NCBI GenBank assembly: GCA_903851445.1 | Contig: CAINOH010000009.1 | Span: forward strand, 23,908 to 87,907 | Origin: an uncultured Candidatus Micrarchaeota archaeon | GTDB lineage: Archaea; Micrarchaeota; Micrarchaeia; Norongarragalinales; CAINOH01 | DNA length: 64,000 nt | Direction of reading: 5' to 3' | Shown here: positions 1 through 64,000 of the stretch, piece by piece | Layout of the letters: the number at the start of each line of letters is the position of its first letter | Position numbering within the stretch: position 1 is the stretch's first letter | Made by a program: the position numbers and the translations under genes | Notes under the pieces: model-generated | Seen by the model: only the letters and a program-made list of their open reading frames with translations | Database searches by the model: none | Told to the model about the DNA's origin: nothing

Positions 1-1126
1 CGGGCTTGCGGAGCTTGAGCGTTACGATGTTCTTCTTCTTGTCCGTGACAAAGCCGACGGTAGTGTTGGTGCCTACGCCAAGCACAAGCGGCTCGTCCTT
101 GCCAAGGCCGACTGGGAATATTTCCATCGTGCGGCCAAGCGGGGTAATCTTTATCTTTATCTCATCCATCAGAAGCGGGAGCTTTCCGGGAAGGCCTACT
201 GTGCAGCCCACAAGCGAGTCCGCTTTTGAGATTGCAGGGTCGACTTCAAGTCCCATTGCGATGAGCCCGCCGGGAATCGCTTCCTTAAGTTGCTCGGCGC
301 CGGCGTGGAGCGAGACTATCTTGGACTTTAGCCTGATGTAGCTGGTCTTTTCCTTCTTCTTTCGCGCAGGCCCGGGCAGGAGCTCAACCTGGTCGCCGAT
401 TTTGAATACGCCACGGATTACCGAGCCGCCAACTACGCCGCCATTCACTTCGGCAATCTTTGTGCCGGGCTTGTTCACGTCAAAACTACGCGCAACATAC
501 ATTATTGGCGAGTCTGACGGCTCGCGCTTCGGGGTCGGGATGTCCTTCTCAATCGCCTGTATTAGCGCGTCAAGGTTGATGCCCTGGTTCGCCACAACCG
601 GAATGATTTGCGAGCCCTCGTAAGACGAGCCCTTGAGGAACGCCTTGATTTCCTGGTAGTGCTCAAGGGCGCGTTCCTTGGTCACAAGGTCAATCTTGTT
701 CTGCACGATGACCACGTTCTTGATTCCTGCTGCCTCCAAAACGGCCAGGTGCTCAACGGTCTGGGGCATCGGGCACTTCTCCGTTGCAGCTATCAGGAAA
801 AGCGCGCCGTCGATGATTGAGCTTGCAGCGATGACCGTTGCCATCAATGTCTCGTGCCCCGGCGCGTCAACAAAAGAAATCTTCCTCATGCGCTCGGTCT
901 TTCGGTTGCACACCGGGCACTCCTGCTTCGTGGAAAAGCACTGGGGCGCGGAGCACTTGACACAGCGATAAAACGACGCGTCAGCGTAGCCGAGCTTTAT
1001 CGTGATTCCGCGCTTGAGCTCCTCGCTGTGCGTGTCCGTCCACTTTCCGGTAAGCGCCTGAACCAGGCTGGTCTTCCCGTGGTCGACGTGGCCTATGGTG
1101 CCTATGTTGATTTCAGCTTGAGCCAT
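1..1126 (-). CDS. eif2g: Translation initiation factor 2 gamma subunit (aIF2-gamma), partial; C-terminus runs off the window start
   Basis: Reverse-strand translation from the ATG at 1126..1124 gives MAQAEINIGTIGHVDHGKTSLVQALTG...DAPGHE...NKIDL (GTPase G1-G4 motifs) plus the zinc-ribbon CxxC...CxxC insert typical of e/aIF2-gamma. The frame is open to position 1. It is absent from the ORF track only because no stop lies inside the window. Confidence 0.9.
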   Translation of the reverse strand, partial: MAQAEINIGTIGHVDHGKTSLVQALTGKWTDTHSEELKRGITIKLGYADASFYRCVKCSAPQCFSTKQECPVCNRKTERMRKISFVDAPGHETLMATVIAASSIIDGALFLIAATEKCPMPQTVEHLAVLEAAGIKNVVIVQNKIDLVTKERALEHYQEIKAFLKGSSYEGSQIIPVVANQGINLDALIQAIEKDIPTPKREPSDSPIMYVARSFDVNKPGTKIAEVNGGVVGGSVIRGVFKIGDQVELLPGPARKKKEKTSYIRLKSKIVSLHAGAEQLKEAIPGGLIAMGLEVDPAISKADSLVGCTVGLPGKLPLLMDEIKIKITPLGRTMEIFPVGLGKDEPLVLGVGTNTTVGFVTDKKKNIVTLKLRKP

Positions 1127-1248
1127 TAGAAACAAATTATCGCTGTTTAAGGTTAAAATGGGAATGGGTGGTTTCCCGACGCATTTAACTTACCTTTCGT
1201 GCCAAAGCCATAATATGCAATCTGCCTATTTTACAGAGGTAATTTTCA

Positions 1249-2856
1249 ATGGCCGCGGATTATGATTCGGAAAAGAAAAGGAAGCTCGGCGAGCTTTGCA
1301 AAAAGGGAATCAACCCCTACCCGTACACTTTCGGTCGCACACACAAGGCAAGCCAGGTCAAGGACAACTACGATTCCCTTGAGGGCAAGGACGTCTCCGT
1401 TGCGGGACGCATAATGCAGATGCGCTCCTTTGGAAAGCTCGTGTTCGCAACCCTTGACGACGTCTCGGGCCGCATCCAGGTCTACGCAAGCGAAGCCGAC
1501 GTGGGCCCCGAAGTACTCAAGTCCTTTGAAACCGCGGACCTTGGTGACATCATTGGCGCAACCGGGAAGGTCACAAAGACAAAGAAAGGCGAGGTTTCGG
1601 TCGCAATAAAGAAGTGGGAGATGCTTGCAAAATCACTGCGCACGCTCCCTGAGAAGTTCCACGGCCTGGAGGACACCGAGATTCGCTACCGGAAGCGCTA
1701 CTTGGACCTTCTCATGAACCCCGAGTCGCGGAAGATTGCAATCACACGCTCGCGGATGGTCAGCGCGATGCGCGAGTATTTCGACAGGAACGAGTTCTTC
1801 GAGGTCGAGACGCCCGTCTTGCAGCCGCTTTACGGCGGCGCAGCGGCGCGTCCGTTCATCACGCACCACAATGCGCTTGACACGGACCTGTACCTGCGCA
1901 TCGCAAACGAGCTTTACCTCAAGAGGCTCATAGTCGGCGGGCTTGAGCGAGTCTACGAGTTCTCCAAGGACTTCCGCAACGAGGACATCGACTCGACCCA
2001 CAACCCGGAGTTCACGCAGGTGGAATTCTATTCCGCATACTGGGACTACAACAACTGTATGCGGTTTACCGAAGGCATACTTGGCCACGTGGTCCAGAAA
2101 ATCCATGGAACAAAAAAAATACAGTTCCGCGGGAAGGAAATCAGCTTCGAAGCGCCGTTCAAGGTAGTTTCGCTGGTTGGTGCAATTAAGGAAAAGTCCG
2201 GCGAGGACGTGCTTTCCTGGACTACTGATAAGCAGGCAGTTGATGCTGCAAAGAAGCACGGCCTGGAGTGCAAGATACCAAACAGGGCGCACGTGATTGA
2301 CGCGCTCTTTGACAAGTACGTCCAGCCCGAACTGGTACAGCCGACCTTCCTCATCGATTTCCCGGGCTTCATGTGCCCGCTTGCGAAGAAAAAGCGAGGC
2401 GACGAACGCCTCGCGGAGCGCTTCGAGCTGTTCATCGGCGGAGGTGAGTGCGGAAACTCCTACTCGGAAATCAACGACCCGGTCTTCCAGAGGCAGAAGC
2501 TCGAGGAACAAGCAAGGGAACTTGCGGGCGGGGACGAGGAGGCGATGCCCCTTGACGAGGACTTCCTCGAATCGATGGAGTACGGGATGCCGCCGACCGG
2601 CGGGATGGGAATCGGCATCGACCGGCTGGCAATAATCCTTACTGACTCAGCCTCAATCAAGGAGGTCATACTCTTCCCGAGCATGAGGCCGCTTGACTCT
2701 GAAAGGACGGCAAAGGAAAAAGCCACCCCAAAGGCTGTTGCGGAACAAAAACAAAGGGAAAAGGAAAAAACAAAGGCAACGGGTTCAAAAAAGCCCGAAA
2801 GAAAGTCAAAGACACCCAGGTTTGCCGAGGAGTTGGGTGAGATGCCGTCGATTTGA
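1249..2856 (+). CDS. lysS: Lysyl-tRNA synthetase, class II (LysRS-II), with a Lys-rich C-terminal tail
   Basis: Class II aaRS motifs and a near-identical block to bacterial LysS: FFEVETPVLQPLYGGAAARPFITHHNALDTDLYLRIANELYLKRLIVGGLERVYEFSKDFRNEDIDSTHNPEFTQVEFY. Motif 3 GGMGIGIDRL is present. N-terminal OB anticodon-binding region. Confidence 0.9.
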   Translation: MAADYDSEKKRKLGELCKKGINPYPYTFGRTHKASQVKDNYDSLEGKDVSVAGRIMQMRSFGKLVFATLDDVSGRIQVYASEADVGPEVLKSFETADLGDIIGATGKVTKTKKGEVSVAIKKWEMLAKSLRTLPEKFHGLEDTEIRYRKRYLDLLMNPESRKIAITRSRMVSAMREYFDRNEFFEVETPVLQPLYGGAAARPFITHHNALDTDLYLRIANELYLKRLIVGGLERVYEFSKDFRNEDIDSTHNPEFTQVEFYSAYWDYNNCMRFTEGILGHVVQKIHGTKKIQFRGKEISFEAPFKVVSLVGAIKEKSGEDVLSWTTDKQAVDAAKKHGLECKIPNRAHVIDALFDKYVQPELVQPTFLIDFPGFMCPLAKKKRGDERLAERFELFIGGGECGNSYSEINDPVFQRQKLEEQARELAGGDEEAMPLDEDFLESMEYGMPPTGGMGIGIDRLAIILTDSASIKEVILFPSMRPLDSERTAKEKATPKAVAEQKQREKEKTKATGSKKPERKSKTPRFAEELGEMPSI

Positions 2857-2867
2857 GCGGTAACTGA

Positions 2868-2880
2868 TTCTTTCTTTTTT
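2868..2880 (+). terminator. T-tract (ttctttctttttt) between convergent lysS and the downstream minus-strand gene; candidate archaeal oligo-T terminator
   Basis: T-rich run immediately 3' of the lysS stop. Archaeal termination commonly uses oligo-T tracts. Confidence 0.3.
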
Positions 2881-3418
2881 ACTTGGACTGCTTCGAAAGT
2901 TTGGAGTCCAAGTACCCCATCGCCTGGTATCCCGCATCAAACCCGACTACTGCAAAAGCGTATGCCGGTTCGGAAAGCAGGACGGATATTGCGATTGCGG
3001 TCACGTCCAGTATTACGCGGTAGGACAGGAATTTGCGCAGGGCCTTGTCCTTGATTTTTCTAATCTCGGCTCGGTCCGAGAGAAGTTCGTCCATATACGC
3101 TGCAAGTGCAAGCGCGAACAACGGAAGCGCGTAAGGCATCTTCGGCCCGATTGCAATTGATGCCAGGACGAATGCGAGCATCCCCGCATAGTGTATCGGG
3201 TGGTCCTCCTTTCCCGCAAGCACTACAGCGATTATCACCGCAAGAACTGCGGTTGCGAGCACCGGGCTTTGCGTGAAAAGAACCGCGCCGACAAGGCCGT
3301 AGCCAACGCCCGCGAGGTACCCGTAAACGCTGTGGCGCGAGAGCCGCTTGTCGTCGGCAATGTCGTCAGCGAGCTTGACCAGGCAGCCGCAAAGGATGCA
3401 AAGGAGGTATTCGAGCAC
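2879..3418 (-). CDS. Small polytopic membrane protein (179 aa), function unassigned
   Basis: Four to five hydrophobic helices with an N-terminal DDIADD acidic motif. A CarS/CDP-alcohol-transferase-like role is one possibility but cannot be confirmed from sequence. Confidence 0.45.
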   Translation of the reverse strand: MLEYLLCILCGCLVKLADDIADDKRLSRHSVYGYLAGVGYGLVGAVLFTQSPVLATAVLAVIIAVVLAGKEDHPIHYAGMLAFVLASIAIGPKMPYALPLFALALAAYMDELLSDRAEIRKIKDKALRKFLSYRVILDVTAIAISVLLSEPAYAFAVVGFDAGYQAMGYLDSKLSKQSK

Positions 3419-3432
3419 GTCGGGTCACCAAG

Positions 3433-4404
3433 TCAAAGGAACGGAGAAACAATTATCGGGAATAGCACGGTCGCGTCTCCCTCCACGTAAGCTGATTTCG
3501 CCTTGCCGCTGATTTTCCCCCACGACACGGCCTCGTTGGTGCGCGCGCCGGTCATCGAGCCGTCGTACTGCGTGCCGGTTGAGACGTACACCGCGTAGTC
3601 GAGCCCTCCGCGCATTATGTTGAGGCCGATGGTGTGGTGCTTTGCAAAGCCGCCGCCGAGTATGATTGCGCCTGTTTTCTTCGCAAATCCGACTTCGGTG
3701 CCTATGGCGCGCATGTCGCCTGCAGCGTCAACCACCAGGTCGTAGTCCTGGCGGAAGAACGCAAGGTGCATCCCCATTGCGCCGTCGGTTGGCGCGGGAA
3801 GGACGACCTTGATGTTGTTCCTGTAGGCCCAGTAGACCCACGAGCGTTCAAGCGCCTTCTGGCCCTTGAATTTCTCGGAGATGAACTTTCCGTAATCGTA
3901 AACCAGTTCGGACGGGGACACGACCGCGCGGTATTTCCCGTTCGGCCGCCTCTCCTTTTTACGCTCGAACAGCATCGAATAGAACTCCGTGTCCAGCTTT
4001 TCAAGCATCACGTAGCGGTCGTTGGGCACGAGCACGTTGCCGATGCGGTTGACGCCCTTGTTGTGCAACGCCTTGTCGTCCTCGTTGAACGTCCCAAGCA
4101 GGAAGGGCTTGCTTATTTTCATCACGTCCTCCTCAACCGAGCCCACTCCGGTTACCACGACGTCGCAGAACTTGCGGCGGCAGAGCTCGGCGAAGAGCTC
4201 GCGCAAACCGCCAGAGACCATGTTTGAGGTAAAGGCAAGGAAAGTGTATGCTTTGTCCTTCTTCATCGCCCTGACCACGTCAACGGCGCGGCCAAGCTCG
4301 GAAGCCTGGAAGCCGCCGGACTTGAGCATGCTTGCGTATTCCGAAAGCGTGGTCTTGGAAGTGACATCCAAACCCTCGACGTTTTTTGCTGCCATGAAAG
4401 TCAA
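3433..4404 (-). CDS. dys: Deoxyhypusine synthase
   Basis: 323 aa. C-terminal block ...AIILGGGFAKHHTIGLNIMRGGLDYAVYVSTGTQYDGSMTGARTNEAVSWGKI matches the conserved DHS NAD/spermidine-binding region (GGG.xKH). Confidence 0.9.
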   Translation of the reverse strand: MTFMAAKNVEGLDVTSKTTLSEYASMLKSGGFQASELGRAVDVVRAMKKDKAYTFLAFTSNMVSGGLRELFAELCRRKFCDVVVTGVGSVEEDVMKISKPFLLGTFNEDDKALHNKGVNRIGNVLVPNDRYVMLEKLDTEFYSMLFERKKERRPNGKYRAVVSPSELVYDYGKFISEKFKGQKALERSWVYWAYRNNIKVVLPAPTDGAMGMHLAFFRQDYDLVVDAAGDMRAIGTEVGFAKKTGAIILGGGFAKHHTIGLNIMRGGLDYAVYVSTGTQYDGSMTGARTNEAVSWGKISGKAKSAYVEGDATVLFPIIVSPFL

Positions 4405-4466
4405 CTCGCCTTAGTCAACAGATAATTGCCAGTATATTATTTTGCCCTGCCCGGGCTTTTATCACT

Positions 4467-5633
4467 TTACGGCTGGCTCCATTCTATCTCGTAGTACTCG
4501 AACTTGCTGCTAGGGAGCGCGATGCGCTTCACGAGGTAGTGCGTGATGGAAGTCTCGCGGTCGCAGATTGCAAGCATCAGGTCCAGGCCGTACTTCTTGG
4601 ATGTCTCGATTGCCTTTGCAAGCTCCTGGCCGCCGATTTCCTCTTCTTCGGAAAGCGCGAGCATCGCAAAGCGCGGCCCGGCGTTCTTGGGAGTCTCGAT
4701 GCCATCCTTTGCACGGTGGTATAAGATGTAGTCTATTTCCGATGGAACCTCGCGCTTGGTTCCCGGGATTGCAAGGATGAATGTCTTCTTCACCCCGTGG
4801 GCAACGCGGATTGCGCGGCTCCACTCCGAGATGAGCATCTTGCTCTCGCGGGGAAAGACGTGGATGACGTGCTTTGAGTGCATCCAGTCGTCGTTGGAAA
4901 GCGCAGGCGACGCGCCGGGAAGGTAGAGCCGGAAGTGCGTGCCGAACTTGAACCCAGTCTTGAGCACGCAGCCCCTAAGCCGCCAGTCCTCGTACACTTC
5001 GTAAAGCGCGAGGAAATCTGACCTGCGCTTGGTGGCCTCCTCAATGAGCCGCTTTTCGCCCACGTTGAGCAAAAACCCGCAGTGCCGCATCAGAAACAGG
5101 GTCTCGTAAGCATCAAGCTTGAGAAACCGGCCGTGCTTTCGCGCCTTGTAGGTGCCGAGCTGACCGAACCATCCATTGTCGTAAAGCTGGGCGCCGACAG
5201 CGTCGTCGTCTATCACAGTCATCAGGTCGTCGTAGAAGAACAGCCCCTTTGCCGCAATCCCAAACGGCTTGAATTCCCCTGAAGGGTACTTCTTGACCGG
5301 GTTGCGGCCGTAGTTCTTCTTGGCCTCGCCAAACTCGCGCGCTATGAGCCCTCGGTCGCGCCAGTCCTTGTAGCAGAAGTAGCGCGCGAGGAACTTTCTC
5401 GAGCGGTCGGCCTTTTTCGCAATGTCATTGAAGGACAGCAGCTTGCCTGAAGGCCCCTTGCACTCGGCGTTGCGCACGTCCAATAGGTAAAGCGCCTCCT
5501 CTGCCGAAAGCTCGAGCTCGAACTTTCCCTTCTCCTTTTTCTCAACGCCGTAGAAGCTGCGGTCCAAAGCCTGGACTGACACCAGGTCGCGGACAACTGC
5601 CGACTCGCCGTTGAATTCAAAAACGACTCCCAT
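4467..5633 (-). CDS. endA: tRNA-splicing endonuclease, homodimeric two-repeat type (EndA)
   Basis: Catalytic C-terminal repeat YEVYEDWRLRGCVLKTGFKFGTHFRLY...H...K (the Y.DLR.RG..V..G.KFG.DF..Y signature). A degenerate N-terminal repeat ARYFCYKDWRDRGLIAREFG is also present. Confidence 0.8.
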   Translation of the reverse strand: MGVVFEFNGESAVVRDLVSVQALDRSFYGVEKKEKGKFELELSAEEALYLLDVRNAECKGPSGKLLSFNDIAKKADRSRKFLARYFCYKDWRDRGLIAREFGEAKKNYGRNPVKKYPSGEFKPFGIAAKGLFFYDDLMTVIDDDAVGAQLYDNGWFGQLGTYKARKHGRFLKLDAYETLFLMRHCGFLLNVGEKRLIEEATKRRSDFLALYEVYEDWRLRGCVLKTGFKFGTHFRLYLPGASPALSNDDWMHSKHVIHVFPRESKMLISEWSRAIRVAHGVKKTFILAIPGTKREVPSEIDYILYHRAKDGIETPKNAGPRFAMLALSEEEEIGGQELAKAIETSKKYGLDLMLAICDRETSITHYLVKRIALPSSKFEYYEIEWSQP

Positions 5634-5700
5634 TGCAAACTACCCAAGCGCAGGTGGCTTGTGACACGTTTATATCCTTCAGGATTTTTCCTTAGTATGT

Positions 5701-6141
5701 ATGCACGCGCATAAATTAAACAGGTGCCGCGGCCAGGTCTCGCTCGAGTACGTGGTGGTAGTCGGCTTGGTCCTTGCCGCCTGCGTGCCGGTATGGCTCC
5801 TTGCGCAGGACCGGATTTCGTCCGCGCAGACCGAGCTTGACGCGGCAACTGCACAGGCTTCTGTTGACTCGCTGGTCAAGGCAGCAGACTGGGCGGCGCT
5901 TTCAGGCTATCCTGCGAGGCGCACTGTTGACATAGAACTTCCGCATTCTATCGAGGCCGCGCTTGTCGAAGGACGCGAGGTGCGGATTATTTTCCGCGGC
6001 TCTTCAGGACTGACTGAAGCCTACGGAGTTTCCGAGGCCAACCTCACGGGCGCCATCCCGACCGGCGGCTTGAAGGCAAAGCTCGTCGTGGCTGCAAGCG
6101 AGTCCCAACCGGGAAACGTCACCATTGGGCTGGTGGGCTGA
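5701..6141 (+). CDS. Class III signal peptide (archaeal type IV pilin-like) protein
   Basis: N-terminus ...RCRGQVSLEYVVVVGLVLAA: basic residue, G-Q, E at +5, then a hydrophobic helix. This is the prepilin-peptidase substrate pattern. A TATA-like gtttatat lies ~25 nt upstream. Confidence 0.6.
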   Translation: MHAHKLNRCRGQVSLEYVVVVGLVLAACVPVWLLAQDRISSAQTELDAATAQASVDSLVKAADWAALSGYPARRTVDIELPHSIEAALVEGREVRIIFRGSSGLTEAYGVSEANLTGAIPTGGLKAKLVVAASESQPGNVTIGLVG

Positions 6142-6143
6142 AG

Positions 6144-6539
6144 ATGCGGCGCGGCCAGGTAGCCTTGGAGTTTGTCGCGGCCTGCATGCTGCTCATACTA
6201 GTTTGGACGGCATTCTCGATGCTTTCGAGCGAGTGGAACCGCCGCACCTACGCGGTCGCGGCATCATCGGATGCGCAGGCCCTGCTTGAAAAAATCTATG
6301 GCGAGGCTGTTGACGCAAAGGCTGCCGGTGCGGGATACTCGCATTCGTTTGAAGTGCCTGCGGCGCTTGCAGGCAACGCCGACTATTCCATCGAGCTTTA
6401 CCCGCCATACTCGACGATACAAATCACGTTCAAGGACTCAAGCGCATCGGCAGTGCTCCCGTTCAGCTCGTTCGGGGGGAGCGTGGGCTGCTGCACAGTA
6501 AAAGTGACCAATGACAATGGAAACGTCGTGTTCTCATAG
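6144..6539 (+). CDS. Class III signal peptide pilin-like protein
   Basis: MRRGQVALEFVAACMLLILVW... Confidence 0.65.
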   Translation: MRRGQVALEFVAACMLLILVWTAFSMLSSEWNRRTYAVAASSDAQALLEKIYGEAVDAKAAGAGYSHSFEVPAALAGNADYSIELYPPYSTIQITFKDSSASAVLPFSSFGGSVGCCTVKVTNDNGNVVFS

Positions 6540-7086
6540 GCGCAGGGGCCAGGTGCTGAGCGCGGAAATCGTGCTCGCCACATTCGTGTTCGTGCTGGCT
6601 GTTGCCATCATCAACCACGCATACTCGCGCACGCTTGAGGGCGCGCTTTCTGCCACTCTCGGCCAGGGCGACGTGCGCGCCTATTCAATCCTGCTCCTGG
6701 ACAGCCAGGGTGCACAGCCCGACTGGGACTATGCAAGCCACGATGCCAGGCCCATTACTTTGTCTTCCAACGGCTCAATCAACATCACAAAAGCTGCGTA
6801 CCTTGTCGCGCTGCTTGCTGACAATGAGAGCGCCACGCTCTCGGCGCTCTCTGCCGGGCCGTACAAGATAGGCATAAAGGTGACCGGACAGGACGGAAAA
6901 CCAATAGTTGCGCCGTGCCCGGGGTGCAGCTGCGGCGGAAAGTGCACGGTCACGCTTGAACATTACCCTTCCACGGATTCAAACAACATATTCACAATAG
7001 ACGGCCCCTATAGGCTGGTTAACTCGGACGGCTCCGGCGCAGGCGTTGCAGAGGTCCGGCTGCTGTTCTACAGGACGTACGACTGA
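6511..7086 (+). CDS. Class III signal peptide pilin-like protein; start overlaps the previous gene
   Basis: ...HRRRGQVLSAEIVLATFVFVLAVAII; Cys pair in the C-terminal half. The start could also be the ATG at 6517. Confidence 0.55.
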   Translation: MTMETSCSHRRRGQVLSAEIVLATFVFVLAVAIINHAYSRTLEGALSATLGQGDVRAYSILLLDSQGAQPDWDYASHDARPITLSSNGSINITKAAYLVALLADNESATLSALSAGPYKIGIKVTGQDGKPIVAPCPGCSCGGKCTVTLEHYPSTDSNNIFTIDGPYRLVNSDGSGAGVAEVRLLFYRTYD

Positions 7087-7100
7087 AGGTTGATGATGCT

Positions 7101-7649
7101 TTGGAAAAAGGAAACGGGCGCCGCGGGATTGCTTTTGCAATAGACTCGCTGTTCGCAATTGCGGTCATAGCGGCATTTGCAATCTCCGTTGTGCCGGCGT
7201 ATTCGGCATTCGCTACAGCAGGCGACGCGGCTCCGGACGCGCTTTCAAGGCTGTCCTCTGCAACGCTCCGCTCGATGTGCCTGGCTACTGCAAGCGAGCT
7301 TTCGGCATCCTCTGCGCAAATCACCGGGTTATATTCAGACGGCAACCTCACTGCGAACGATTCGGAAATGACTGCGTGCCAGCTCATTGCACGGCAATCT
7401 GTTGGAAACAATGAATCAATCGCAAGGGCGCGCAACATAACAGCGGAAATCTACGGTCCCCTCATCCCGGCCGCCGTTGGGATGGCGGTCTATGCGAACG
7501 GCACGCTAGTCTACAACTCCACTTCCCAGCCGCAGTCTCCCCTGGCGCTGCACTCGTCCAAGGCGTTCGTCTACACTTACGGAAAGACGGGGGCCGCAAA
7601 AGAGCCCATCGGGCCTGTTGAAATCGAGGTGAGGGCGTGGTGGCCATGA
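7101..7649 (+). CDS. Pseudopilin/minor pilin-like protein
   Basis: MEKGNGRRGIAFAIDSLFAIAVIAAFAISVV: basic-G then a hydrophobic helix. Confidence 0.55.
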   Translation: MEKGNGRRGIAFAIDSLFAIAVIAAFAISVVPAYSAFATAGDAAPDALSRLSSATLRSMCLATASELSASSAQITGLYSDGNLTANDSEMTACQLIARQSVGNNESIARARNITAEIYGPLIPAAVGMAVYANGTLVYNSTSQPQSPLALHSSKAFVYTYGKTGAAKEPIGPVEIEVRAWWP

Positions 7650-8197
7650 GACGGGGTTTTGCCTACTCGCTTGCCGCGCTTGCCCTCGCGCTGGCTGTTG
7701 CGCAGGCTGCGATAATATTCTCGTCAGCATCAGCAGGCGCTGCTTACGGCCGCGTCTCGCAAAAGGATGCCGTGGAGTTCGCCGCGTTCTCCGAGGGCGT
7801 GGCCGGGATGCGGTCCGGCCTGCTCCTAAGCTGCAGCCTTGCTGCGGCTGCTGCCAAGGAATACGAGGAGTCCACCAACAAGTCATTTGTGAACAAGTCG
7901 TGCGTGCTCTCTTTCCTTGCAAGGAACGGCAACGTGACCAGCGGGAACTGCCCTGGCGAGTCGTTTGCGCTGCTTGAGACTTCGAACGGGCAGTATTCGC
8001 TCCTGGCCTGGTCCCTTGGCAACGGCCTAAGGAAGACGGGAACAATCGACGTTTCGGACGAGCTGCTGTCGGTCTACGCGACTGCCAATGAGACGCACAC
8101 TACTTGCTCCGCAACGGCATCGGTCACGGTTGCGACGATTGACAATCACACTTCGATTACGCGCACATGCGTTGCGGCAAGAACAGTCGCAAACTAA
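7637..8197 (+). CDS. Pseudopilin/minor pilin-like protein
   Basis: MVAMRRGFAYSLAALALALAVAQAAIIF... Overlaps the previous stop, so operon-coupled. Confidence 0.55.
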   Translation: MVAMRRGFAYSLAALALALAVAQAAIIFSSASAGAAYGRVSQKDAVEFAAFSEGVAGMRSGLLLSCSLAAAAAKEYEESTNKSFVNKSCVLSFLARNGNVTSGNCPGESFALLETSNGQYSLLAWSLGNGLRKTGTIDVSDELLSVYATANETHTTCSATASVTVATIDNHTSITRTCVAARTVAN

Positions 8198-8877
8198 TAG
8201 CCCGTTTGACAGGCGGGCTTTTATTTGGCGCGTCATTAATAGTGCCATGCGGCGTTGAAGGCAAAAGCCGCGCAAAACGCTTTGGGCAAGAGGGAAGAGG
8301 GATTTTGGCTGAATCTGTGACTGAGGACTCCTCCGAAAAGGCCATCGAGACAGTGGTGGACCGGCTCTACGACCTTGTCAAGGCAAGGAAGGCAATATCG
8401 GTCAGGGAAGTGTCCAAGGCGCTCTCACTCCCAGAACCCCAGACTGAGAAGCTTGCCAGGCTGCTTGAATCGTCAAAGCTCGTGCAGGTAAACTACAGCC
8501 TCTCCGACATAATCATCACAACAGTCGATGAAGCCAAGGCTGCCCCGGCAGCTTTCGCCGCAAGCAATTCCGACTCGGCCGAACGCGAAATACTGACCGC
8601 CTGCGAAGACGTTGCAAGGGCAAAAACCCTCCTTGAATTTTCCAAGCGCCAGACCGAACAGGTTTCAAGGAAGCTTGCACAGGCCGCATCACAGCAGGCG
8701 GCAAGCATCAAGGCAAAGGACGTGAGCCCGGCCTTGAGAAAGCGTCTTGAAAGCCTCGAGTCAGACGCCGCCGAGGCCAAAGGGTATGCAAACGCCGCAC
8801 TTGTGGCGGCAACGGTACTCGAGGAGGCCAGCCAGAAGCTTTCGCAGGCCGCAACACGCAAGGGTGCAAGGCAATGA
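8167..8877 (+). CDS. Hypothetical protein with a putative winged-helix segment and long coiled coil; translationally coupled to the pilus ATPase
   Basis: IETVVDRLYDLVKARKAISVREVSKALSLPEPQTEKLARLLESSKLV is wHTH-like, followed by an A/K/Q-rich coiled coil. The stop overlaps the ATPase start (ATGA). The true start is uncertain; a TTG near 8305 or GTG near 8317 is possible. Confidence 0.4.
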   Translation: MRCGKNSRKLIARLTGGLLFGASLIVPCGVEGKSRAKRFGQEGRGILAESVTEDSSEKAIETVVDRLYDLVKARKAISVREVSKALSLPEPQTEKLARLLESSKLVQVNYSLSDIIITTVDEAKAAPAAFAASNSDSAEREILTACEDVARAKTLLEFSKRQTEQVSRKLAQAASQQAASIKAKDVSPALRKRLESLESDAAEAKGYANAALVAATVLEEASQKLSQAATRKGARQ

Positions 8878-10370
8878 AAGTCATAGACTCCTACAACGTC
8901 GAAAGCGAGGGCATAACCGCCCAGGTCCAGATTGTGGACGACGAGACCTTCACCAACATGTACCTGCTCCATCGCACCAAGGTGCGAAAGTCAACCGCGG
9001 CCGTGATGGACTTCCTCAAGCAGCGCATCATCGACGCAGTCAACATCAGCGCGTCAGAAATAGCGAACTTCAGCGCGTGGGAGACCCTACGCGTGAACGT
9101 CAAGAAGAAGGCCCACGAGCTGGTGCGGACAGAGCTCGGCGGCCTGAACGCCAAGGAGGAGGACCTGCTTGTCGGAAAGCTCCTGCAGGAAATGCTCGGG
9201 ATAAGCGAACTTGAGTTCTTCCTGTGCGACGAACAGCTTGAGGAGGTCGTGGTGATTTCCTCAAAGGACCCCGTGTGGGTGTACCACCGGAAATACGGCT
9301 GGCTCCGGACCAACGTCGACATCCAAACCGAGGACCAAATCCGCAACTACGCCGCGATAATGGGAAGACGGGTTGGCAAGCAAATCACAAACCTCGACCC
9401 GCTCATGGACGCCTACCTGCTCTCGGGCCACCGCGTGAACGCGACCCTCGCGCCGGTCTCTGCAAAGGGCAACAGCATCACGATACGCAAGTTCCGCAAG
9501 GACCCGTTCACCGTGATAGACTTCATCAGCCCCAGCCTCAACACCACTTCTGCGGAGGCCCTTGCATTCATCTGGCTTGCGGTCCAGTACGAGATGAACC
9601 TCCTTGTGGGCGGGGGGACGGCAAGCGGAAAGACCTCCTTCCTCAACGCAATCCTCGCATTTACGCCGCCCAACCAGCGCATCATCAGCATCGAGGACAC
9701 GCGCGAGCTCATGCTCCCAAGCTACCTGCACTGGACGCCGATGGTCACGCGGCTGCCAAACCCCGAAGGCAAGGGCGGCGTGAGCATGCTTGACCTGGCA
9801 GTTAACTCGTTGCGCATGCGGCCCGACCGCATCGTGCTCGGCGAGGTGCGCAGGCAAAGCGAAGCCGAGGTGCTGTTCGAGGCAATGCACACCGGCCACG
9901 CGGTATACTCCACGGTGCATGCCGATGACGCCGCCCAGATGAAGAGCAGGCTCATAAGCCCGCCGATAAACCTGCCCGAACAGTTCCTTTCCGCAATGCA
10001 CCTTGCGGTTGTGCAGTACCGCCAGCGCAGGACCGGAATCCGCAGGACAACCGAGATTGCCGAGATAAACCCGGGCGAGAGGGGGACGAGCTTCAACGTG
10101 GTGTTCCAGTGGAACGCCCAGGACGACGCGCTTGAGAAGGTCGACGAGCACATCCGGGTGGACAACGAAATCAAGGCCCGCACCGGGATGAAGCAGAAGG
10201 AGATTACTGCAGACCTTGAGCAGAAGAGGGCAATCCTGCTTGCGATGTCGGCCGCGGGAATCAGCCACGTAGACGACGTGGGCGTGATTTTCGCAAAATA
10301 CTACAAGTCGCCAAAGCTGGTTGCCGAAAGCGCAGAGAAGGGCGCAAAGGAGATGCGAAAGCTCCTGTGA
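8874..10370 (+). CDS. Type IV pilus/archaellum assembly ATPase (FlaI/TadA/VirB11 superfamily)
   Basis: Walker A GGGTASGKTSFLNAIL, then SIEDTRELML, VLGEVRRQSEAEVLFEAMHTGH (Asp/His boxes); N-terminal FlaI-like domain. Confidence 0.9.
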   Translation: MKVIDSYNVESEGITAQVQIVDDETFTNMYLLHRTKVRKSTAAVMDFLKQRIIDAVNISASEIANFSAWETLRVNVKKKAHELVRTELGGLNAKEEDLLVGKLLQEMLGISELEFFLCDEQLEEVVVISSKDPVWVYHRKYGWLRTNVDIQTEDQIRNYAAIMGRRVGKQITNLDPLMDAYLLSGHRVNATLAPVSAKGNSITIRKFRKDPFTVIDFISPSLNTTSAEALAFIWLAVQYEMNLLVGGGTASGKTSFLNAILAFTPPNQRIISIEDTRELMLPSYLHWTPMVTRLPNPEGKGGVSMLDLAVNSLRMRPDRIVLGEVRRQSEAEVLFEAMHTGHAVYSTVHADDAAQMKSRLISPPINLPEQFLSAMHLAVVQYRQRRTGIRRTTEIAEINPGERGTSFNVVFQWNAQDDALEKVDEHIRVDNEIKARTGMKQKEITADLEQKRAILLAMSAAGISHVDDVGVIFAKYYKSPKLVAESAEKGAKEMRKLL

Positions 10371-11269
10371 CGGTGCAAACGACAGTGGAAAGCAAGGTCC
10401 CGATGCTGCCGTTCTCGCTCGTGCCACCCCAGTTTACCTTCGAGCTTGCAAGCAAGACCCGGCCCCTTGGCACCGCAGTGCAGGCCTGGGTGCCCATCCT
10501 TGGCGACGACCTCCTGGGCGCAGGCTATGCCGACATCGACGCCGACACCTACGCAACCGCGTGCGTTCTCAACGCATTCACGAACTTCTTTGCCGTGTTC
10601 ATACTCATCGACTTGCTAGGCGCGCTCACGCTCACGCCGATGCTCCTGGTTGCGGGGCTTGCGTCCGCAGGCGTGGGCATTGCAACATTGGTCTCGTGCC
10701 TCGTCTGGCCCCAGATCATCGCAACGCAAAGGCGGCGCGCCATTGACGCGAACATGATTGCCGCAACCCGCCAGCTGCTCATACAGATACGCTCGGGCGT
10801 CCCGCTCTTCAACGCGCTCCTTTCGGTAAGCTCCGGCCACAGCAAGGTCTCGGAGGAGTTCTACAAGATTGCGGCCAAGCTCAACGCGGGCGTTGACGAG
10901 ACCGACGCGCTTGCCGAGGCGTCAGCAACCTCGCCGTCCATACAATTTCGCAAGGTGGTGTGGCAGCTTTCCAACGCGCTCAAGGTCGGCACCGACGTGG
11001 GCCTGGCGCTCGAGGCCACTCTTGGCGAGCTCGAACTCGAGCAGACCGAGCAAATCAAGAAGTATTCGCAGGAGCTCTCGCCCCTCACGATGATTTACAT
11101 GATAAGCGCAATCATCGTGCCGAGCCTGGGCGTGACAATGCTCATAGTCGTGGGCTCCCTGATGTCGTTCCCGATTCCCAAGGCAACGCTTGTCGTGGTG
11201 TTCATCGTGATGATAGGGTTCCAGGCGTTCTTCCTCAACTTCGTCGCCTCGCGCAGGCCGGTGGTGTGA
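10367..11269 (+). CDS. Pilus assembly membrane platform protein, TadB/FlaJ-like (T2SS-F domain), first half of a split platform
   Basis: Polytopic. T2SSF-like block IAATRQLLIQIRSGVPLFNALLSVSS...TDVGLALEATLGELE. Start overlaps the ATPase stop. Confidence 0.75.
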   Translation: MTVQTTVESKVPMLPFSLVPPQFTFELASKTRPLGTAVQAWVPILGDDLLGAGYADIDADTYATACVLNAFTNFFAVFILIDLLGALTLTPMLLVAGLASAGVGIATLVSCLVWPQIIATQRRRAIDANMIAATRQLLIQIRSGVPLFNALLSVSSGHSKVSEEFYKIAAKLNAGVDETDALAEASATSPSIQFRKVVWQLSNALKVGTDVGLALEATLGELELEQTEQIKKYSQELSPLTMIYMISAIIVPSLGVTMLIVVGSLMSFPIPKATLVVVFIVMIGFQAFFLNFVASRRPVV

Positions 11270-11272
11270 AAG

Positions 11273-12298
11273 ATGAAGACCAGTCGCATAATCACAAGGG
11301 CGTCCTACGTCCTGCCGCGAAAGTGGGTCGACTCGATTGGAAGGCTGCTTGTCAAGGGCGGGTTCAATACCACCAAGCACAGGTACCTGATAGGCCTTGC
11401 CATGCTTGGCGCTCTCTGTTTGGGCGCCCTGTCCAGCTTCATCTGCCTCGCTGTGATGCGCGACTATAAGTTCGCGGCGTTCTCCGGGCTCCTTATAATC
11501 ATGGCGGAAGTCGGCGGCGCGTACTTCATCCTCAAGTCAACTGCATTCCAGCGCAGCAAGAGGATAGAGAGCGTGCTCCCTGACGCTTTGCGCATCATCT
11601 CGGCAAACATGCGGGCCGGGATGACAATAGAGAACGCGCTGTGGTCCGCCGCAAGGCCCGAATTCGGCCCATTTAAGGACGAGCTGAGCAGGGTGGCTGC
11701 TGACACGTTCGGTGGGATGCCGATAGAGGATGCGCTCCTTTGCATGCCAGAGCGCGTTGACTCGCGGCTCGTGGAGCGCTCAATCGACCTGATGGTAGGC
11801 GGCCTGCGCCTGGGCGGACGCATGACCGACCTGCTTGACCACATCGCAGCTGACATCTCTTCGCGCCAGAGCCTGCAGCGTCAAATCGAGACTTCGACAA
11901 CGACCTACGCCATATTCATCGTGTTCTCGGCGCTCGTAGCCGCACCGATGCTCTTTGCAGTCTCCACGTTCTACTCGGAAATCAACGAGAAGACGCTCTT
12001 GGGTTTCACCGAGGGGATGCAGGTGAATTCGGCCGCCCGCGCACGCATAGCCTCGTCCGGCATCCCTATGCTTTTGCCATCAGCGCAGGCTGACCAGATA
12101 GGGTTTGCTGACATCCGCCTCTTCTCGCTCGGCGTAATCATCATCACCGCGTTCTTCGCATCCATAATCATCGCCCAGATAAAGGAAGGCGAGGCACACA
12201 GGGGCCTTTCCTACGTCCCCATTTTCGTCGCAGTTGCAATGACCGTGTTCCTGCTTGGCCTCTACGGGCTTGAGACCGCGTTTGCGGGAATGATATAA
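11273..12298 (+). CDS. Pilus assembly membrane platform protein, TadC/FlaJ-like (T2SS-F domain), second half
   Basis: LRIISANMRAGMTIENALWSAARPEFGPFKDELSRVAADTFGGMPIEDAL, then TM helices. 4 nt after the previous gene. Confidence 0.75.
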   Translation: MKTSRIITRASYVLPRKWVDSIGRLLVKGGFNTTKHRYLIGLAMLGALCLGALSSFICLAVMRDYKFAAFSGLLIIMAEVGGAYFILKSTAFQRSKRIESVLPDALRIISANMRAGMTIENALWSAARPEFGPFKDELSRVAADTFGGMPIEDALLCMPERVDSRLVERSIDLMVGGLRLGGRMTDLLDHIAADISSRQSLQRQIETSTTTYAIFIVFSALVAAPMLFAVSTFYSEINEKTLLGFTEGMQVNSAARARIASSGIPMLLPSAQADQIGFADIRLFSLGVIIITAFFASIIIAQIKEGEAHRGLSYVPIFVAVAMTVFLLGLYGLETAFAGMI

Positions 12299-12378
12299 AG
12301 GCGCAAAGCCGGCCAACAGCACGCATTAAATAAGACAGGAAAGTAATTTTTCAGGACGTTCCAAACGGTGATTATGTT

Positions 12379-12843
12379 ATGTCAAAAGGGCAAACCGCAC
12401 TCGAATACCTTGTCACTTACGGCTGGGCAATACTCGGCATCATCATCATAGTCGGCGTGCTCATCTCGTTCGGGGTGTTCAACCCGACCAAGTGGGCGAC
12501 CGTGCGCCAGCAGGGCGGATTCTCATCAATCGCAGTGCTTGACCACAGCATCACAGCAGGAACCGGCGGCGTCATGAAGATAGCTTTCCAGAACACGCGC
12601 GGAAACTCGATTACCATAACGCAGGTTGTGTCGATGGCCGGCGGGTGCGGCTGGACCGGCTCGCAGCTTCTGACTGTTGACAACCCCGTCTCAATCACCA
12701 CCAGCGCGTGCAACCAGACCACAGTCACCGGCGCAACCGTAGGCTCGGCGTACGACTTTTCCGACGTGGCCGTGACATACACCGACTCAGTATCGAGCAT
12801 GTCGCACACCGAACGCGGGTTCATCAAGGGCCAGTTCCAGTAG
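12379..12843 (+). CDS. Class III signal peptide pilin (candidate pilin of the Tad-like operon)
   Basis: MSKGQTALEYLVTYGWAILGIIIIVGVLISFGVF..., beta-rich C-terminus with Cys pairs. Confidence 0.7.
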   Translation: MSKGQTALEYLVTYGWAILGIIIIVGVLISFGVFNPTKWATVRQQGGFSSIAVLDHSITAGTGGVMKIAFQNTRGNSITITQVVSMAGGCGWTGSQLLTVDNPVSITTSACNQTTVTGATVGSAYDFSDVAVTYTDSVSSMSHTERGFIKGQFQ

Positions 12844-12875
12844 GGAAAATAGCCAAAGCGCACGTTCTGTTCCCA

Positions 12876-13802
12876 ATGGCCAAAGAACGCTTTCCAAAAG
12901 AATACCTGGACAAGTACTCCTCAATCCTCGGAAGCGAGTTTGGCAGGTTCATCTCCTCATTTGAAAAAAAGGAAAAGAAGGCAATCTGGTGCAACTCGCT
13001 CAGGACCACACCGCAGGAACTGTGCTCCGAACTGACGGGCCGCGGCTTTTGCCTTGCGCCGCTCGAATTCTCGGAAAACGCCTTCCTTATTGAGTCGGGC
13101 CCCGAGCGGCCTGGCCGCGACGACGCGTTCATGCAGGGAAGGTTCAACCTGCAGGAGAAGGCCGCGATGCTTCCTGCAATCGCGCTTGAACCAAAACCTG
13201 GAGAGCGCATACTCGACGGCTTTGCAGCGCCGGGAAACAAGACGCTCCAGCTCTGCTGCCTGTGCAACAATGAAGCGGAAATCACCTGCCTCGAGAGGGA
13301 CCCTGTACGCATACGTACGCTGCAATTCAACGCGCGAAAGTTCGGAATGCAGATTGATGCGAAGAAACTTGACTTTTTGAAATTCAAGGACCGCGAGGGT
13401 TTTGACAGGATCCTGCTTGACGCGCCCTGCAGCTCCGAAGGCCTGGCAAGAAAACGGTTGGATGCCCTTGCGGAATGGAGCCAGAGGAAAGTTGAGAACA
13501 TGTCCAAGAGGCAGAAGAAAGCCGTTGTCCGCGGGTTCGACCTGCTCAAGAGCGGCGGCACGCTGGTATATTCCACCTGCTCGCTTTCTCCAGAGGAGGA
13601 CGAGGAAGTCATCGACCACCTCCTTGCAAGCAGGGATGGCGTGACGGTGGAAAGGGTAAAGCTTGCAGGCGTCAACGCATCCAAGGGAATCGTGCAATAC
13701 CAGGGAAAGGAATTCGACTCCCGCGTCGGGAACTGCGTACGGCTCTACCCGCACGAGTGGGACTGCCAGCCATTCTTCATCGCAAAGATTCAGAAAGGAT
13801 AA
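12876..13802 (+). CDS. NOL1/NOP2/Sun-family RNA cytosine-C5 methyltransferase
   Basis: SAM motif ILDGFAAPGNKT, catalytic DAPCSSEG and TCSLSPEE motifs. The ATG at 12876 is chosen because the longer ORF from 12708 overlaps the upstream pilin. Confidence 0.85.
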   Translation: MAKERFPKEYLDKYSSILGSEFGRFISSFEKKEKKAIWCNSLRTTPQELCSELTGRGFCLAPLEFSENAFLIESGPERPGRDDAFMQGRFNLQEKAAMLPAIALEPKPGERILDGFAAPGNKTLQLCCLCNNEAEITCLERDPVRIRTLQFNARKFGMQIDAKKLDFLKFKDREGFDRILLDAPCSSEGLARKRLDALAEWSQRKVENMSKRQKKAVVRGFDLLKSGGTLVYSTCSLSPEEDEEVIDHLLASRDGVTVERVKLAGVNASKGIVQYQGKEFDSRVGNCVRLYPHEWDCQPFFIAKIQKG

Positions 13803-13907
13803 TGGCCAGCCGCGGAGCAGGACAACTGCCGGCTGATGCGAAGCGCATATAATGATTGTTGCCCAAAGTCGTCTTACAAACTTTCAACAAGAAAAGGTCG
13901 GTTGCCT

Positions 13908-14639
13908 ATGACAATAGCAGTGCCCCAGACGTTCGATGCTGTCCTTTCGGAAAAGCGCGAGGAAGTCCCGGGCGTTGTCACGATGCGCCTTGCGCCCGTT
14001 GACGGCCGCAAGCTCTCCTTCTTGCCAGGCCAGTTTGCAATGCTGTGCTTTCCCGACGAGCCCGACCCGCAGCGGAAGTGCCGCGCATACTCAATCTCAT
14101 CATCCCCGCAGGTGACTGACTACATCGAAGTCACTATAAAGATAGTCAAGGAGTGGACGAGCCGCATGACATCCACTGCCGTTGGCACCAAGCTGCAGGT
14201 CAAGATGCCATTCGGCAGGTTCGTCCTCGACCCGACTTGCCGCGACCACGTGTTCATCGCGGGTGGTGTTGGGATCACGCCTTTCGCGGCAATGTCAAGC
14301 TTCCTTGCGGCAACCAAGCCCGAAGCCGTACGGGCAACATTGTTCTACAGCGCAAAGACGCCGGCAACGCTCATATTCCGCGAGCGGTTTGAGAAGACCG
14401 CACGAGAATGGCCGGAGCTCAACCTTGCGTTCACTATTACAGACAAGGAATATTCGGGCGCGGACTGGCCAGGCCACCGCGGCAGGCTTGACGCCGAATT
14501 CATCAAGGCAACGCTCGGGAATATTGCCGGAAAGAAGTTCTACCTATGCGGCTCCGGCCAGATGATGGCAGGCATAGAGGAGATACTCGAATCGATGGGC
14601 GTTGCAAAGGAGAACATCCACACCGAGAAATTCGGCTAG
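13908..14639 (+). CDS. FAD/NAD(P)-binding oxidoreductase (ferredoxin-NADP reductase-like, PyrK/hydrogenase-gamma family)
   Basis: FAD-binding barrel (RAYSISS, LCFPDEPDP), then NAD-binding GGVGITPF...LCGSGQMM. No Cys cluster. Confidence 0.65.
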   Translation: MTIAVPQTFDAVLSEKREEVPGVVTMRLAPVDGRKLSFLPGQFAMLCFPDEPDPQRKCRAYSISSSPQVTDYIEVTIKIVKEWTSRMTSTAVGTKLQVKMPFGRFVLDPTCRDHVFIAGGVGITPFAAMSSFLAATKPEAVRATLFYSAKTPATLIFRERFEKTAREWPELNLAFTITDKEYSGADWPGHRGRLDAEFIKATLGNIAGKKFYLCGSGQMMAGIEEILESMGVAKENIHTEKFG

Positions 14640-14641
14640 AA

Positions 14642-14929
14642 TCAGCGCCTAGCCTTCATCTTCTCGCCGACAAAGTTGATGAGGTCGCGGAGCTTCTTTT
14701 CCATGGTCGGGTAGTCAACGAGCTCATCCAGGCCGGTAAGCATCGACGCTACCTCGGGCTTGATTTTTAGGTACTCGCGCTCAAGCTGCTCCAGCCGCGA
14801 CGCGAGCTCGCCTATCTCATTCTGCGTACGCCTTCGGTAATCCAGGACGAAGTATATGGCAACCACGAGCACGACCATGGATGCTGCAAAGAGCCCGAAA
14901 GCGAGTGCCGACATACTGACAAGGGCCAT
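14642..14929 (-). CDS. Small membrane-anchored coiled-coil protein
   Basis: N-terminal TM helix, then a charged heptad-like segment (ELASRLEQLEREYLKIK). Confidence 0.4.
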   Translation of the reverse strand: MALVSMSALAFGLFAASMVVLVVAIYFVLDYRRRTQNEIGELASRLEQLEREYLKIKPEVASMLTGLDELVDYPTMEKKLRDLINFVGEKMKARR

Positions 14930-15240
14930 TACACTACGCCCCCCTCTATGACTGCTGACGTCAGGTCCCTAGCCTGCTTTGTGATGCTCTGCATCGCGTT
15001 GCGCGTAATCTTCCTCTCAAGCCCGGCTTTCGCATCCTGGATGCTTTGCGCCATCGCTGCAGACTCGGCGTGCGCCGCGTCAATCCTGGCCGAAAGCTCC
15101 GCCACCTTCGCAACCGCACCGTCGTGCGCCCTCTTTGCAAGGACGAACGCCACAAAAGCGCCCGCTAATGACACTAGGAAACAGAACCCCGCAACGTAGA
15201 CGTCTTCGACCATAGGAACATCAGGCAAAATCAACTGCAC
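14929..15240 (-). CDS. Small membrane-anchored coiled-coil protein
   Basis: TM helix then an Ala/Lys-rich helix. Overlaps the upstream pilin stop by 10 nt and the downstream gene by 1 nt. Confidence 0.4.
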   Translation of the reverse strand: MQLILPDVPMVEDVYVAGFCFLVSLAGAFVAFVLAKRAHDGAVAKVAELSARIDAAHAESAAMAQSIQDAKAGLERKITRNAMQSITKQARDLTSAVIEGGVV

Positions 15241-15710
15241 GTCCCGACGAGCGGCCTTGCGCCAGTCTGCCTCATGGAATAGTTCATGAAGTTGTACAGG
15301 ATGTTCACCTGCACCTCGAAGGCCTTGCCGGACGCGGTATAGACGCAGGGGTTTCCGCTTGTAAAGCTTGACACGTAAATGGCGTTCTCCTCGCCAGCTG
15401 AGAATACGTGGTAGCCCGTGCTCAGGTTATTGACGTTGCCCACGCTGTCTACGAACTGCATCTCGGTGACGTTGAGGCTGTCGGAGCCGCGGTTGGCAAG
15501 AACAAGCAGCGCGGTGCCGTTCATGACCTTGAATGCCGTGATTGAGAAGGGCGTGGCGGTCTTCCAGTAGGACTCCGACTCCCTTTCCCTGCCGGGCCCG
15601 CCCACTTGCGGGAACCAGCCCAAAAGCGCTATGACGACCATCGCCACTAGAAGCACCGCGCCCAAAATGACAAGATATTCCGTTGCGCCCTGCCCCTTTG
15701 AGCGGACCAT
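15231..15710 (-). CDS. Major-pilin-like protein (class III signal peptide), paralog 3
   Basis: MVRSKGQGATEYLVILGAVLLVAMVVIALLGWFP...; many NxS/T sequons; C-terminal ...LVGTCS. Confidence 0.75.
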   Translation of the reverse strand: MVRSKGQGATEYLVILGAVLLVAMVVIALLGWFPQVGGPGRERESESYWKTATPFSITAFKVMNGTALLVLANRGSDSLNVTEMQFVDSVGNVNNLSTGYHVFSAGEENAIYVSSFTSGNPCVYTASGKAFEVQVNILYNFMNYSMRQTGARPLVGTCS

Positions 15711-15870
15711 ACAATCACCTATATTGCAAATGAAATTGGCTTATGCAAAGGGAACGGAAAAGGGGAATAAAAAAGTAGGTTTTGGGAACAACTTGCCCCA
15801 TCGCCCGAAAGGGCACAAGGAGCAGAGGGAGAAAAAGAAAAACAAAAAAAAGAAAAAAGGGAATTGGTGC

Positions 15871-16380
15871 TTACGAGCACCTTCCAACCAGGGACTGCGC
15901 GCCCTGCTGTCGAATCCCGGTAATCGACCCCTGGGTGTAGCCGAACGCCACAATCTTGAGCTCGAACGGGTTGCCCGTCTTCGAAGTGACTCCGTTGCAC
16001 GGGTTGGTGGCGTTGACGCCTACTAAGAAAGTGAAAGGCACAGTAACCACTGCTTCCTCGCCTCCGTTGAAAGACTGGGCCGGACTCGCTACGACGTATG
16101 TAAACGTACTCGTTCCATTAGGAATTTCAATCGAAGTCAGGGTCAGTGCGTCAGAAAGCCTGTTTGAAAGCGAGAAGGTCATTGTCGTGTTGTCGACCTT
16201 GAACGAGTTTATCGCAAACGGGCTTGCACCGGACCAGTACGCCTTGGACTGCTGCTCCTTTGTAGAGCCGCCGAGCGCGGGGAACCAGCCAAGAAGGCTT
16301 ACTACTACAAGCGCGACAAGCAACACTGCGCCCAATATGACAAGATATTCCGTTGCGCCCTGACCTCTTGAGTAGACCAT
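15871..16380 (-). CDS. Major-pilin-like protein, paralog 2
   Basis: MVYSRGQGATEYLVILGAVLLVALVVVSLLGWFPALGGSTKEQQSKAYWSGASPFAINSFK...IRQQGAQSLVGRCS. Confidence 0.8.
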   Translation of the reverse strand: MVYSRGQGATEYLVILGAVLLVALVVVSLLGWFPALGGSTKEQQSKAYWSGASPFAINSFKVDNTTMTFSLSNRLSDALTLTSIEIPNGTSTFTYVVASPAQSFNGGEEAVVTVPFTFLVGVNATNPCNGVTSKTGNPFELKIVAFGYTQGSITGIRQQGAQSLVGRCS

Positions 16381-16542
16381 ATCATCACCTATACCTATAT
16401 TGCAAATGAAATTGACTTATGTAAAGGAACGGAAAGGGAGAATAAAAAAGTAGGTTTTGGGCCTTGTTCTTTTGGGCGATGGGAAAACTAAAGGAATGGT
16501 GAGAAAAAGAAAAACTAAAAAAAGAAAAAAGGGAATTGGTGC

Positions 16543-17040
16543 TTACGAGCACCTTCCAACCAGGGACTGCGCGCCCTGCTGGCGAATCCCGGTAATCGCC
16601 CCAGAGGTGTAGGTGAACGCCACAATCTTGATCTCAAACGGATTGCCCGTCTTGGACGCGCCCGATGAGTAGCACGGGTTGGTGGAATTTGCGACGGTCG
16701 TAGTAACCACCGCTTCCTCGCCCCCGTTGAAGGCCTTGGCCGGCCACGCTACCGTATATGTAAACGTGCCCGTTCCATTAGGTATGTCAATCCCAGTCAG
16801 GGTCAGCGAGTCAGAAAGCCTGTTTGAAAGCGAGAAGGTCATTGTGGTGCCGTCAAGTTTGAACGAGTTTATCGCAAACGGGCTGGCGCCGGACCAGTAC
16901 GCCTTGGACTGCTGCTCCTTTGTAGAGCCGCCAAGCGCGGGAAACCAGCCAAGAAGGCTTACCACGACAAGAGCGACAAGCAAGACTGCGCCCAATATGA
17001 CAAGATACTCGGTCGCACCCTGCCCTCTCCTAAACTGCAT
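16543..17040 (-). CDS. Major-pilin-like protein, paralog 1
   Basis: MQFRRGQGATEYLVILGAVLLVALVVVSLLGWFPALGGSTKEQQSKAYWSGASPFAINSFK..., ~85% identical to paralog 2. Confidence 0.8.
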   Translation of the reverse strand: MQFRRGQGATEYLVILGAVLLVALVVVSLLGWFPALGGSTKEQQSKAYWSGASPFAINSFKLDGTTMTFSLSNRLSDSLTLTGIDIPNGTGTFTYTVAWPAKAFNGGEEAVVTTTVANSTNPCYSSGASKTGNPFEIKIVAFTYTSGAITGIRQQGAQSLVGRCS

Positions 17041-17233
17041 TGTAAACCACCTTAAATGAAAATGGACTAAGAAATCAAGATGCCGAGTTTATTTAAATAG
17101 GTTGCTTAACTCCGGCGTTTTCGCGCAAACCCAACGCCCAACGCCATACTTTCTCCTCTAATAAAAGCGATGGCTTTTTAAAGAGCCGAACAGAAATGAC
17201 ATAAAATAATTGATACAAAAAGGTGAACTGCTG

Positions 17234-17620
17234 ATGTCTGAAACAAAGAGGGGCCAGGGCGCGTTCGAGTACATTCTGATGCTGTCGGGAGTGCTCCTGA
17301 TAGTGATACTCATAATATTCATACTCCAAGGGACGATAACGGGAACAAACAACACTATGGGAACACAGCAAAACACGCTCAACAGCACAGTAAACGTGGA
17401 CATAGTACCGCAATACACGCAATGTTTGATAGTCACAAGTGCAACTGGCAGCATCACCGGACCATCATACCCCTGCTGCGTCCTTAACGGAGCCGCAAAC
17501 CTTGCCGCATGCACAGCAGCAGGATGCGCCGGAGTACCTGGGATTGTTCAATGCACCCAAACCACACTTGCCAGCTGTCCGACAAGCCAGTTCAACAGGA
17601 AAATAGGAAGGTGCGCGTAA
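17234..17620 (+). CDS. Cysteine-rich mini-pilin (family member 1)
   Basis: MSETKRGQGAFEYILMLSGVLLIVILIIFILQGTITGTNNTM... then PCC...C...C...FNRKIGRCA. Confidence 0.7.
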   Translation: MSETKRGQGAFEYILMLSGVLLIVILIIFILQGTITGTNNTMGTQQNTLNSTVNVDIVPQYTQCLIVTSATGSITGPSYPCCVLNGAANLAACTAAGCAGVPGIVQCTQTTLASCPTSQFNRKIGRCA

Positions 17621-17662
17621 GCGCACACTTTCCCCATCTTTCTTAAGAGGTGAACAAGGAAT

Positions 17663-18001
17663 ATGAGACGCGGACAAGGCGCATTTGAATACATACTCAT
17701 GCTTTCGGGGGTACTGCTGATTGTGATAATCATCATATTCATACTCCAGGGGACAATCGGCGGGGCGAACAACACGATGACAGCACAGCAAAACACCTAC
17801 AACACGTCAGTGTCCGTGGATATCGTGCCCCAGTACACGGCAAACCTAATAGTGATGAGCCAGACTGGCGGACTTGGCGGCCCATACCCCTGCTGTGAAA
17901 ACTTCGCTACGCCAGGATGCACCGGAGTAATAATCAACTGCACCGGCACGCTCAACTGCTATTCAAGCAGGTTCGACAGGAAAGTAGGAAGGTGCGTATA
18001 A
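17663..18001 (+). CDS. Cysteine-rich mini-pilin (family member 2)
   Basis: MRRGQGAFEYILMLSGVLLIVIIIIFILQGTIGGANNTM...PCCENFATPGCTGVIINCTGTLNCYSSRFDRKVGRCV. Confidence 0.75.
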   Translation: MRRGQGAFEYILMLSGVLLIVIIIIFILQGTIGGANNTMTAQQNTYNTSVSVDIVPQYTANLIVMSQTGGLGGPYPCCENFATPGCTGVIINCTGTLNCYSSRFDRKVGRCV

Positions 18002-18042
18002 GCGCATTGCCTCTCTTTTTTTATTTTTAAATAATTGAAATA

Positions 18043-18420
18043 GTGATTGGGACTATGATGAGGCGCGGCCAGGGGGCATTTGAGTACATCCTGATGCTGT
18101 CCGGGGTGATTCTCGTGGTCATAATCATCCTGCTCATACTGCAGGGCAGCATCTCATCCACAAACAACACGCTTGCGGACAACGAGAACAAGTTTGGAAC
18201 CTATACGACGGTCGACTTTGACAACCACCGGACGCCCAACCTGTACGTGGCTGAGCAGACGGGTACTACCACAATAACAAACACGCCCTGCTGCTCGAAC
18301 GTGAACTCGTCTACAGTAAAATGCTACGGCCCGAACAGCGTATCGAGCACCACCATATGCAGCGCAAACATCACGTGCCCGTCGAAATACTTCAACAACG
18401 CAACTGGCACCTGCGGCTGA
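18043..18420 (+). CDS. Cysteine-rich mini-pilin (family member 3)
   Basis: ...MMRRGQGAFEYILMLSGVILVVIIILLILQGSISSTNNTL...PCCSNVNSSTVKCYG...CSANITCPSKYFNNATGTCG. Confidence 0.7.
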   Translation: MIGTMMRRGQGAFEYILMLSGVILVVIIILLILQGSISSTNNTLADNENKFGTYTTVDFDNHRTPNLYVAEQTGTTTITNTPCCSNVNSSTVKCYGPNSVSSTTICSANITCPSKYFNNATGTCG

Positions 18421-18482
18421 GAAAGAAATAATATAAAAAAAACATTAGCTATAGCAGGAACTTTACTACGAGGAGAATAAAA

Positions 18483-18830
18483 TTGCGGCGCGGGCAGAAC
18501 TATTACGGGATAATGCTCGTGTGCGTGCTCGCGCTCACCCTCGGCACCATCTTCCTGCTTTCACAGGCGCCGCCGGCAATCAACGCCTCGCTTTCAAGCT
18601 CGCAGGACAGGCTTGACAACGGCTCGATTTCGGGGGTTGCACCCCAAGGCGACGCGGACCTTCTTGTGCTAAGGCGCACGGGCAACGTCGCAGTCGACTC
18701 CGCCATTCCCTGCTGCGCGAACGCCAAAAGCGGATGTGGTGGAAACGCGGCCAACTGCACCTATTCAAATGGCAACAGCCTGTCGTGCTTTTCCCGGCTT
18801 TTCGACACTGACGCCGGCTCTTGCGCATAG
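18483..18830 (+). CDS. Cysteine-rich mini-pilin (divergent family member 4; TTG start)
   Basis: MRRGQNYYGIMLVCVLALTLGTIFLL...PCCANAKSGCGGNAANCTYSNGNSLSCFSRLFDTDAGSCA. An aggagaataaaa motif lies upstream. Confidence 0.55.
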   Translation: MRRGQNYYGIMLVCVLALTLGTIFLLSQAPPAINASLSSSQDRLDNGSISGVAPQGDADLLVLRRTGNVAVDSAIPCCANAKSGCGGNAANCTYSNGNSLSCFSRLFDTDAGSCA

Positions 18831-18892
18831 CAAGAATACGCCGCGGATGTTTTCTGCAAAGAATATTAAGCGCTGCAAGAGTAGCGAATAAT

Positions 18893-19078
18893 ATGAAGCG
18901 GAAAGGCCTTGGGCAGCGCGGGCAGACGTCGACGGAGTACATGCTGCTCATAGCCCTCGGCCTGACAATAGTGATTGTCTCGATCGCAATAGCAACCCAG
19001 ATCAAGGGGATGACCGACTCGCTTCTGGTGCGCGCGCAGGTTGAGCGCGAGTCCACAATCTCTATGATTGTGCGCTGA
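18893..19078 (+). CDS. Minor pilin-like protein (61 aa)
   Basis: MKRKGLGQRGQTSTEYMLLIALGLTIVIVSIAIATQIKG... Confidence 0.55.
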   Translation: MKRKGLGQRGQTSTEYMLLIALGLTIVIVSIAIATQIKGMTDSLLVRAQVERESTISMIVR

Positions 19079-19139
19079 TTGTTTCCCAGCAAGGGCGTTG
19101 CTTCAAAACCAATATTAGTACCCGCAGGCCACACTTTGC

Positions 19140-20183
19140 TTGACAACACTTATGACGGACTTCCTGCTTTTCGCCTTTGCAGCTGCCTATTGCGCAACCG
19201 CCTGCTACATTGACATCAGGCATAGGACAATACCGGACTGGCTCACTTACGGCGGCATCGCAGCCGGGCTTGCCCTTGGCGGCCTCAACTGCCTTGCCCT
19301 GGGAGGTGCCTTTGCTTTGCAATACACGCTGATGCTTGCAACCGCGCTTGCCCTGGGCTACCTCCTGTTCGCCCTTGGCGTGTGGGCCGGCGGCGACGCA
19401 AAATTATTCTGGGCGTTTGCCGCGCTGCTTGGCGCTGCAAGCCGTGCAGACGTGCTCCTTCCGGTTGTGCTGTTTGCGGCCTCGGCGCTGCTTTTCCTTG
19501 CCTGGACGTTCGTTTCGAACGCGGGAACCATACTGAAGAAAAGAAGGGAGTGCACGCGAATAGCTGTTGATTCGGCAGCAAAGGCAGTTGGCGCGGCGGC
19601 AGTTGCCTCGCTTTTTGCCAGCGGCCTTGGCGCGGATTACATCCTTGCGGCAATCGTTGCAGTTGCATTTCTTCTTGTGCAGCTGCCGAAATACGCCTGG
19701 CTGGCGATATTGCTTGTTGCGCTTGCCTTGAACGCCGACGCAACCACAGTCGCGTTCCCGCTCTCCTTTTTGCTTGCATCCGCAATAGGGACGGTGGCGG
19801 GAATAGGCTCGAAAGTCATTGCGCCCAGCCTCACCTACAAAGTGCGCAAGGCCGACCTTGAGGAAGGGATGCTGCCAGCGTACACGGTGATTGAAAATAA
19901 CGGCAAGGCGGTGCTGTTTCGGCCAATGTTCGACTTGGGCGGAATAATCAAGGCAGCACGAAAGGAAAGCGATGTGAAAAAAATCCTCCAAAAAGCGGGT
20001 GCGATTCCGCCTGCCGGCTCAAAAATAGTCGCGGATTCCGCAGACGCGGCCGGGCTTGAAGCTTCGCAATTGCAGAGGTTAAAAAAGCTGGGAAATGTTA
20101 GATGGTTGCAAGTGCGGAGGACAACGGCATTCGCGCCGGTCCTTTGCGTTTGCTTTCTTGCGGCGCTTGCCGGGTTGTTCTGA
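19140..20183 (+). CDS. Prepilin/preflagellin peptidase (A24 aspartic peptidase, PibD/FlaK-like) with a C-terminal extension
   Basis: Two catalytic Asp motifs at canonical spacing: CYIDIRHRTIPD (D~24) and GVWAGGDAKLFWAF (GGDxK, D~86). Eight or more TM helices. TTG start. Confidence 0.75.
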   Translation: MTTLMTDFLLFAFAAAYCATACYIDIRHRTIPDWLTYGGIAAGLALGGLNCLALGGAFALQYTLMLATALALGYLLFALGVWAGGDAKLFWAFAALLGAASRADVLLPVVLFAASALLFLAWTFVSNAGTILKKRRECTRIAVDSAAKAVGAAAVASLFASGLGADYILAAIVAVAFLLVQLPKYAWLAILLVALALNADATTVAFPLSFLLASAIGTVAGIGSKVIAPSLTYKVRKADLEEGMLPAYTVIENNGKAVLFRPMFDLGGIIKAARKESDVKKILQKAGAIPPAGSKIVADSADAAGLEASQLQRLKKLGNVRWLQVRRTTAFAPVLCVCFLAALAGLF

Positions 20184-20196
20184 AGGGTAGACGAAG

Positions 20197-20625
20197 ATGC
20201 GCGGACAGGTCGGGCTGGAATTCTTCCTAATACTGGGCTTCTGCCTTGCAATGCTCACAATACTGATTTCGGACTCGGAGCGGGAGATAACCGAGAACGA
20301 AAAGCTTGACACTGCCGTGCTTTCGCTTTCAGCGCTGAACTCGGTGTCCAACGCAATCAACATCGTTGCCTTGCAGGGCAACGGCGCACAGTTGGCAGTT
20401 AGCGCGTTCGTGCCGTCAAAAAGCAAGTGCTACCTGCCGGTTGCTTCAGAGCAGCGGCTTGCTTGCGACATCGGCGACGCGTACGGCCGGCGCGTGTACG
20501 GGATGAGGCTGATGGCGATGCCGGACACCATCAACGATGCGTGCTACACCACGTACGGCTGGATGGACGTTACCGTGAAGAAGGCGGCCGGAAAGATTGA
20601 AATCTACTGCTCGGGGCAGGCGTGA
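20197..20625 (+). CDS. Class III signal peptide pilin-like protein
   Basis: MRGQVGLEFFLILGFCLAMLTILI...; Cys pairs in the C-terminal part. Confidence 0.6.
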   Translation: MRGQVGLEFFLILGFCLAMLTILISDSEREITENEKLDTAVLSLSALNSVSNAINIVALQGNGAQLAVSAFVPSKSKCYLPVASEQRLACDIGDAYGRRVYGMRLMAMPDTINDACYTTYGWMDVTVKKAAGKIEIYCSGQA

Positions 20626-20632
20626 GCGGCTT

Positions 20633-21055
20633 ATGCTTTCTGGAAGGGACGGAAAACGCGCGCAGACCTCGGTAGAGTACATGATGGCGCTTGCGATGAC
20701 CCTCGTGATCGTTGCGGCCATCATGGTCGGCGGGTTCCGCGAGCTCGAGCTTGACCTTGCGCTTGGCGCTGCAAGGATGGGCGGCACCGACTTTACCGCC
20801 GGGAACCCGGGCTACACGCTTGGAAGGGTTGACTTTACCCTTAACGAGAGTGAAAACACCATTAATGTCACGCCGCACTTCTACCTTCGCGGCGCAAGCA
20901 CGATCCCGGACGAGGACAGGATTACGGCCGGGTCCCTATGCTTTTCCAAGATACGAAGCGTGTTCCAGCCAGGCAACTTAAGCCCGAGCGCGGACTATTG
21001 TTTTGACGCGACTTACCGGCGCTACTGCGTCACTCCGGTAATGGCGCCGGCATAG
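20633..21055 (+). CDS. Class III signal peptide pilin-like protein
   Basis: MLSGRDGKRAQTSVEYMMALAMTLVIVAAIMVGG... Confidence 0.55.
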   Translation: MLSGRDGKRAQTSVEYMMALAMTLVIVAAIMVGGFRELELDLALGAARMGGTDFTAGNPGYTLGRVDFTLNESENTINVTPHFYLRGASTIPDEDRITAGSLCFSKIRSVFQPGNLSPSADYCFDATYRRYCVTPVMAPA

Positions 21056-21063
21056 GTGAGACG

Positions 21064-21600
21064 ATGAGACTGCTTCCAACTGACGACGTTTCAAGGTTCC
21101 AGCTTTTCTCGCTGCTTTTCCTCGCGGCCATACTCGCGTCCACGTTCATAGGCACGTACGCGTTTGCGGCCACGCTCCTGCTGTTTGGAATCCTTTGCCT
21201 CTTCCTAGCGCAGCCGCTTGCGCAGGCGCAGAGGAAACAGGCGTACGCGCTGTTCTGTATATTCGGCCTCTTCGGCCTTGGCGCGCTCTTGGGAAGCCTG
21301 TTAGTAGCTTCACCCGCCCAGGCGCTCGGCTTTTTCCCGCTGTTGATTGTTGGTTTTCTTGCCCTGTACGCAGTAGTCAAGCTCTACGTGGTAAGCGGTG
21401 ATGCGGAGTGCAAAGTCATCGGCTACTCCGAAGGCTACGCGATAGTCGATGTCGCACCGTCGGTGCTGGCGGCAATCCCGCCGGGAATCCACGCGGTAAA
21501 AAGCAGGCCTGTTGCGAAGGGAAGGAAGGCGCGGCTTGTCTTTGAGCGCAAGCTTTTCGGCTCCGCGTCAAAGCCAACCGGCCTTGAGACGCACTCCTGA
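21064..21600 (+). CDS. Polytopic membrane protein of unknown function inside the pilin island
   Basis: Four to five TM helices then a ~60 aa soluble tail. No class III motif. Confidence 0.4.
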   Translation: MRLLPTDDVSRFQLFSLLFLAAILASTFIGTYAFAATLLLFGILCLFLAQPLAQAQRKQAYALFCIFGLFGLGALLGSLLVASPAQALGFFPLLIVGFLALYAVVKLYVVSGDAECKVIGYSEGYAIVDVAPSVLAAIPPGIHAVKSRPVAKGRKARLVFERKLFGSASKPTGLETHS

Positions 21601-21694
21601 TTTTTGCCTAATGTTAAACGTGGGAAAAGTTGGGCCGCCACCAGCGTTGCCCTTTCGGCAGTTTTTTATCGTGCAGCATAATACTTCCTTTGCG

Positions 21695-22168
21695 ATGAGG
21701 GGACAGATGGCGTTGGAGTTCTTTTTTGCAATGGCGCTAGTCTACCTTTCGGTCTCCTGGCTGGTCAACTACCTTAATGCGGGCTACGACTCCGGCAGGT
21801 TCCTCGCATTGCGAGAGGAAAAACTTGTTGCTGCTGAAATCGCCGGCCTTGCAAACAGCGCCTGCGTGTCAAACTTGAGCGCGACAATCAACGCGCCGTG
21901 CATGACGTACATTGGAAAACCAACCGGCTACTGGCTTTACACCGACGGCAACAGGCTCATAGTCAATACCTCACTCGCGCCAGAGGCTGCGAGGGCAGTG
22001 GCGGTCTGTGATGTTTACGCCAACCTGACGGAATACAACGCGACTTTTGGCGTGTTCGAGCAGCAGCAAATGGCCTGTGATGCCAACACTTTCGAAGGCA
22101 CAGAGATATGCGTCCGGCCGGACGGCACGGGAAAGGTCGGCCTCTCAATGGGGCGGTGCACGTCATGA
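21695..22168 (+). CDS. Class III signal peptide pilin-like protein
   Basis: MRGQMALEFFFAMALVYLSVSWLV...; several Cys. The internal ATG is chosen over the long ORF from 21512. Confidence 0.55.
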   Translation: MRGQMALEFFFAMALVYLSVSWLVNYLNAGYDSGRFLALREEKLVAAEIAGLANSACVSNLSATINAPCMTYIGKPTGYWLYTDGNRLIVNTSLAPEAARAVAVCDVYANLTEYNATFGVFEQQQMACDANTFEGTEICVRPDGTGKVGLSMGRCTS

Positions 22169-22569
22169 GCCACTACCGCCGCAAGGCCAGGCGTGCGCAG
22201 TTCTTCTCGGCAGACTTTGTAGTTGCAACGGTAACGCTGTGCTTTGCGCTCGGGTTCCTCCTGCACTCCGGCCAGCTTTCGCTTGACAGTTTCTCAAAAT
22301 ACGGCCAGCACGACAACAACATAGCCGAGACAGTTGCCGCAAGCCTTACAACGCCCGGCGCGCTGCCGGTTGCTCCGGCAAAAATGCCGCATACTTGCTG
22401 GGAATACGACAACGGGACGAATTCGACACCGGACTGCGCGTCGGTAATTGACGGCACCGGCGGGTGCGCTGGCCGCAAGATGGACACATATTCCGCAAGC
22501 AGGCTTGTCGCGTGCGGAAACTCGGCGTGCCTTTTGACTGTAAGAAGCTGCGATGTGGTTGTGCAATGA
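22165..22569 (+). CDS. Pilin-like / signal-anchored secreted protein
   Basis: MSHYRRKARRAQFFSADFVVATVTLCFALGFLL...; Cys-rich; start overlaps the previous stop. Confidence 0.5.
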   Translation: MSHYRRKARRAQFFSADFVVATVTLCFALGFLLHSGQLSLDSFSKYGQHDNNIAETVAASLTTPGALPVAPAKMPHTCWEYDNGTNSTPDCASVIDGTGGCAGRKMDTYSASRLVACGNSACLLTVRSCDVVVQ

Positions 22570-22994
22570 GACGGGCGTTCATCTTCACTGCTGACGCGAT
22601 TTTTGCGCTGATGATGCTGGGCGCGGTGGCGCTCATGTTTACAGTGTACGCGACGCAGCCGGAGTATTCTGCCAAGACGACCCTCTTGCAGGCCATTGCC
22701 TATGACTATGCAACGCTTTCACTGCCGCCGGTGAACCTTGACGAGAGCACGTTCAAGGCAAAGACGGGCTTTGACGTTTACGTCTCGGAGGGCGCGGTGC
22801 CAAACGCAAGGCAAATCGTGGTGCGGGCGACAAAGTACGCGTACAACAACTCGTGCAACAGCAAGGACTGCAGCAAAAACTGCAGCATTACCAAGGCCGA
22901 TGCGACCGGGTCGGGCGGGTACGGCTGCCTTACAAACCAGGCGCTTGACCGGTTCGGCATAATCAGCACAAAAGCGTGGGTGGCTACCCCATGA
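22566..22994 (+). CDS. Pilin-like / signal-anchored secreted protein
   Basis: MRRAFIFTADAIFALMMLGAVALMFTVY...; ATGA overlap with the neighbour. Confidence 0.5.
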   Translation: MRRAFIFTADAIFALMMLGAVALMFTVYATQPEYSAKTTLLQAIAYDYATLSLPPVNLDESTFKAKTGFDVYVSEGAVPNARQIVVRATKYAYNNSCNSKDCSKNCSITKADATGSGGYGCLTNQALDRFGIISTKAWVATP

Positions 22995-23614
22995 AGGGAA
23001 TGTTCTCTTTCGCAGTGGCAATGTTCGCCTCACTGGTTCTCTTCTACTTCGTGGCCAGTGTGGTTTCCATCTCGGAATACCAGGCCATCGGCCAGAAGCG
23101 GCTGCAGGTGCAGGTGCTCTCGCAGGCCTACGGCGACGCGACTGGAGTTTATGACGATGCAGTAATGGATGCGATACTCGATTCGGCTTACTCGTCAGAT
23201 GATGCCAACGCCTGCAATGGCGCTACGGGCGCGCTTTCAAGCAAGCTTGCCACTAAGGTGCAGTCGTATGTTGACCACACCACCACCAACCTTTCAGCAG
23301 CGTTCGATGGCACCGCAACCGCCGCCACGTCCTGGCCCGCATCGGGCCTCTACGTTGACATTTCCCCTGGCCAGCAGACGCTGGCCCCGTCGTGCAAGGC
23401 AGCAGCGGACGCGAGCCTCGTCCTGAATCGCGTGAATGCAACCGTGGCTTTCCCGCTCAACGTCACTTCAGCCGACGGGTCAACAGGCGCGGTGTCAAAG
23501 CAGTTCAATCGCTCCTACGAAATACTGACCAACTACTCCGCCGCGAGCAATTCGTTCACAATTCTGGTCCGGCGCAACGGCGTTGACATGCGCTGCGTCA
23601 ACGTCGCCTGCTGA
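22991..23614 (+). CDS. Signal-anchored secreted protein (pilus-associated?)
   Basis: MKGMFSFAVAMFASLVLFYFVASVVSI...; ATGA overlap with the previous gene. Confidence 0.45.
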   Translation: MKGMFSFAVAMFASLVLFYFVASVVSISEYQAIGQKRLQVQVLSQAYGDATGVYDDAVMDAILDSAYSSDDANACNGATGALSSKLATKVQSYVDHTTTNLSAAFDGTATAATSWPASGLYVDISPGQQTLAPSCKAAADASLVLNRVNATVAFPLNVTSADGSTGAVSKQFNRSYEILTNYSAASNSFTILVRRNGVDMRCVNVAC

Positions 23615-23692
23615 ACTCGTTTCCTTCCCTCACCAAAACGGTTAAATCGGCTTGCAGGCACTAAGAGTCAATAGGGGAAAAGGGGGATTGTC

Positions 23693-24337
23693 GTGGACCG
23701 CCGGTCGGTCACTTTCGCAATACTGGTCGTTGTAGTGCTGATAGCCGTTGCCATGCTCACTACACCGCCCCGGAACACCGCATTCACATCAAAGGACGCG
23801 GTTGACGCGAGCTTGAAGGATGCCCAGCAGTTCGCGGCAGTCGGTTATCCTGGCGCGGAGACTTACATCGAAGTGACGTCGGCATCCAACGCATCGGGAA
23901 AGTGGAAGGTCGAGATGCGCCTTTCAATTGCACCGCACTCGCGGTGCCCTGCGATGCAGAAGCTGTACTACGAGATGTTTCCGGTTACTTTGCGCAACGA
24001 GACGGTTGTTGCGGCCAACGACTGCCACGCTAGGCCAATCAGCGTTGCGCCGGACGCGATAGTTGACTCTTATGCTGACTCGGCAGGCGCAAGGCAGGCA
24101 CAATCAATAGGGTATGCCGCTTGCGCTTTCCAAATCCCGCTTTCGGATGTTGCCGCTGCGACAAACTATTGCCCTGCTGTTGACAATGCGTCCATTGCGG
24201 ATTTTGCATCAAGTAATGCGCTCAAGGACGGCTCGTGGGTGGTGCAGTGGTACAGGAAGGCCTCTGACAGCTACCTGGTGGCGCTGGACTCCTCCGGGAG
24301 CCTGCTTGCCGAGGGCAACTACGCACCCAGGACGTAA
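23693..24337 (+). CDS. Signal-anchored secreted protein
   Basis: GTG start; MDRRSVTFAILVVVVLIAVAMLTTP... then a Cys-containing ectodomain. Confidence 0.45.
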   Translation: MDRRSVTFAILVVVVLIAVAMLTTPPRNTAFTSKDAVDASLKDAQQFAAVGYPGAETYIEVTSASNASGKWKVEMRLSIAPHSRCPAMQKLYYEMFPVTLRNETVVAANDCHARPISVAPDAIVDSYADSAGARQAQSIGYAACAFQIPLSDVAAATNYCPAVDNASIADFASSNALKDGSWVVQWYRKASDSYLVALDSSGSLLAEGNYAPRT

Positions 24338-24386
24338 GCGCGGGCTGCCAAACCCGTTTTTATTTTCAGCCAGTGTAAACCAGTAG

Positions 24387-24539
24387 ATGAAAAAATCGTG
24401 CCGCGGCCAGACCGCCACCGAGATGCTGCTGATAATCGCGTTCGTGGTGTTTATCGCCGCCATTGCAATAGTAATGTCCACCCAAGTGGTCGCAGGCATG
24501 GCCAACTCGGTGAGCAACGTCACGATCATACCAAAATAG
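24387..24539 (+). CDS. 50-aa mini-pilin with class III signal peptide (below the ORF-track cutoff)
   Basis: Own translation: MKKSCRGQTATEMLLIIAFVVFIAAIAIVMSTQVVAGMANSVSNVTIIPK*. R-G-Q, E at +5, hydrophobic helix; followed by a T-run at 24551-24557. Confidence 0.55.
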   Translation: MKKSCRGQTATEMLLIIAFVVFIAAIAIVMSTQVVAGMANSVSNVTIIPK

Positions 24540-24563
24540 GCGCTTGGCGGTTTTTTGCCGTGA

Positions 24564-26336
24564 TTACTCGTAGTAGTACTCGCCGGACTTCTTCTGCTCC
24601 GCGTCCTTCTGGCTTCCTTCCTTGTTTGCGCGCGGCCGGCCTGTTGACTCGTCGCGGCGGAAAGTGATTTCGAACGACTTGAGGAAGGAGTTCATCCCGC
24701 TGCGCATTGCAACAGGTGCGCCCGCAAGACCCTCTGCTGACGGGGTCCCGGAGAACACTATGAGCCTGTCCGAGACCGAGTCCACCAGCACGAGGTCATG
24801 GTCTATCACGAACGCGTTCTTTCCGCTGTCCGCAATCATCCTGCGCAGTATCTCCGCAACGCGGAGCCGCTGCTCGACGTCAAGGAAGGCCGACGGCTCG
24901 TCAAGCAGGTAGATGTCCGCCTTGCGCGAGAGGCACAGCGCGACATTGACGCGCTGGAGCTCGCCGCCTGAAAGCGCCCTGACCTTTTTTTCCTCAAGCT
25001 CGTCCATAGACAGCGCGGTCCGAAGCTCGGATGAGTAGACTGCTGCGTCGAATGCGGGGTCGGACTCGAAAAATTCCCGGACGTTGCCGTCGAAGTCCTG
25101 AGTAAGGTACTGCGGCTTGTAGGAAATGACCTTCTTGCCAAGGCCCACCTTGCCTCCATCGGATTCAAGCTCTCCTGCGAGCATCCGGATGAACGTGGTC
25201 TTGCCAACTGCGTTGGGCCCCAGGATGCCGATTATTTCCGACTCGTAGACTTTGCCCGCCTCCGCGGACATTCGGAAGCCCTTGAATGTCTTTTCGCACG
25301 CGGGGTACTCGAATGCAAGCAGGCCCTTGTTCGTGTTGAGGTGGGTTGCTGTTGAGAACTTGATCTGGTGGTCGCGAAAACGCACGTTCTCCTCCGGAAG
25401 GTACCCTGCCAGGAAGTCGTTGATGCCGTTGCGCGAGCCCTTAAGCTGCGACACTACCCCATAGGCCCCGCGAAAACCATAGAGGACGTGCACGTAATCG
25501 GAAAGGTAGTCAAGGAGCGCCAGGTCGTGCTCGACTACGACCATCGGCCGATCCCCGGATTTTGCCTTTATTGCCTTTGCCGCCTTGAGCCGCTCGCTCA
25601 CGTCCAAGTATGACGAGGGCTCGTCAAGGCAGTACACTTGTGCGTCCCGTCCTAGGCAGCACGCTATTGCAAGCCGCTGCAGCTCGCCGCCTGAAAGCTG
25701 GGAGGTCTTGCGGTCGAGGATTGCAAAAAGGTTGAACTGGATGCAAATTGCGTCGAAGTCCTTCTTCTTGGGAACTGTTGCAGACAGGAGCTCGCGCGCA
25801 GTGGTCTTGCCTGACGCGAGCCTGTTCACGTCCTGCAGCTTGTGCGAGAATGAGATTTTGCCTTCCTTGAGCCTCTGCAGGTACCCCTGGATTTCCTGGC
25901 CGCGGACAGCGAGCTTGATTTGCTCGAATGACGGCGGGTTTGCATAGTTGCCCATGTTGGGGGAAAGGCTACCGCGCATGAGGTTCACAGCAGTGCTTTT
26001 GCCTATGCCGTTTACACCGATGATTCCAACCACTGAATTTTCCTTCGGGAGCAAGAACCCGTAGAGGCGGAAGGTGTTGGGGCCGTACTGGTAGCTTGGC
26101 GTGTCAAGCTCGCCCACCAGGTTCACTATCTTGATTGCGCCGGGCTGCGCCCGCTTTACGCACAGCCCGCAGCCGGTGCACAGCGACTCATCTATGACTG
26201 GCAGGCCCTCCGGGTCGAGGCTGATTGCGTTTCGGCCCATCCGCACCTCCGGGCACGCCTTGACGCACTCGTAGGCAAGCTGGGGCGAGTCGAACTTCTG
26301 CCGGTCAATCACTGCGATGCGGTGCTTCTGTGCCAT
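24564..26336 (-). CDS. abce1: ABCE1/RLI ribosome-recycling ATPase
   Basis: N-terminal 2x[4Fe-4S] domain (CVKACPEV...CTGCGLCVKRAQPGAI) followed by two ABC cassettes (GPNAVGKTT, LSGGELQR, twice). Confidence 0.92.
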   Translation of the reverse strand: MAQKHRIAVIDRQKFDSPQLAYECVKACPEVRMGRNAISLDPEGLPVIDESLCTGCGLCVKRAQPGAIKIVNLVGELDTPSYQYGPNTFRLYGFLLPKENSVVGIIGVNGIGKSTAVNLMRGSLSPNMGNYANPPSFEQIKLAVRGQEIQGYLQRLKEGKISFSHKLQDVNRLASGKTTARELLSATVPKKKDFDAICIQFNLFAILDRKTSQLSGGELQRLAIACCLGRDAQVYCLDEPSSYLDVSERLKAAKAIKAKSGDRPMVVVEHDLALLDYLSDYVHVLYGFRGAYGVVSQLKGSRNGINDFLAGYLPEENVRFRDHQIKFSTATHLNTNKGLLAFEYPACEKTFKGFRMSAEAGKVYESEIIGILGPNAVGKTTFIRMLAGELESDGGKVGLGKKVISYKPQYLTQDFDGNVREFFESDPAFDAAVYSSELRTALSMDELEEKKVRALSGGELQRVNVALCLSRKADIYLLDEPSAFLDVEQRLRVAEILRRMIADSGKNAFVIDHDLVLVDSVSDRLIVFSGTPSAEGLAGAPVAMRSGMNSFLKSFEITFRRDESTGRPRANKEGSQKDAEQKKSGEYYYE

Positions 26337-26424
26337 TGTGCTATCAACACTAACTCCTATATTTGAACAGGATAATACTTCTTCAAGCCAAATAAATTAA
26401 CTGTTCGCACGAAGGAAGAAAGCC

Positions 26425-27477
26425 ATGAGGGTAATGCATTTCGACGAGGCCGAGGGTTCGCTCAAGGCAGAGGCCCGGAACCTTGAGGACCTGTGGTACC
26501 TCTCGATGATAATCACGCCGGGCGCAAAGGTAGCCGGCCGCTCTTTCCGCAGGTTCGCAACAGCGGCCGAGGGCGAGCGCGCAAAGTCAGGGGAGAAGAA
26601 GCCCATCCACGCGGTGATTTCAGCCGAGCAGGTCGAGTTCTCGGAGTCGGCAAACCGGCTGCGCGTCACCGGGAAGATAATCAGTGGCGAGCCTGCGGAG
26701 TTCGTGCAGGCAGGCGCATACCACACGCTGGACGTCGAAGTTGGGAGCGTAATCACGGTTTCCAAGCAAATGACCGCATTTGACCGCGAGATGGTCGACG
26801 AGGCTCGAAAGAGCGCCAAGGCAATCAAGGCGGCAATCCTTGCGCTTGACGACCGCAAGGCCACGTTCAGCGTAATCACCAACTCGGGAATAAAGCACAA
26901 GATGGAGATAGAGAGCGGCGCAAGCAAGCGCGACCTCAAGGGCTTCGACGAGGCAAAGAAGGGCTTCTTTTTCGAGCTTTACACGCTCCTCTCGCAGTCG
27001 GAGTGCGAGGCGCTGATTGTGGCTGGGCCGGGCTTTGCAAAGGATGACTTCGCAAAATACGTCAAGGAAAGGGACGGCAAGCTGTTCTCGAAAATCCGCA
27101 TCGAGCACGCGAGCACCGCGGAGCGCAACGCAGCATCCGAGCTCCTCAAGCGAGGCGCGATAAGCAGGATAATGGAGTCGCAAAAAATGCAGGAAGAGTT
27201 CGACGTGCTGGAGGCGCTCAAGAAGTCCGTTGCAAGGGACGACGGCTACTCGGTTTATGGGCCAAAGGAAGTTGAAAAGGCCGTTGAATCCGGAGCAGTC
27301 TCGGAATTGCTCGTGCTCGACGAAGTTGCGCGAAAGGACGCAAAGGCCCAGAAGATGATACGCACGGTGCGCAGCTCGGGCGGGAAGATAGTCATATTCA
27401 ACTCGCAGGACGATGCTGGAGCCGAGTTTCGGAATTTCGGGATTGCGGCGAGGCTGCGCTACAAGACCAACTACTGA
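26425..27477 (+). CDS. pelA: Pelota (Dom34 homolog), mRNA surveillance/ribosome rescue factor
   Basis: N-terminus MRVMHFDEAEGSLKAEARNLEDLWYLSMIITPGAKVAG matches the Pelota N-domain; eRF1-like domains 2 and 3 follow. Confidence 0.88.
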   Translation: MRVMHFDEAEGSLKAEARNLEDLWYLSMIITPGAKVAGRSFRRFATAAEGERAKSGEKKPIHAVISAEQVEFSESANRLRVTGKIISGEPAEFVQAGAYHTLDVEVGSVITVSKQMTAFDREMVDEARKSAKAIKAAILALDDRKATFSVITNSGIKHKMEIESGASKRDLKGFDEAKKGFFFELYTLLSQSECEALIVAGPGFAKDDFAKYVKERDGKLFSKIRIEHASTAERNAASELLKRGAISRIMESQKMQEEFDVLEALKKSVARDDGYSVYGPKEVEKAVESGAVSELLVLDEVARKDAKAQKMIRTVRSSGGKIVIFNSQDDAGAEFRNFGIAARLRYKTNY

Positions 27478-27513
27478 TGGCTGCCGGACGCTTTTCCTTG
27501 CCCTCTGCTTCCA

Positions 27514-29580
27514 CTAATTTTTCTGCCTGAAAAAGTCAAGGTACGGGTCAACAAACTGCGACCATAATTGCGCGGGGTTCTTCACCGGAACTGGCTCCTT
27601 GTCAAGCGCGAACAGCTCGGGACAATACCCGATTGCAGACTCCGAGAATTCCTGCTCAAGCGACGACGCAAGAAGCTGCTCCGCAAGGTCGGCCCGGTCG
27701 CACAACAGTAGGAATTTGTACAGGTAGGGGTTGTCGCGCGGCCAGCACACGTGGCCGTGGTACTGCGCATCACCCTCAAACTCATCCTCAAAGCCGGCTC
27801 CTGCGCGCACGGGGATGCCGAACGCCTTGCCGTTGCGGTACACCAGGTTCTGCTGCACCCGCTCGAACGCCCGTGAAAAGTCGGCTTTCCGGAAAAGGTG
27901 GGAAACGAGCGAGTACGCGACAACCGAAGCGCTCGAGAACGAGGAGTCGCGGAGCGAAAACGGGTCCTCGCAGTTTGCGGTGTGCGCAAGGAAGCCGTCG
28001 TGGAAGAATACCTCGTGGAAGTTGCGCTGCGAGACCTTGTAAAGCCAGTCGAGCTCGTTCCTCCTCGGGAGCGAAAGCCGCGACGCGTGGCGAAGAAGGG
28101 AAATCCAGAGCGCGTTGATTTCAACAAGAAAGTATCTTGCTGCTGCGGCCTTGGCTTGTTCAGCAGGCGTAGTGCCTAACCATTCCTGCGGGATGCGACG
28201 CGGGATTAGGATCTCCTCGCCGCCGACATCAATTTTTTTGCACGAGTCCATCCAGGAATAGTTTGCGGGGCAGGACAGCAGGCCATAGTCAAGCACAACC
28301 GCGTGCTTTTTGCTTGCGGCCTGCGAAAGGAATTTCTTGAGCGCGTGCGAAACCGCCTTTGCAACCTCCGCGTCTGCAGAGAACTCGTAATACTTGCACC
28401 CGCAGAGCATGCACAACAGTGTGGAGTCAAGGCCGTTGCTTGCCCTGTCGCCGTTCACGCCGACCCGCGTCGGGATAAGCCCCGCGTCGTCCTGCATTGA
28501 AAGCCCGGAGAGGATCAGGCTGCGGGCCTTGCCTGGCTCGCAGCGGAAGAAGAAGTCAAAATTCGAGTACAATGCCTCGAAGCAGTCGCGCAGCCAGAGC
28601 TGGCGGAACCACATCGAACCCGCGTCAAACCCGGCCACGCCCGAGGATTCAAAGTCGAAGTTGTGGGCAATCCCGTAGAGCCGCCATTCAAGCCTGTTGG
28701 CCTCCTTTTCCCCCCACAATTTCCTTGCAGCCAGGAGCTCCGAGGAAAACTTTGTTGCGATTGCGTCAAGATAGGCGGGGTTTGCCGATGCCGCAACCGT
28801 CGGCTGGCTTGCTGGCTTGTCGCCAAAAAAGGCGGTTGCGATAAGAATTGCGTTTCGCTCCTTCGTTGCCACCTCGATTTCGCCGGCTATCCTTGATGTC
28901 GCCCTTGCGGGCCTGGGAACCGTGCCGGAGGCATCTTTTCTTCGCTCGCCAAAGCCGAGCTTGCAGTCCCACTGCTGGAGGATATCAAGCGGGGTGGCGC
29001 GGACTGCGGTATCGGAACAAACCTCGACTGATGCTCCGGCCGAAGTGCACAGCAGGGATTTTTTTTCTGTTGCGACTGCGGAGATGTCCTTGGCGCAATC
29101 AGGAGAGGGGAACGGCGAAAGGCTGATTAGCGGCCGCACGATTATGCGGGTGCTGTCAGCGACAGCACCGCTCGCATCAATGGAAAAATGCGTGACCAGG
29201 GCTGGTTGCGGGCCGTGTGAAAGCGAATAAGTGACGATGAGTACGCCGGAACTGGATTGCGAAGAGAAGGCATAGGAGTATTTTGCGCTCCAGGGGGTTA
29301 TGGAGACTCCTTTTGGCGAAAGCTCAATGGGGTTTCCGGCAGCGTCCGAAACGCCGATTGCGTAGGCGTCAAGAATCTTGTACTGGCGCTCGGAAAGGAA
29401 CACGCTGAAGCCTTCGCACAAGAAGTCGCGGTTGGGGCAGTAAAGGTTCCCAAGCTTTGCTGAAAATGCGGACCAGCAGGCTTCCGAGGACTTGTTCCGT
29501 ATGAGGGTGCGGGCAGTGCGAAAGGGGTTTTCACTGTCCTCGCCGCAGGAAAGTTCCTCTACAAGATGCTCGTGGCGCAA
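27514..29580 (-). CDS. Six-hairpin glycoside hydrolase, amylo-alpha-1,6-glucosidase (GDE_C)-like; candidate glycogen debranching enzyme
   Basis: 688 aa. Central ...GFDAGSMWFRQLWLRDCFEAL... resembles the GDE_C/GH133 entry motif. Operon context with GH57 and glycogen synthase. The family call is tentative. Confidence 0.5.
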   Translation of the reverse strand: MRHEHLVEELSCGEDSENPFRTARTLIRNKSSEACWSAFSAKLGNLYCPNRDFLCEGFSVFLSERQYKILDAYAIGVSDAAGNPIELSPKGVSITPWSAKYSYAFSSQSSSGVLIVTYSLSHGPQPALVTHFSIDASGAVADSTRIIVRPLISLSPFPSPDCAKDISAVATEKKSLLCTSAGASVEVCSDTAVRATPLDILQQWDCKLGFGERRKDASGTVPRPARATSRIAGEIEVATKERNAILIATAFFGDKPASQPTVAASANPAYLDAIATKFSSELLAARKLWGEKEANRLEWRLYGIAHNFDFESSGVAGFDAGSMWFRQLWLRDCFEALYSNFDFFFRCEPGKARSLILSGLSMQDDAGLIPTRVGVNGDRASNGLDSTLLCMLCGCKYYEFSADAEVAKAVSHALKKFLSQAASKKHAVVLDYGLLSCPANYSWMDSCKKIDVGGEEILIPRRIPQEWLGTTPAEQAKAAAARYFLVEINALWISLLRHASRLSLPRRNELDWLYKVSQRNFHEVFFHDGFLAHTANCEDPFSLRDSSFSSASVVAYSLVSHLFRKADFSRAFERVQQNLVYRNGKAFGIPVRAGAGFEDEFEGDAQYHGHVCWPRDNPYLYKFLLLCDRADLAEQLLASSLEQEFSESAIGYCPELFALDKEPVPVKNPAQLWSQFVDPYLDFFRQKN

Positions 29581-29586
29581 CTTGCA

Positions 29587-29802
29587 TCATCCGGTTATCT
29601 TGAATCGGAAGAAAAGCGGCCGGTCGCCGAGAATCTCTATCTTGTTCTCCCTCGCAAGCCAGCCCAGCGCCGCGTAAAGCTCGGAATCCGAAAGCTTGGT
29701 GGTGCGCTTGAGCTGCGCAATGTTCTGCGGACCTTGCTTGGATAACACGACCCACACTACGCCGGCCTTGCAGCCGAAATACTCCTCTACTTTCACAGTC
29801 AT
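29587..29802 (-). CDS. Small (72 aa) winged-helix-like protein embedded in the glycogen operon
   Basis: MTVKVEEYFGCKAGVVWVVLSKQGPQNIAQLKRTTKLSDSELYAALGWLARENKIEILGDRPLFFRFKITG has a helix-turn-helix-wing pattern. The internal ATG is chosen over the track ORF from 29880. Confidence 0.35.
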   Translation of the reverse strand: MTVKVEEYFGCKAGVVWVVLSKQGPQNIAQLKRTTKLSDSELYAALGWLARENKIEILGDRPLFFRFKITG

Positions 29803-29813
29803 TTTATCCCCCT

Positions 29814-31394
29814 CTACCCCTTTCTGTAAATTTCGGCGTGCCGCGAATAGTTGCGGCCTGCACGCCTGTAGCACTCGCAAATCCGGAGCACGGTATAGTG
29901 CCAGTCAAAATACGGCGACTGCACGCGCTCTGCCGCGCCTTTTGAAATCCTTGCTCGGAGCGCGCCGTCAGAGCACGCCATGGATATGATTCTTGCAAGG
30001 TGGTCCGGCCGAAGCTCGAACTGCGCAGCCATCGGCGCCTTGAACCCGTTCACGCCGTTGCGGATGACCTCGTTCATGCCGCCGTTCGCACCCACTATCG
30101 CAACTGGGCCGGCGGTGCCGTTCTCCTCGCATGCAAGGTCAGCTGCAAGCGCTTCCAACGTGACGAGGCCGAACGGCTCGTAAAGCGAAGGCAGCGCGAC
30201 CACGTCAGCTGCGCATAGCAGCGAGCGCTTTGCGGAGTCTGAAAGCCAGCCGTTGTGCACTGCCACGCTTGATTCAAGACGCAAGCTACGGATGCGGGTC
30301 ATCAATGCATCGTAATCCCCGCCAGACATGTTGCTTGATATCACAAGGCCTATGTCCTTGCCTCGGAGCTGCGCCATTGCGGCTAGGAGCTCATCAATTC
30401 CCTTCCTGCGCTCGGGCCGGCCCAGGAACAGCACGTAGCCCTTCTTTTGGAATATGCCGCGGAGCATCTCGCGGCCCTTGAAGATGTCAGCTATGTGGAC
30501 GTTGCGCCACGGTTCGAGGATGATTCCATTCGGTATTCCCGCGCAATACTCGCTGACCATTTCCAGGCTGTCAGACTCCAAGAGGAGGAACTCCTCGAAC
30601 TTTTCGTCGCGCTCCTCCTGCAAGGCAAGCCAGCCCAGAGGCATCCTCGGCGCGAGTTCCGAGCAGATTTGCCGCTTGCGTGCTGCGAGGTTGTAAAGCT
30701 CGAACTTCGTCTCCGAAATCGAGACGCCCTGTATGAAGTCCGCTGTTGCAAGCGCGGAGGCCTCGATGTCAAGCGGCGCGGAAACCGCGTCAGGTTTGCC
30801 CATCGCGCGGCCGTATTCGCCCGAGTGGAACCGGCATAACAGCGGCCGTGCAAGCTTCTCGCGGCACAAGAACCCTGCTGGGAATGCGAGCCAGTCCTGG
30901 CTGTCAATCACGCCGATGTTTGCGTTGAGCTTTCGCTGCATGAAGTCGGCGACTGTTGGCGCGTATTTCCAGAAGGCGCTTAGCGTGCGGTAGTAGGCGT
31001 CCCTAGATGCGCGCTCGGAGCGTATGCGGAATTTTTCGTAAAGCTCGCCGTGGAAGGAATTGCACTCCTCAACAGGCATCCGGGCGTCTAGGAAATAGCA
31101 CGTGACCCCGCCGCGCTCGGCCTTGTAGATTGAAAGCTGTGGGTAAGCGGTGGTCAGCTCGGAGAACTTCTGCGCAGGCACGAGGTCGGAAAGTGGCGCG
31201 GCTGGGTCGTGCATCGCAAGCACTATGGGCTCGTACTCGGTCTTTCCCTGTTCGTGCGCCTCTTTCCAGGATGCCAATAGCTCGGTCGCAAAGCGCGACA
31301 GCCCGCCAACAGGCCGCTCAAGCTCGGTAATCAAGAAGAGAGCCGCCTTGCTTTCGCGCTCCGGCCTTGCCTTTTGGCTTTTGTGTTCGGTCAT
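29814..31394 (-). CDS. Glycosyltransferase (GT4/GT5-like, glycogen-synthase-related) with an extended N-terminal domain
   Basis: N-terminal ELERPVGGLSRFATEL (GGL motif); C-terminal Rossmann half with LYEPFGLVTLEALA (E-x7-E-like). Confidence 0.65.
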   Translation of the reverse strand: MTEHKSQKARPERESKAALFLITELERPVGGLSRFATELLASWKEAHEQGKTEYEPIVLAMHDPAAPLSDLVPAQKFSELTTAYPQLSIYKAERGGVTCYFLDARMPVEECNSFHGELYEKFRIRSERASRDAYYRTLSAFWKYAPTVADFMQRKLNANIGVIDSQDWLAFPAGFLCREKLARPLLCRFHSGEYGRAMGKPDAVSAPLDIEASALATADFIQGVSISETKFELYNLAARKRQICSELAPRMPLGWLALQEERDEKFEEFLLLESDSLEMVSEYCAGIPNGIILEPWRNVHIADIFKGREMLRGIFQKKGYVLFLGRPERRKGIDELLAAMAQLRGKDIGLVISSNMSGGDYDALMTRIRSLRLESSVAVHNGWLSDSAKRSLLCAADVVALPSLYEPFGLVTLEALAADLACEENGTAGPVAIVGANGGMNEVIRNGVNGFKAPMAAQFELRPDHLARIISMACSDGALRARISKGAAERVQSPYFDWHYTVLRICECYRRAGRNYSRHAEIYRKG

Positions 31395-32662
31395 GCCAAC
31401 AACTTCTCCTTTTCAATAGGGGCTGACTCGCTGTCAGCAACTTTTTCGACTTTTGCGATTTTGCCATCCACTTGCTCTTTGAAGTCCGTGATTATGTTCA
31501 TGAAGCTGATGAAATTGTCATAGGGCCCCGAGTCCTTGTATGGCGAGAAGTAGTCGTGCACCTCCCGGTCGGACATTCCCTTGGTGGAAAGGTACATGAG
31601 GTGGTCGGAAGTCTGCAGCTGCCTGTAGGTTTCCCACAATTGCACGTCGTTTGCCTTCCGAAGTTTGGGAAGGAGCGCCTCCAGTTCCGAGAAGCAGGCG
31701 CGCTGTATGCGGTTGCCAAGCCAGGCGCTCGTGTTGCGCTCCGCGTCCGCCCACGATATTTCGCTTGGGACGCTGATTGCGTCGCAGGGCTCGAAACTTT
31801 CCGCCGCCTCGGTTACTGTTGAGAAGGACAGGCCGGGATGGCGGTGCACCTCTGCAGGCAGGTGCGAAAGGAAATCTAGTATTCCTGTATCCTTCCAGTG
31901 GTGCTCGCCGAAAGTCTCGTAGTCCATGAACAGGTTGATTACCTGGCCGGGGGTTGCGGAAAGCCAGGTTGCGTACTTGTCAGCTGTGAGCGGCCACTCC
32001 TTCCACGATTTTGCCGAGAAGCGGAATCCGACGTCATCCGAGAGCTTGTAATTGCGCATGAGCAGCTTGAGCCTTGAACAGCCTTGCGGCCTGTAGACGT
32101 AGTTCGGCGACCTCCAGCCCAGGATGCGTTCGACACCCTCGGTGATGATTGCCTTGTACCCGAGGCCCTCGACAACTTGCGCAATGCGGTCGGAATAAAT
32201 CGCCTCGGTATTGCGGAAACTCTTTGGCGCAACTCCCAACAGGTCGCGGACGAGCTGGTTGTGTATCTGCACCTGTTCTTTGAACTCGGACAGATCCGAG
32301 TACAGCGAAGAGAGTGAATGGTAATACGTCTCGTCAAGGACGTCGACCCTTCCGGTTGCGCAAAGGTTGCGGAACGACTCAACTACTTCTGGCCGGTACT
32401 TCCTTGCCTGCATCAGGAGCGTTCCTGTGATGCTGAGCGAGAACCTGAACTTCCCGCGGTTGTCATCAAGCAATTGCTGCAGAATCCTGTTTGCGGGAAG
32501 GTAGCACTGGTCAGCAGCCTTGTTGAAGTAGTGCTCGTTCATCCTGTTGTCAAAGTAGCGCGACTCAAGGCTCGCGCCGTCGCCGCTCCCAATCCCGAAG
32601 TAGGAGAACCGTGAAAGCCGGACGGGCTGGTGCACGTGGAAGCACAGGCAGACTTTGGGCAT
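31391..32662 (-). CDS. Glycoside hydrolase family 57 (alpha-amylase/4-alpha-glucanotransferase/branching-enzyme family)
   Basis: N-terminal CLCFHVHQPVRL (GH57 HxHQP motif); 423 aa. ATGA overlap with the downstream GT. Confidence 0.8.
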   Translation of the reverse strand: MPKVCLCFHVHQPVRLSRFSYFGIGSGDGASLESRYFDNRMNEHYFNKAADQCYLPANRILQQLLDDNRGKFRFSLSITGTLLMQARKYRPEVVESFRNLCATGRVDVLDETYYHSLSSLYSDLSEFKEQVQIHNQLVRDLLGVAPKSFRNTEAIYSDRIAQVVEGLGYKAIITEGVERILGWRSPNYVYRPQGCSRLKLLMRNYKLSDDVGFRFSAKSWKEWPLTADKYATWLSATPGQVINLFMDYETFGEHHWKDTGILDFLSHLPAEVHRHPGLSFSTVTEAAESFEPCDAISVPSEISWADAERNTSAWLGNRIQRACFSELEALLPKLRKANDVQLWETYRQLQTSDHLMYLSTKGMSDREVHDYFSPYKDSGPYDNFISFMNIITDFKEQVDGKIAKVEKVADSESAPIEKEKLLA

Positions 32663-33943
32663 CTAAATCATCGTTATTGCGGCCTTGGCCGCAAGCCTTG
32701 TTCTGATTGCCTTGTCGTAAACTCCGATTGTTTGTCTCGCCACCTCGTCCCAGGTTATGGACTCGGTTTCGGCAATAGAATTTTCGCGCAACTCCTCGTA
32801 AAGCGGGCGATAGGAAAGGACTGCGAGGATTTTCGAGGCCATCTCGTCGGTGTCCCAAAAATCTACTGTCAGGCAGTTCTTGACCCGTTCGCTTACCCCG
32901 GAGGTCTTGGACACTATGGTTGGAGTGCCGCTTGCCATCGACTCCAGAGCAACTATCCCGAAGGGCTCGGATATGCTTGGGAACACGAGGACGTCGCTCG
33001 TGCAGAGGATGCGCTTGAGCTGGTCGTCGGACACGTAACCGAGGAACATTACGTTCTGGCTTATCCCAAGGTCAAACGCCATCTCAACAAGCCTTGGGAG
33101 CATATCGCCCTTTCCGCTCACCAGGAACTTTACGTTGCGGTCCCTGGAGAGCACCTTCTGCGCAGCACGCAGGAAATATTCCACGCCCTTCTGCACCGAA
33201 AGCCTGCCGTGGTAGAGCACCACCTTGGTTCGTTTTCCAGAGGCGTCCTGCATGGCCTCCTTGTACTTTGGGAACTTTGAGGAATCTATTGCGTTGTAGA
33301 TTACACTGACATTGCGTTCGGCCGCGCCGAACTTGTCGAGCAGCAGCTGGGCGCTCCTTTTGCTTACCGTGATTATCTGGTCGGACTGCTGCATCATTTC
33401 CCTTTCAACTTCCAGAATCCATTCAAAGGGCCACAAGTCCGCTGTGCGGTCGTATTCGGTGCTGTGGACTGTTGACACGAGCGGGAGGCCGGTGCTGTGC
33501 CTTAGGGCAATGCCCGCTTTTGCTGAAAGCCAGTCGTGCACGTGCACCACGTCATAATGCCGTTCAGCGTGCTTTTTTTGCACGAGGAGCCGGGCAAGGT
33601 GATTGTAGGCGGCCACTGCCTCGAAGAACCCGAGGTCGTCGGCCTTGGACTGACCGGGCATTTGCAAAAGCCCGGCAATCCCGCTTGCGTGGAATCGGGC
33701 TTGGGTCGGGGAGCTGCCGTAGCAGCCATAGGTTGTTGGCGCCAGGCCAAGTTGCAGTTCGTGCGGGTCGAGCAAAACCCAATCCGTCTGGTAAATGTTG
33801 AGCCAATGCTCGTGGATATCGTAACTTGTCTTTGGCATGAAAAAGTCAATTTCGACCCCGCGGTTGGCAAGTGCCCGCGTCAGTTCGTAGCAGTGCGTGC
33901 CAAGGCCGCCGCTGATAAAAGGCGGGAATTCCCAGCCAAGCAT
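32663..33943 (-). CDS. Glycogen synthase-like glycosyltransferase
   Basis: MLGWEFPPFISGGLGTHCYELTRALANRGVEIDFFMP matches the archaeal GlgA N-terminus. C-terminal ISEPFGIVALESMASG. An alternative start at 34033 would add 30 aa. Confidence 0.7.
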   Translation of the reverse strand: MLGWEFPPFISGGLGTHCYELTRALANRGVEIDFFMPKTSYDIHEHWLNIYQTDWVLLDPHELQLGLAPTTYGCYGSSPTQARFHASGIAGLLQMPGQSKADDLGFFEAVAAYNHLARLLVQKKHAERHYDVVHVHDWLSAKAGIALRHSTGLPLVSTVHSTEYDRTADLWPFEWILEVEREMMQQSDQIITVSKRSAQLLLDKFGAAERNVSVIYNAIDSSKFPKYKEAMQDASGKRTKVVLYHGRLSVQKGVEYFLRAAQKVLSRDRNVKFLVSGKGDMLPRLVEMAFDLGISQNVMFLGYVSDDQLKRILCTSDVLVFPSISEPFGIVALESMASGTPTIVSKTSGVSERVKNCLTVDFWDTDEMASKILAVLSYRPLYEELRENSIAETESITWDEVARQTIGVYDKAIRTRLAAKAAITMI

Positions 33944-34343
33944 TGCAACACGAAGACTTCTCGTCACGCGACCACGATTGGGAAAATTGCGTATGAAGCC
34001 GGCTATGGGCCAAAACAAACCCGCGCCAACCACTTACCCAAAACGCCAACAAGCGGCGGGTAACTCCCCAAGCAGATGGGTGCTTTTGGGACTTAAAAAG
34101 GTGATGAAAACAACAAAAAACAGGGAGTGATTTCTTTGGAAAAAAGCGTCTTGTGTGAAAAAAAAGGCATACTAAAGCCTATTTTCTAAAAAGGAGGATA
34201 ATTAGACGTCTATTTTGTAAAAATAGGCAGGAAATAAGAAAACAAAAAAATACTGGAAGTGTGGTTTGCAAGGAGCATAATGCGCCGGATTGACAAATAG
34301 ACGAAAAATAATGCTTTTCTAGGCAAAACGAGTAAGAAAAACA

Positions 34344-35345
34344 CTATTTCTTTCCAATCAAGGACATTTGAGCCAGTAATGCTTCAAGTTGGATGGTTTC
34401 GTCTGCGCCCATGACCATGCGGAAGTCGTATTCGCCAATCTTGTCAACCAGCGCGACCTTCTGCTCGTCAGGGATTGACAGGCCGGTGACTTCACGGTAA
34501 ATGGAAATCAGGACGTCCTCTCCTGCCAGGCCGTACTTGCCCATTATTTCCCAAAGCATCTTTCGCGCTGAAGAAAAGTCGCCCTTGACTGCGGTTGTGA
34601 CCATAATGGCGACTTCCTTTGGGGTTGCGCGCGAAGCGACCTTGAAAATTGACTGCGCGGTGACTTTTGCGGAAAGAGAGCAAGCGCCTTGGAGGACGTT
34701 GGCTGCCTTCCGGGCGTCGCCTTCGGAAACTGCTACAACGGCATCCCTGACGTCCTTTTCCAGGTGCAGGTTCTCGTGCTTTGCGATGTTGTCGACAATC
34801 TTGCCTATGTGCTCGTCGGACAGCGCAAGGAAGCGGAATACCGCGCACCTGCTCTGGATTGGCTCGATTACCCTGCTTGAATAGTTGCAGCTTAGGATGA
34901 AGCGCGTGTTCTCCGAATAGCGCTCCATTGTGCGGCGCAGCGCCTGCTGGGCCTCTGCAGTAAGGGCATCTGCCTCGTCCAGGAAGATTATCTTGAACGG
35001 CACCGAGGCAAGGGGAATGGAACGGGCGAAGTCCTTGATTTTTCCGCGCACGATGTCGATTCCCCGCTCGTCGCTTGCATTAAGCTCAAGGAAACACTCG
35101 CGATACGCCTCGCCGTAAAGCTCGTGGGCAAGCGCAAGCACGCAGGTGGTCTTTCCTATGCCTGCTCGGCCTGCAAAGAGCATATGCGGCATCTCCTTTG
35201 CCGCAACGTACGCCTCGAGCCTGCTTACTATGTGTTCTTGGCCTACGACTTCGGAGAGCTTTTTCGGCCGGTACTTCTCAATCCACGGCTCGTAATCCGC
35301 CTTGGACCTTTCCTTCCTGGCCGGTTCGGCTTCCTTGAGGGTCAT
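34344..35345 (-). CDS. rfcS: Replication factor C small subunit
   Basis: Walker A GRAGIGKTTCVLALAHELYG, RFC box ELNASDERGIDIVR, DEAD-like FLDEADALT, SRC motif ILSCNYSSRVIEPIQSRCAVFRF. Confidence 0.9.
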   Translation of the reverse strand: MTLKEAEPARKERSKADYEPWIEKYRPKKLSEVVGQEHIVSRLEAYVAAKEMPHMLFAGRAGIGKTTCVLALAHELYGEAYRECFLELNASDERGIDIVRGKIKDFARSIPLASVPFKIIFLDEADALTAEAQQALRRTMERYSENTRFILSCNYSSRVIEPIQSRCAVFRFLALSDEHIGKIVDNIAKHENLHLEKDVRDAVVAVSEGDARKAANVLQGACSLSAKVTAQSIFKVASRATPKEVAIMVTTAVKGDFSSARKMLWEIMGKYGLAGEDVLISIYREVTGLSIPDEQKVALVDKIGEYDFRMVMGADETIQLEALLAQMSLIGKK

Positions 35346-35379
35346 ATTCCTTGCACCGCAATAAACGTAAAATCAGATA

Positions 35380-36780
35380 GAAATGGAGTGAAACTCCTTT
35401 TTCGAACAATCAGTTAAGCAAATACAATCTTTAATAGCCGTTGCTCGAACTTGACTGTGACATGCAACCGAGATATGGTTTTTGCTCGGAAAGGTGAATC
35501 ACCCCGACTTGGTGTAAACCGAAGTCGCGGCTTCTTCCTTCAATGACGAGCCTGTTGGTTCATCTCCGGAAGCGTTTCTTCCCGCCATTCCAGCGGTAGC
35601 TCTTGTGAGTATATTTATAGCAGCGTTCACATCCCTATCCAAGACTAGGCCGCAGTGCGGACAATCGTGCGTCCGCACAGTCAAGTCTTTCTTGACTACC
35701 TCGTGACAACTGCTACATTCTTGTGTAGTATTCTTCGCATCAACGAACACGACCTTGCAACCAGCACCCGCCGCCTTGTATGCTATCATGTTCGAGAACG
35801 TTCCCCAACCAACATCATTGATTTGCTTGCCGTAATTCTGTTCAGCCATCCGCCGAACCGCAAGCCGTTCTAGGCCAATTAAGGAATACGAATTTACGAG
35901 CGACGTGGTTGTCTTGTGCAGGAAGTCACTACGAGCGTTGGCTATCTTCTCGTGCACCAAAGCTACCTTGCGCTTAGTTTTAAGTCTGTTCCTGCTGCCA
36001 TTCTTCGCTCGCGATAATCTCCGCTCGCACTTCGCCAACTTGTCTCGATGTTTGTCAAAGTGGCGCGGATTTTTAATCTTCAAACCGTTCGACAACGTGG
36101 CGAACGTAGTCAAACCCAAATCAATCCCGACTTTTCCGCCGTTGTTCATCAACGGTTCTACGTCATCCTGTCCGGCAGTGAAAATCGCGAACCACTTGCC
36201 CGAAGCTTCTTTCTTCAGAGTCAGGGTTTTTACTTCGCCTTTGATTGGACGGTGTTGCCTGATACCCAACTCGCCAAAAGGCGTGACCCGCAACTTTTTG
36301 TCCGATAAAATTTTGAAACCAGACTGAGGGTAATGCAAACTCTTCATTCTATCAAAGGATTTGAATCTTGGAAAGCCTCCGTTTAAACCTGCTTTTTTAC
36401 GTCTAATCTTGACTCTCAATGCATTAGTAAGACGAATGAAAACATCCTGCGCTACCTGCGAGTGCAACCCAGAACCCTTGCTTATTTCCTGCAAAGTCTT
36501 TCGCGTTGGAAACTTTCCAAAATCATCATACAACTGTTTCGCCAACGCCAAGCCATAGTTCCACAAGTTCTTAGAAGCCCACAAGTGAGTCCGCAACAAC
36601 TCGTCCTGCTGCTTGGATGGATACAAACGAAACTTCCAAGATATCATAAGCTATACGCCTATAATACTGCAAAACCTTTTTGGTTTATACGCTATTCCAC
36701 ACTGCATTTCCGTTGATTCGTTTCCATCCCCACCAATGGTTCAGACGTGGACGTCTCAACGACCAGATTTATAATCCGAG
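35380..36780 (-). mobile_element. Solo-tnpB IS200/IS605-like element (no tnpA); approximate boundaries
   Basis: tnpB without an adjacent Y1 transposase. AT-richer flanks relative to the ~60% GC surroundings. Ends not mapped. Confidence 0.45.
35499..36647 (-). CDS. tnpB: IS200/IS605-family TnpB (OrfB) RNA-guided endonuclease-like protein
   Basis: N-terminus MISWKFRLYPSKQQDELLRTHLWASKNLWNYG is the classic OrfB_IS605 start. RuvC-like core. C-terminal zinc finger CSSCHEVVKKDLTVRTHDCPHCGLVLDRDVNAAINIL. Confidence 0.85.
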   Translation of the reverse strand: MISWKFRLYPSKQQDELLRTHLWASKNLWNYGLALAKQLYDDFGKFPTRKTLQEISKGSGLHSQVAQDVFIRLTNALRVKIRRKKAGLNGGFPRFKSFDRMKSLHYPQSGFKILSDKKLRVTPFGELGIRQHRPIKGEVKTLTLKKEASGKWFAIFTAGQDDVEPLMNNGGKVGIDLGLTTFATLSNGLKIKNPRHFDKHRDKLAKCERRLSRAKNGSRNRLKTKRKVALVHEKIANARSDFLHKTTTSLVNSYSLIGLERLAVRRMAEQNYGKQINDVGWGTFSNMIAYKAAGAGCKVVFVDAKNTTQECSSCHEVVKKDLTVRTHDCPHCGLVLDRDVNAAINILTRATAGMAGRNASGDEPTGSSLKEEAATSVYTKSG

Positions 36781-36835
36781 CGTGACAAATGCAATCGGAA
36801 GCCGAACGCCGCTTTCAGAGAAAAGGTGATTGCTT

Positions 36836-37186
36836 ATGCAGGCTACTGACCCGGACGTGCTCATCTCAACTACTTGCGAAGTCCCTGGCTTCAAGACCAA
36901 GAAATACGTAGGCGTGGTATGGGCATCAAGCGCGCGCACCCTTGACACTGCAAGCGAAATCGGCGCGATGATCCGCAGCATCGGAGGCGGCGACCTTCCC
37001 GCTTTCCGCAAGATGCTCAACGAAGCCAGGCATTCGGTTCTGCACGAGCTTGCCGCAACAGCCAAGGCCCGGGGCGCGAACGCGGTCGTAGGAATGAAGC
37101 TTGAAAGCTCAAGCATAGTCGGCGGAACGCTCGACGTCTATGCCTATGGGACTGCCGTAGTGGTGGAGAAGGAGACTAAGAAGTAG
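36836..37186 (+). CDS. YbjQ/UPF0145 (DUF74) family protein
   Basis: Alignable to E. coli YbjQ: ...GVVWASSARTLDTASEIGAMIRSIGGGDLPAFRKMLNEARHSVLHELAATAKARGANAVVGMKLESSSIVGGTLDVYAYGTAVVVE. Confidence 0.75.
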   Translation: MQATDPDVLISTTCEVPGFKTKKYVGVVWASSARTLDTASEIGAMIRSIGGGDLPAFRKMLNEARHSVLHELAATAKARGANAVVGMKLESSSIVGGTLDVYAYGTAVVVEKETKK

Positions 37187-37229
37187 ACTATTGGAAAAAT
37201 ACAGAAAAAGATTGAGAAAAAAGGAACTA

Positions 37230-37433
37230 CGCTGCCTTGAAGGCAGTCCTCTTTGCCGGGGTTCCCCAGCAGGTCTTGCAGATTATGTGGCGCTCGCCCT
37301 TTACGCGCCTGCGGGAGAGTTTGCTTGACTTTTCGCAGGCGTGGCAGACCTTGCGCTTGCACTGGCCGCACTGCTCGAGAAGGTGCGCCTCGCGGCCGCA
37401 CTTTTCGCACTTTTTGGAAGAAACTGGCTTGAC
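37230..37433 (-). CDS. Candidate small zinc-ribbon protein (4 CxxC pairs) with no canonical start codon
   Basis: Own minus-strand translation: (V)KPVSSKKCEKCGREAHLLEQCGQCKRKVCHACEKSSKLSRRRVKGERHIICKTCWGTPAKRTAFKAA*. Eight Cys in four CxxC pairs. No in-frame ATG/GTG/TTG after the upstream TGA. Confidence 0.3.
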
Positions 37434-37574
37434 TATACAAATACACCCTTGTAAGATACAATATTCATTGACGGCTTGAAGCCTTCAAAATGAGTATATT
37501 GTCTTTTGCGAAGAAAATTAATAAAGTTGCTTAAGAGTGAAGGATTGCCCCGAAAAGGCGGTTGTTTGCTCAAA

Positions 37575-38939
37575 ATGACAAAAAAGGCAGATGAAGGCAT
37601 TATGAAGGCAAAGCCCATTGCGGCCAAAAAGGCGAAAGAACCCGTTTCCGCCGCCCAAAAGGTCTTCTTTCTCACCTACGGATGCACGTTCAACGCCGCG
37701 GATACCGATGCTTTGAAGGAAGCGGCAAAAAAGGAATTCGGACTGGCAGGAAAGGAATCGGATGCCGACGTAATAGTGATGAACACCTGCTCGGTCAAGG
37801 ACTCGACGCAGGAAAAGATATTGTTCAAGGCAAGAAGGCTCGGCTCGCAGGGAAAGAAGCTGGTGATTACGGGCTGCCTTGCGCAAGTGTCGCCCGAAAT
37901 AATTGAAAATGCAGTGCCAAGGGCGAGCATTGTCGGCGTTTGGTCGAATGCCAAAATAGTTGATGCGATTGAAATTGCGTTGGCAGGAAAGAAAATAATC
38001 CAGACCAGAAAAACCTTGGTCCTTCCATTCAACGTCGCAGTTGACAGAATCTTTGCGCGCGCGCAGATAAGCCGCGGGTGCCTCGGCAACTGCACATACT
38101 GCTCGACAAAACTCGCCCGCGGCCGCCTTGAGAGCTTCCAGCAGGACGAAATCGTGGCTGCTGTAGGGTCGGCAGTTGCACGCGGCGCGAAGGAAATCCA
38201 GCTTACCAGCCAGGACACGGCCTGCTATGGGTTTGACTTCGAAGGCAACGGGAACGGCCAGCGCGAAAATCTCGCCACGCTTGTTGAAAGAATCTGCGCC
38301 ATTCCCGGGCGCTTCCGGGTGCGAATCGGGATGGGAAAACCCGAGCATTTCTGGAAGATACGGAAGGAGCTTGCAAGAGTGATTTGCTCAACGGACAAGG
38401 TTTACCGCTTCCTGCACATACCCGTGCAAAGCGGGAGTGACGCAGTCCTTATGGCGATGGGCCGCAGGTATGCTGCAAAGGACTATGCGGAGCTTGTGCA
38501 GTTTTTCCACGAAGAAATCCCGGACCTTACAGTTGAAACGGACGTCATCGTGGGCTTTCCTACTGAGACGCAGAAGGACTTCGAGGCCACGCTCGACCTG
38601 GTTGAAAGGACAAGGCCGCAGATTACCAACATATCGAAATACAGCGCAAGGCCGAAGACCGTTGCCGCGGGAATGAAGCAGGTTGACAGGAAGACAATCA
38701 ACGCACGCAGCACGAAGATGAACGCGCTGTGCAGGAAAATCGCGCTGGAAGAGAATGGGAAGATGGCTGGAAAAAAATACGATGTTCTGGTCACCGAAAA
38801 GGCGAAGGGCTTCTTTTCAGCGAGGACGCCGAACTACAAGACGGTGCTCCTGCAAGGCGGCGCCATTGGCTCATTTATTACGGCAAGGACTACCGGTTAC
38901 GGCCAATGCTACCTGAAAGGAAGGGTTGCGGAAAAATGA
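37575..38939 (+). CDS. mtaB: Radical-SAM methylthiotransferase (MiaB/MtaB family, archaeal e-MtaB-like)
   Basis: N-terminal MTTase domain (FFLTYGCTFNAADTDAL), radical-SAM CLGNCTYCSTKLARG (CxxxCxxC), C-terminal TRAM-like region. Start could be 37506, 37575 or 37599. Confidence 0.8.
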   Translation: MTKKADEGIMKAKPIAAKKAKEPVSAAQKVFFLTYGCTFNAADTDALKEAAKKEFGLAGKESDADVIVMNTCSVKDSTQEKILFKARRLGSQGKKLVITGCLAQVSPEIIENAVPRASIVGVWSNAKIVDAIEIALAGKKIIQTRKTLVLPFNVAVDRIFARAQISRGCLGNCTYCSTKLARGRLESFQQDEIVAAVGSAVARGAKEIQLTSQDTACYGFDFEGNGNGQRENLATLVERICAIPGRFRVRIGMGKPEHFWKIRKELARVICSTDKVYRFLHIPVQSGSDAVLMAMGRRYAAKDYAELVQFFHEEIPDLTVETDVIVGFPTETQKDFEATLDLVERTRPQITNISKYSARPKTVAAGMKQVDRKTINARSTKMNALCRKIALEENGKMAGKKYDVLVTEKAKGFFSARTPNYKTVLLQGGAIGSFITARTTGYGQCYLKGRVAEK

Positions 38940-39025
38940 GCGGGCGGGGCAGGCAGGCGGAAACGCCAAAACCCATTGGTTTTAAATCCGCAAAGCAAGA
39001 AGACTTTATCTAAATTCAAGGGCGA

Positions 39026-39775
39026 ATGGGAATGAAGAGGATTGGGGATATTTTCAACAAGACGTTCGAGGCCTACGGCAAGAACATAAAGACGATTTCA
39101 TTCTTCTCGATACCCTTCCTGATATCCTTCCCGGTCGCTCTTTTCATCTCAAACTACGCCTCGCTCGGCTCCATTTTCCTGCGCTTGGACAGCATCAAGT
39201 GGGACATGACGCCCCTTGACATGGGAATAATCATCATCCTTCCGATAATCTCAATGCTCCTATTTTCCTTTGCGCTTGTAGTAATCAACATGATTATCAC
39301 AAGCCAGCGCTCGATGAACAAGATTGCGTTCTACGAGATGGAGAAGGTTGAGCAGAGGACGTACCACCTGTTCGAGATTTTCCTAGCGGCGTTCGCGATA
39401 ACGTTCATAGCAGAAGTGCTCCTCTACCAGTACGGCCTGCACCCGACCATCGGCGCGCTTGTTGCTGCGCTTGTGGCGCTCGCCATACTCTTCGTCCCGC
39501 AGTCAATAGTCATCGACGGCTTCAGCGGCTGGACCGCAGTCAAAAAGAGCATTTCGACTGTGACTCACAGGTTTTCCTACGTGCTCCTGTTCCTCGTGTT
39601 GTCGGCTGTTCTCATCCTTGTCAATGACCTCATATTCCTCAACATCTCGCAGGACCCGGCAATATTCGCATACGGCCGCTACGCCGCGATAGTCATAAAC
39701 GCGCTTGTCATCCTGCCTTTCCTTGAGGTGTTCAAGGTGCAAGTCTACCTCAGCAAGTACACGATACTCGACTGA
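39026..39775 (+). CDS. Polytopic membrane protein, unknown function
   Basis: Six to seven hydrophobic helices; no recognisable motif. Confidence 0.4.
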   Translation: MGMKRIGDIFNKTFEAYGKNIKTISFFSIPFLISFPVALFISNYASLGSIFLRLDSIKWDMTPLDMGIIIILPIISMLLFSFALVVINMIITSQRSMNKIAFYEMEKVEQRTYHLFEIFLAAFAITFIAEVLLYQYGLHPTIGALVAALVALAILFVPQSIVIDGFSGWTAVKKSISTVTHRFSYVLLFLVLSAVLILVNDLIFLNISQDPAIFAYGRYAAIVINALVILPFLEVFKVQVYLSKYTILD

Positions 39776-39895
39776 GCCTCGCTTGCCTTTTCGCCCTTGT
39801 TATGCCCAGGCTTAGCTTTGCGAAAGCAATAAAACCCGCCAACCCAATTAGGATTAGCCCGCCAAAAGCAAGAAATGCAGTTTGGAAGCCTTACT

Positions 39896-42163
39896 ATGGA
39901 AACTGTAATGATTATCACCGAAAAGCCGCGCGTAGCTGAAAAGATGGCAGCTGCGCTTGCGGAAGGCCCGGTCAAGCAATCGGCAGGCGCGGGCGTCAGG
40001 TCGTACGAGCTTGCCCGCGGCGGAAAGAGGATACTCATCGCACCAGCTGTTGGCCATGTATACTCGCTCAAACAGAAGGAGGCCGGCGGACGCTACCCGG
40101 TTTTTGACATCGAGTGGGTCCCAGCCTACGAATCAAACGAGTCAGCGGCGTTCACAAAAAAATACCTAGAATCGATCAAGAAGCTTGCAAAGAACGCGGA
40201 CACGGTTGTGAACGCGTGCGACTGGGACATCGAGGGAAGCCTCATCGGAGGCAATATCATCCGCTATGCGGTGAAGAAGCCGGCAAAACGGATGCTCTTT
40301 TCAACGCTTACAAAGGAGGACCTGGTTGACGCGTACTCGGACCTGAAGCCTCTTGACACACCCCAAATAGACGCGGGCGAGGCGCGACACTACCTTGACT
40401 GGTACTGGGGCATCAACACGTCGCGCGCGCTCATGTCGGCCATAAAGAAGGCTGGGATTTTCCGCATCATGAGCATAGGACGGGTCCAGGGTCCGGCGCT
40501 TGCAATACTCTCACAGCGCGAGCTTGAGATACAAAAGTTCGTGCCAGAACCATACTGGACAATCGCAGCAGTGCTCAAGGGCGTGGAGTTTTCCTGCGAC
40601 GAAGGCAACATTTTCGACGAGAAGAAAGCAAAGGAGATTGCCGACAAGGTCACAAGGGCGGCAAAGGACAAGGCGCTTGTCGAAAATGTCGAGGAGAAAG
40701 AGTTTGCCCAGAACCCGCCGTTCCCATTTGACCTGACCTCGATGGAAATCGAGGCTTACCGCACGTTCGGCTTCAAGCCGTCGATGACGCTTTCGCTTGC
40801 GCAGGACCTGTACGAGGCGGCTCTCATCAGCTACCCGCGCACGTCCTCGCAAAAGTTGCCTGCAAAGCTGAACCTGAAGAAAATCATTTCAGACATCGGA
40901 AAGAACCCCGCTTACTCCGGATTGTCCGGCAAGCTCCTTGGAAAGAACAAGATCGTCCCCCGCGAGGGCGAAAAGGAGGACGCTGCGCACCCGGCAATCC
41001 ACCCGACCGGAATGATCCCGAGCGGCCTGAACCCGCACCAGGCAAAGCTTTACGACCTTATAGTGCACAGGTTCCTTTCGTGTTTTGCAGACCCTGCAAA
41101 GAGGGCACGCATGAACGTTGCAGCAAAAATCGGCGACGTCGGCTTCTCCGCAGGCGGCTCGCGGACAGTCGAAAAGGGCTGGTTCGAGTTCTATGAAAAA
41201 TACGTTGACCTGGAGGAAGAGGTCCTTCCCAAGTTCGAGGTCGGCGAGCGCGTTCCTGTTGACAGGCACGAGCTTCTAAAGAAGATGACCAAGCCTCCAA
41301 AGCGATACACCGAGGCGTCGCTTGTAAAGAAGCTCGAGGACGAGGACCTTGGGACGAAGGCAACCCGCTCGGAAATAATTGAGACGCTTTTCCGGCGGGG
41401 TTACGTTTCAGGAAAGAGCATCGAGGTTTCCGCGCTCGGGCTTTCGGTGTACGAGGCGCTTATGCACCACGTTGACGAGATTTTGAGCGAGCAGCTCACC
41501 CGCGACTTCGAGAAGGAGATGGAGGACATCCAGTCCGGCAAAATCACCAAGGAAAAGGTGATTGCCGAGGGAAAGGCCGCGCTTGAGAAAATCCTTGAAA
41601 AGTTCCGCACCAAGGAAGAGAGCATCGGAAAGGAACTGGTTGACGCTTTGAAGCAGACGCAGAGGGAAGAGAGCGTGCTCGGGCCGTGCCCTGTTTGCGC
41701 AAAGGAAGGAAGACAAGGCCAGCTCCAAATCAGGAAATCCCGCTTCGGCCTCTTTGTCGGCTGCGGCGCGTACCCTGTCTGCAGGAACCTGTACCCCCTT
41801 CCGAAGATGGCGCTCATCAAGAACACGCAGAAGATTTGCCCCGAGTGCGGCACGCCAATAGTCACAGTTATCCGCAAGGGCAAGCGGCCGTTCAGCATGT
41901 GCATCGACACCAAGTGCAAGACCAAGGAATCTTGGGAAAAGAAGAGCTACAACGTCAACAACTCGGACGGCACGGTTACGGAAGCGAAGAACAAAATCGT
42001 TGCACAGCCGGATGCGACTACCGGCGCGCAGGAAGCTTCAGGGAAAAAGCCAGAAGCGGTTGCGAAAGAAACACCGACAACGAAAAGTATGCAACCAAAG
42101 GCAACAAAGAGGCCCGCAGCCAAGAAACCCACTGCAAAAACACCAAAGCCGAAAGCGAAATAG
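39896..42163 (+). CDS. topA: DNA topoisomerase IA (TopA/Topo III-like) with C-terminal zinc ribbons and a Lys-rich tail
   Basis: TOPRIM N-terminus MIITEKPRVAEKMAAAL...RILIAPAVGHVYSL; the topo IA catalytic-tyrosine region is not located in the sequence. Two C4 zinc ribbons (CPVCAKEG...CGAYPVC, CPECGTP...CIDTKC). Tail ...KRPAAKKPTAKTPKPKAK. The ORF could start at 39875. Confidence 0.88.
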   Translation: METVMIITEKPRVAEKMAAALAEGPVKQSAGAGVRSYELARGGKRILIAPAVGHVYSLKQKEAGGRYPVFDIEWVPAYESNESAAFTKKYLESIKKLAKNADTVVNACDWDIEGSLIGGNIIRYAVKKPAKRMLFSTLTKEDLVDAYSDLKPLDTPQIDAGEARHYLDWYWGINTSRALMSAIKKAGIFRIMSIGRVQGPALAILSQRELEIQKFVPEPYWTIAAVLKGVEFSCDEGNIFDEKKAKEIADKVTRAAKDKALVENVEEKEFAQNPPFPFDLTSMEIEAYRTFGFKPSMTLSLAQDLYEAALISYPRTSSQKLPAKLNLKKIISDIGKNPAYSGLSGKLLGKNKIVPREGEKEDAAHPAIHPTGMIPSGLNPHQAKLYDLIVHRFLSCFADPAKRARMNVAAKIGDVGFSAGGSRTVEKGWFEFYEKYVDLEEEVLPKFEVGERVPVDRHELLKKMTKPPKRYTEASLVKKLEDEDLGTKATRSEIIETLFRRGYVSGKSIEVSALGLSVYEALMHHVDEILSEQLTRDFEKEMEDIQSGKITKEKVIAEGKAALEKILEKFRTKEESIGKELVDALKQTQREESVLGPCPVCAKEGRQGQLQIRKSRFGLFVGCGAYPVCRNLYPLPKMALIKNTQKICPECGTPIVTVIRKGKRPFSMCIDTKCKTKESWEKKSYNVNNSDGTVTEAKNKIVAQPDATTGAQEASGKKPEAVAKETPTTKSMQPKATKRPAAKKPTAKTPKPKAK

Positions 42164-42196
42164 GCGCACAGCCAAATCGAGGAGGCAAGCAGGACA

Positions 42197-42845
42197 GATG
42201 CCGAAGACAACCATTTACCTTATCCGGCACGCCGAGACCGTTGGCAACGCCGAGGGAATCATACAGGGCCAGACTATGGGCGGCAAGCTCTCAAAGCACG
42301 GCATCCGCCAAGCAGAGGCGTTGGGAAAGTGGGCCGGGCAAAACAAAATCGACGCAGTATACGCAAGCCCGCTCTCTCGCGCCATCGAGACTGCAAAAAT
42401 CGCGTTCCCGGATGCCGAGCCAAAGCAGGTGGACGGGCTGATGGAGCAGGATGCAGGCGAGCTGTCGGCAAAGACAGCAGGCGAGGCATTCAAGATATTC
42501 CACAAGATGAACCTGTCCAAGGCGCGCGAGCCCGAACGCACAATCGACTACTACCTCCTGCGCTACGGCCACGAGATTGGCGGCGAGCGCGACGTAGAGG
42601 AGCGCGGGATGAAAGCCCTTGAAAAGATTGCAAAGGAGAACGCAGGAACGCCGGTCGCGGTTGTCTCGCACGGCAACCTCATCAAGTGCGTGCTGTGCGG
42701 AATCCTCGGGACGCCCCCAACGTACGAAAACTTCCGCAACATGGTGCAGGAAAACTGCTGCATAAACACCATCGAGTTCAATACCGAAGGCCCAAGCATA
42801 GTGGCTATAAACGATACCAGCCACCTTGATTCTGTTGCAAAATGA
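42197..42845 (+). CDS. Histidine phosphatase superfamily (phosphoglycerate-mutase-like) protein
   Basis: MPKTTIYLIRHAETVGN... (RHG/E catalytic motif) and downstream His. The stop overlaps the next start. Confidence 0.75.
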
Positions 42846-43669
42846 AAATCGCACTTGACGCCTCAAAGACCGCCCAGCAGAACGCCGCAGAATACTACTC
42901 GAAGGCAAGCAAGCTGCGCGCAAAGGCCGATGGCGCGAAGAAGGCGCTTGAGGATACGCGCAGGCTCATCGCAAGGGAGGAAAAGCGCGAGCAGTACAGG
43001 AAGCCCGAAGACGATGCGGCAACTTCCAAGAAAAAGTTCAGGCTCAAGCGCGAGCTCGAGTGGTACGAGAAATACCGCTGGTTCTACACAAGCTCCGGCC
43101 TCCTTGTTGTTGCAGGACGCGACGCGGGCCAGAACGAGCACGTGTTCACAAGGCACGCGGAAAAGGGCGACCTGTACTTTCACGCCGACGTGCACGGCGC
43201 GCCAACCACCATACTCAAGGAAGGAAACACCGACAAGGCGACCGGGCAGGACAAGCTGGAAGCCGCGCAGTTTGCAGTCAGCTATTCCTCGTCGTGGAAG
43301 AACGGCTTTGGCAGCGCGGACGCGTATTGCGCGCCAGTTGAGAACGTCTCTCGCCACGCAAAAGCCGGGGAGTACGTGGCAAAGGGAGGGTTCATCATAA
43401 CGGGAAAACGCGAGTATTACCGCGGGACAGCGCTTGGCCTGCGTATCGGCCTTGACGAGAAGGAGCGGGTCGCGGCCGTTCCCGCAGTATCGACGCGGGT
43501 TCTCAAGAACGCCGTTTCCATCCTCCCTGCCGGCACAAAGGAAAAGGGCGCGGTTGCAAAGGAAATAATGGCGCGGCTTGGCACCGAAAACCTTGACGAC
43601 CTGCTTTTGGTGATTCCTGCTGGCAAGTCGGAAGTCGAGCGCGCCGCAAGGCCTGTTGGAAAGGCGTAA
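42842..43669 (+). CDS. NFACT-R (DUF814) domain protein: short Rqc2/NEMF/FbpA-like C-terminal module lacking the NFACT-N domain
   Basis: Coiled-coil N-terminal part, then RWFYTSSGLLVVAGRDAGQNEHVFTRHAEKGDLYFHADVHGAPTTIL, which matches the DUF814/NFACT-R core. Only 275 aa, against ~600+ for full archaeal NEMF homologs. Confidence 0.6.
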   Translation: MKIALDASKTAQQNAAEYYSKASKLRAKADGAKKALEDTRRLIAREEKREQYRKPEDDAATSKKKFRLKRELEWYEKYRWFYTSSGLLVVAGRDAGQNEHVFTRHAEKGDLYFHADVHGAPTTILKEGNTDKATGQDKLEAAQFAVSYSSSWKNGFGSADAYCAPVENVSRHAKAGEYVAKGGFIITGKREYYRGTALGLRIGLDEKERVAAVPAVSTRVLKNAVSILPAGTKEKGAVAKEIMARLGTENLDDLLLVIPAGKSEVERAARPVGKA

Positions 43670-43771
43670 AGGCCATTGGAGCTTTTGGGCGAACCGATTA
43701 TTCAATTATTTAAACAGAATCTACACTACATACTCTCAAGGCAAAAACCGATTTCCCTAATTACCAGATGA

Positions 43772-45916
<2,145 letters not shown>

Positions 45917-45951
45917 ATTCTTGCACAAAACCAAAAGGGAAGTGACTAAGG

Positions 45952-46407
45952 ATGAACATCAAGTTATTTGCACAGTGCACGTTGGCGCTACTTACGGCGT
46001 CGTTCCTAGGCTACGCGTTCAGCTACATCGGCGTTGCGGGAACGGTAATCGACTCGTTCTGGAAGCTGGTCGCGTTCGACCTGGGTGCGTCAATGATTTT
46101 TGCTTTTGCCTGGCCGCACGTGCGCGGAGTGAGAAAGGGCGACGCCCTTGCAACGGACTTGTCAATGGGCAACCTGCGCATGCCGGGGTTGAACGTGATG
46201 GTCGGGACTTTCGGCATCGGAAACGCATTCGCAGCTGCAAACGGCAGGATTGGCCAGAAGATACGCATACACTTGGCGGACGGCAGGCGCGGAGAGGCTA
46301 AGATAGTGGAATACGCCGGGACTTTCTCGCCTGCGCGCGTGCAAATCCTTGAGATGGAAAAGCCTGCGCCCCAGCACATCGTCGAGAACGGCGAGCGGCT
46401 GCTCTGA
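45952..46407 (+). CDS. Membrane-anchored protein, unknown function
   Basis: Two N-terminal TM helices then a ~80 aa beta-rich tail (possible OB/NfeD-like). Weak. Confidence 0.4.
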   Translation: MNIKLFAQCTLALLTASFLGYAFSYIGVAGTVIDSFWKLVAFDLGASMIFAFAWPHVRGVRKGDALATDLSMGNLRMPGLNVMVGTFGIGNAFAAANGRIGQKIRIHLADGRRGEAKIVEYAGTFSPARVQILEMEKPAPQHIVENGERLL

Positions 46408-46558
46408 TTCTCTGCACGCACAGCACCAAAGGCCCGACAGAACCGGCCAGGGCAATCTCTGGTTTTTTTTCTTCAAATATCCCCCATTGCGAGTTGCTTA
46501 AAAAAGCCGGTTGTTTAACCAATAGGAACCACGCCGCAAGGCCGGTTTCAGTGTTATT

Positions 46559-48382
46559 ATGTCTCGTCGCGGCCAGGGCGCATTTGAGTACCTTCTGATG
46601 CTTGGAGGAACAGTACTAATCGCAGTAGTAGTCATCATAATGGTACAAGGTTCCGCCCAGAACGCGAACAGCACGCTCAACGAGTCAACAAACGACTATT
46701 TGGCATACATAAATAGTGGAATCAACAATGCGATTGCAACCACTCCAACGCCTATTGTAACTGTTTTGCCTTCGTCAACCCCAACCACCAGCCCAACGCC
46801 ATCCTCAACTCCCACGGTAACTCCAATGCCTACCACTACCCCGACTGCAACGCCAACGGCTACTCCTACGCCCACATCAATGCCTACTACTACGCCAACT
46901 GCAACAGCTACCGCAACGCCAACTGCTACGCCCACACCCACTACGAGTCCGACGCCAATTCCTACTGCAACGTCCACGCCAACACCTACTGCTAACCCAA
47001 CAGCAACGCCAACCGCAACGTCCACGCCAACACCTACTGCTAACCCAACCGCAACGTCCACGCCAACACCTACTGCTAACCCAACAGCAACGCCAACTGC
47101 TACGCCCACTCCCACCGCAACCCCCGTGACAACTGGAAGCGCCATCATAACGACGAGCCCAGGAGGGGCGCAGGTAATGGTCGATGGCCAGCAGAAGGGG
47201 GTGTCAAGTCCTAGTCTCACAGTTTCTTCCCTGGCGCCGGGAACACACGTCGTGAGGGTTTCAATGCAGGGCTATTTTGACGCGTCGCTTAACGCTGTCG
47301 TACAACTCGGACAGGCCACGCCGGTGACGATTAGCCTCATCTCGCTCTCCGTCCCCACGCCAACACCGGTGCAGGTACCAGCAAGCCCGAAACTGACGTG
47401 CGATTACTCCTTTGCGGCTATCCCGCCGGTGACGAAGACTATCGCGCGGTCGGGAAGCGCCGCGGGAGTGCGCATCGGGTTCTCCGAGGATTTCGGCGCA
47501 ATCGCCACGAGCTTCGAACTCGTAAATCCCGCGAACGGCGCCTCAGTCAACGTGCTAGAGTCACGCAGCGGAGCGGGTTCGGCGTGGCAGTACACTGGCC
47601 AGGCTACCGCTTACGACGGTGGCGGTGCCCTCATCAACCAGGCAGCCGGCAACTCCCTCGGCTCCCAGTGGGGGTACCAGAGCGTGCTCAATGTGAACAC
47701 TTCGGCGACGGGAGTAACGGCATCGGCAGCGAACTGGGTCCCAAATCCTTCAGACACGCTCAACGGTGACGGAACGTCTCCCTGTGCGTCCCAGTATCCC
47801 CCGGCAGTCTTTGACCTCGGCAAGCCCTCGATGAGCGTCAGCGACATTGCGACGTCGCTGGGGACCGCACTCAACATCACGAGCACATATACGCTTCAGT
47901 CGACCATCGACCAATATTGGAAAATGTACGTTCCCGGCGAAGCAATCTACATGAACAGGCAGGTAGCCCGCGACGCCAACCTGCGCATGTACATCCTAGG
48001 ACCAGGCTGGACGGAAGGTCCCATTCGGCCGTACTACGACAATTTCACCATAGCCCACGCCACGTACGTGCGCCCTGTTCCACAGTGGGGGGTATGGATG
48101 ATTACCGCAGATGTCCAGTACACTGCGTTCGTGTGGAACGTGGGTGGAAAGGACGTCGGCGTCGTGCTTCCGGGCGCGAAGGGCTCCCAGCGGCTGGTGA
48201 ACAATACCTACTGCTCCAACGAGGCGGATTACAGCTGCGGCAGCATGGACTATGGTTTTTGGGAACAACTCGATCAGAGTTCCTCATATCCTAACGGGGC
48301 AATCCGCAGCTACTCCTTCGGCTACCTTGTCGGCTCGGTGCCCCAGCTTGAAGCCATCATAGGCAGGTCCATCACGGGTTAA
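46559..48382 (+). CDS. Large pilin-adhesin: class III signal peptide + Pro/Thr linker + PEGA domain + globular C-terminal domain
   Basis: MSRRGQGAFEYLLMLGGTVLIAVVVIIMVQG...; ~135 aa TPTATP-type linker; SPGGAQVMVDGQQKGVSSPSLTVSSLAPGTHVVRVSMQGYFDASLNAVVQ matches the PEGA motif; ~370 aa C-terminal domain. Confidence 0.7.
   Translation: MSRRGQGAFEYLLMLGGTVLIAVVVIIMVQGSAQNANSTLNESTNDYLAYINSGINNAIATTPTPIVTVLPSSTPTTSPTPSSTPTVTPMPTTTPTATPTATPTPTSMPTTTPTATATATPTATPTPTTSPTPIPTATSTPTPTANPTATPTATSTPTPTANPTATSTPTPTANPTATPTATPTPTATPVTTGSAIITTSPGGAQVMVDGQQKGVSSPSLTVSSLAPGTHVVRVSMQGYFDASLNAVVQLGQATPVTISLISLSVPTPTPVQVPASPKLTCDYSFAAIPPVTKTIARSGSAAGVRIGFSEDFGAIATSFELVNPANGASVNVLESRSGAGSAWQYTGQATAYDGGGALINQAAGNSLGSQWGYQSVLNVNTSATGVTASAANWVPNPSDTLNGDGTSPCASQYPPAVFDLGKPSMSVSDIATSLGTALNITSTYTLQSTIDQYWKMYVPGEAIYMNRQVARDANLRMYILGPGWTEGPIRPYYDNFTIAHATYVRPVPQWGVWMITADVQYTAFVWNVGGKDVGVVLPGAKGSQRLVNNTYCSNEADYSCGSMDYGFWEQLDQSSSYPNGAIRSYSFGYLVGSVPQLEAIIGRSITG
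46740..47147 (+). repeat. Imperfect tandem DNA repeats (36/48-bp units, acgtccacgccaacacctactgctaacccaac...) encoding the Pro/Thr linker
   Basis: Units begin at 46970, 47018 and 47054. These produce the antisense [12 protein letters not shown] at 46696..47220. Confidence 0.7.
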
Positions 48383-48439
48383 GGCTGTTCGTTGCGTACG
48401 GAGCGAGTGGGATGCATACGGGCAGCGACAAAGTTTGAG

Positions 48440-49510
48440 TCAGCGGAACGGCCGTTCGTTACGCCGCAGCCTGCGAAGCGACACCGCATCGGGCCCGACT
48501 TTTGCGCACAGCCGCGCGTACGCCACTTCGAGCTCCTTCGGGTCCATCGCAGCTCGCAAGTCCGCCTCAATCAGGATTGCAGGGTATGCATAGCGCGAGT
48601 TGCCCTTGCACAGGCCGCAGATTATCTTGCTTGCAGCTTCCGCTTTCGTGTAGTCGGAAAACTCTAGCCGGAGCGGCCGGTCGTATTTTACGGCCTTGAG
48701 GTATGTTGCTGCGGGGGTGGTGCGGCACAGGTCACGGCCCAAGTCCTGGCGTTCAATCCGCACAAGGCCACTGCGCTCATTCTCCTCCAACGCCATTGAA
48801 AGGAATGCCGAGTCGTTTGTCGATGACAGGGATTTTGCGTGCTCGGAATAGAAATCTGAAAGACTTTCGGATTTTCGCAAGGCATCTAGGTAGTTGCGGC
48901 TCTTGGTGTCCTTCACAACCCCAACAAGAGTTACGTCTGCTTCGCTGCACTCGGAGTACAAAAAGCGGTATTCCGCAAGCAGCCGTTCGAACCCGTCGAA
49001 CGCGGCCGAGTCCTTCGGCGGCCGGTCCTGCGGGTTTGGGAAGATGCTGCCGTCAAGGAAGACCATCGAAGGCAAGAAGAGCTTGACCGACTCCCTTGCG
49101 CGGCCGATTTCCGAGCGCAATCGGATTATCGAGTCGCGCTGCACCGTGTCGGACTCGTCAAACGAGTCAAGGAGCGCGGTCTCGAAGCCATCAAGCCCCG
49201 AAGGGTGGCAGGCCTTGCGGCACACCAGGCCGTTCTCGTAGCCGAATGCCGTGCACACGGCGCGGAAGAGCACGAGCTCACAGGACTGGTAGGTTTCGGA
49301 AACTATGCCGCCATCTATTGCCGCGATGGTGCCGGAAAAACTTGCGTTCGGCTCGCAGGGAACGATTGCGGGCTCGCCAAGCAACGCGGCCTCCGGGGCG
49401 GTTGCCTGAGATTTTCGCAAGGCGCTTGCCGCAGCGGATAGGCCGGACTCTAGCGTGCGTATCCTTGCTATCACCTCTGAGGTGTTGTCCTTCAACATTG
49501 CCGAGAGCAC
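48440..49510 (-). CDS. NurA-like nuclease domain protein (tentative), orphan
   Basis: IAAIDGGIVSETYQSCELVLFRAV resembles the NurA N-terminal catalytic Asp motif ((I/V)AA(I/V)DGS). No herA/mre11/rad50 adjacent. Confidence 0.4.
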   Translation of the reverse strand: MLSAMLKDNTSEVIARIRTLESGLSAAASALRKSQATAPEAALLGEPAIVPCEPNASFSGTIAAIDGGIVSETYQSCELVLFRAVCTAFGYENGLVCRKACHPSGLDGFETALLDSFDESDTVQRDSIIRLRSEIGRARESVKLFLPSMVFLDGSIFPNPQDRPPKDSAAFDGFERLLAEYRFLYSECSEADVTLVGVVKDTKSRNYLDALRKSESLSDFYSEHAKSLSSTNDSAFLSMALEENERSGLVRIERQDLGRDLCRTTPAATYLKAVKYDRPLRLEFSDYTKAEAASKIICGLCKGNSRYAYPAILIEADLRAAMDPKELEVAYARLCAKVGPDAVSLRRLRRNERPFR

Positions 49511-49643
49511 CCGGGCGCGTTTTTACAAGCCGGACCTAGATGACTTGACGGGATTGTAATTTATTACGGACTGCCAGGGGCGGTTTCCAGTGATTATACC
49601 CCCCTGCACATCGTTTATATCCCCGCGGCGAATGTTGATATTT

Positions 49644-50096
49644 ATGCCCAACCACGGCCAAGGCGCCTTCGAATATCTCCTGATGCTTGGCGGCGTCGTG
49701 CTCGTCGCAGTAATCGTCATAATCATTATGCAGGGTTCGGCTTCCGGGGCAAACAACGCGCTGAACACATCCGCTTCGAGTTACGGCTCGTTTATCACGA
49801 CCGGCGTAGAGAACGTGCTTACGACGGGGTCGGTGAATGGGGCGTCACTCGTTAAATTGACCTGCACCGCAGGCACGGACACCAGCGATATGATTAGCAA
49901 CAATGTAAACTGCAACTCGGCGTGCCAGGCCGCAGGGTATTCAAGCGGGACGACGGTATGCGCCGTCCCTGGCTGCAGCGCGTCATGCAAAAACTGCAGG
50001 CAGATTTCCTGCTATGGCACAGCCTGGAACATAATCACCGACGACTGCTCCAAACCGGGTTCTTGCAAAATTGACAATTGCTACTGCTCCCCCTGA
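49644..50096 (+). CDS. Cysteine-rich pilin (class III signal peptide)
   Basis: MPNHGQGAFEYLLMLGGVVLVAVIVIIIMQGSASGANNALN...; 16 Cys in the C-terminal 90 aa. Confidence 0.65.
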   Translation: MPNHGQGAFEYLLMLGGVVLVAVIVIIIMQGSASGANNALNTSASSYGSFITTGVENVLTTGSVNGASLVKLTCTAGTDTSDMISNNVNCNSACQAAGYSSGTTVCAVPGCSASCKNCRQISCYGTAWNIITDDCSKPGSCKIDNCYCSP

Positions 50097-50168
50097 TTCA
50101 GCAAAGATGCCGGCTTTTTGATGCGCCTGCGGCGATTCCTTTTTATTGCCCGCGACAATGGTCTTTCT

Positions 50169-51728
50169 ATGAAGCTGCGCGGCCAGACTGCCCTTGAATA
50201 CCTGCTGATTCTTGCCGGAAGCATAATGATAGTCATCGTCACCTCAAGCGTGCTCAACGGCGTGATGGCACCCGGGATGGAAATCGTGGGCAACAACAGC
50301 ACGCCCCTGCTGTGGCCCCCGTCAGGTGAGTGCGGCCTTGCCGCAACCGTTTACGGTTCCTCTGCAACGGGATACTCCGGGGCCTTCTGCGCTGTTGGAA
50401 CGCCAAACCCAACCCCTGTTTTTCCACCTCAAGGCAGCTCGGTAACGTGGTTCTGTAATGTAACAGATGGCGGGTACAACGCGTCATGTTCAGCGTCAAG
50501 GGCAGCAACATCCACCCCGACGCCTACTCCGACACCATTACCAGTTAATGGTGCTTGCGGAATCAGCAGCGCATACGCACTCACGGCAACAACCAGCGGG
50601 CTCTGCTCAAGCGGAACGGTCTACTCATTCGCCGGCACGGGGCCGTGGACTTGGTTCTGCAATGGCACAAACGGCGGTACGGACGCGAGCTGCACAGCAA
50701 CAGTAATAGTGGACGGCACCTGTGGAACTTCAAACGGGGCAAACCTTACCGCAGCGCCAACAACAAACCTGTGCTCCAATGGGACTAATTCCAGCGTCTC
50801 CGGCACAGGACCGTGGACGTGGTTCTGCAATGGCACGAACGGCGGCACGAACGCCAGTTGCTGGGCAAACGTCATCATCAACAACGGCGGTGCCTGCGGA
50901 ACAGCTGCAAAGAGGTATGCGTACAATGTCACATCATATGGCACTGACACCATCTGCAATGCCGGAATCGCTTCTCCCTCCAGCCCGGCATTCCCAACCC
51001 AAGGAGCGTCAGTTTCTTGGAGGTGCATAGAAGTTAACCTGCCTGAAATTACGATTAATGTTTGCACAGCTTCAAGAGCAGCAGCCCCTGTTAATGGTGC
51101 TTGCGGCACTGCCTCAAAGACATATGTGTACACTGCCACCAGCTATGGAACGGACACGTTCTGCGCCAATGGCACCGCCAGCCCAGCAAGCCCGGCATTC
51201 CCGGCCCAAGGACAAACAATTCCTTGGACTTGCGTGGGAACAAACAACGGAACCAACGCATCCTGTTCCGCCACCAGGCCGGCCAAGATTAATGGTGAGT
51301 GTATAACTTCTGCCTACTTTTCAAACCTTAATGTTTTCAGCTGCGGATATTCCGAAATGCACGATAAAATCGGCAGCCCCGTACTCAGTTGGTGCGTGGC
51401 TGGAAGTATGACTAGTTACACTGGCGGATATACTGGACCTTGGACATGGAAATGCCTCGGAGCATACGGCGGAACCAATGCGTCCTGCTCTGCCTCTCAT
51501 ACAAGTGAATATCATCCGAGTTTTACTTGCGGTTACTCTGGACGCACAACTGCCGCTTGCGTAGCCGCCGGAGGGTACGTTGACTGGTCCGTGTGTGACG
51601 GTTGCGGGTTCTGCAAAAGTTACAGTGCAGCACGTGGTTCGGGCTACTGTGATTTCCTGACAATTGCTAATGTTCCTGCTATTCCTTATGGTTATTTTGA
51701 TAATGGCGTATATTGGGGTTGCATATAG
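50169..51728 (+). CDS. Large pilin-adhesin with six tandem Cys4 repeat modules
   Basis: MKLRGQTALEYLLILAGSIMIVIVTSSVLNG...; modules of ~55-65 aa, e.g. NGACGISSAYALTATTSGLCSSGTVYSFAGTGPWTWFCNGTNGGTDASCTA, repeated six times. Confidence 0.65.
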   Translation: MKLRGQTALEYLLILAGSIMIVIVTSSVLNGVMAPGMEIVGNNSTPLLWPPSGECGLAATVYGSSATGYSGAFCAVGTPNPTPVFPPQGSSVTWFCNVTDGGYNASCSASRAATSTPTPTPTPLPVNGACGISSAYALTATTSGLCSSGTVYSFAGTGPWTWFCNGTNGGTDASCTATVIVDGTCGTSNGANLTAAPTTNLCSNGTNSSVSGTGPWTWFCNGTNGGTNASCWANVIINNGGACGTAAKRYAYNVTSYGTDTICNAGIASPSSPAFPTQGASVSWRCIEVNLPEITINVCTASRAAAPVNGACGTASKTYVYTATSYGTDTFCANGTASPASPAFPAQGQTIPWTCVGTNNGTNASCSATRPAKINGECITSAYFSNLNVFSCGYSEMHDKIGSPVLSWCVAGSMTSYTGGYTGPWTWKCLGAYGGTNASCSASHTSEYHPSFTCGYSGRTTAACVAAGGYVDWSVCDGCGFCKSYSAARGSGYCDFLTIANVPAIPYGYFDNGVYWGCI

Positions 51729-51889
51729 AGTTCCGTTCTTTTTGGCTGAGATTTTACCTCGGGCTTTTGCCTTATTGTAGTGTGAGGGTCTCAATCTCCT
51801 AAGCACTGGCTCGTGTGCAAATAAATCGGCTACATCTCAAACCGCGCAACCTGCGCGGCATTTTTATTGCACGACTGCGTCTAGTGCAT

Positions 51890-52246
51890 ATGGTCGAATA
51901 CAAGCAAGCGATAATCCTCCGCTCGGACCTTGGCATGGGCAAGGGAAAGCTCGTTGCACAGGGCTGCCACGCAAGCATTGACGCGTTCGAGAAGGCGCGG
52001 TCCTCAAAGTCAGATTGGGTTGAGGAGTGGAAGGAAGGCGGCTGCAGGAAGATTGTGGTTAAGGTACAATCCGAGCGCGAGCTTGTCGAGGTTTTTATGC
52101 GTGCAAAGAAGGCAACGCTGCCCTGTTCGCTTATTTCCGATGCCGGCCACACGCAGGTCGAGCCCGGAAGCAAGACTGCTGTTGCAATCGGCCCGGCGCC
52201 AGAAGAAGAGATTGACAAGATTACCGATAAGCTCAAGCTCCTTTGA
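51890..52246 (+). CDS. pth2: Peptidyl-tRNA hydrolase, archaeal/eukaryotic type (Pth2)
   Basis: MVEYKQAIILRSDLGMGKGKLVAQGCHASIDAFEKA...AIGPAPEEEIDKITDKLKLL matches PTH2. The internal ATG is chosen over the GTG at 51815. Confidence 0.85.
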   Translation: MVEYKQAIILRSDLGMGKGKLVAQGCHASIDAFEKARSSKSDWVEEWKEGGCRKIVVKVQSERELVEVFMRAKKATLPCSLISDAGHTQVEPGSKTAVAIGPAPEEEIDKITDKLKLL

Positions 52247-52279
52247 ATTTTAGCTGCGGCCGACAACAAGCACAATTCA

Positions 52280-52552
52280 CTACTTATCACCGTCTTCCTG
52301 CTGCCAGAGCGCGCGCTTTTTGTTGATTAGCTCCTTGGAAAGCTGGCCAAGCAGGGAACTTACGCGCAAAGCCTCATCCGGAGAAAGCCGGAAGCCAACG
52401 GTTCCAACTGTGTTTGCGATTCGGAGCGTAATCGTGCCGTCGCGCGGGTAGCCGTTGGCGGAAGTCGGCTCGGCGGTCTCGAGCTTGAGCGCGCTCTTGT
52501 GCGACACGCCGTCGTCGTCCTTGTACCAGTGCACCAGCTCGTCCTCAATCAT
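52280..52552 (-). CDS. Hypothetical small protein (90 aa)
   Basis: ORF only; acidic N-terminus, no motif recognised. Confidence 0.3.
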   Translation of the reverse strand: MIEDELVHWYKDDDGVSHKSALKLETAEPTSANGYPRDGTITLRIANTVGTVGFRLSPDEALRVSSLLGQLSKELINKKRALWQQEDGDK

Positions 52553-52671
52553 TGCAATGAATTCACTTTTTTGGGTGGGTTACAATGAGCACCGAAAAAG
52601 CGAATATAAACAAGGCGGGGGCGCGTTTCCGGTGAAAACGCCTTGGATTTTTGGCTTCCGCGCGCCCAAAA

Positions 52672-53229
52672 TCACTTTCGGTATCCTGCAATCTTGGCCT
52701 TCTCGCTTGGCTTTGTCACTCGCTTTCCAACATAGTAGTTTACCGTGCGCTCGCCGAAGGCCTGCGCGCGGACAAAGTCGACCTCGTCAAGCCGGCCCTT
52801 TCCCAAAAAGGACAGGTTGCCCTTGACGTTGAGCGTGAGCGTGTTGCGGACTACTGCGCCGCGCTTTTCAAACTCTGCCGCAACCTGCTTGAAGGCCCCG
52901 CGAGACGGCTTCGAGTTCGAGCAAAGTGCGAATGGCGCGACGTTCCTTCCCTGCCAGCCAAAGCCCTTGGTTTGGGCAAAAAGGTCGTGCTTGGAGAACA
53001 TGTGCGCAAGGTCGGCCCCGACAAAAAACAGGTCGTAGAACCCGTCGGCAGGCAGGTAGCCCGAGGCGGCCCACTGAGAATAGGACATGAGCGCGGCTTC
53101 TGCACCCGCGATGGTTGCGCCCGCGTGAACCGCCCGGGCTACTGGAAGGAGCCGGGCATCAGCCTCGAAATAAAGCACCAGGGCGCGCACGGCCATAGTC
53201 AGCACGAACCTCCGCTCAAACATCAACAC
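52672..53229 (-). CDS. Hypothetical protein (185 aa)
   Basis: Consistent codon usage; no family recognised. Confidence 0.35.
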   Translation of the reverse strand: MLMFERRFVLTMAVRALVLYFEADARLLPVARAVHAGATIAGAEAALMSYSQWAASGYLPADGFYDLFFVGADLAHMFSKHDLFAQTKGFGWQGRNVAPFALCSNSKPSRGAFKQVAAEFEKRGAVVRNTLTLNVKGNLSFLGKGRLDEVDFVRAQAFGERTVNYYVGKRVTKPSEKAKIAGYRK

Positions 53230-53255
53230 CTGTTTTTTCCCTAAAGCCCTAAAGA

Positions 53256-53975
53256 TTATGCCGTGCTGGCTGCAGCCGGCCGCACTAGCGAGTAGGCGCG
53301 CTCGACTTTGAGCTCGGAAAAGTCCGCGCGCTCCGACGCCCAGTCAAGGAGCGTGGTAAAGGCCACGTAGGACACGGCAATCCCGGCTGCGAACAACAGC
53401 CGCTCGTACGCCGTGACGGGCATGAGTGCGGCCCACTGCGCCGCGGTGTACGGGAGGGAGTAGGCGAAGATGACCGAGCCTATTGCGTGCGCCGTGAAGG
53501 TGGCGCCCAGGCTGCGTGCAACAAGGTTTTTGCTCCAGCCGGCAACGCGGACAACTACAGGAATGAGCCAGTAGAGCGAGTAATACCACGCCTGCGCGCC
53601 TGCCGGGGTCATCATAAATAGCGCCATGCAGGCAAGGGGCACGCCGATCCCAACCGCGTCAAACCTCTTGGTGTCTATGCGGGCAAAATAGTATGCCGCA
53701 AAGAGCATTGTTGAAAGCCGCAGTACGTTCACAAGGGTAATCGCCTTTCCAAGGAGCACGAAATTCACCACCTGCGAAGCCAGAAGCGCAGCGAGGCCCA
53801 GGCCCAGGCCTAGGAACGCCGCGACTATGGGGCCGAAGAACTGGAAGAGCGTAAAGTAAGCCGCATTCGAGCCTATGACTGGCGCGAAGTTGATCTGCTC
53901 GGCAATCGCCGCGAACACCGCAAAGAGGCACAAGAACAGGAGCTTGCGCTTCGTAAGGCCCATTGGCAAATCCAT
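53256..53975 (-). CDS. Polytopic membrane protein; possible small-molecule (vitamin/ECF S-component-like) transporter
   Basis: Six to seven TM helices, 239 aa, 73 nt downstream of folC on the same strand. The functional guess is contextual only. Confidence 0.4.
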   Translation of the reverse strand: MDLPMGLTKRKLLFLCLFAVFAAIAEQINFAPVIGSNAAYFTLFQFFGPIVAAFLGLGLGLAALLASQVVNFVLLGKAITLVNVLRLSTMLFAAYYFARIDTKRFDAVGIGVPLACMALFMMTPAGAQAWYYSLYWLIPVVVRVAGWSKNLVARSLGATFTAHAIGSVIFAYSLPYTAAQWAALMPVTAYERLLFAAGIAVSYVAFTTLLDWASERADFSELKVERAYSLVRPAAASTA

Positions 53976-54048
53976 AGTTACAAAACCCCCCTAAAACTGG
54001 CTGAAAAGAAAGCAAGTATTGTATAGGGAGAAACGGCAAATATTAACC

Positions 54049-55410
54049 CTATTGTTTATTTTTCTGGAAAGCCGGCGCGGGCAAAAGTGCCGCCTTTACT
54101 TCGCCCACCAGGTAAAGCGAGCCTGCCACCAGCACCATCCCGTTTTCCTTTTTTGCAGCAGCCACAGCAGCATCCAGCGCGGCCTTTGCAGATGGAAATT
54201 CGGCCACGCCCCCCGCGCCGGCCGCTCTTGCTGCGTCCGCCACCCTCTTTGCCGTCGCGGTCCGGTGGTAGGCAACAGGAGCCGCATAGAACGCTGCTGC
54301 TAGCGGCGCCAAAATCGCCACCGCAGCCTCGACATCCTTGTCATCCATCATGCCGCAGACTTGGAATATCTTCCTGTCGGGGAAAAGCGCGGGAATGGAT
54401 TCCGCAAGCGCGCTTGCGCCATCCACGTTGTGCGCGCCGTCAAGGACAAGAAGCGGCGGCCCTCCCGACACGACTTCAAGCCTGCCGGGCCATGCCGCAT
54501 TTTTGAAACCCGCGACCATCGCCTCCTGGGAAATCTTCAGCGTGCCCTGCCCGTCAAGCTTTGATAGCGCAGCATCCGCAACAGCCATGTTGAAGCACTG
54601 GTATTTTCCCAGAAGCCGGGAGGAAAGCAGCGTAGTGCCTAACTTTGATGAGACCTCAACTTGGGTTCCTGAAAGGGAAACGCTCCTTTCGATAAATGAA
54701 AAATCGGTCTTGTTGGCTGCGCCGCTTGCACCTACGACAACAACCTCGCTTTTCTTTTCGCCTGCAACCCTCCGGATTACCTCAAGCGCAGCCCCTTCGC
54801 AGCCGGTGATTACCGGCCTGCCGGGACGGATGATTCCCGCTTTCTCCGAAGCGATTTTTTCAACCGTGTTGCCAAGAGCCTCAGTGTGCTCAAGAGAGAC
54901 GCGCGTGATTACCGAGAGCGCCGGCTCTGTCACGTTGGTCGAATCGAGCCTGCCGCCCATCCCAATCTCAATGACCGCAAAATCGGCCTTCGAGTCAAGG
55001 AAGAGCTTCAGCGCAACAGCGGTGTTGACCTCGAACTGGCTGAGCTTTTCAGCGTGAGTGCGGTTGTATTCCTCAACAGCGGATTTTGCATCCAGGATTA
55101 TCCGCGCAAAATCCGGCCGCAAAATATCCGAGCCGTTGATGCTTATGCGCTCGGTGTAGTCGACAAGGTGCGGCGAGATATAGCGGCCGGTCCTGTACCC
55201 GGCGGCTCGTATTGCGGACTCGCAGAATGCCGAGACCGAGCCCTTGCCGTTGGTGCCGGTCACAAGAATGCATGGAACTGTCTTGGGGTCAAAGCCAAGG
55301 ATGCCGCACAACTCGTGCATAGGCGTTAGCGTCCACTCGCTCTTTGCAGGCAGCGACTCAAGAAAGGCTATTGCTGCCGAGTAGTCGTCAGGTTGGAAGC
55401 CCATTGGCAA
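54049..55410 (-). CDS. folC: Folylpolyglutamate synthase/dihydrofolate synthase (Mur-ligase family, FolC)
   Basis: P-loop ILVTGTNGKGSVSAF, RYISPHLVDYTERI, Mur-ligase central and C-terminal domains (LLVLDGAHN). Confidence 0.8.
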   Translation of the reverse strand: MPMGFQPDDYSAAIAFLESLPAKSEWTLTPMHELCGILGFDPKTVPCILVTGTNGKGSVSAFCESAIRAAGYRTGRYISPHLVDYTERISINGSDILRPDFARIILDAKSAVEEYNRTHAEKLSQFEVNTAVALKLFLDSKADFAVIEIGMGGRLDSTNVTEPALSVITRVSLEHTEALGNTVEKIASEKAGIIRPGRPVITGCEGAALEVIRRVAGEKKSEVVVVGASGAANKTDFSFIERSVSLSGTQVEVSSKLGTTLLSSRLLGKYQCFNMAVADAALSKLDGQGTLKISQEAMVAGFKNAAWPGRLEVVSGGPPLLVLDGAHNVDGASALAESIPALFPDRKIFQVCGMMDDKDVEAAVAILAPLAAAFYAAPVAYHRTATAKRVADAARAAGAGGVAEFPSAKAALDAAVAAAKKENGMVLVAGSLYLVGEVKAALLPAPAFQKNKQ

Positions 55411-55443
55411 AACCGATAACTGGTCTTTGCACAGGCGGATTAA

Positions 55444-57186
55444 TCAGGCCTTCTTTGCGTGCTCCAAACAGGCCTTCACAAAGCCCAGGAAAAGCGGGTT
55501 TGGAGTGAACGGCCGGCTTGAAAGCTCGGGATGGAACTGGGTGCCGACAAAGAACGGGTGACTTGGGATTTCCACGACCTGCATGATGGGCTGGTTTGGC
55601 GCCTTTCCCGAGAAAACCATACCCGCTTTCTGGATGCGTTCGATGTACTCCGGGTTCACCTCATAGCGGTGGCGGAACCTCTCGCGTATCTTGAGCTTTC
55701 CGTAAAGCTCCGCCGCAACCGAACCTTTGGCAAGTTCGATATCCTTTCCGCCCAGGCGCATGTTGCCTCCAAGGCCCTCGATTTTCTTCTGCTCCGGAAG
55801 GATGTCAATTACCATATCCGGTGTATCGGGGTCGATTTCAGTGGAATTTGCCTTTGAAAGCCCGAGCACGTTCCTGCAGAACTCGACTACTGCCATCTGC
55901 ATGCCATAGCACAGGCCTAGGTAGGGCATCCTGTTCTTTCGCGCAAACTCTATGCACTTGATCTTGCCCTCTGTCCCGCGCGAGCCGAACCCGCCTGGCA
56001 CGATTATGCCGTTGACCCCGTCAAGGATTTTTGCAACCTCGGCGTCAGTTGACTTCTGGCCAAGCTTGCTTGTCTCAATCCAGACCAGTTCGACCTTGCA
56101 CCCGGCTTTTGCGCGCGAGTGTTCTATGGCCTGCATTATGCTTGCATAGGAGTCCTTCACTTCGGTGTATTTTCCGGTTATTCCAATCTTGACGGACTTT
56201 GTGGGCTTTGCCAGCGCCTCGCAGAAGTCCTCCCAGCGCCGCATAGCGGCCTCGGTGCGGACTGCGGGCGCCCTCTTTATCCCAAGAAGGTCGAGGACTG
56301 CCTTGTCCAGGCCCTTCTCGTGGAGCATGATTGGCACTTCGTAGATTGAGGACGCGTCGGGAAGGCTTACCACTCGCTCGATTGGCACGTTGGAGTAGAT
56401 GCTGATTTTCTCGCGCACCTTCTCGCCGACCTCGCCTGATGCGCGCACCACGACTATCTCCGGCTGGACGCCAAGCGACATCAGGGTGCGGATTCCGCTC
56501 TGTGCGGGCTTGCTCTTGTACTCGCCAAGCGAGGATGGGTTGAACGCGTAGGTTACGTTCGCGAATATGACGTTCTGCCTGCCTTCCTCGTACTGCAGCT
56601 GGCGCATGGCTTCCATGAAGTATCCGTTCTCCAAGTCACCAACAGTACCGCCGACTTCGATGAGCACCACATCGGACTTGGTGTTGTTTGCGCACTCGCG
56701 CACGAAGGCCTTGATTTCGCCTGTGACGTGGGGGATGAACTGCACGTCGCGGCCAAGGTACTCGCCCTTGCGCTCCTTGGAAAGCACGGTATTGAATATT
56801 TTCCCGCCGGTCAGGTAGTTCTGCTTTGAGAGGTTCTTGTCAAGGAAGCGCTCGTAGGTCCCGAGGTCCATGTCGGTCTCCGCGCCGTCGTCAAGCACAA
56901 AGACCTCGCCGTGGCGGTAGGGATTGAGTGTTCCCGCGTCCTGGTTTAGGTAACCGTCGAACTTGATTGGCTCGACCTTGAGCCCCGCTGCTTCCAAGAG
57001 CGCGCCCATGCTCGAGGTAAAGATTCCCTTGCCCACGCCTGAGATTACGCTTCCGGTGATTACCAAGTACTTGGTGCGGCCGGCCTCGTAGCCCTTGGGC
57101 ACCGGCGTGTAGAACTCGTGGTCGCTGCTCTTGTTCGAAAGCGACGACAATATGCCACAAGAGTCCTCAGCTGCCATTTCCCCCAC
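55444..57186 (-). CDS. pyrG: CTP synthase, with a ~35-aa N-terminal extension
   Basis: KYLVITGSVISGVGKGIFTSSMGALL...; GATase domain with GLCYGMQ (catalytic Cys) and QFHPE. Confidence 0.92.
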   Translation of the reverse strand: MGEMAAEDSCGILSSLSNKSSDHEFYTPVPKGYEAGRTKYLVITGSVISGVGKGIFTSSMGALLEAAGLKVEPIKFDGYLNQDAGTLNPYRHGEVFVLDDGAETDMDLGTYERFLDKNLSKQNYLTGGKIFNTVLSKERKGEYLGRDVQFIPHVTGEIKAFVRECANNTKSDVVLIEVGGTVGDLENGYFMEAMRQLQYEEGRQNVIFANVTYAFNPSSLGEYKSKPAQSGIRTLMSLGVQPEIVVVRASGEVGEKVREKISIYSNVPIERVVSLPDASSIYEVPIMLHEKGLDKAVLDLLGIKRAPAVRTEAAMRRWEDFCEALAKPTKSVKIGITGKYTEVKDSYASIMQAIEHSRAKAGCKVELVWIETSKLGQKSTDAEVAKILDGVNGIIVPGGFGSRGTEGKIKCIEFARKNRMPYLGLCYGMQMAVVEFCRNVLGLSKANSTEIDPDTPDMVIDILPEQKKIEGLGGNMRLGGKDIELAKGSVAAELYGKLKIRERFRHRYEVNPEYIERIQKAGMVFSGKAPNQPIMQVVEIPSHPFFVGTQFHPELSSRPFTPNPLFLGFVKACLEHAKKA

Positions 57187-57374
57187 ACCCCATAAAAAAA
57201 GAACTAATGATACACGAAATGCAATAAAAAGAAGTGGTTATGTTTGGGCTGTTAAAAACATATTGTTGGGCTTAGGCAGTCCTTTCTAATACTCCCTATT
57301 AGGTGTGGCATATGCCAATCGTGGCCGGGGGTATCTTGTTAGCTTTGTTTAATAGAAAAACTAGCGACCGACCT

Positions 57375-58979
57375 TCACGACCCCGTGTATCCGCCGTCGG
57401 TTATCGTCCAACCGTTGTTTGCAATTAGCGTGGTGTTCCTTGCCGTGACCGAGGCGGAAGAGTAACGGGATTTGCCGCCATCAAAAGTAACTCCCGACTG
57501 AACCGAATGGCTTGCCCAGCCGTTGAGGAGAGCGTCGTAATTGGTGGTTGACAGCGTCACGCCGGAGAACATCCCGCGCATATCAGTTACACTTTTTGTG
57601 TTCCATTTGCCTATCGGCTGGTTGAAAGCAGACGCGTTGGCAAACATATACTTCATTGTCCAGACTTTCCCCATATCCCAGCCGCCAATAGGCTGGTTGA
57701 ATGAATGCGCGTTGGCAAACATCCAGTCAATGGAACTGACGCTGCTCGTATTCCAGCCCGAGACGTTGCCATTGAACGCCGACGCGCCGGAAAACACGCC
57801 AGACATGAATATGGCATTGCGCGTATCCCATCCGCTTAAGTTCTGGTTGAATGCAGGCGCGCCCGCAAACATTCCATTCATCATTACTACGCTTCTGGTG
57901 TTCCAGTTGCCTATCGGCTGGTTGAACGAAGACGCATACCCAAACGTGCTGTACATATCTACTACGCGGCTGGTGTTCCAATTGCCTATCGGTTGGTTGA
58001 ACGAAGACGCCCAACCAAACATGTTATTCATGGTTATGACGCTGCTGGTATCCCAGCCGGTAATGTTGCCGTTGAAGGAGGTCGCATTGTAGAACATGAA
58101 GTCGAGCGAGGTCAGGCCGGTAAGGTTGAGGCTGTCCGAACCTATGAAGTTCATGTTTGAGCAGCCGTAGAAGGTGCCGCAGGAGCTTGCGGTGTACCTG
58201 AAAACGCCATAGCAGCCGCCGCATTCGGCGTCTGGGGGGGAGCCCGGAGGGCAGATGTCGCTCGAACAGCCCAAGGTGCCCGAGTAGGCGCGGATGTAGG
58301 GATTGTAATTTCCGATGTTCAAGTCGCCCCAGTGGGTGATGTTGATTATCTTCAGCTTGTCCCCGCCATTGTTGAACGAAAAGCTCGTTTCGTTCGTGTT
58401 GGTGACGTTAATCGTGTAAACTCCCGGCGAGACATACACGTGCGTGGTGATGTTAGAGTCTGACCTGCCGTCGCCCCAGTTTACCGAGAAATAACCTGTT
58501 ATCGGGAGCACGATTGTCGTGGAGTTGCTGCCGGTGCCACCGATCTTGCGCGTGTCCCAAACCGCGCTGAATGGCGAAGGCTTTGGAGTCGGGCTGGGCG
58601 TGGGGCTTGGAGTGGGCGTTGCGGTAGGTGTTGCAGTAGGCGTCGCAGTCGGCGTGGGACTGGCCGTTGGTGTTGCAGTAGCAGTGGGTGTAGGAGTTGC
58701 AGTAGGAGCGGGTGTCGGACTCGGCGTAGGTGTGGGCGTAGCAGTTGGCGTTGCGGTAGTTGTTGCTGTCGGAGTAGCAGTAGGCGTTGGAGTTACTGTG
58801 GATGGGGTTATGCCGTAGTTCTGTACTAACTCCCAATAGGTGCTTGACTGATTAGTAACGGAATTGTTTGCCTGGCCTTGCGAGGCCTGCACGACCATCA
58901 GGGTGATGGCTGCAATGAGCACGCTGCCGCCTATCATCAACAGGTATTCGAATGCGGCCTGGCCGCGGGAAACTGACAT
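57375..58979 (-). CDS. Pilin-adhesin fusion: class III signal peptide + Pro/Thr linker + DUF285-type tandem repeats
   Basis: [33 protein letters not shown]...; ~80 aa TPTATP linker; repeated ~26-aa units F(G/A)[24 protein letters not shown] characteristic of DUF285 repeats. Confidence 0.7.
58572..58808 (-). repeat. Low-complexity tandem DNA repeats encoding the Pro/Thr linker of the DUF285 pilin-adhesin
   Basis: Produces the antisense [13 protein letters not shown] (58519..58818). Confidence 0.65.
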
Positions 58980-59007
58980 TTGAACCCGAAAAAACTACTG
59001 TCCTGCG

Positions 59008-59016
59008 CTATAAATA
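59008..59016 (-). promoter_or_regulatory. Candidate TATA box (tttatata on the minus strand) ~30 nt upstream of the DUF285 pilin gene; suggests a leaderless or short-leader mRNA
   Basis: AT-rich octamer in a GC-rich background at the expected distance from the ATG at 58979. Confidence 0.3.
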
Positions 59017-59021
59017 AGAGA

Positions 59022-59057
59022 CCCCCTCCCGATGCGGGAGGGGGCTTCACCTTTTTT
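59022..59057 (-). terminator. Perfect 10-bp stem hairpin (ccccctcccg-atg-cgggaggggg) flanked by T-runs; candidate terminator of the upstream five-gene membrane-protein operon
   Basis: Arms 59022..59031 and 59035..59044 are exact reverse complements; tttttt at 59052-59057. Confidence 0.4.
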
Positions 59058-59136
59058 CCAAGGGGGGCTTGGAGGATTTGATGAAGGATAAATGCCGCCA
59101 AAAGGGCGGCGAAAGGAAAGCGCGCAATGGCCTTGC

Positions 59137-59520
59137 TTACTGTCCCCACATGACCTTACGTTTGGATGTCAGACGCTCCTTGCGGAACTCTCCCTGCATG
59201 TGGTAGTATGAAGCGCCGAAGAGCGCAGCTACCCCGACAATGGGAACGTACATGAGGGTGACGACCCCGATAATGGCGAGCACCAGCGAGTACGAACGGA
59301 AACGCAAAGCCTCCTTCCACAAAGGAAGGTAGCTCTGGGTGTAGGCGTAACGGTTGGTGAGCTTCATCATCGGCTCCTTTCCGTCTGCCGGGACGCTCGT
59401 CATCTGGATGTCCCAGGTCTTTTCCGACGGAGCCTGGCCAGTGGGAGCGACTGCGTCGCCCGAGACGATTTCGTCCGTGTTTTTGGGATTCAGCTTTGAA
59501 AGCATGTCCTGTATTGCCAT
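59137..59520 (-). CDS. Small membrane protein, paralog family member (P5)
   Basis: Soluble N-terminus with ...PMMKLTNRYAYTQSYLPLWKEALRF, then two TM helices. Confidence 0.45.
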   Translation of the reverse strand: MAIQDMLSKLNPKNTDEIVSGDAVAPTGQAPSEKTWDIQMTSVPADGKEPMMKLTNRYAYTQSYLPLWKEALRFRSYSLVLAIIGVVTLMYVPIVGVAALFGASYYHMQGEFRKERLTSKRKVMWGQ

Positions 59521-59533
59521 ATTGCATCCCCCT

Positions 59534-60148
59534 CTACTGCGCTACTATTACCGAGCGCCCCTTCTCCCAGGTGACTTCGGTCCCGAACCCGTTCAGGTGG
59601 TGGCCCCAGTAGTGGCCCCAAAGGTAGGCGAACACAACTGAAATCAGCGGGCTTATGAAAAACGTGACTATCATTAGGATGAAGCACGCCATGGACCAGA
59701 AGAAGCTGTTGTACACTCCTGACCAGCTGTCGTAGCTTTCAATCCCGTTGAACTCGAACCCTAGACGCTTTCCGAGGAAGTGGCCACGCGTGTCGATGTT
59801 GAACATGTGCATTGGCCGCATTCCGGCGGTCATCGGGTCCTTCGGGCCCATGATGTTGCCCGAACCGTCGGGCATCTCCTCGCCTTCCTTGTTAGTGGGC
59901 ACGAACATGGGAATGTCGTAGTTCTCGTTGCCTGCGGGCTGCCCTGCCTGCGCGGGAACAGCAGCGGGCTTTGCCGATGCGGAAACTGCGCTGACCTTTT
60001 CGGAGTAGACTACCTTGTTGTTTCCGACCTTGCCCGCAGTGACCGGGATGGGCCACGACGCCGGGCCGTTGTAGATGTATTTTATCTCCGCCGGAGTGCC
60101 AGCAGCGTTCTTTGCCTGTGAAAGGTTGAGCAATGCCATTTGTCTCAC
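59534..60148 (-). CDS. Small membrane protein, paralog family member (P4)
   Basis: ...YDIPMFVPTNKEGEEM...MRPMHMFNIDTRGHFLGKRLGFEFNGIESYDSW..., then TM helices. Start overlaps the P3 stop. Confidence 0.5.
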   Translation of the reverse strand: MRQMALLNLSQAKNAAGTPAEIKYIYNGPASWPIPVTAGKVGNNKVVYSEKVSAVSASAKPAAVPAQAGQPAGNENYDIPMFVPTNKEGEEMPDGSGNIMGPKDPMTAGMRPMHMFNIDTRGHFLGKRLGFEFNGIESYDSWSGVYNSFFWSMACFILMIVTFFISPLISVVFAYLWGHYWGHHLNGFGTEVTWEKGRSVIVAQ

Positions 60149-60393
60149 AACAGAAACTGCGCCATAAGCGCGTAAATCAGGCAGCCGAAGGCCACCACGT
60201 AAATTGCGGAGTCCGAAAGGCCGAACGGCCGTCCGAGCGAGTGGTCGCTGTAAATCTCGGCCATCGTGGGCGTGTCGGTCGTGTCAAGGACGTGGACCAA
60301 CCCCGCGTCCTCCAGCCACATCACGGCCTGCACAGTAAGGGGCGCGTAGTGGAACGGCGCCTTGTTCTTGTACGGGTTCTTGCTTTCTGCCAT
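60145..60393 (-). CDS. Small membrane-anchored protein (P3, 82 aa)
   Basis: C-terminal TM helix; same operon. Confidence 0.35.
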   Translation of the reverse strand: MAESKNPYKNKAPFHYAPLTVQAVMWLEDAGLVHVLDTTDTPTMAEIYSDHSLGRPFGLSDSAIYVVAFGCLIYALMAQFLL

Positions 60394-60409
60394 AATGCCC
60401 TTTCGCCTT

Positions 60410-60883
60410 TTAGTCTACTGTCATGATTGTACGCTGTACTCCGAACACCCAGGCTCCGAAGCGCAGTGAAGCGCCCATTGCGCGAAAACGCGCTGCAAGG
60501 GCGAACATCAAAAGCGACCCTGCCGGGAAAACCGTGAAAGTGTAGATTCCTGCAACCATCCAGAACGTGAAAATCGACCAGGCGATTTTTTCCTTGCGCC
60601 ACATGTCGATGTATTCCATTACGAAGCCGTGGCGCGTGTTCATGCGCATGACCGGGAAGTCCTTCGGGTTGACTTCGCATCCTGCGGTTGTCACGGTTGT
60701 GCGCGGCTCGGGCACTCCGCCCTTTTGCCTTGCGACCGGCGAGGCTGTGGTCTCGTTCTTCTGCTTTTGGTAAGCGCCGTGATACGCGCTCTCCTGGATG
60801 CCGGGCGCTATGGGCGCCTTGCCGTATCCCGCAGGGTCGCCGAAGCCGGAATGTTCCTGTACTGGAGTGTGCACTGAGATCAT
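60410..60883 (-). CDS. Small membrane protein, paralog family member (P2)
   Basis: ...FPVMRMNTRHGFVMEYIDMWRKEKIAWSIFTFW..., then TM helices. Confidence 0.45.
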   Translation of the reverse strand: MISVHTPVQEHSGFGDPAGYGKAPIAPGIQESAYHGAYQKQKNETTASPVARQKGGVPEPRTTVTTAGCEVNPKDFPVMRMNTRHGFVMEYIDMWRKEKIAWSIFTFWMVAGIYTFTVFPAGSLLMFALAARFRAMGASLRFGAWVFGVQRTIMTVD

Positions 60884-60893
60884 CTAAATCAAC

Positions 60894-61277
60894 TTATGTT
60901 GCCTCGTAGAGCATACGAACTTTCCAGTTGTTGCTTACGTAGAAGTCCTGCCACACGAAGCGGCCGTATGCGAAGCCCGATGCAAGGCCGAATGCGCCTG
61001 CCACGAATATGTTACGCGAGATAAGAACGACTGCCATTATCGCAAGGAAGATTGCAGCTGCCTTGGCTACCTGCCATTCCTTGTAGATTCCGATTGACTC
61101 GTTGAGGTAGTCCTGCCTGCGCTTGATGTGCATGACTGAGTTCCCGTGGGTATCAGTAGGCACGAACATAGGTATGTGGTTGTAGCCGCGCTTCGGGACG
61201 GTCTCGTCCTGCGTGTGGGCCTGCCCATTAGTGAGCATTTCCCTGCGGGCCTTTGAAAGCGAATAGTCTTTTTCCAT
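60894..61277 (-). CDS. Small membrane protein, paralog family member (P1)
   Basis: MEKDYSLSKARREMLTNGQAHTQDETVPKRGYNHIPMFVPTDTHGNSVMHIKRRQDYLNESIGIYKEWQVAK..., then TM helices. The internal ATG is chosen. The extended track ORF to 61403 is AT-rich and contains a TATA-like aaatatataaa at 61323-61333. Confidence 0.5.
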   Translation of the reverse strand: MEKDYSLSKARREMLTNGQAHTQDETVPKRGYNHIPMFVPTDTHGNSVMHIKRRQDYLNESIGIYKEWQVAKAAAIFLAIMAVVLISRNIFVAGAFGLASGFAYGRFVWQDFYVSNNWKVRMLYEAT

Positions 61278-61520
61278 GTCGAACAAATCCCCCTCGATTT
61301 GCGTAACAGATTTAGGAAACCCCAAATATATAAACTGTTCGGTAGTAACAAACATTAATATTTGGTAGACAATTGACGTAGTTTGGAAACTGCCTAAAAA
61401 CAATATTCGTCAAAAGACGTATTTTGGAGGTTTGCGCCTCTGGAAAGGGGAAGGCAAGCAAGGTGGCGTTTAGGCTGCCGGAGCTACTGATTATATTTTC
61501 CAAGCCCCAGTAACACTATC

Positions 61521-62390
61521 ATGGCACCAAGCCCGGCAACAAAGGCAAGGCTCCTGGAAGGAAAGCCCATAGCCGACACGATGCTTTCGGCTGTTGCGGC
61601 CAAGGTCGCAACGCTTGCACAAAAGCCGACCCTGGCAGTGGTCATTGCAGAAGGCAACCCTGCTTCCGAGCTATATGTCGCCAAAAAGCAGGCTGCGTGC
61701 AAGAAAGTGGGCATAAACTCGCTGCGCTTTGACATTGCCCGCACCGAGACAACTGCCAAACTCCTCTTTCTCATCCGCAAGCTCAATGCCGACCCAAAGG
61801 TGGATGGCATCCTGGTCCAGCTCCCGCTCCCAAAGCAGATTGACGAGGACGCGGTAATCGAGGCGATTGACCCGCAAAAGGACGTTGACGGCTTCCACCC
61901 GATAAACGTGGGCCGGCTCTCGCGCGGAGACGAGGATGCCGCGCTGGTCTCGGCAACACCAAAGGGAATAATCAAGCTCCTGGAATCCGCCGGAGTGGAC
62001 GTTTCTGGAAAAATATGCACAGTCGTGGGCACCAGCAACATCGTAGGAAAGCCTGTTGCCTACCTGTTGACGAACCGCAAGGCAACAGTGATTACCGCAA
62101 ACAGCAAGACCAAGGACCTGAAAGCGGTGACTCGCCAGGCCGACGTCCTCGTGGTTGGCGTTGGAAAGCCCGGGCTCGTCCGCGGCGACATGGTAAAGCC
62201 GGGTGCAATCGTGATTGACGTTGGCACAAGCAAGCTTGCGAATGGAAAGCTTGCCGGGGATGTGGACTTTGAGGCCGTCTCCCAAGTGGCGTCCATAATA
62301 ACGCCCGTGCCCGGCGGTGTCGGGCCGATGACGATTGCAAGCCTTCTTGACAACACGCTCATTGCATACGAACGCAGAAGGAAAAAGTAA
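61521..62390 (+). CDS. folD: Bifunctional methylenetetrahydrofolate dehydrogenase/methenyl-THF cyclohydrolase
   Basis: DGILVQLPLPKQIDEDAVIEAIDPQKDVDGFHPINVGRL; NAD(P) site GKICTVVGTSNIVGKPVAYLL; C-terminal PVPGGVGPMTIA. Confidence 0.9.
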   Translation: MAPSPATKARLLEGKPIADTMLSAVAAKVATLAQKPTLAVVIAEGNPASELYVAKKQAACKKVGINSLRFDIARTETTAKLLFLIRKLNADPKVDGILVQLPLPKQIDEDAVIEAIDPQKDVDGFHPINVGRLSRGDEDAALVSATPKGIIKLLESAGVDVSGKICTVVGTSNIVGKPVAYLLTNRKATVITANSKTKDLKAVTRQADVLVVGVGKPGLVRGDMVKPGAIVIDVGTSKLANGKLAGDVDFEAVSQVASIITPVPGGVGPMTIASLLDNTLIAYERRRKK

Positions 62391-62418
62391 TTTTACTGTT
62401 GCGGGCGCGTATCCCATC

Positions 62419-63012
62419 ATGCCTATTTCCTGCCAAGACAAGAGCCAGTTGCGCAACCTGATGAAAAAGATGCGAAAGGAGCACCACCCGCTGGAGCGGA
62501 AGAAAAAGAGCGAAACCATTTGCGGAAAGCTCGTTGAAAGCACGGGATTCGGACAGGCAAAAACCATACTCTTCTACTATCCGAAATCCGACGAGGTCGA
62601 CACGCTGGCCGCAATCGCGGCTTCACTTGAGCAGAAAAAGACGGTTTGCCTCCCCTGCACGGACAGGAAAACGGGAGTGATTACGGCCTGCGAAATTTCG
62701 GGCCTGGACGGCCACAACCTTGAGAAAGCCGCCTTCGGGATACCCGAACCGAAACCCGGCGAAAACACTGCGGTCCCCGCACAAAAAATCGACCTTGTAA
62801 TAGTGCCGGGCGTTGCCTTTGACTTGCACGGCGACCGAGTGGGCCACGGCCTGGGCTACTACGACAGGTTCCTTACCAGTGCAAGGAAAGCGAAAAAAAT
62901 CGCGCTTGCCTTTGACTTCCAGGTTGTCAATGAAAAAATCGTGTGCGAGTCCCACGACGTGACAGTTGATGAGATAATAACCGAGAAAAGGCACATTGTT
63001 GTAAGAAAATAA
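62419..63012 (+). CDS. 5-formyltetrahydrofolate cyclo-ligase (MTHFS)
   Basis: KEHHPLERKKKSETI...ILFYYP; ...DLVIVPGVAFDLHGDRVGHGLGYYDRFL matches the MTHFS C-terminal signature. Confidence 0.8.
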   Translation: MPISCQDKSQLRNLMKKMRKEHHPLERKKKSETICGKLVESTGFGQAKTILFYYPKSDEVDTLAAIAASLEQKKTVCLPCTDRKTGVITACEISGLDGHNLEKAAFGIPEPKPGENTAVPAQKIDLVIVPGVAFDLHGDRVGHGLGYYDRFLTSARKAKKIALAFDFQVVNEKIVCESHDVTVDEIITEKRHIVVRK

Positions 63013-63051
63013 GGAAAAACGAAGCGAATGCAGAAAAAGTGAGACATCAAA

Positions 63052-63681
63052 ATGAAAAAAATCCGCGTAGTAGTCCTCGCCTCAGGAAGGGGTAGCGACT
63101 TCGAGTCAATAGCGCAAGCTGCAAAGAAGGGCGAAATCAGCGCGGAAATGGCGTGCATGATTACCGACAACCCGTATGCTGGCGCGATTGCAAAGGCTGC
63201 CGCGCTCGGGGTGCAGTCCAAAGTGGTTGACTATGAGGCTTTCCCGAACCGCGCGGAGTACGAAAAGGAACTGCTGAAGGCGATAAGCTCAACCGGGCCC
63301 GACCTCGTTGTGCTTGCGGGGTATATGCGCATAATTCGTTCGGAGGAACTTCTCGCAAAGTACGCAGGAAAAATAATCAACGTCCACCCCTCGCTCCTGC
63401 CGAAGTACCCCGGGGCGCAAGGCCAGAAGGACGCCTTTGATGCGGGGGAAAGGGAATCTGGCTACACCATCCACTTTGTTGACGCGAGCCTGGACGGCGG
63501 GCCGATAATATTGCAGGAAAAGGTGGACATTACAGGCTGCAACGACGCTGACGGGGTCTCGGCAAGAATCCTGGTGCGCGAGCACCTCGGCCTTCCGAAA
63601 GTCGTCGGCATGTTTGCAACTGGAACGTTTGAAATAAGCGGCAAAAAAGTCACATATAAATCCAATTTGGGTAATCCTTGA
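63052..63681 (+). CDS. purN: Phosphoribosylglycinamide formyltransferase
   Basis: MKKIRVVVLASGRGSDFESI...; NVHPSLLPKYPGAQ (formyl-transferase motif); ...GYTIHFVDASLDGGPII. Confidence 0.88.
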   Translation: MKKIRVVVLASGRGSDFESIAQAAKKGEISAEMACMITDNPYAGAIAKAAALGVQSKVVDYEAFPNRAEYEKELLKAISSTGPDLVVLAGYMRIIRSEELLAKYAGKIINVHPSLLPKYPGAQGQKDAFDAGERESGYTIHFVDASLDGGPIILQEKVDITGCNDADGVSARILVREHLGLPKVVGMFATGTFEISGKKVTYKSNLGNP

Positions 63682-64000
63682 TGCCCTCCAACAGCAACCT
63701 TGATTTTTCAGAGTCCGTGCAAATAATAGTCTCCGCGCTCGGCATCTCCTACGCGTTCTCCTACGTCTGGCCCGACCAGCCGTTCCTTTCAATCCTGCTC
63801 ACTGTCGGCGCCGCGTTCGTGCTGCACGAGCTGGGGCACAGGTATGTGGCAACCCGGTACGGTGCGCACGCGCGCTACCAGATGTGGACCATCGGCCTTG
63901 TTGCCGCGATAGTGCTTGCTGTTGCGCTTGGCTTTGTGTTCGCGGCACCCGGCGCAGTTTACATTTACGGGAAGGAACTTACCCGCAGCCAGAGCGGCAA
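63681..64000 (+). CDS. Site-2 protease-like (M50 family) membrane metalloprotease, partial (N-terminal ~106 aa in window)
   Basis: TM helix followed by HELGHRYVATRYG (HExxH zinc motif in a membrane helix). TGATG overlap with the purN stop. Confidence 0.6.
   Translation, partial: MPSNSNLDFSESVQIIVSALGISYAFSYVWPDQPFLSILLTVGAAFVLHELGHRYVATRYGAHARYQMWTIGLVAAIVLAVALGFVFAAPGAVYIYGKELTRSQSG

Follow-up and report, generated by a model that had tools for sequence, protein, structure and literature searches.

The gene described here lies at positions 46559-48382 on the plus strand of the window, i.e. the whole 64,000-nucleotide stretch of archaeal DNA that was analyzed. The ORF proposed there by an earlier reading of the sequence alone was recovered exactly, as a single uninterrupted frame encoding 607 aa on the plus strand. 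The protein has four parts: a class III signal peptide, a Thr/Pro linker, a PEGA domain, and a C-terminal domain. The features of the locus, with the evidence by which each was assigned, are as follows.

46408-48439, no strand assigned: lineage-specific insertion of 2,033 nt, from the stop codon of a conserved 151-aa gene to the stop codon of NurA (related-locus comparison)
46494-46506, plus strand: possible BRE/TATA element of archaeal type, GCTTAAAAAAGCC, some 55 nt before the ATG (read by eye, unscored)
46559-48382, plus strand: complete gene for a 607-aa modular surface protein (uninterrupted ORF, in-frame 84-bp allele, PEGA match starting before Met207)
46559-46573, plus strand: leader peptide MSRRG, with predicted cleavage between Gly-5 and Gln-6 (PF04021 match)
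46574-46735, plus strand: mature N-terminal carrier module, aa 6-59 (hydrophobicity, window paralogues, related loci)
46736-47131, plus strand: Thr/Pro-rich linker or stalk, aa 60-191, 132 aa (composition, Tandem Repeats Finder, repeat family)
46967-47097, plus strand: recombinogenic core of the linker (perfect 47-bp direct repeat and 36-bp array)
47138-47335, plus strand: PEGA domain, aa 194-259, a small β-sandwich and probable spacer (PF08308)
47351-47389, plus strand: second, short Pro/Thr linker VPTPTPVQVPASP, aa 265-277 (translation)
47384-48379, plus strand: C-terminal head of 332 aa, aa 276-607 (family search, AlphaFold2, Foldseek, conservation)
46696-47220, minus strand: spurious antisense ORF in the linker with a GVGVAV... 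repeat (mirror image of the ACN/CCN repeats)

The same gene organization was found again in at least six independent public assemblies, which rules out an assembly chimera. JGI metagenomes were searched for exact DNA matches to the gene and contained none, and the population that carries it is present only in ENA/NCBI assemblies. Scans of the window for tRNAs and Rfam families were both empty. We regard this architecture, together with class III-dependent display of the protein at the cell surface, as very probable.

The gene is a lineage-specific insertion

We compared the locus with 11 related Micrarchaeia loci, in which CDC48 is about 93% identical at the amino acid level. Because the genes that flank the insertion abut in these 11 loci (they are about 25-250 nt apart, with no ORF between them), we consider the 607-aa gene to be a lineage-specific insertion, which contains only the gene and its upstream region. 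A T-run (46459-46474) lies 3′ of the upstream gene, and the neighboring 151-aa protein falls into one cluster, at 90% or more, with a protein from "Candidatus Micrarchaeia archaeon". The source archaeon is tiny and probably symbiotic. A mobile-element origin was considered and rejected, as neither repeats, a target-site duplication, IS genes nor an IS signature was seen at the borders of the insertion. In the related loci the same N-terminal carrier is found on other heads (Fibrinogen_C, CarboxypepD_reg, and NosD/β-helix), and such swapping is also shown by a DUF285 head on a paralogue in the window and by P0046. The sequence-only reading had described the gene apart from this context, i.e. 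the pilus machinery in the window, the family of similar fusions, and the status of the gene as a lineage-specific insertion.

Public gene calls truncate the protein

Public gene calls shorten the protein to 401 aa by starting it at the internal Met207, and in other assemblies the antisense ORF is annotated as a 150- or 122-aa gene. If these calls were correct, the locus would encode a 401-aa protein lacking a signal peptide and a separate antisense gene, and it is true that gene callers gave this reading in at least six assemblies. However, the PEGA match begins at aa 194, 13 residues before Met207, so that the shorter reading cuts into the domain, and the 618 nt upstream of Met207 are open in frame and begin with a class III signal that scores above threshold. 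Further, the signal-PT-head architecture recurs in the paralogue and in the relatives, the antisense ORF is a low-complexity GV repeat, and an 84-bp indel in the linker (see below) keeps the frame. We give the two-gene annotation next to no credence and rejected it on account of the interrupted PEGA domain, the open upstream frame, and the low complexity of the antisense ORF. This is a practical annotation problem: faced with a PT repeat, standard gene callers truncate genes of this kind and predict an antisense ORF that is not real, and as a consequence the signal peptide and the modular nature of the protein are invisible in public protein databases.

A search with the full-length protein was flooded by unrelated PT-linker proteins, the sole informative match being the self-match P0001 (401 aa), and we therefore searched the domains one by one. 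A search of genome contigs with the 401-aa part gave only a weak and irrelevant PEGA-like match in a gammaproteobacterial MAG.

A class III signal and carrier helix are shared with small pilins

The sequence-only reading had called the protein a pilin fusion with a class III signal peptide. The signal is borne out by Pfam, as Class_IIIsignal (PF04021) matches aa 3-28 with 27.6 bits against a curated cut-off of 23.7. The short basic leader MSRRG is followed by QGAFEYLLMLGGTVLIAVVVIIMVQ, which has Gln at +1, an acidic residue (Glu) at +5, and then a run of about 20 hydrophobic residues; the Q6-x-A-x-E10-x-x-x-M motif is one that we take to fit the QxSxExxxL pattern of the PF04021 family. The carrier consists of a hydrophobic pilin-type helix (aa about 7-33), the only hydrophobic segment in the protein (Kyte-Doolittle maximum 2.76), and a short polar segment with two N-x-S/T sequons. 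Between 14 and 23 of 30 carrier residues are common to the small pilins, the p168 paralogue, and the DUF285 paralogue within the window, and the carrier DNA is 72-85% identical to class III genes in the related loci. Other relevant genes of the window are the following.

8874-12298, plus strand: pilus assembly core, comprising a T2SSE ATPase (8874-10370) and two T2SSF platform proteins (10367-11269 and 11273-12298), with PF00437 and PF00482 above cut-offs
17234-18420, plus strand: three small Cys-rich class III-signal proteins in tandem, of about 110-125 aa each (motif scan, alignment)
19140-20183, plus strand: prepilin (class III signal) peptidase (Peptidase_A24, PF01478, 44.3 bits)
57375-58979, minus strand: DUF285 paralogue of the same architecture, with a class III signal, a PT linker of about 85 aa, and a DUF285 head (Pfam, translation)

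The peptidase also matches Arc_PepC (PF06819) weakly, at 19.9 bits and thus below the 23.4-bit cut-off. The three small class III-signal proteins, the first of which matches PF04021 with 30.3 bits, share a QGAFEY(I/L)LML...LQG helix with the 607-aa protein and are candidate major pilins. There are about 15 class III-signal ORFs in the window. One ATPase gene with two platform genes is the "system 1" (Epd-like) layout of methanogens and DPANN (bioRxiv 10.64898/2026.04.22.720090), and this is the layout of the machinery in the window. As with the Epd pili and EppA substrates of Methanococcus maripaludis (PMC3875500; bioRxiv 10.64898/2026.04.22.720090), a PF04021-type signal, a dedicated A24 peptidase, and many pilin-like genes occur together. 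The characterized Epd pilins are small, whereas the protein described here is a multi-domain protein of 607 aa. We know of no PT-stalked multi-domain substrate that has been characterized for Epd or "system 1".

The designation as a pilin thus stands with respect to the signal and helix module and the presence of the machinery, but not with respect to the globular pilin head, which is absent after the helix; only about 25 polar residues precede the PT linker. As judged from its sequence, the protein shares the carrier helix and yet is not a canonical pilin, and with no globular head between helix and linker its packing in the body of a filament is doubtful. We put its incorporation into a filament at slightly under an even chance. 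The main alternative is that it stays tethered to the membrane as an ecto-protein and does not become part of a filament at all, in which case the class III signal would serve only for processing by the peptidase and for anchoring or positioning, and the PT stalk would just span the space under and through the S-layer. The missing pilin head and the short polar segment after the helix speak for tethering, as do the remoteness of the gene from the pilus genes (26-38 kb away and outside their locus), the S-layer that Micrarchaeota possess according to bioRxiv 10.1101/2021.04.28.441871, and the precedent of the Sulfolobus bindosome, in which sugar-binding proteins carry class III signals (cited in PMC4858521). 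Against it, the N-terminal helix is conserved with the small pilins encoded beside the peptidase, as co-assembly requires. The likeness to the bindosome lies in a class III signal that positions a carbohydrate-recognizing protein at the archaeal surface; our protein differs in lacking a solute-binding-protein fold, an ABC transporter context, and Bas-type genes, and it belongs to another phylum. Pfam detected no solute-binding-protein or ABC-transporter domain in the protein or its neighbors, which also counts against tethering of the bindosome kind. We see tethering as a serious possibility, although we favor display on a filament somewhat over it.

The Thr/Pro linker is encoded by tandem repeats and has two length alleles in public assemblies

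The linker, which had been estimated at ~135 aa, measures 132 aa and contains 57 Thr, 35 Pro, 17 Ala, and 10 Ser residues. Tandem Repeats Finder recovered both of the imperfect periods that had been noted by eye, 36 bp (2.3 copies, 97% matches, score 161, at 47009-47092) and 48 bp (4.0 copies, 68% matches, at 46928-47109), from which we conclude that the repeats are real and not due to chance. Further periods of 12, 18, and 24 were reported by the same program, and a degenerate repeat family with 12/18/30-nt spacing runs through the linker. Within the core, a perfect 47-bp direct repeat (46967-47013 and 47051-47097) recurs at a lag of 84 bp. The linker DNA thus consists of head-to-tail, near-identical repeats with a unit length divisible by 3, as in a VNTR. 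The PT-linker DNA of the DUF285 paralogue is 75% identical to it over 217 nt.

Pro/Thr-rich O-glycosylated linkers occur in secreted glycoside hydrolases, and a Thr-rich stalk occurs in the halobacterial S-layer glycoprotein. Such Thr/Pro spacers connect an anchor or binding module with a functional one, and repeat-encoded linkers are prone to changes in length. The linker described here differs from these in joining a pilin-type anchor to a head, and its glycosylation is putative.

Public data give the linker in two lengths: among seven assemblies, the window included, there are two alleles that differ by exactly 84 bp (48 + 36). The deletion in the short allele is clean and in frame, and the perfect 47-bp direct repeat lies on its flanks; in contig L001 (1951 nt), which is 100% identical to the window outside the deletion, its start may lie anywhere between 46967 and 47014. 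The two in-frame alleles and the flanking repeat agree with the slipped-strand variation suggested by the sequence-only reading, but the short allele is also exactly the product expected from the collapse of a de Bruijn graph. With this 47-bp repeat on either side of the deletion, an assembly artifact is possible, and the difference would then be non-biological, short-read assemblers having collapsed the repeat while the linker is invariant in the population. The loss of exactly one repeat period with the rest of L001 unchanged resembles the skipping of a de Bruijn loop, L001 is itself short, and two further assemblies break at the repeat. On the other hand, the same short spacing (686 versus 770 nt) is found in two unrelated assemblies, ERZ1426843 and ERZ27313106, the long form is found in four others, some from the same project, and the name of the L001 contig gives k = 141, which exceeds the 131-nt repeat core. 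We consider the matter evenly balanced between collapse and true polymorphism. If the polymorphism is real, it would be a simple means of tuning the length of the stalk in a surface protein of an uncultivated archaeon.

The PEGA domain is probably a spacer

The PEGA domain inferred from the sequence alone was detected by Pfam (PF08308): the match spans positions 3-66 of the 71-position profile and scores 40.6 bits, well above the gathering threshold of 20.8, with E = 2.4e-10. The original definition of PEGA came from cell-surface proteins (PMC2447325), and this raises the question of an S-layer or S-layer-associated structural protein, for which a faint match in NCBIfam, to an anammox S-layer glycoprotein, might also speak. 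This match reaches only 16 bits against a cut-off of 1400 and is limited to the PT/PEGA stretch. Moreover, the gene is missing from the 11 close relatives, while an S-layer protein should be core, and its class III-type signal and an architecture like that of the variable adhesin-like paralogues point elsewhere. An S-layer function is thus very improbable, and we rejected it on the absence from the relatives, the signal, and the adhesin-like architecture. In the surface protein that we envisage, PEGA is probably only a spacer, and the C-terminal domain is the informative module.

The C-terminal head adopts a predicted β-supersandwich fold

A further domain of ~370 aa, of no stated identity, had been proposed downstream of PEGA; the domain is present but somewhat shorter, at 332 aa. 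It has no Pfam or NCBIfam family match and belongs to a rare family: a search of 1.84 billion representatives matched 108 clusters. Bacterial Sec-type N termini were seen on the 81 other members inspected, which look bacterial and secreted, and a minority of the 82 members carry further modules (F5/8-type-C in five, ricin-B in three, a dockerin in three, and a T9SS tail in one). The GC and GC3 values of the head are native-like (GC3 = 0.73), so it bears no compositional trace of recent transfer; the one pointer to a possible horizontal transfer of the head is its phyletic distribution. The head has four Cys residues, each of them shared by the majority of the 82 aligned sequences, as suits an extracellular protein.

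The fold prediction that the sequence-only reading had suggested for this region gave an AlphaFold2 model with a pLDDT of 97.2 and a pTM of 0.93, in which the head is a galactose-mutarotase-like β-supersandwich, a match at the level of fold only. Two independent models (pLDDT 83 and 97) retrieve YidC-P1, aldose epimerases, GH38, PL17, and OpgD in Foldseek searches (probability 0.9-1.00, TM 0.35-0.48, E = 7e-6 to 1e-3, identity 8-12%). The best PDB match is the GH174 endo-1,3-fucanase 8jd7_A (TMq 0.48, rmsd 8.4, 12% identity, E = 7e-6), with which the modeled head has the all-β supersandwich topology in common; it is unlike GH174 in having no sequence homology, and across the supersandwich matches, GH174 included (probability 1.00), the TM is only 0.36-0.48 and the identity 8-12%. 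A profile of the 82 head-family members detected no chain among PDB sequences at E ≤ 10, although 8jd7 is in the Foldseek PDB library. GH174 residues listed in PMC11943901 are D119, E120, and E218, for which there are no demonstrated counterparts in the head. The head contains a conserved R/S/W/Q/N/Y cluster, with strongly conserved polar residues at Arg-336, Gln-344, Asn-360, Gln-361, Asn-365, Tyr-464, and Arg-476. Its sole well-conserved acidic residue is Asp-399 (68 of 82 members), so classical two-carboxylate glycosidase catalysis is unsupported.

These data bear on whether the head is a tethered polysaccharide-degrading enzyme of an undescribed GH or lyase family, with which the cell would scavenge nutrients or breach the envelope of a host, and not a lectin-type adhesin; the PT linker would then have the role it has in cellulases. 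We hold this to be rather unlikely. It is true that the best structural match is catalytic, that other supersandwich enzymes or enzyme domains (mutarotases, OpgD/GH186, and PL17) follow, and that the polar cluster is strongly conserved. Further, beside the likeness to the GH174-type supersandwich, the lectin/CBM-like modules (F5/8-C and ricin-B) or dockerins found on a minority of the family are usually appended to catalytic modules. However, conserved carboxylates other than Asp-399 are missing, no PDB chain, GH174 included, is related by sequence, the TM is below 0.5, and the supersandwich is also known as a non-catalytic carbohydrate-binding domain.

Discussion

Overall, we conclude that the gene encodes a modular pilin-like adhesin or glyco-active surface protein. 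Its closest counterparts in design are found in Streptococcus sanguinis, whose modular type IV pilins PilB and PilC carry a vWA and a lectin module, respectively (Raynaud et al. 2021, PMC8179133; PMC9934059); glycan recognition by archaeal Ups pili is described in PMC7064770. As in the bacterial modular pilins, the class III signal and pilin helix would be a carrier onto which a binding module is grafted for display on a filament, and one type of carrier is found with a variety of heads. There are also differences. The bacterial proteins have a complete pilin module (helix and β-sheet head) and a short-loop linker, whereas the archaeal protein has a helix stub and a 132-aa PT stalk; its pilin part is the helix only, to which PEGA and the supersandwich head are extra modules. 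Its signal is of the archaeal PF04021 type with Gln at +1, whereas the survey in PMC8179133 used the bacterial IPR012902 type, and the combination of PEGA with a supersandwich head is not among the architectures named in the part of that paper covered here. The design principle is thus already known, as are modular pilins, class III-signal adhesins, and PT linkers individually, and no current concept is overturned; what is new is the combination of anchor, stalk, PEGA, and head.

We propose, with a little more than even confidence in the chain as a whole, that the protein is a class III-signal-dependent, surface-displayed archaeal "modular pilin" or stalked adhesin of a member of the Micrarchaeia (DPANN). 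The peptidase would take off the leader, and the retained helix would hold the protein in the membrane, from which the ATPase/platform system may extract it and place it within a filament of small pilins or at the filament's tip or base. As a stalk that is probably O-glycosylated and stretched out, to at most about 40 nm, the Thr/Pro segment would hold the head outside the S-layer, and its length may shift in 84-bp (28-aa) steps by slippage or recombination between the 47-bp perfect repeats. The head would then bind, and possibly cleave, a glycan on the envelope of a partner or host or an extracellular polysaccharide, and the organism would gain an exchangeable adhesion specificity.

A bolder version, which we offer as speculation and believe improbable as a whole, is that a Micrarchaeia (DPANN) episymbiont took a rare glycan-active domain from bacteria, mounted it on a pilin helix via a length-variable O-glycosylated stalk, and displays it at the tip of a type IV filament to recognize or locally digest the glycan coat of its host. 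The gene would then be one cassette among exchangeable heads (fibrinogen-C, β-helix, DUF285, and others) that set host range, and its head would represent a new family of carbohydrate-active enzymes or lectins.

DPANN archaea need physical contact with their hosts, and the molecules of contact are almost unknown. The locus provides a concrete and testable candidate for host contact in the form of a pilin-type carrier whose heads can be swapped; one of these heads is, on the strength of its structural model, a high-confidence new β-supersandwich family with a likely specificity for glycans.

A single gene encodes a stalked class III signal protein with a PEGA domain

The target gene lies at 46559-48382 on the forward strand, exactly where the sequence-only reading had placed it, and encodes a protein of 607 amino acids. 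That reading had described a class III signal peptide joined to a PEGA domain and a further domain by a Pro/Thr linker encoded by imperfect 36/48-bp repeats, and all of these elements were confirmed. The signal peptide matched Pfam PF04021 at residues 3-28 (27.6 bits; curated cut-off, 23.7), and PEGA matched PF08308 at residues 194-259 (40.6 bits; cut-off, 20.8; E = 2.4e-10). The 132 residues between these matches form a Thr/Pro stalk (57 Thr, 35 Pro, 17 Ala, and 10 Ser). In the coding DNA, Tandem Repeats Finder detected overlapping arrays with periods of 12, 18, 24, 36, and 48; the top-scoring repeat in the linker is a 36-bp unit present 2.3 times at 97% identity (47009-47092; score, 161), and a 48-bp unit occurs there in 4 copies (68%). 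A second, short PT linker (residues 265-277) connects PEGA to the C-terminal domain (residues 276-607; hereafter the head), which, at 332 residues, is slightly smaller than had been estimated.

The sole version of the protein in the public protein collection (P0001) has 401 residues and starts at Met-207, and gene callers applied to other assemblies pair a 401-residue gene with an antisense ORF of 122 or 150 residues within the repeat. In the window, the corresponding public gene call is a spurious GV-repeat ORF (46696-47220, reverse strand). We rejected this two-gene reading because the PEGA match starts 13 residues ahead of Met-207; because the frame upstream of Met-207 is open and opens with an above-threshold signal peptide; because the antisense ORF is a mere GV-repeat complement of ACN/CCN codons; and because proteins from related genomes, together with the following paralogue, show the signal/PT-linker/head architecture.

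57375-58979, reverse strand: DUF285 paralogue (class III signal, ~85-residue Thr/Pro linker, weak PKD match, DUF285 head)

No exact match to the first-start translation of this paralogue was present in the protein collection, perhaps simply because another start codon was called there.

The window encodes a type IV filament system

The DNA of the window is archaeal by its gene content (an eRF1/Pelota-like protein, RFC, an ABCE1-like ATPase, CDC48, NurA, and a tRNA-splicing endonuclease). The 151-residue protein encoded beside the target gene (45952-46407, forward strand) falls into a cluster of at least 90% identity with a protein of a 'Candidatus Micrarchaeia archaeon' metagenome-assembled genome (MAG); the class Candidatus Micrarchaeia belongs to the kingdom Nanobdellati (DPANN). 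Conservation of this neighbor is unusually high, with 21 members in its 90%-identity cluster, from many metagenome assemblies. The protein matches no Pfam family, and the label 'amino acid transporter' given by one source looks doubtful.

A motif scan revealed ~15 window ORFs in which a hydrophobic stretch follows a Q-x-[AST]-x-E-[YFL] signal. In the filament locus (5700-20800) lie about 11 ORFs bearing a class III signal, among them two triplets of tandem paralogues, and the set of type IV filament genes in the window is complete.

8874-10370: T2SSE ATPase
10367-11269: T2SSF platform protein 1
11273-12298: T2SSF platform protein 2
15231-17040, reverse strand: tandem paralogue triplet, QGATEYLVILG...
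17234-18420, forward strand: tandem paralogue triplet, QGAFEYILML..., three small Cys-rich class III proteins adjoining the peptidase
19140-20183: Peptidase_A24 prepilin peptidase (weak Arc_PepC match, below cut-off)

With a single ATPase and two platform genes, this set matches the layout termed 'system 1' (Epd-like) in a 2026 preprint and reported there for methanogens and DPANN (bioRxiv 10.64898/2026.04.22.720090). The target shares its QGAFEY(I/L)LML...LQG helix with the three small proteins (14-15 of the first 30 mature residues), with a neighboring 150-residue protein (49644-50096; 23 of 30), and with the DUF285 paralogue (17 of 30).

Elsewhere in the window we note an IS605 OrfB/TnpB-like gene (35499-36647, reverse strand; OrfB_IS605, Cas12f1-like TNB, and HTH domains) in DNA of lower GC (~0.49-0.50), and a glycogen-type carbohydrate cluster (27514-34033, reverse strand) with a GDE_C amylo-1,6-glucosidase, a GT1-family glycosyltransferase, a GH57 protein, and a starch/glycogen-synthase-like glycosyltransferase, which is notable given the reduced DPANN genome.

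The target gene is a lineage-specific insertion, and related carriers bear other heads

Using the 151-residue neighbor, we retrieved 11 related loci, in which CDC48 is ~93% and NurA 72-90% identical to those of the window. In 11 of 11, the next gene after the 151-residue gene is the convergent NurA, across an unconserved spacer of ~25-250 nt; the spacer in the window measures 2,033 nt and contains the target gene, which, by this comparison, is a lineage-specific insertion. Of its coding region, only the first ~130 nt, specifying the carrier helix, have DNA relatives in these loci (72-85% identity); its PEGA and head have none there. Contigs of two independent assemblies (L004, L002, and ERZ1426674) break at identical window points: 46423, which is 16 nt past the 151-residue gene at the left edge of the insertion, and 46969, the start of a 47-bp repeat. 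The former might reflect coexisting strains with and without the insertion.

The set of class III-signal genes downstream of NurA differs in every locus. Heads on class III carriers in the related loci comprise Fibrinogen_C, which has a lectin-type fold, CarboxypepD_reg, a β-sandwich like PEGA, and NosD/β-helix with Gly_rich_2. The linker DNA of the DUF285 paralogue is 75% identical to that of the target over 217 nt. P0046, a JGI metagenome protein, is nearly identical to the target at its N terminus (by eye, at most of its first 45 residues) and has a wholly different body of Cys-rich modules, a PT linker, and CarboxypepD_reg.

The fibrinogen C-terminal (ficolin-like lectin) heads are found in two related Micrarchaeia loci (L008, 8687-9520; L015, 8367-9542); this domain is known mainly from animal proteins. 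Directly downstream of NurA, the window encodes two class III-signal proteins; across the related loci, their homologues differ greatly in length and makeup.

49590-50096, forward strand: Cys-rich protein, 150 residues
50118-51728, forward strand: 536 residues, repeated Cys-containing modules ...GPWTWFCNGTNGGT[DN]ASC...

The CDC48 of another related locus (L006, 3033-6950) has 1305 residues and contains an intein (Intein_splicing and a LAGLIDADG endonuclease); that of the window (43778-45916) is intein-free.

The head belongs to an undescribed family with a predicted carbohydrate-related fold

No Pfam or NCBIfam model matches the head. A word-indexed search with the head alone returned only five relatives, of which the two with names belong to a Myxococcota bacterium and a deltaproteobacterial MAG. 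When 1.84 billion representatives were scanned exhaustively with HMMER, 108 clusters matched, 44 with E < 1e-30. None of 81 other family members inspected carries a class III signal, and in most the N terminus resembles a bacterial Sec or lipoprotein signal. Because GC and GC3 in the head are close to native values, only the phyletic distribution suggests that it was acquired from bacteria. Accessory Pfam domains are found in a minority of the 82 sequences aligned (F5/8-type-C, 5; ricin-B, 3; dockerin, 3; T9SS sorting tail, 1). In a bacterial MAG (GCA_964503465.1; L016, 8001-16249), the closest bacterial homologue (P0121, 42% identity) lies in a run of five secreted proteins with dockerin and GBS_Bsp-like repeats.

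AlphaFold2, run on the 82-sequence alignment, gave a very confident all-β model (pLDDT 97.2, pTM 0.93) with the same topology as an earlier 6-sequence model. Its best Foldseek match in the PDB was the endo-1,3-fucanase GH174A (8jd7_A), and others were the YidC P1 domain, aldose-1-epimerases, PL17 alginate lyase, GH38, and, at lower probability, OpgD; the top matches have a probability of 1.00 but TM scores of just 0.36-0.48. On this model, the matches point to the galactose-mutarotase-like supersandwich, which accompanies or constitutes carbohydrate-active enzymes. A PDB sequence search with the family profile gave no match even at E ≤ 10, and membership in GH174 or another solved family is therefore unsupported. 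Conserved in the family are four cysteines (C281, C409, C552, and C560), a polar/aromatic cluster (R336, S337, W343, Q344, N360, Q361, N365, Q370, W371, Y464, and R476), and a single well-conserved carboxylate, D399. We read the head as a putative glycan-binding or glycan-cleaving module of an undescribed family, which may be either a lectin or an enzyme.

Public assemblies show two linker lengths

The repeats had been described as prone to slipped-strand length variation, and two linker lengths are seen across assemblies. Over 1951 nt, a contig from ERZ27313106 (L001) matches the window at every base apart from one clean 84-bp deletion, which keeps the frame and removes 28 residues, i.e. one 48-bp and one 36-bp unit. 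The deletion could start anywhere within 46967-47014 because a perfect 47-bp repeat flanks it (46967-47013 = 47051-47097). The long form is present in L002, and gene positions, read from assemblies available without DNA, give the window's spacing of 770 nt for ERZ1426811, ERZ1426812, and ERZ1426834 but 686 nt for ERZ1426843. Slipped-strand or unequal recombination would give this pattern, and so would collapse of the repeat in a de Bruijn graph; we consider the two about equally likely. Since the indel preserves the reading frame, any consequence would concern the length of the stalk rather than on/off switching.

Proposed mechanism and comparison with known systems

The analysis documents the signal motif and hydrophobic helix of the target, the filament machinery, the helix common to the target and the small pilins, the stalk, PEGA, the fold of the head, the insertion, and the exchange of heads on the carrier. 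We propose that the A24 peptidase cleaves the target ahead of Gln-6 and that the helix would then stay in the membrane. The chance that the protein is subsequently extracted into a filament is close to even; permanent membrane tethering is a possible, if rather less probable, alternative fate. The stalk would be extended and probably O-glycosylated, and the ligand of the head may be a glycan on a host envelope or on extracellular polysaccharide. The Ups pili of Sulfolobales, archaeal type IV pili described in PMC7064770 as reading S-layer glycans, offer a precedent.

Bacterial 'modular pilins', as outlined in PMC8179133, likewise combine one carrier with many grafted heads; unlike in these, the archaeal carrier consists of the helix alone and is joined to its head by a long PT stalk. 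The target has the class III signal and the PEGA domain and lacks the pilin head and short linker of canonical modular pilins. By analogy, it may work like a modular pilin or a stalked adhesin. Identities as a bindosome substrate and as an S-layer protein were rejected. The interest of these findings lies in the systematic mis-annotation of such genes, in an uncharacterized head family with a high-confidence model, and in the repertoire of exchangeable heads that an episymbiotic lineage of archaea carries.

Follow-up and report, generated by a model that had tools for sequence, protein, structure and literature searches.

A class III signal protein of a Micrarchaeota archaeon with six modules of a large, mostly bacterial Cys4 repeat family: a candidate pilin-anchored surface stalk

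Archaeal pilins are typically small proteins of about 120–170 aa. The presentation of grafted binding modules by modular pilins is an established concept: Raynaud et al. (2021, PMC8179133) report more than 1,200 modular type IV pilins in 264 architectures, some of them with many repeated motifs, and note that a database signature is missing for many of the added modules. Here we describe a protein of 519 aa that is encoded in a 64,000-nt stretch of DNA from an uncultured Candidatus Micrarchaeota archaeon (the window). Its ORF (50169-51728, + strand) is free of internal stops, and gene callers predict the identical product on other contigs. A class III (prepilin-type) signal is followed by six repeat modules of 53–70 aa each and a 76-aa tail, and the whole protein contains 32 Cys. 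We propose, with a probability of roughly 0.6, that the product is a cell-surface protein of this Micrarchaeota (DPANN) organism, which is exported and anchored like a type IV pilin and presents a variable tip on a modular stalk. The gene, its immediate surroundings and the pilus-related genes of the window are organized as follows:

8874..12298, + strand: pilus assembly core (Pfam), consisting of a T2SSE ATPase (8874-10370) and two T2SSF platform proteins (10367-11269 and 11273-12298)
19140..20183, + strand: prepilin peptidase (Peptidase_A24 and Arc_PepC, Pfam)
49644..50096, + strand: upstream, co-directional gene, encoding 150 aa with a class III signal and a Cys-rich C-terminus
50140..50147, + strand: TATA-like element TTTTTATT, 22 nt 5' of the ATG, read from the sequence
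50169..50183, + strand: leader peptide MKLRG of the class III signal (PF04021)
50184..50255, + strand: hydrophobic N-terminal helix, residues 6-29, putative pilin-type membrane or filament anchor
50256..50321, + strand: linker, residues 30-51, low confidence (pLDDT <50 for residues 29-48)
50322..50498, + strand: module 1, residues 52-110, long FPxQG subtype, 4 Cys (HMM i-E 4e-12; pLDDT ~90-95)
50499..50543, + strand: Thr/Pro-rich linker RAATSTPTPTPTPLP, residues 111-125 (pLDDT <50 at residues 116-122)
50544..50702, + strand: module 2, residues 126-178, short GPWTW subtype, 4 Cys (HMM i-E 5e-19)
50709..50870, + strand: module 3, residues 181-234, short subtype, 4 Cys (HMM i-E 6e-23)
50883..51074, + strand: module 4, residues 239-302, long subtype, 4 Cys (HMM i-E 3e-10)
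51090..51275, + strand: module 5, residues 308-369, long subtype, 4 Cys (HMM i-E 6.5e-18)
51288..51497, + strand: module 6, residues 374-443, short-type core with an N-terminal extension/insert and a fifth Cys
51498..51725, + strand: C-terminal 76-aa tail, non-repeat, 7 Cys including CDGCGFC, candidate distal tip
51736..51743, + strand: T-rich run 3' of the stop codon, likewise read from the sequence, possible archaeal terminator

By comparison with archaeal promoters in general, the TATA-like element suggests that the gene is transcribed from a promoter of its own into a leaderless mRNA. Two ORFs on the opposite strand, 50621-51139 and 51321-51806, were treated as shadow ORFs, the coding region being conserved in the + frame. 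The protein contains 15 N-glycosylation sequons, compared to 7.7 ± 2.3 in shuffled versions; part of this excess arises because the module consensus itself carries NGT and NAS.

The N-terminus MKLRGQTALEYLLILAGSIMIVIV scored 23.6 bits (E 4.9e-5) against the Pfam family Class_IIIsignal (PF04021), 0.1 bit short of the cutoff of 23.7. Its layout, MKLRG|QTALEYLLILAGSIMIVIVTSSVL, combines a short charged leader with about 20 hydrophobic residues, as is characteristic of PF04021-type proteins, and the motif [KRH]GQxxxE[YM]L recurs in 12 other ORFs within the window. Based on what is established for archaeal class III signals, we take the prepilin-peptidase cut to lie after Gly5, which places Gln6 at +1 and Glu at +5. 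The A24 peptidase of the window is presumed to be the processing enzyme and would remove the leader; the remaining helix, which spans residues 5-29 in the full-length AF2 model, would then serve as the anchor, be it in the membrane, within a type IV filament or at the tip of one. The pilus assembly core may have a role in handling the protein. The pilin-type anchoring that the first-pass annotation had claimed is supported by the class III motif and by the A24/Arc_PepC peptidase, the T2SSE ATPase and both T2SSF proteins in the same window.

Incorporation into a filament is uncertain, because the protein has no pilin globular domain and its gene lies about 30 kb from the pilus cluster, surrounded by housekeeping genes. 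In the full-length model, no globular head was found between the helix and module 1, only about 22 low-confidence residues. Eight small pilins (~120-170 aa) are encoded in the 12-19 kb cluster, and the 13 class III ORFs of the window include some large multidomain proteins with PEGA, PKD or DUF285, so that the signal is apparently used broadly. Archaeal non-pilin substrates of prepilin peptidase exist, and it is possible, but clearly less probable than our main reading, that the class III signal serves only export and membrane anchoring, the protein never entering a filament and being part of the cell envelope or coat. The missing head, the gene's location and the broad use of the signal favour this explanation, while bacterial relatives of the same architecture, which carry a full pilin head, argue against it.

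A detection HMM built solely from modules of other organisms matched all six modules (i-E 3e-10 to 6e-23), had no match in 200 shuffles of the protein and, in a six-frame scan, found nothing else in the window. The six repeats proposed after the class III N-terminus are therefore supported, each by this independent profile, and several details need correction. Four Cys per module applies to modules 1-5, whereas module 6 has five (residues 378, 392, 409, 429 and 440). The core GTGPWTW(F/K)C..G..GGT.ASC, thought to be common to all modules, is present in modules 2, 3 and 6 only, and modules 1, 4 and 5 have FPxQGxx(V/I)xWxC instead. Module 4 is the most divergent, with NLPEITINVC in place of NGGTNASC, and the insert of module 6 (residues 389-405) was modelled at pLDDT <50.

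As the first-pass annotation had noticed, adjacent modules are the most alike (66% identity for modules 2 and 3, 55% for modules 4 and 5, 30-53% for other pairs). This similarity is the one observation in favour of a young, rapidly expanding tandem array, an origin that we consider very improbable, and the recent internal duplication read from it is not supported. Modules 2 and 3 share only 63% nucleotide identity and use the same codon for only 16 of their 35 identical residues, i.e. synonymous sites are scrambled. Module 3 is closer to a module of a Paceibacterota protein (70% identity) than to module 2 (62% in this comparison). In addition, the short and the long subtype are both widespread in other organisms, and the order from module 1 through modules 5 and 6 to the tail is collinear with the bacterial protein P0006.

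A profile search with the module returned 6,091 cluster representatives at E<=1e-3 and 3,293 at E<=1e-10 (clusters defined at 50% identity), with up to 43 matched module stretches per protein. The family is mainly bacterial (Patescibacteria, Bdellovibrionales, Micavibrio, many Proteobacteria, Acidobacteriota) and also includes a few DPANN archaea and some viral contigs. Its unit of about 54 aa has the consensus NGxCG...LCxxG...GPWxWxCxGxNGG...C, and all six modules of the 519-aa protein belong to it. The four Cys (C5, C22, C40, C51) are at least 99.7% conserved in 1,976 unique complete modules. None of the libraries searched contains this family. Over residues 52-443, Pfam-A (2025 copy) and NCBIfam r20 gave at E<=10 no family except a chance overlap with NCBIfam Dpp5 (12 bits vs a cutoff of 900); PHROGs v4 (E<=0.01) and a profile search of PDB sequences (E<=10) did not match the module, and a Foldseek comparison of a single-module model with the PDB, a check that the first-pass annotation had suggested, yielded no fold match (best E 5.2). 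No match to modules 2 and 3 was obtained by tblastn in INPHARED phages or PLSDB plasmids, a search of genome contigs with the full protein gave 42 pattern matches, of which none was confirmed, and a literature search for motif strings and for Cys-rich pilins of Patescibacteria and DPANN found no description of the module. The statement that no known repeat family is recognizable consequently stands for Pfam-A, NCBIfam, PHROGs, PDB sequences and PDB folds. The repeat is also undescribed in the libraries searched, but it belongs to a very large, mostly bacterial family and is neither rare nor local.

In homologues the module occurs together with N_methyl pilin, Class_IIIsignal, OmpA, cellulase, GH16, GH26, peptidase C1, PKD, Kelch, cohesin and other domains. 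Among 251 fetched family proteins, 27 have a bacterial prepilin and five an archaeal class III N-terminus, and at least six pilin-plus-module proteins are present in Minisyncoccus archaeiphilus, a cultured archaeal parasite. The module is thus used as a portable extracellular building block beside pilin or OmpA anchors, glycoside hydrolases, peptidases, propellers and phage tailspike-like domains.

Predicted singly by AF2, module 3 gave a confident model (pLDDT 96, pTM 0.75). The full-length model shows the helix and six confident modules; its pTM of 0.44 and the low-confidence linkers fit beads on a string, and at this pTM the model does not define how the modules are oriented to one another. 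The headless ectodomain would accordingly be a string of six small beta-rich modules of ~54-70 aa. Two independent modules have lost C1 and C4 together and retained C2 and C3. From these two sequences and the conservation of the Cys, each module is probably held together by a nested pair of disulfides (C1-C4 and C2-C3) that surrounds the invariant Trp. Four invariant Cys per module could alternatively bind a metal in a zinc-ribbon or rubredoxin-like manner and form no disulfides, and the tail contributes a CxxCxxC and a weak Fer4 score (E 0.11, 12.8 bits vs a cutoff of 21.1) to this idea. We find it hardly credible, since the Cys spacings of about 17, 18 and 11 residues leave no CxxC knuckles, the context is extracellular with export signals across the family, C1 and C4 are lost jointly while C2 and C3 are kept, and Foldseek against the PDB gave no zinc-ribbon match.

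The aromatic residues of the module allow another interpretation. Positions 36 and 38 are conserved as aromatic and position 13 often is, and the module co-occurs with cellulase (PF00150), GH16 and GH26 as well as in a phage protein with a chitobiase C-terminal domain and in beta-helix/tailspike-like viral ORFs. It could therefore be a carbohydrate-binding module, which would make the protein a multivalent lectin that binds glycans, e.g. of a host S-layer or cell wall, by each repeat and not by its tail. We consider this doubtful: W38 is 100% conserved, together with the nearly invariant four Cys, and shares one face of a strand with W36 and C40, for which a role in the core fits better than one in binding. 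Moreover, many partner domains are unrelated to glycans, arrays reach 43 copies, and no known carbohydrate-binding module was matched by sequence or fold. In our preferred reading, the most probable role of the modules is that of a stiffened stalk or spacer and a generic contact surface.

At the far end of this string would stand the Cys-rich tail. It is 53% identical to the tail of P0006, is present in no other of the 251 fetched proteins, and has pLDDT <50 in the full-length model. Pfam gave no match to it above threshold, PDB sequences gave only chance GH1/Klotho matches (E>=0.13), a search for homologues restricted to the tail yielded nothing, with no word in common, and a metagenome scan with module 6 plus tail recovered module-level relatives but no further tails. 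A Fer4 domain (PF00037, cluster-binding motif CxxCxxCxxxCP) was rejected, as the tail scores below the cutoff as given above and is placed in an extracellular context. A Cys-rich tail likewise closes each of the three other class III proteins of the Micrarchaeota type (P0004, P0021, P0113), and these tails all differ. When five tails and the small Cys-rich upstream neighbour were aligned, only "HTxxxCxxxGG" and a terminal Cys were common to them, too little to infer homology; BLASTP between the tail and the upstream protein was not significant (E 0.17). A fast-diverging tail could serve as the specific binding tip of the stalk, a role that is a guess because the tail is not confidently modelled and has only one known relative. 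The likely purpose of the displayed protein would be attachment to another cell or surface, and an adhesin role is suggested by analogy.

On every contig where the 519-aa gene was found, it adjoins the gene for the 150-aa class III protein. A Micrarchaeota origin is supported by the CDC48 of the window, which has named relatives at 69-78% identity, all of them from Micrarchaeota, Micrarchaeia or Norongarragalinales. P0004 was rejected as a positional orthologue: its source is a close relative (CDC48 94% identical), yet the neighbourhood is different. The closest full-length relative is P0006, a bacterial pilin-type protein. Module 5 is 63% identical to its residues 449-511, the module 6 variant recurs at residues 516-586, and, unlike in the 519-aa protein, a pilin head of about 110 aa precedes the first module. 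Sharing module 6 and the tail with P0006 suggests a cross-domain transfer involving the 519-aa gene and a bacterial protein of the P0006 type. As a speculative extension, to which we give low odds, Cys4 modules with variable Cys-rich tips may form a dedicated set of tools for recognition at the cell surface, used by microbes that colonize other cells or prey on them. Patescibacteria (among them Minisyncoccus, the archaeal parasite), DPANN archaea, Bdellovibrionales and Micavibrio would be included, as would some viruses of these groups. The 519-aa gene would then have been acquired from a Patescibacteria-like bacterium, and an archaeal class III signal would have replaced the bacterial prepilin signal and head, resulting in a host-attachment fibre of the Micrarchaeon.

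The module is found in more than 6,000 clusters and its fold is predicted with confidence, yet Pfam, NCBIfam and the PDB have no entry for it, which is a clear annotation gap. Its definition would label thousands of "hypothetical" surface proteins, including many pilin-type ones of Patescibacteria and DPANN. The family also touches the question of how Patescibacteria and DPANN archaea attach to host cells, and the near-collinear P0006 with its swapped anchor type is a case that suggests exchange of surface proteins between ultrasmall symbionts of different domains. Repeat-built, pilin-anchored surface proteins as such are already known, and no new kind of machine is revealed.

At the level of the single module, the thrombospondin type 1 repeat (TSR), the Myxococcus cysteine-rich repeat (PF13948/TIGR02232) and EGF-like domains are similar in being extracellular units of ~50-60 aa with conserved Cys, and the TSR additionally has a conserved Trp and a three-stranded layout. 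These likenesses are leads only: the module differs from all three in number and spacing of Cys, and neither hmmscan (E<=10) nor Foldseek against the PDB matched any of them. The beads-on-a-string arrangement resembles stalks of tandem beta-domains (Ig-like, PKD and Big arrays, titin, the GhpA grappling hook, S-layer proteins). In agreement with this, the only PDB matches of the full-length model are generic ones to tandem small beta-domain, multi-domain surface proteins (TM <=0.23, rmsd ~20 Å). Compared to an Ig domain, the module is about half the size and is predicted to depend on two disulfides.

With archaeal PF04021 proteins, which undergo PibD/EppA-type A24 processing, the 519-aa protein shares the N-terminal motif and the presence of peptidase and assembly genes in the window; it differs from typical archaeal pilins in its length of 519 aa and in an ectodomain that belongs to a mainly bacterial family. 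The closest parallel are the modular type IV pilins, such as PilB of Streptococcus sanguinis, to which P0006 and the Minisyncoccus proteins correspond exactly. Like these, the 519-aa protein has a class III signal and a hydrophobic helix followed by non-pilin display modules, here six modules and a tail. It differs in its archaeal signal (RGQxxxEYL), in the lack of a pilin head ahead of the grafted part, and in the nature of this part, which consists of unannotated Cys4 modules and the tail in place of a vWA or lectin domain.

The studied ORF, on the forward strand, translates into a 519-aa product from an ATG at 50169 to a stop codon at 51726-51728, and gene callers predict the same product on other contigs. 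Since a TATA-like element (TTTTTATT) lies at 50140-50147, with the ATG 22 nt further on, and class III leaders are short, we favor this start over an in-frame TTG at 50118, which would add 17 residues. The protein contains 32 Cys, is rich in G, T, A, S and N, and carries MKLRGQTALEYLLILAGSIMIVIV ahead of six modules. As the first-pass annotation had proposed, a pilin-type (class III) N-terminus is well supported by sequence: Pfam Class_IIIsignal scores 23.6 bits, missing its cutoff by 0.1 bit, the motif [KRH]GQxxxE[YM]L recurs in 13 ORFs of the window including this one, and an A24 prepilin peptidase is encoded in an archaeal type IV pilus cluster that looks complete (8874-20183):

8874-10370, T2SSE ATPase
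10367-12298, two T2SSF platform proteins
both strands, eight short pilin-like class III ORFs, with three near-identical tandem pairs
19140-20183, Peptidase_A24/Arc_PepC prepilin peptidase

A rival reading would have the N-terminus serve export and anchoring only, without a filament. Three neighbors of the studied ORF that share the motif are:

46559-48382, forward strand, 607-aa PEGA protein with the shared motif
49644-50096, forward strand, 150-aa Cys-rich protein, upstream and separated from the studied ORF by 72 nt
57375-58979, reverse strand, 534-aa PKD/DUF285 protein with the shared motif

In the PEGA protein, Thr/Pro-rich repeats (TPTATPT...) take up ∼150 aa, and a C-terminal stretch of 330 aa matches no family. 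The 534-aa protein, a further large surface protein with a pilin-type signal, has two Mycoplasma-type DUF285 repeats and a weak match to PKD. The 150-aa protein, very Cys-rich in its C-terminal half, adjoins the studied gene on every contig found; its by-eye likeness to the studied tail (ACxAAGY...VC..GC...CK) was not significant in BLASTP (E 0.17).

By gene content the window is archaeal, encoding NurA, CDC48, RFC, PTH2, tRNA-splicing endonuclease, deoxyhypusine synthase and aRF1. The labels of the named CDC48 relatives (69-78% identical; every one Micrarchaeota, Micrarchaeia or Norongarragalinales) identify the source as a DPANN archaeon. An IS605 OrfB/TnpB gene (Cas12f-like TNB domain; 35499-36647, reverse strand) within a stretch of lower G+C (0.49-0.50 at 34000-38000, ∼0.56 elsewhere) suggests an inserted mobile element.

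The repeat in the studied protein is real and well past chance level. An HMM trained solely on modules from other organisms matched all six modules (independent E-values 3e-10 to 6e-23), none of 200 shuffled versions of the sequence, and nothing further in a six-frame translation of the window. The protein is organized as follows:

residues 52-110, m1, long subtype
residues 126-178, m2, GPWTW core
residues 181-234, m3, GPWTW core
residues 239-302, m4, long subtype
residues 308-369, m5, long subtype
residues 374-443, m6, GPWTW core, five Cys
last 76 residues, tail, seven Cys, distinct from the repeats

Thus, the six modules of the first-pass annotation stand, but its four Cys per module do not hold for m6, and its GPWTW core is confined to m2, m3 and m6, the long modules carrying FPxQGxx(V/I)xWxC instead. 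Since m6 and tail together have 12 Cys, the extra Cys of m6 may have its partner in the tail.

It had also been suggested that the array arose by recent internal duplication, with m2 and m3 as the example. These two are 66% identical in protein, but their DNA is only 63% identical, and just 16 of the 35 residues they share are encoded by identical codons. In addition, m3 is closer to a Paceibacterota module (70%) than to m2 (62%). These values contradict a recent repeat expansion, and the likeness of m2 and m3 is better read as family-wide constraint.

The expectation that the repeat belongs to no known family was borne out: none covers it in Pfam-A or NCBIfam (E<=10) or PHROGs (E<=0.01), and the literature searched contained no description. 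The family is nevertheless very large. When the whole protein was used in a word-indexed search, 448 of the 8,000 candidates scored were matches (E<=1e-3); they belong to Paceibacterota, Micrarchaeia, Syntrophobacteraceae, Alphaproteobacteria, Bdellovibrionales and others. The best 120 of these contain 667 module instances, with a modal length of 54 aa and exactly four Cys in 571 of 589 complete modules. With A1, a profile of 130 diverse modules (consensus xNGxCGxANGxxxxxxPxxxLCxxGTASxVxGxGPWxWxCxGxNGGxxAxCxAx), 6,091 representatives, one per 50%-identity cluster, were found at E<=1e-3, 3,293 at E<=1e-10 and 811 at E<=1e-30, with up to 43 matched stretches per protein and lengths up to 5,587 aa. 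Among 1,976 unique complete modules, C5, C22, C40 and C51 are kept in at least 99.7% and W38 in 100%. Both subtypes are widespread (1,370 short and 214 long among 2,356 unique instances).

A degenerate DNA pattern encoding G[ST]GPW[TS]WxCxG retrieved at least 119 genome loci, and 112 of those listed hold true modules.

Listed loci with true modules, sorted by record title (total 112; a raw tally, unscaled for the genomes available per group, that speaks for presence and not for enrichment)
Patescibacteria, 38 (8 in Minisyncoccus archaeiphilus)
Alphaproteobacteria including Micavibrio, 23
Deltaproteobacteria-type, 15
Beta/Gammaproteobacteria (Ottowia, Thiobaca, Thiocystis, others), 13
Bdellovibrionales, 8
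Acidobacteriota, 8
Other groups, 6
Micrarchaeia, 1

Ten ORFs on viral contigs of IMG/VR likewise carry one module each, and several of these ORFs have regions that resemble a beta-helix or tailspike. A BFVD phage protein (46% identity, TM 0.80) has a single module too. Partner domains in homologues include bacterial N_methyl pilin signals, OmpA, cellulase, GH16, GH26, peptidase C1, PKD, Kelch, cohesin and propellers, and this great diversity is the signature of a portable extracellular building block. In free-living Ottowia spp. (Betaproteobacteria; L022, L057, L073) a single module is flanked by LRR-like regions and a C-terminal signal (VPTLSEW, hydrophobic stretch, Arg) that we take to resemble the IPTL-CTERM sorting signal. 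Minisyncoccus archaeiphilus PMX.108 (NZ_AP038758.1), a cultured parasite of methanogenic archaea, encodes at least six proteins in which 1-3 Cys4 modules come after an N-terminus of the bacterial prepilin type (L101, L103, L109, L112, L023, L051), as well as a secreted protein with at least 12 modules; it offers a tractable organism for probing module function.

The closest full-length relative, P0006 (659 aa), is collinear with the studied protein (43% identity over 499 residues; m1 50%, m5 63%, five-Cys m6 44%, tail 53%). The tail is absent from all others of the 251 fetched proteins and from all four related loci given by the metagenome scan. At its N-terminus, P0006 has the bacterial-type prepilin motif KAFTLIELLV and then a pilin head of ∼110 aa. 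Its gene (L134; JGI 3300009692, contig Ga0116171_10000033, 10001-11980) lies among bacterial hallmark genes (MurJ, LepA, DivIC, RF-1, L25, L31, an SLT-type protein), which assigns P0006 to a bacterium on genomic context; the NCBI label of its cluster members, "Candidatus Pacearchaeota archaeon", is probably a mislabel of a small-genome bacterium. The 44-63% identity across domains, in an overwhelmingly bacterial family, suggests horizontal transfer of the surface protein with anchor replacement, and from the taxonomic distribution we infer that it went from bacterium to archaeon.

A close relative, whose CDC48 is 94% identical to that of the source archaeon, has a paralogous class III protein with seven modules, P0004, whose gene lies at another locus and adjoins two giant surface proteins. 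On a 1.23-Mb contig of this relative (L131, 1-7899; JGI 3300030493), P0004 lies directly downstream of the two giants (1,594 aa with CarboxypepD_reg, Laminin_G_3 and Gly_rich_2; 1,384 aa without family match) in what looks like a surface-protein island. P0004 and two further homologues, P0021 and P0113, have a Micrarchaeota-type signal and Cys-rich C-terminal tails that share HTxxxCxxxGG alone and otherwise differ, which would fit rapidly diverging tips.

In two independent modules, one from a complete Minisyncoccus genome, C1 and C4 are jointly lost while C2 and C3 are kept. This paired loss points to nested C5-C51 and C22-C40 disulfides; that the module binds metal is unlikely. Since W36, W38 and C40 alternate on the same face of a strand, a core role is likely.

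A pilin-type anchored surface protein is the best-supported reading. The A24 peptidase would cut the leader after Gly5, helix 6-29 would hold the protein in membrane or filament, the six disulfide-locked modules would form a stalk and the m6-plus-tail unit its distal end. The 15 N-x-S/T sequons (7.7 ± 2.3 in shuffles), an excess that comes partly from the module consensus, fit an N-glycosylated archaeal surface protein. Attachment to a host cell would be plausible in a DPANN archaeon, and modular pilins (PMC8179133) offer an analogy for such adhesion; a rival proposal would make each module a lectin.

Modular, repeat-built, pilin-anchored surface proteins are a known kind; new is a repeat family that, though large, is absent from the libraries and literature searched. 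Its main value lies in annotation, since surface proteins of Patescibacteria, DPANN and predatory bacteria could be labeled by the thousand, and it also provides a lead, open to testing, on how hosts are attached to and how surface proteins are exchanged across domains. The module fold is confidently predicted. In the full-length model (mean pLDDT 76.6, pTM 0.44), a helix (5-29) and a disordered linker (29-48) precede six confident modules, with a weak Thr/Pro linker (116-122), a weak insert within m6 (389-405) and the tail (448-519) not built. PDB matches were solely generic strings of small beta domains (TM <=0.23), among them titin, the GhpA grappling hook, S-layer proteins and Ig/cadherin ectodomains, and the modeled likeness to them is best taken as architectural analogy, not homology.

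Follow-up and report, generated by a model that had tools for sequence, protein, structure and literature searches.

Architecture of the gene

The 64-kb stretch of DNA analyzed here, hereafter the window, carries on its minus strand a gene whose product joins a prepilin-type N-terminus to a DUF285 module through a long linker. The gene and the parts of its product, ordered from the N-terminus of the protein, are listed below.

57375-58979, minus strand: whole gene, 534 aa plus stop codon, modular pilin-like DUF285 surface protein (open reading frame list, Pfam and NCBIfam matches)
58962-58979, minus strand: leader peptide MSVSRG, aa 1-6 (PF04021 match, invariant pilin residues)
58812-58961, minus strand: carrier module, aa 7-56, one continuous alpha-1 helix, hydrophobic in its first half and lacking a globular pilin head (AF2 model)
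58572-58811, minus strand: linker rich in Pro and Thr, 80 residues (aa 57-136), predicted to form a disordered stalk (composition, pLDDT below 50)
58296-58571, minus strand: N-terminal beta-sandwich of the DUF285 module, aa 137-228, 92 aa, a PKD-like 'WGDG' domain (strands of the AF2 model)
58179-58295, minus strand: Cys-rich insert, aa 229-267, 39 aa with six Cys (missing from homologues, pLDDT 41-59)
58104-58178, minus strand: degenerate N-terminal cap repeat, aa 268-292 (fits the family consensus AFxGCSNLxxxATDxPxLSxVTxL)
57579-58103, minus strand: seven canonical DUF285/PARCEL units of 25 residues each, aa 293-467, in direct tandem with no indels (unit HMM)
57378-57578, minus strand: last half unit (aa 468-480) and helical C-terminal cap, together aa 468-534, NYDALLNGW...GWTITDGG (helices of the AF2 model)

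The original prediction described a class III signal peptide fused to DUF285 repeats and proposed a search with Pfam PF03382 as its check. That search returns a match at E 2.6e-68 (227.7 bits against a cutoff of 25), and the N-terminus matches PF04021 (Class_IIIsignal) over residues 4-29 at E 1e-05 (25.8 bits against 23.7). Both scores exceed the curated cutoffs and bear out the fusion. The NCBIfam model of the PARCEL 26-residue repeat, TIGR02167, additionally matches six stretches with 87.4 bits against a cutoff of 30. Judged by these domain matches, the 534-aa protein is a bona fide member of both the DUF285/PARCEL family and the archaeal class III signal family.

The pilin-type carrier and its stalk

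The N-terminus has the layout of an archaeal class III signal, namely a short charged leader ending in Gly, Gln at +1, Glu at +5, and a hydrophobic stretch of about 20 residues. Across ten pilins of the window, the 534-aa protein among them, Gly-1, Gln+1, Ala+3, Glu+5, and Tyr+6 are invariant (including G6, Q7, E11, and Y12 of this protein). Cleavage by a prepilin peptidase is predicted after Gly6, which would yield a mature protein beginning Q1-A-A-F-E5-Y.

When modeled by AF2 with an alignment of the window pilin N-termini, residues 6-55 form one continuous pilin-type alpha-1 helix with a block pLDDT of 71-97. The hydrophobic segment occupies aa 12-30, and only about 25 residues separate it from the linker. 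The modeled carrier resembles the helix-only Epd and Flp pilins of the literature. Its sequence identity with the N-termini of window pilins 46559 and 49644 amounts to 52% and 50%, respectively; these two pilins are also matched, at 56-60%, by the N-terminus of a 571-aa protein on a related contig (L081, introduced below).

The linker that follows contains 33 Thr, 26 Pro, 12 Ala, and 6 Ser among its 80 residues, and the PT linker of the original prediction was correctly recognized. Fully extended, such a stalk could span up to about 25 nm.

The DUF285 ectodomain

Three parts of the ectodomain had been overlooked in the original prediction: the beta-sandwich at aa 137-228, the six-Cys insert at aa 229-267, and the helical C-terminal cap, here taken as aa 480-534. 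The sandwich scores below the cutoffs of both PKD models in the 534-aa protein (PF18911, PKD_4, 18.6 bits against 27; PF00801, PKD, 17.6 against 23.5). For two close relatives, P0335 and P0336, PF18911 is among the precomputed annotations; given the scores below cutoff, we describe the sandwich as PKD-like at best. Cys residues lie at positions 238, 243, 253, 256, 267, and 273, and the homologue consensus runs directly through WG...xxxAFxGCSNL, without the Cys-rich insert.

An HMM built from the units themselves detects seven contiguous, gap-free 25-residue repeats with i-E values from 4e-15 to 4e-20, as compared with 0.08 units in shuffled sequence. The FN of each unit recurs at residues 302, 327, 352, 377, 402, 427, and 452, and TRF finds a 75-nt period in the DNA of units 2-3. 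The predicted repeat periodicity therefore stands, at 25 residues, with no unit scoring worse than 4e-15. The predicted count of at least eight units stands for seven of them; since the unit HMM finds seven and does not detect the degenerate cap at aa 268-292, an eighth is obtained only when a cap is counted.

The AF2 model of the ectodomain (aa 134-227 and 270-534) has pLDDT above 90, with about 80-97 in the sandwich and about 87-96 in the two helices of the C-terminal cap (478-489 and 509-521). One beta bridge recurs every 25 residues through the repeat array, again at pLDDT above 90. A beta-solenoid had been expected for the array. The AF2 model retains the solenoid, in the form of an LRR-like coil in which each turn of 25 residues contributes a single short strand, and departs from the classic beta-helix. 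In a Foldseek search of the PDB with this model, 39 of the 41 top matches are LRR proteins, the best of them receptors or effectors, and all are weak (best E 0.025), and a search by sequence identified no solved structure related to the 534-aa protein. On the model, seven to nine DUF285 units build an LRR-like solenoid that is capped at its ends. A capped LRR-like solenoid is a binding scaffold, and it is for this reason that we read the protein as a putative adhesin.

Two further properties of the repeat region were considered. Dyad symmetry of the coding DNA, or an overlapping antisense open reading frame, has been described for PARCEL genes (Roske et al., 2010). Dyad symmetry is weak here, with only four short imperfect inverted repeats, and an antisense open reading frame of 183 aa overlaps the repeats at 57541-58092. 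Enrichment of N-glycosylation sequons is not convincing, with 14 observed against 9.4 +/- 2.6 expected.

A strain-variable slot beside a conserved operon

The gene was compared with the corresponding region of five related Micrarchaeia contigs, L081-L085, whose CTP synthase has 90% or more identity with that of the window. The following features flank or enclose it.

59021-59045, minus strand: perfect 11-bp hairpin with 9 G-C pairs and a 3-nt loop, in the conserved flank of the upstream operon
59008-59017, minus strand: TATA-like element TTATTTATAG, 29-38 nt before the ATG (sequence; putative promoter)
57356-57360, minus strand: T5 run, 15 nt past the stop codon, candidate archaeal terminator (sequence)
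57270-59016, minus strand: strain-variable segment of 1,747 bp that holds the promoter-like box, the gene, and the T-run (blastn breakpoints)

The context described in the original prediction is present, with five membrane-type genes upstream, the perfect hairpin at 59045-59021, and the TATA-like TTATTTATAG. The five upstream genes are small and weakly paralogous, carry a hydrophobic segment at each C-terminus, and have no Pfam match. Other genes of the window have TTTATATC-type boxes centered 26-29 nt ahead of their starts. Archaeal transcription is generally known to terminate at oligo-T, and on this basis we read the T5 run as a candidate terminator. From its sequence signals (the hairpin, the TATA-like box, and the T-run after the stop), the DUF285 gene looks like its own transcription unit, as had been proposed.

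All five contigs are collinear with the window on either side of the gene at 75-85% nucleotide identity, and the blastn breakpoints of 57270-59016 are identical against every one of them, with flanks that align at 80-84% identity. In each of the five, the slot instead holds 1,189 bp with a radical-SAM/SPASM gene on the opposite strand. The homology breaks at 59017/59016, exactly at the TATA-like box, which forms the left edge of the segment; the DUF285 gene thus appears to have brought its own promoter-like element and T-run. The hairpin belongs to the operon and not to the cassette, for it sits in the flank that the relatives conserve, and in L081 it is kept as GCCCCCTCC-GCAA-GGAGGGGGT, there between convergent genes.

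These comparisons dispose of the implied tie between the DUF285 gene and the five-gene operon, which proves to be positional only. Because all five relatives carry a radical-SAM gene in the slot, the DUF285 gene is best described as a strain-variable cassette unrelated to the operon. Functional coupling is rejected by synteny, since the relatives keep the operon and the hairpin without the DUF285 gene, and on this comparison operon and gene adjoin by accident. Around 57270-59016 we found neither direct or inverted repeats of at least 7 nt nor integrase genes, and lacking such repeats we dropped the idea of a mobile-element insertion.

Pilus machinery in the window

The window also encodes enzymes that could process and assemble a protein with this N-terminus.

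19140-20183, plus strand: candidate processing enzyme, an A24 prepilin peptidase with an archaeal C-terminal domain and a GGD motif (PF01478 2.6e-11, PF06819 8.9e-4)
8874-12298, plus strand: candidate assembly machinery, an ATPase and two platform genes (PF00437 3.5e-32, PF00482 twice, NCBIfam)

A crude hydropathy scan gives the peptidase about nine hydrophobic segments. The assembly genes comprise a FlaI/TadA-type ATPase at 8874-10370 and half-size platform proteins at 10367-11269 and 11273-12298. This single ATPase with a split platform is the layout of 'system 1' among the archaeal TFF systems, which a recent survey places in methanogens and DPANN and characterizes by a split platform and an Epd pilin that lacks a globular head. 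A helix-only pilin with a mature length of 51 aa is encoded at 18821-19078, and at least 16 class III genes of the window carry the G-Q-x-A-x-E-Y signal. The cognate peptidase, ATPase, and platform required by the class III pilin family are accordingly all present in the window, 37-50 kb from the DUF285 gene. The peptidase probably acts on the DUF285 protein, and the ATPase/platform machine may well serve it.

Origin of the DUF285 module

The domain following the linker is most similar to those of other Micrarchaeia. N-domain identity reaches 66% with P0335, 63% with P0336, 63% with P0006, and 53% with P0016, and in all four proteins a Sec signal peptide directly precedes the same 'FSA.WDT' ('FSAVWDT') start. 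Among genomes with taxonomic labels, Asgard archaea supply eight of the ten best N-domain hits. The GC content of the gene (55%) and its GC3 (0.67) both fall inside the range of the genome, so that compositional foreignness can be dismissed.

DUF285 relatives are numerous, forming 61,627 clusters at 50% identity, of which the best 150 are giant multi-module proteins. A class III signal precedes the DUF285 module in none of the 38 proteins, two further proteins, and 80 GTDB species-representative loci that were inspected, and these homologues lend a pilus role no comparative support. A chimeric query of carrier plus N-domain recovered only two fragments, both with Sec signals; a protein search with the 57-aa N-terminus by itself gave no candidates, and a scan of viral contigs for pilin N-termini, ranked by DUF285 content, yielded nothing. 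The 64-kb window contains no second DUF285 gene, and a limited search produced neither a published description of an archaeal class III-DUF285 fusion nor a second example.

Horizontal movement is known for genes of the DUF285/PARCEL family, which in 2010 had been reported as missing from Archaea (Roske et al., 2010). The sequences retrieved here now place the family in several phyla of archaea. The suggestion that the repeats were acquired from bacteria finds no support in these data: N-domain and C-cap are nearest to Micrarchaeia (63-66%) and then to Asgard archaea, and GC matches the genome. Because the closest relatives of the module are archaeal proteins with ordinary Sec signals, a recent bacterial transfer is not supported, and the simplest history suggested by the sequences is a swap within the lineage, in which a pilin carrier and linker replaced a Sec signal.

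Relationship to known surface proteins

Among bacterial proteins, the closest parallels are the modular pilins, proven adhesins of which PilB is polymerized and has been proposed to sit at the filament tip (Raynaud et al., 2021). That survey covers 1,219 modular pilins, and 22 of these, in nine architectures, carry DUF285 (its Dataset S1). As in Streptococcus sanguinis PilB and PilC, or in the IPR012902 proteins joined to IPR005046/DUF285, a class III signal and pilin helix carry a bulky binding module, and other partner domains seen in the present lineage, such as CarboxypepD_reg (PF13620) and Laminin_G_3 (PF13385), are common there too. The archaeal protein differs in that its signal is of the PF04021 type with Gln+1 and not of the IPR012902 type, it has the alpha-1 helix only and no globular module, and its Pro/Thr linker runs to 80 residues in place of a short loop. 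The modular type IV pilins of Raynaud et al. (2021) are defined by a complete pilin module, alpha-1 with a globular beta-sheet head, and a short linker to the grafted module, a definition that does not extend to the 534-aa protein. By analogy, the protein would work like a modular pilin, and it lies outside the IPR012902-defined set.

Two archaeal groups share parts of the design. Class III substrate-binding proteins of the bindosome type likewise join a prepilin-type signal to a functional ectodomain with PibD/EppA-type processing, which is predicted here; the cargo of the present protein, however, is a predicted LRR-like DUF285 solenoid and not a solute-binding fold, and neither a transporter nor a Bas-type system adjoins its gene. 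The Epd pilins of Methanococcus and the Flp/Tad pilins share the headless single helix of ~50 residues and the single ATPase with a split platform, yet they end after the helix, whereas here it continues into a 478-residue extension.

With the PARCEL/DUF285 surface proteins (such as LppQ of Mycoplasma mycoides, and those annotated 'BspA family leucine-rich repeat surface protein') the protein has in common the 25-residue unit F..A..FN..I..W.....V..M..MF and strain-variable gene content; as noted above, an antisense open reading frame also overlaps its repeats. Known members are targeted as lipoproteins, by Sec signals, or by transmembrane segments, in contrast to the prepilin signal found here, and the dyad symmetry of their DNA is weak in this gene. 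The closest named relative found is P0006, an 877-aa DUF285 + Laminin_G_3 protein from a related Micrarchaeia MAG (N-domain 63%, C-cap 64.5%, repeats 53% identical). It has the same 'PFSA.WDT' start but a Sec signal, no linker, more repeats, and an extra C-terminal half, and its gene lies elsewhere in the genome, flanked by eIF-1A and RIO1.

A candidate modular adhesin

We lean towards the view that the gene encodes a pilin-like modular surface adhesin of a Micrarchaeia (DPANN) archaeon, association with a filament included. The precursor would enter the membrane via its hydrophobic helix, and the A24 prepilin peptidase would cut off MSVSRG, exposing Gln1 and Glu5. The ATPase/platform machine could then take up the helix-only carrier, which would pack among the helices of the small pilins, entering the filament rarely or at its tip. 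The Pro/Thr stalk would keep the DUF285 solenoid clear of the filament or envelope, and the variable concave face of the solenoid may bind a ligand, which for a DPANN episymbiont would most likely be carried by a host cell or some other surface. The fusion itself may have arisen within the lineage, when the Sec signal of an archaeal DUF285 surface protein was replaced by a lineage-typical pilin carrier and linker. Display on a pilus-like filament, as originally predicted, is plausible but unproven. The machinery in the window and the pilin-type helix at residues 6-55 favor it; the protein has no pilin head, and class III signals also occur on proteins that do not form filaments. A headless carrier burdened with a cargo of about 470 residues is not assured of incorporation into a filament.

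The main rival to pilus display is that the product is a membrane-anchored, stalked surface protein, in which the class III signal would serve for export only, the helix would act as an anchor, and the stalk would span the envelope or S-layer space and hold out the DUF285 domain, in the manner of the bindosome-type class III substrate-binding proteins. Several observations are consistent with such an anchor. Only about 25 residues lie between the hydrophobic segment and the linker, with no globular pilin head; the 80-residue stalk is probably long enough to cross the envelope; the gene is distant from the pilus cluster; and the cargo is very large. Class III signals are moreover widespread on archaeal non-pilins: 4,364 binding proteins have been reported as candidates, and substrate-binding proteins are among those that PibD processes. 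Set against this, headless pilins do polymerize in Epd/Tad-type pili, a system type that this genome shares, the carrier retains every residue invariant among the window pilins, and the working model of the bindosome is itself assembly into a pilus-like structure. We consider simple anchoring possible but, on balance, doubtful.

Two other explanations concern where the gene came from and whether it exists as written, and both appear highly improbable. Recent horizontal acquisition of a Firmicutes/Mollicutes-type DUF285 gene from bacteria would be in keeping with the mobility of DUF285/PARCEL genes and their supposed absence from Archaea in 2010, with the position of the gene in a strain-variable slot, and with the many bacterial loci among the best 80 genome loci. 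It has little chance of being correct in view of the Micrarchaeia affinity of N-domain and C-cap and the eight Asgard entries among the ten best labeled N-domain hits, a carrier typical of the lineage, GC and GC3 within the genome range, and the lack of integrase genes and flanking repeats. Misassembly at the Pro/Thr-coding DNA, joining two genes, or an unexpressed remnant might be suspected because the gene caller of one assembly split the locus into open reading frames of 127 aa and 378 aa, and because one index lacked the exact sequence. The identical 534-aa protein is nevertheless called in two independent ENA assemblies, with a locus of the same length in a third. The window, too, contains a 127-aa open reading frame out of frame over the linker, at 58453-58836, so the split is probably a calling difference; the same applies to the notion of a frameshift or phase variant in the sister assembly, which we set aside. 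The repeats in the linker DNA are imperfect, with 64-78% matches, and this divergence makes an easy misjoin unlikely; the frame is intact and is accompanied by a promoter-like box and a T-run. An artefact is therefore very hard to credit; in our view 57375-58979 is a genuine and well-formed gene, and its product a reasonable adhesin candidate for a DPANN archaeon.

Class III cassettes and strain variability

The prevailing view is that DPANN archaea, Micrarchaeia among them, live attached to other cells, and few of the molecules that make this contact are known. The locus provides a concrete candidate for such a molecule, in which a binding domain is tied to a pilus-building helix. The pilin-DUF285 design is already known from bacteria, and the locus adds no new kind of system. 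With it, the idea of the modular pilin reaches beyond bacteria into the archaea, and DUF285/PARCEL modules are put on record for several phyla of archaea.

Tentatively, and with more doubt than conviction, one may go further and propose that this is the first archaeal counterpart of the bacterial pilin-DUF285 adhesins, built from a headless Epd/Flp-type helix, a Pro/Thr stalk, and an LRR-like solenoid. It would then be one member of a shuffling repertoire of cassettes (DUF285, PEGA, CarboxypepD_reg, and Cys-rich repeats) served by one pilus machine and used in host or surface recognition. Pilin-fusion genes differ here between close relatives, a pattern expected of factors that recognize hosts or surfaces.

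The most useful by-product of the comparison is evidence that cassettes of helix carrier plus adhesin constitute the strain-variable part of the region. Over 42-64 kb, class III genes also mark most of the remaining breaks in collinearity. One of them, coding for a class III + PEGA protein (46559-48382), is found in the window only and is absent from the relatives, and a class III + CarboxypepD_reg protein is found in the relatives only. Where the window encodes a 519-aa Cys-rich pilin, the relatives have instead a helix-only stub of 51 aa or 54 aa. Among these class III proteins, sub-modules recur in differing combinations.

Recurrence of the DUF285 module

Among the DUF285 homologues recovered by protein searches, P0004, P0018, P0021, P0024 and P0030 have in common a conserved, unannotated N-terminal region (MGISDRKRSI...), and P0005, P0015, P0022, P0023 and P0027 have in common a different one, likewise conserved and unannotated (MQVIQI.SLTGHSPY...). 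In both groups this region is followed by a Pro/Thr linker and then by the same module, composed of the PKD-like WGDG beta-sandwich, the DUF285 repeats and a cap, which means that the module has been repeatedly grafted, behind such linkers, onto unrelated N-terminal parts.

Two further features were located within the 534-residue DUF285 gene of the window, here termed the target.

58179-58295: Pro/Gly-rich insert with six cysteines, residues 229-267 of the target
57541-58092, plus strand: antisense ORF of 183 aa overlapping the DUF285 repeats

The insert lies after the beta-sandwich and before the first repeat cap, lacks a counterpart in any aligned homologue, and is modeled with low confidence; it may form a disulfide-knotted loop. 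In the antisense ORF a PIGWLN motif recurs periodically; the ORF, at most a putative gene, is a by-product of reading the FNQPIG codons in reverse. Similar antisense by-products have been noted for many regions encoding PARCEL, the family of 25-residue DUF285 repeats.

Differences between close relatives

Comparison of the window with L081 and other related, collinear Micrarchaeia contigs reveals that close relatives differ in large fusion proteins carrying class III (archaeal prepilin-type) signals. The loci involved in this comparison are as follows.

Window 46559-48382: class III protein with PEGA
Window 49644-50096: class III pilin
Window 50169-51728: variable class III protein
L081 11802-13517: variable class III protein
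L081 14340-14492: class III locus

A class III protein with PEGA (607 aa) occurs in the window and not in the relatives, and one with CarboxypepD_reg (571 aa) occurs in the relatives and not in the window. The window also encodes a 519-aa pilin with Cys-rich repeats, whose counterpart in the relatives is a helix-only stub of 51 or 54 aa with the same N-terminus. Because the Cys-rich repeats of the 571-aa and 519-aa proteins are 51% identical, the pair looks like the outcome of domain shuffling.

The target's own slot is occupied in L081 (6744-7856) by a 370-aa radical-SAM/SPASM protein on the opposite strand, with no counterpart anywhere in the 64-kb window; L082-L085 carry a radical-SAM/SPASM gene at the equivalent position. 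A 239-aa multi-pass membrane protein without a Pfam match (window 53256-53975), found also in L085 and missing from L081-L084, is one more small presence/absence difference. All related contigs retain the set upstream of the target.

59137-61403, minus strand: five short genes (products of 153, 157, 82, 201 and 127 aa)

None of the five has a Pfam match. Each product begins with a hydrophilic part and carries a hydrophobic segment toward its C-terminus; paralogy among them is weak, and two of the five have an IPMFVPT motif in common.

Type IV filament genes and other neighboring features

Type IV filament genes are densely packed at 5701-23614, and the whole window encodes at least 16 class III signals.

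5701-8877: pilin-like genes
8874-10370: ATPase
10367-12298: two platform genes
12379-12843: additional pilins
15231-17040, minus strand: three near-identical pilin genes
17234-18420: three tandem pilins, about 110-130 aa each
18821-19078: helix-only pilin, 51 aa mature
19140-20183: A24 peptidase

Proteins of the related Micrarchaeia contig L085 (15383-17734) have precomputed matches to COLFI (fibrillar collagen C-terminal) and Fibrinogen_C, domains mostly linked with animals. The COLFI-matching protein is complete (446 aa) with a Sec-like N-terminus; the Fibrinogen_C protein extends past the locus end, its N-terminus lying outside. The Micrarchaeia contig carrying P0006, an 877-aa DUF285 and Laminin_G_3 protein, also encodes a 1,241-aa MCM helicase (L086 2237-5962) that harbors an intein bearing a LAGLIDADG endonuclease domain.
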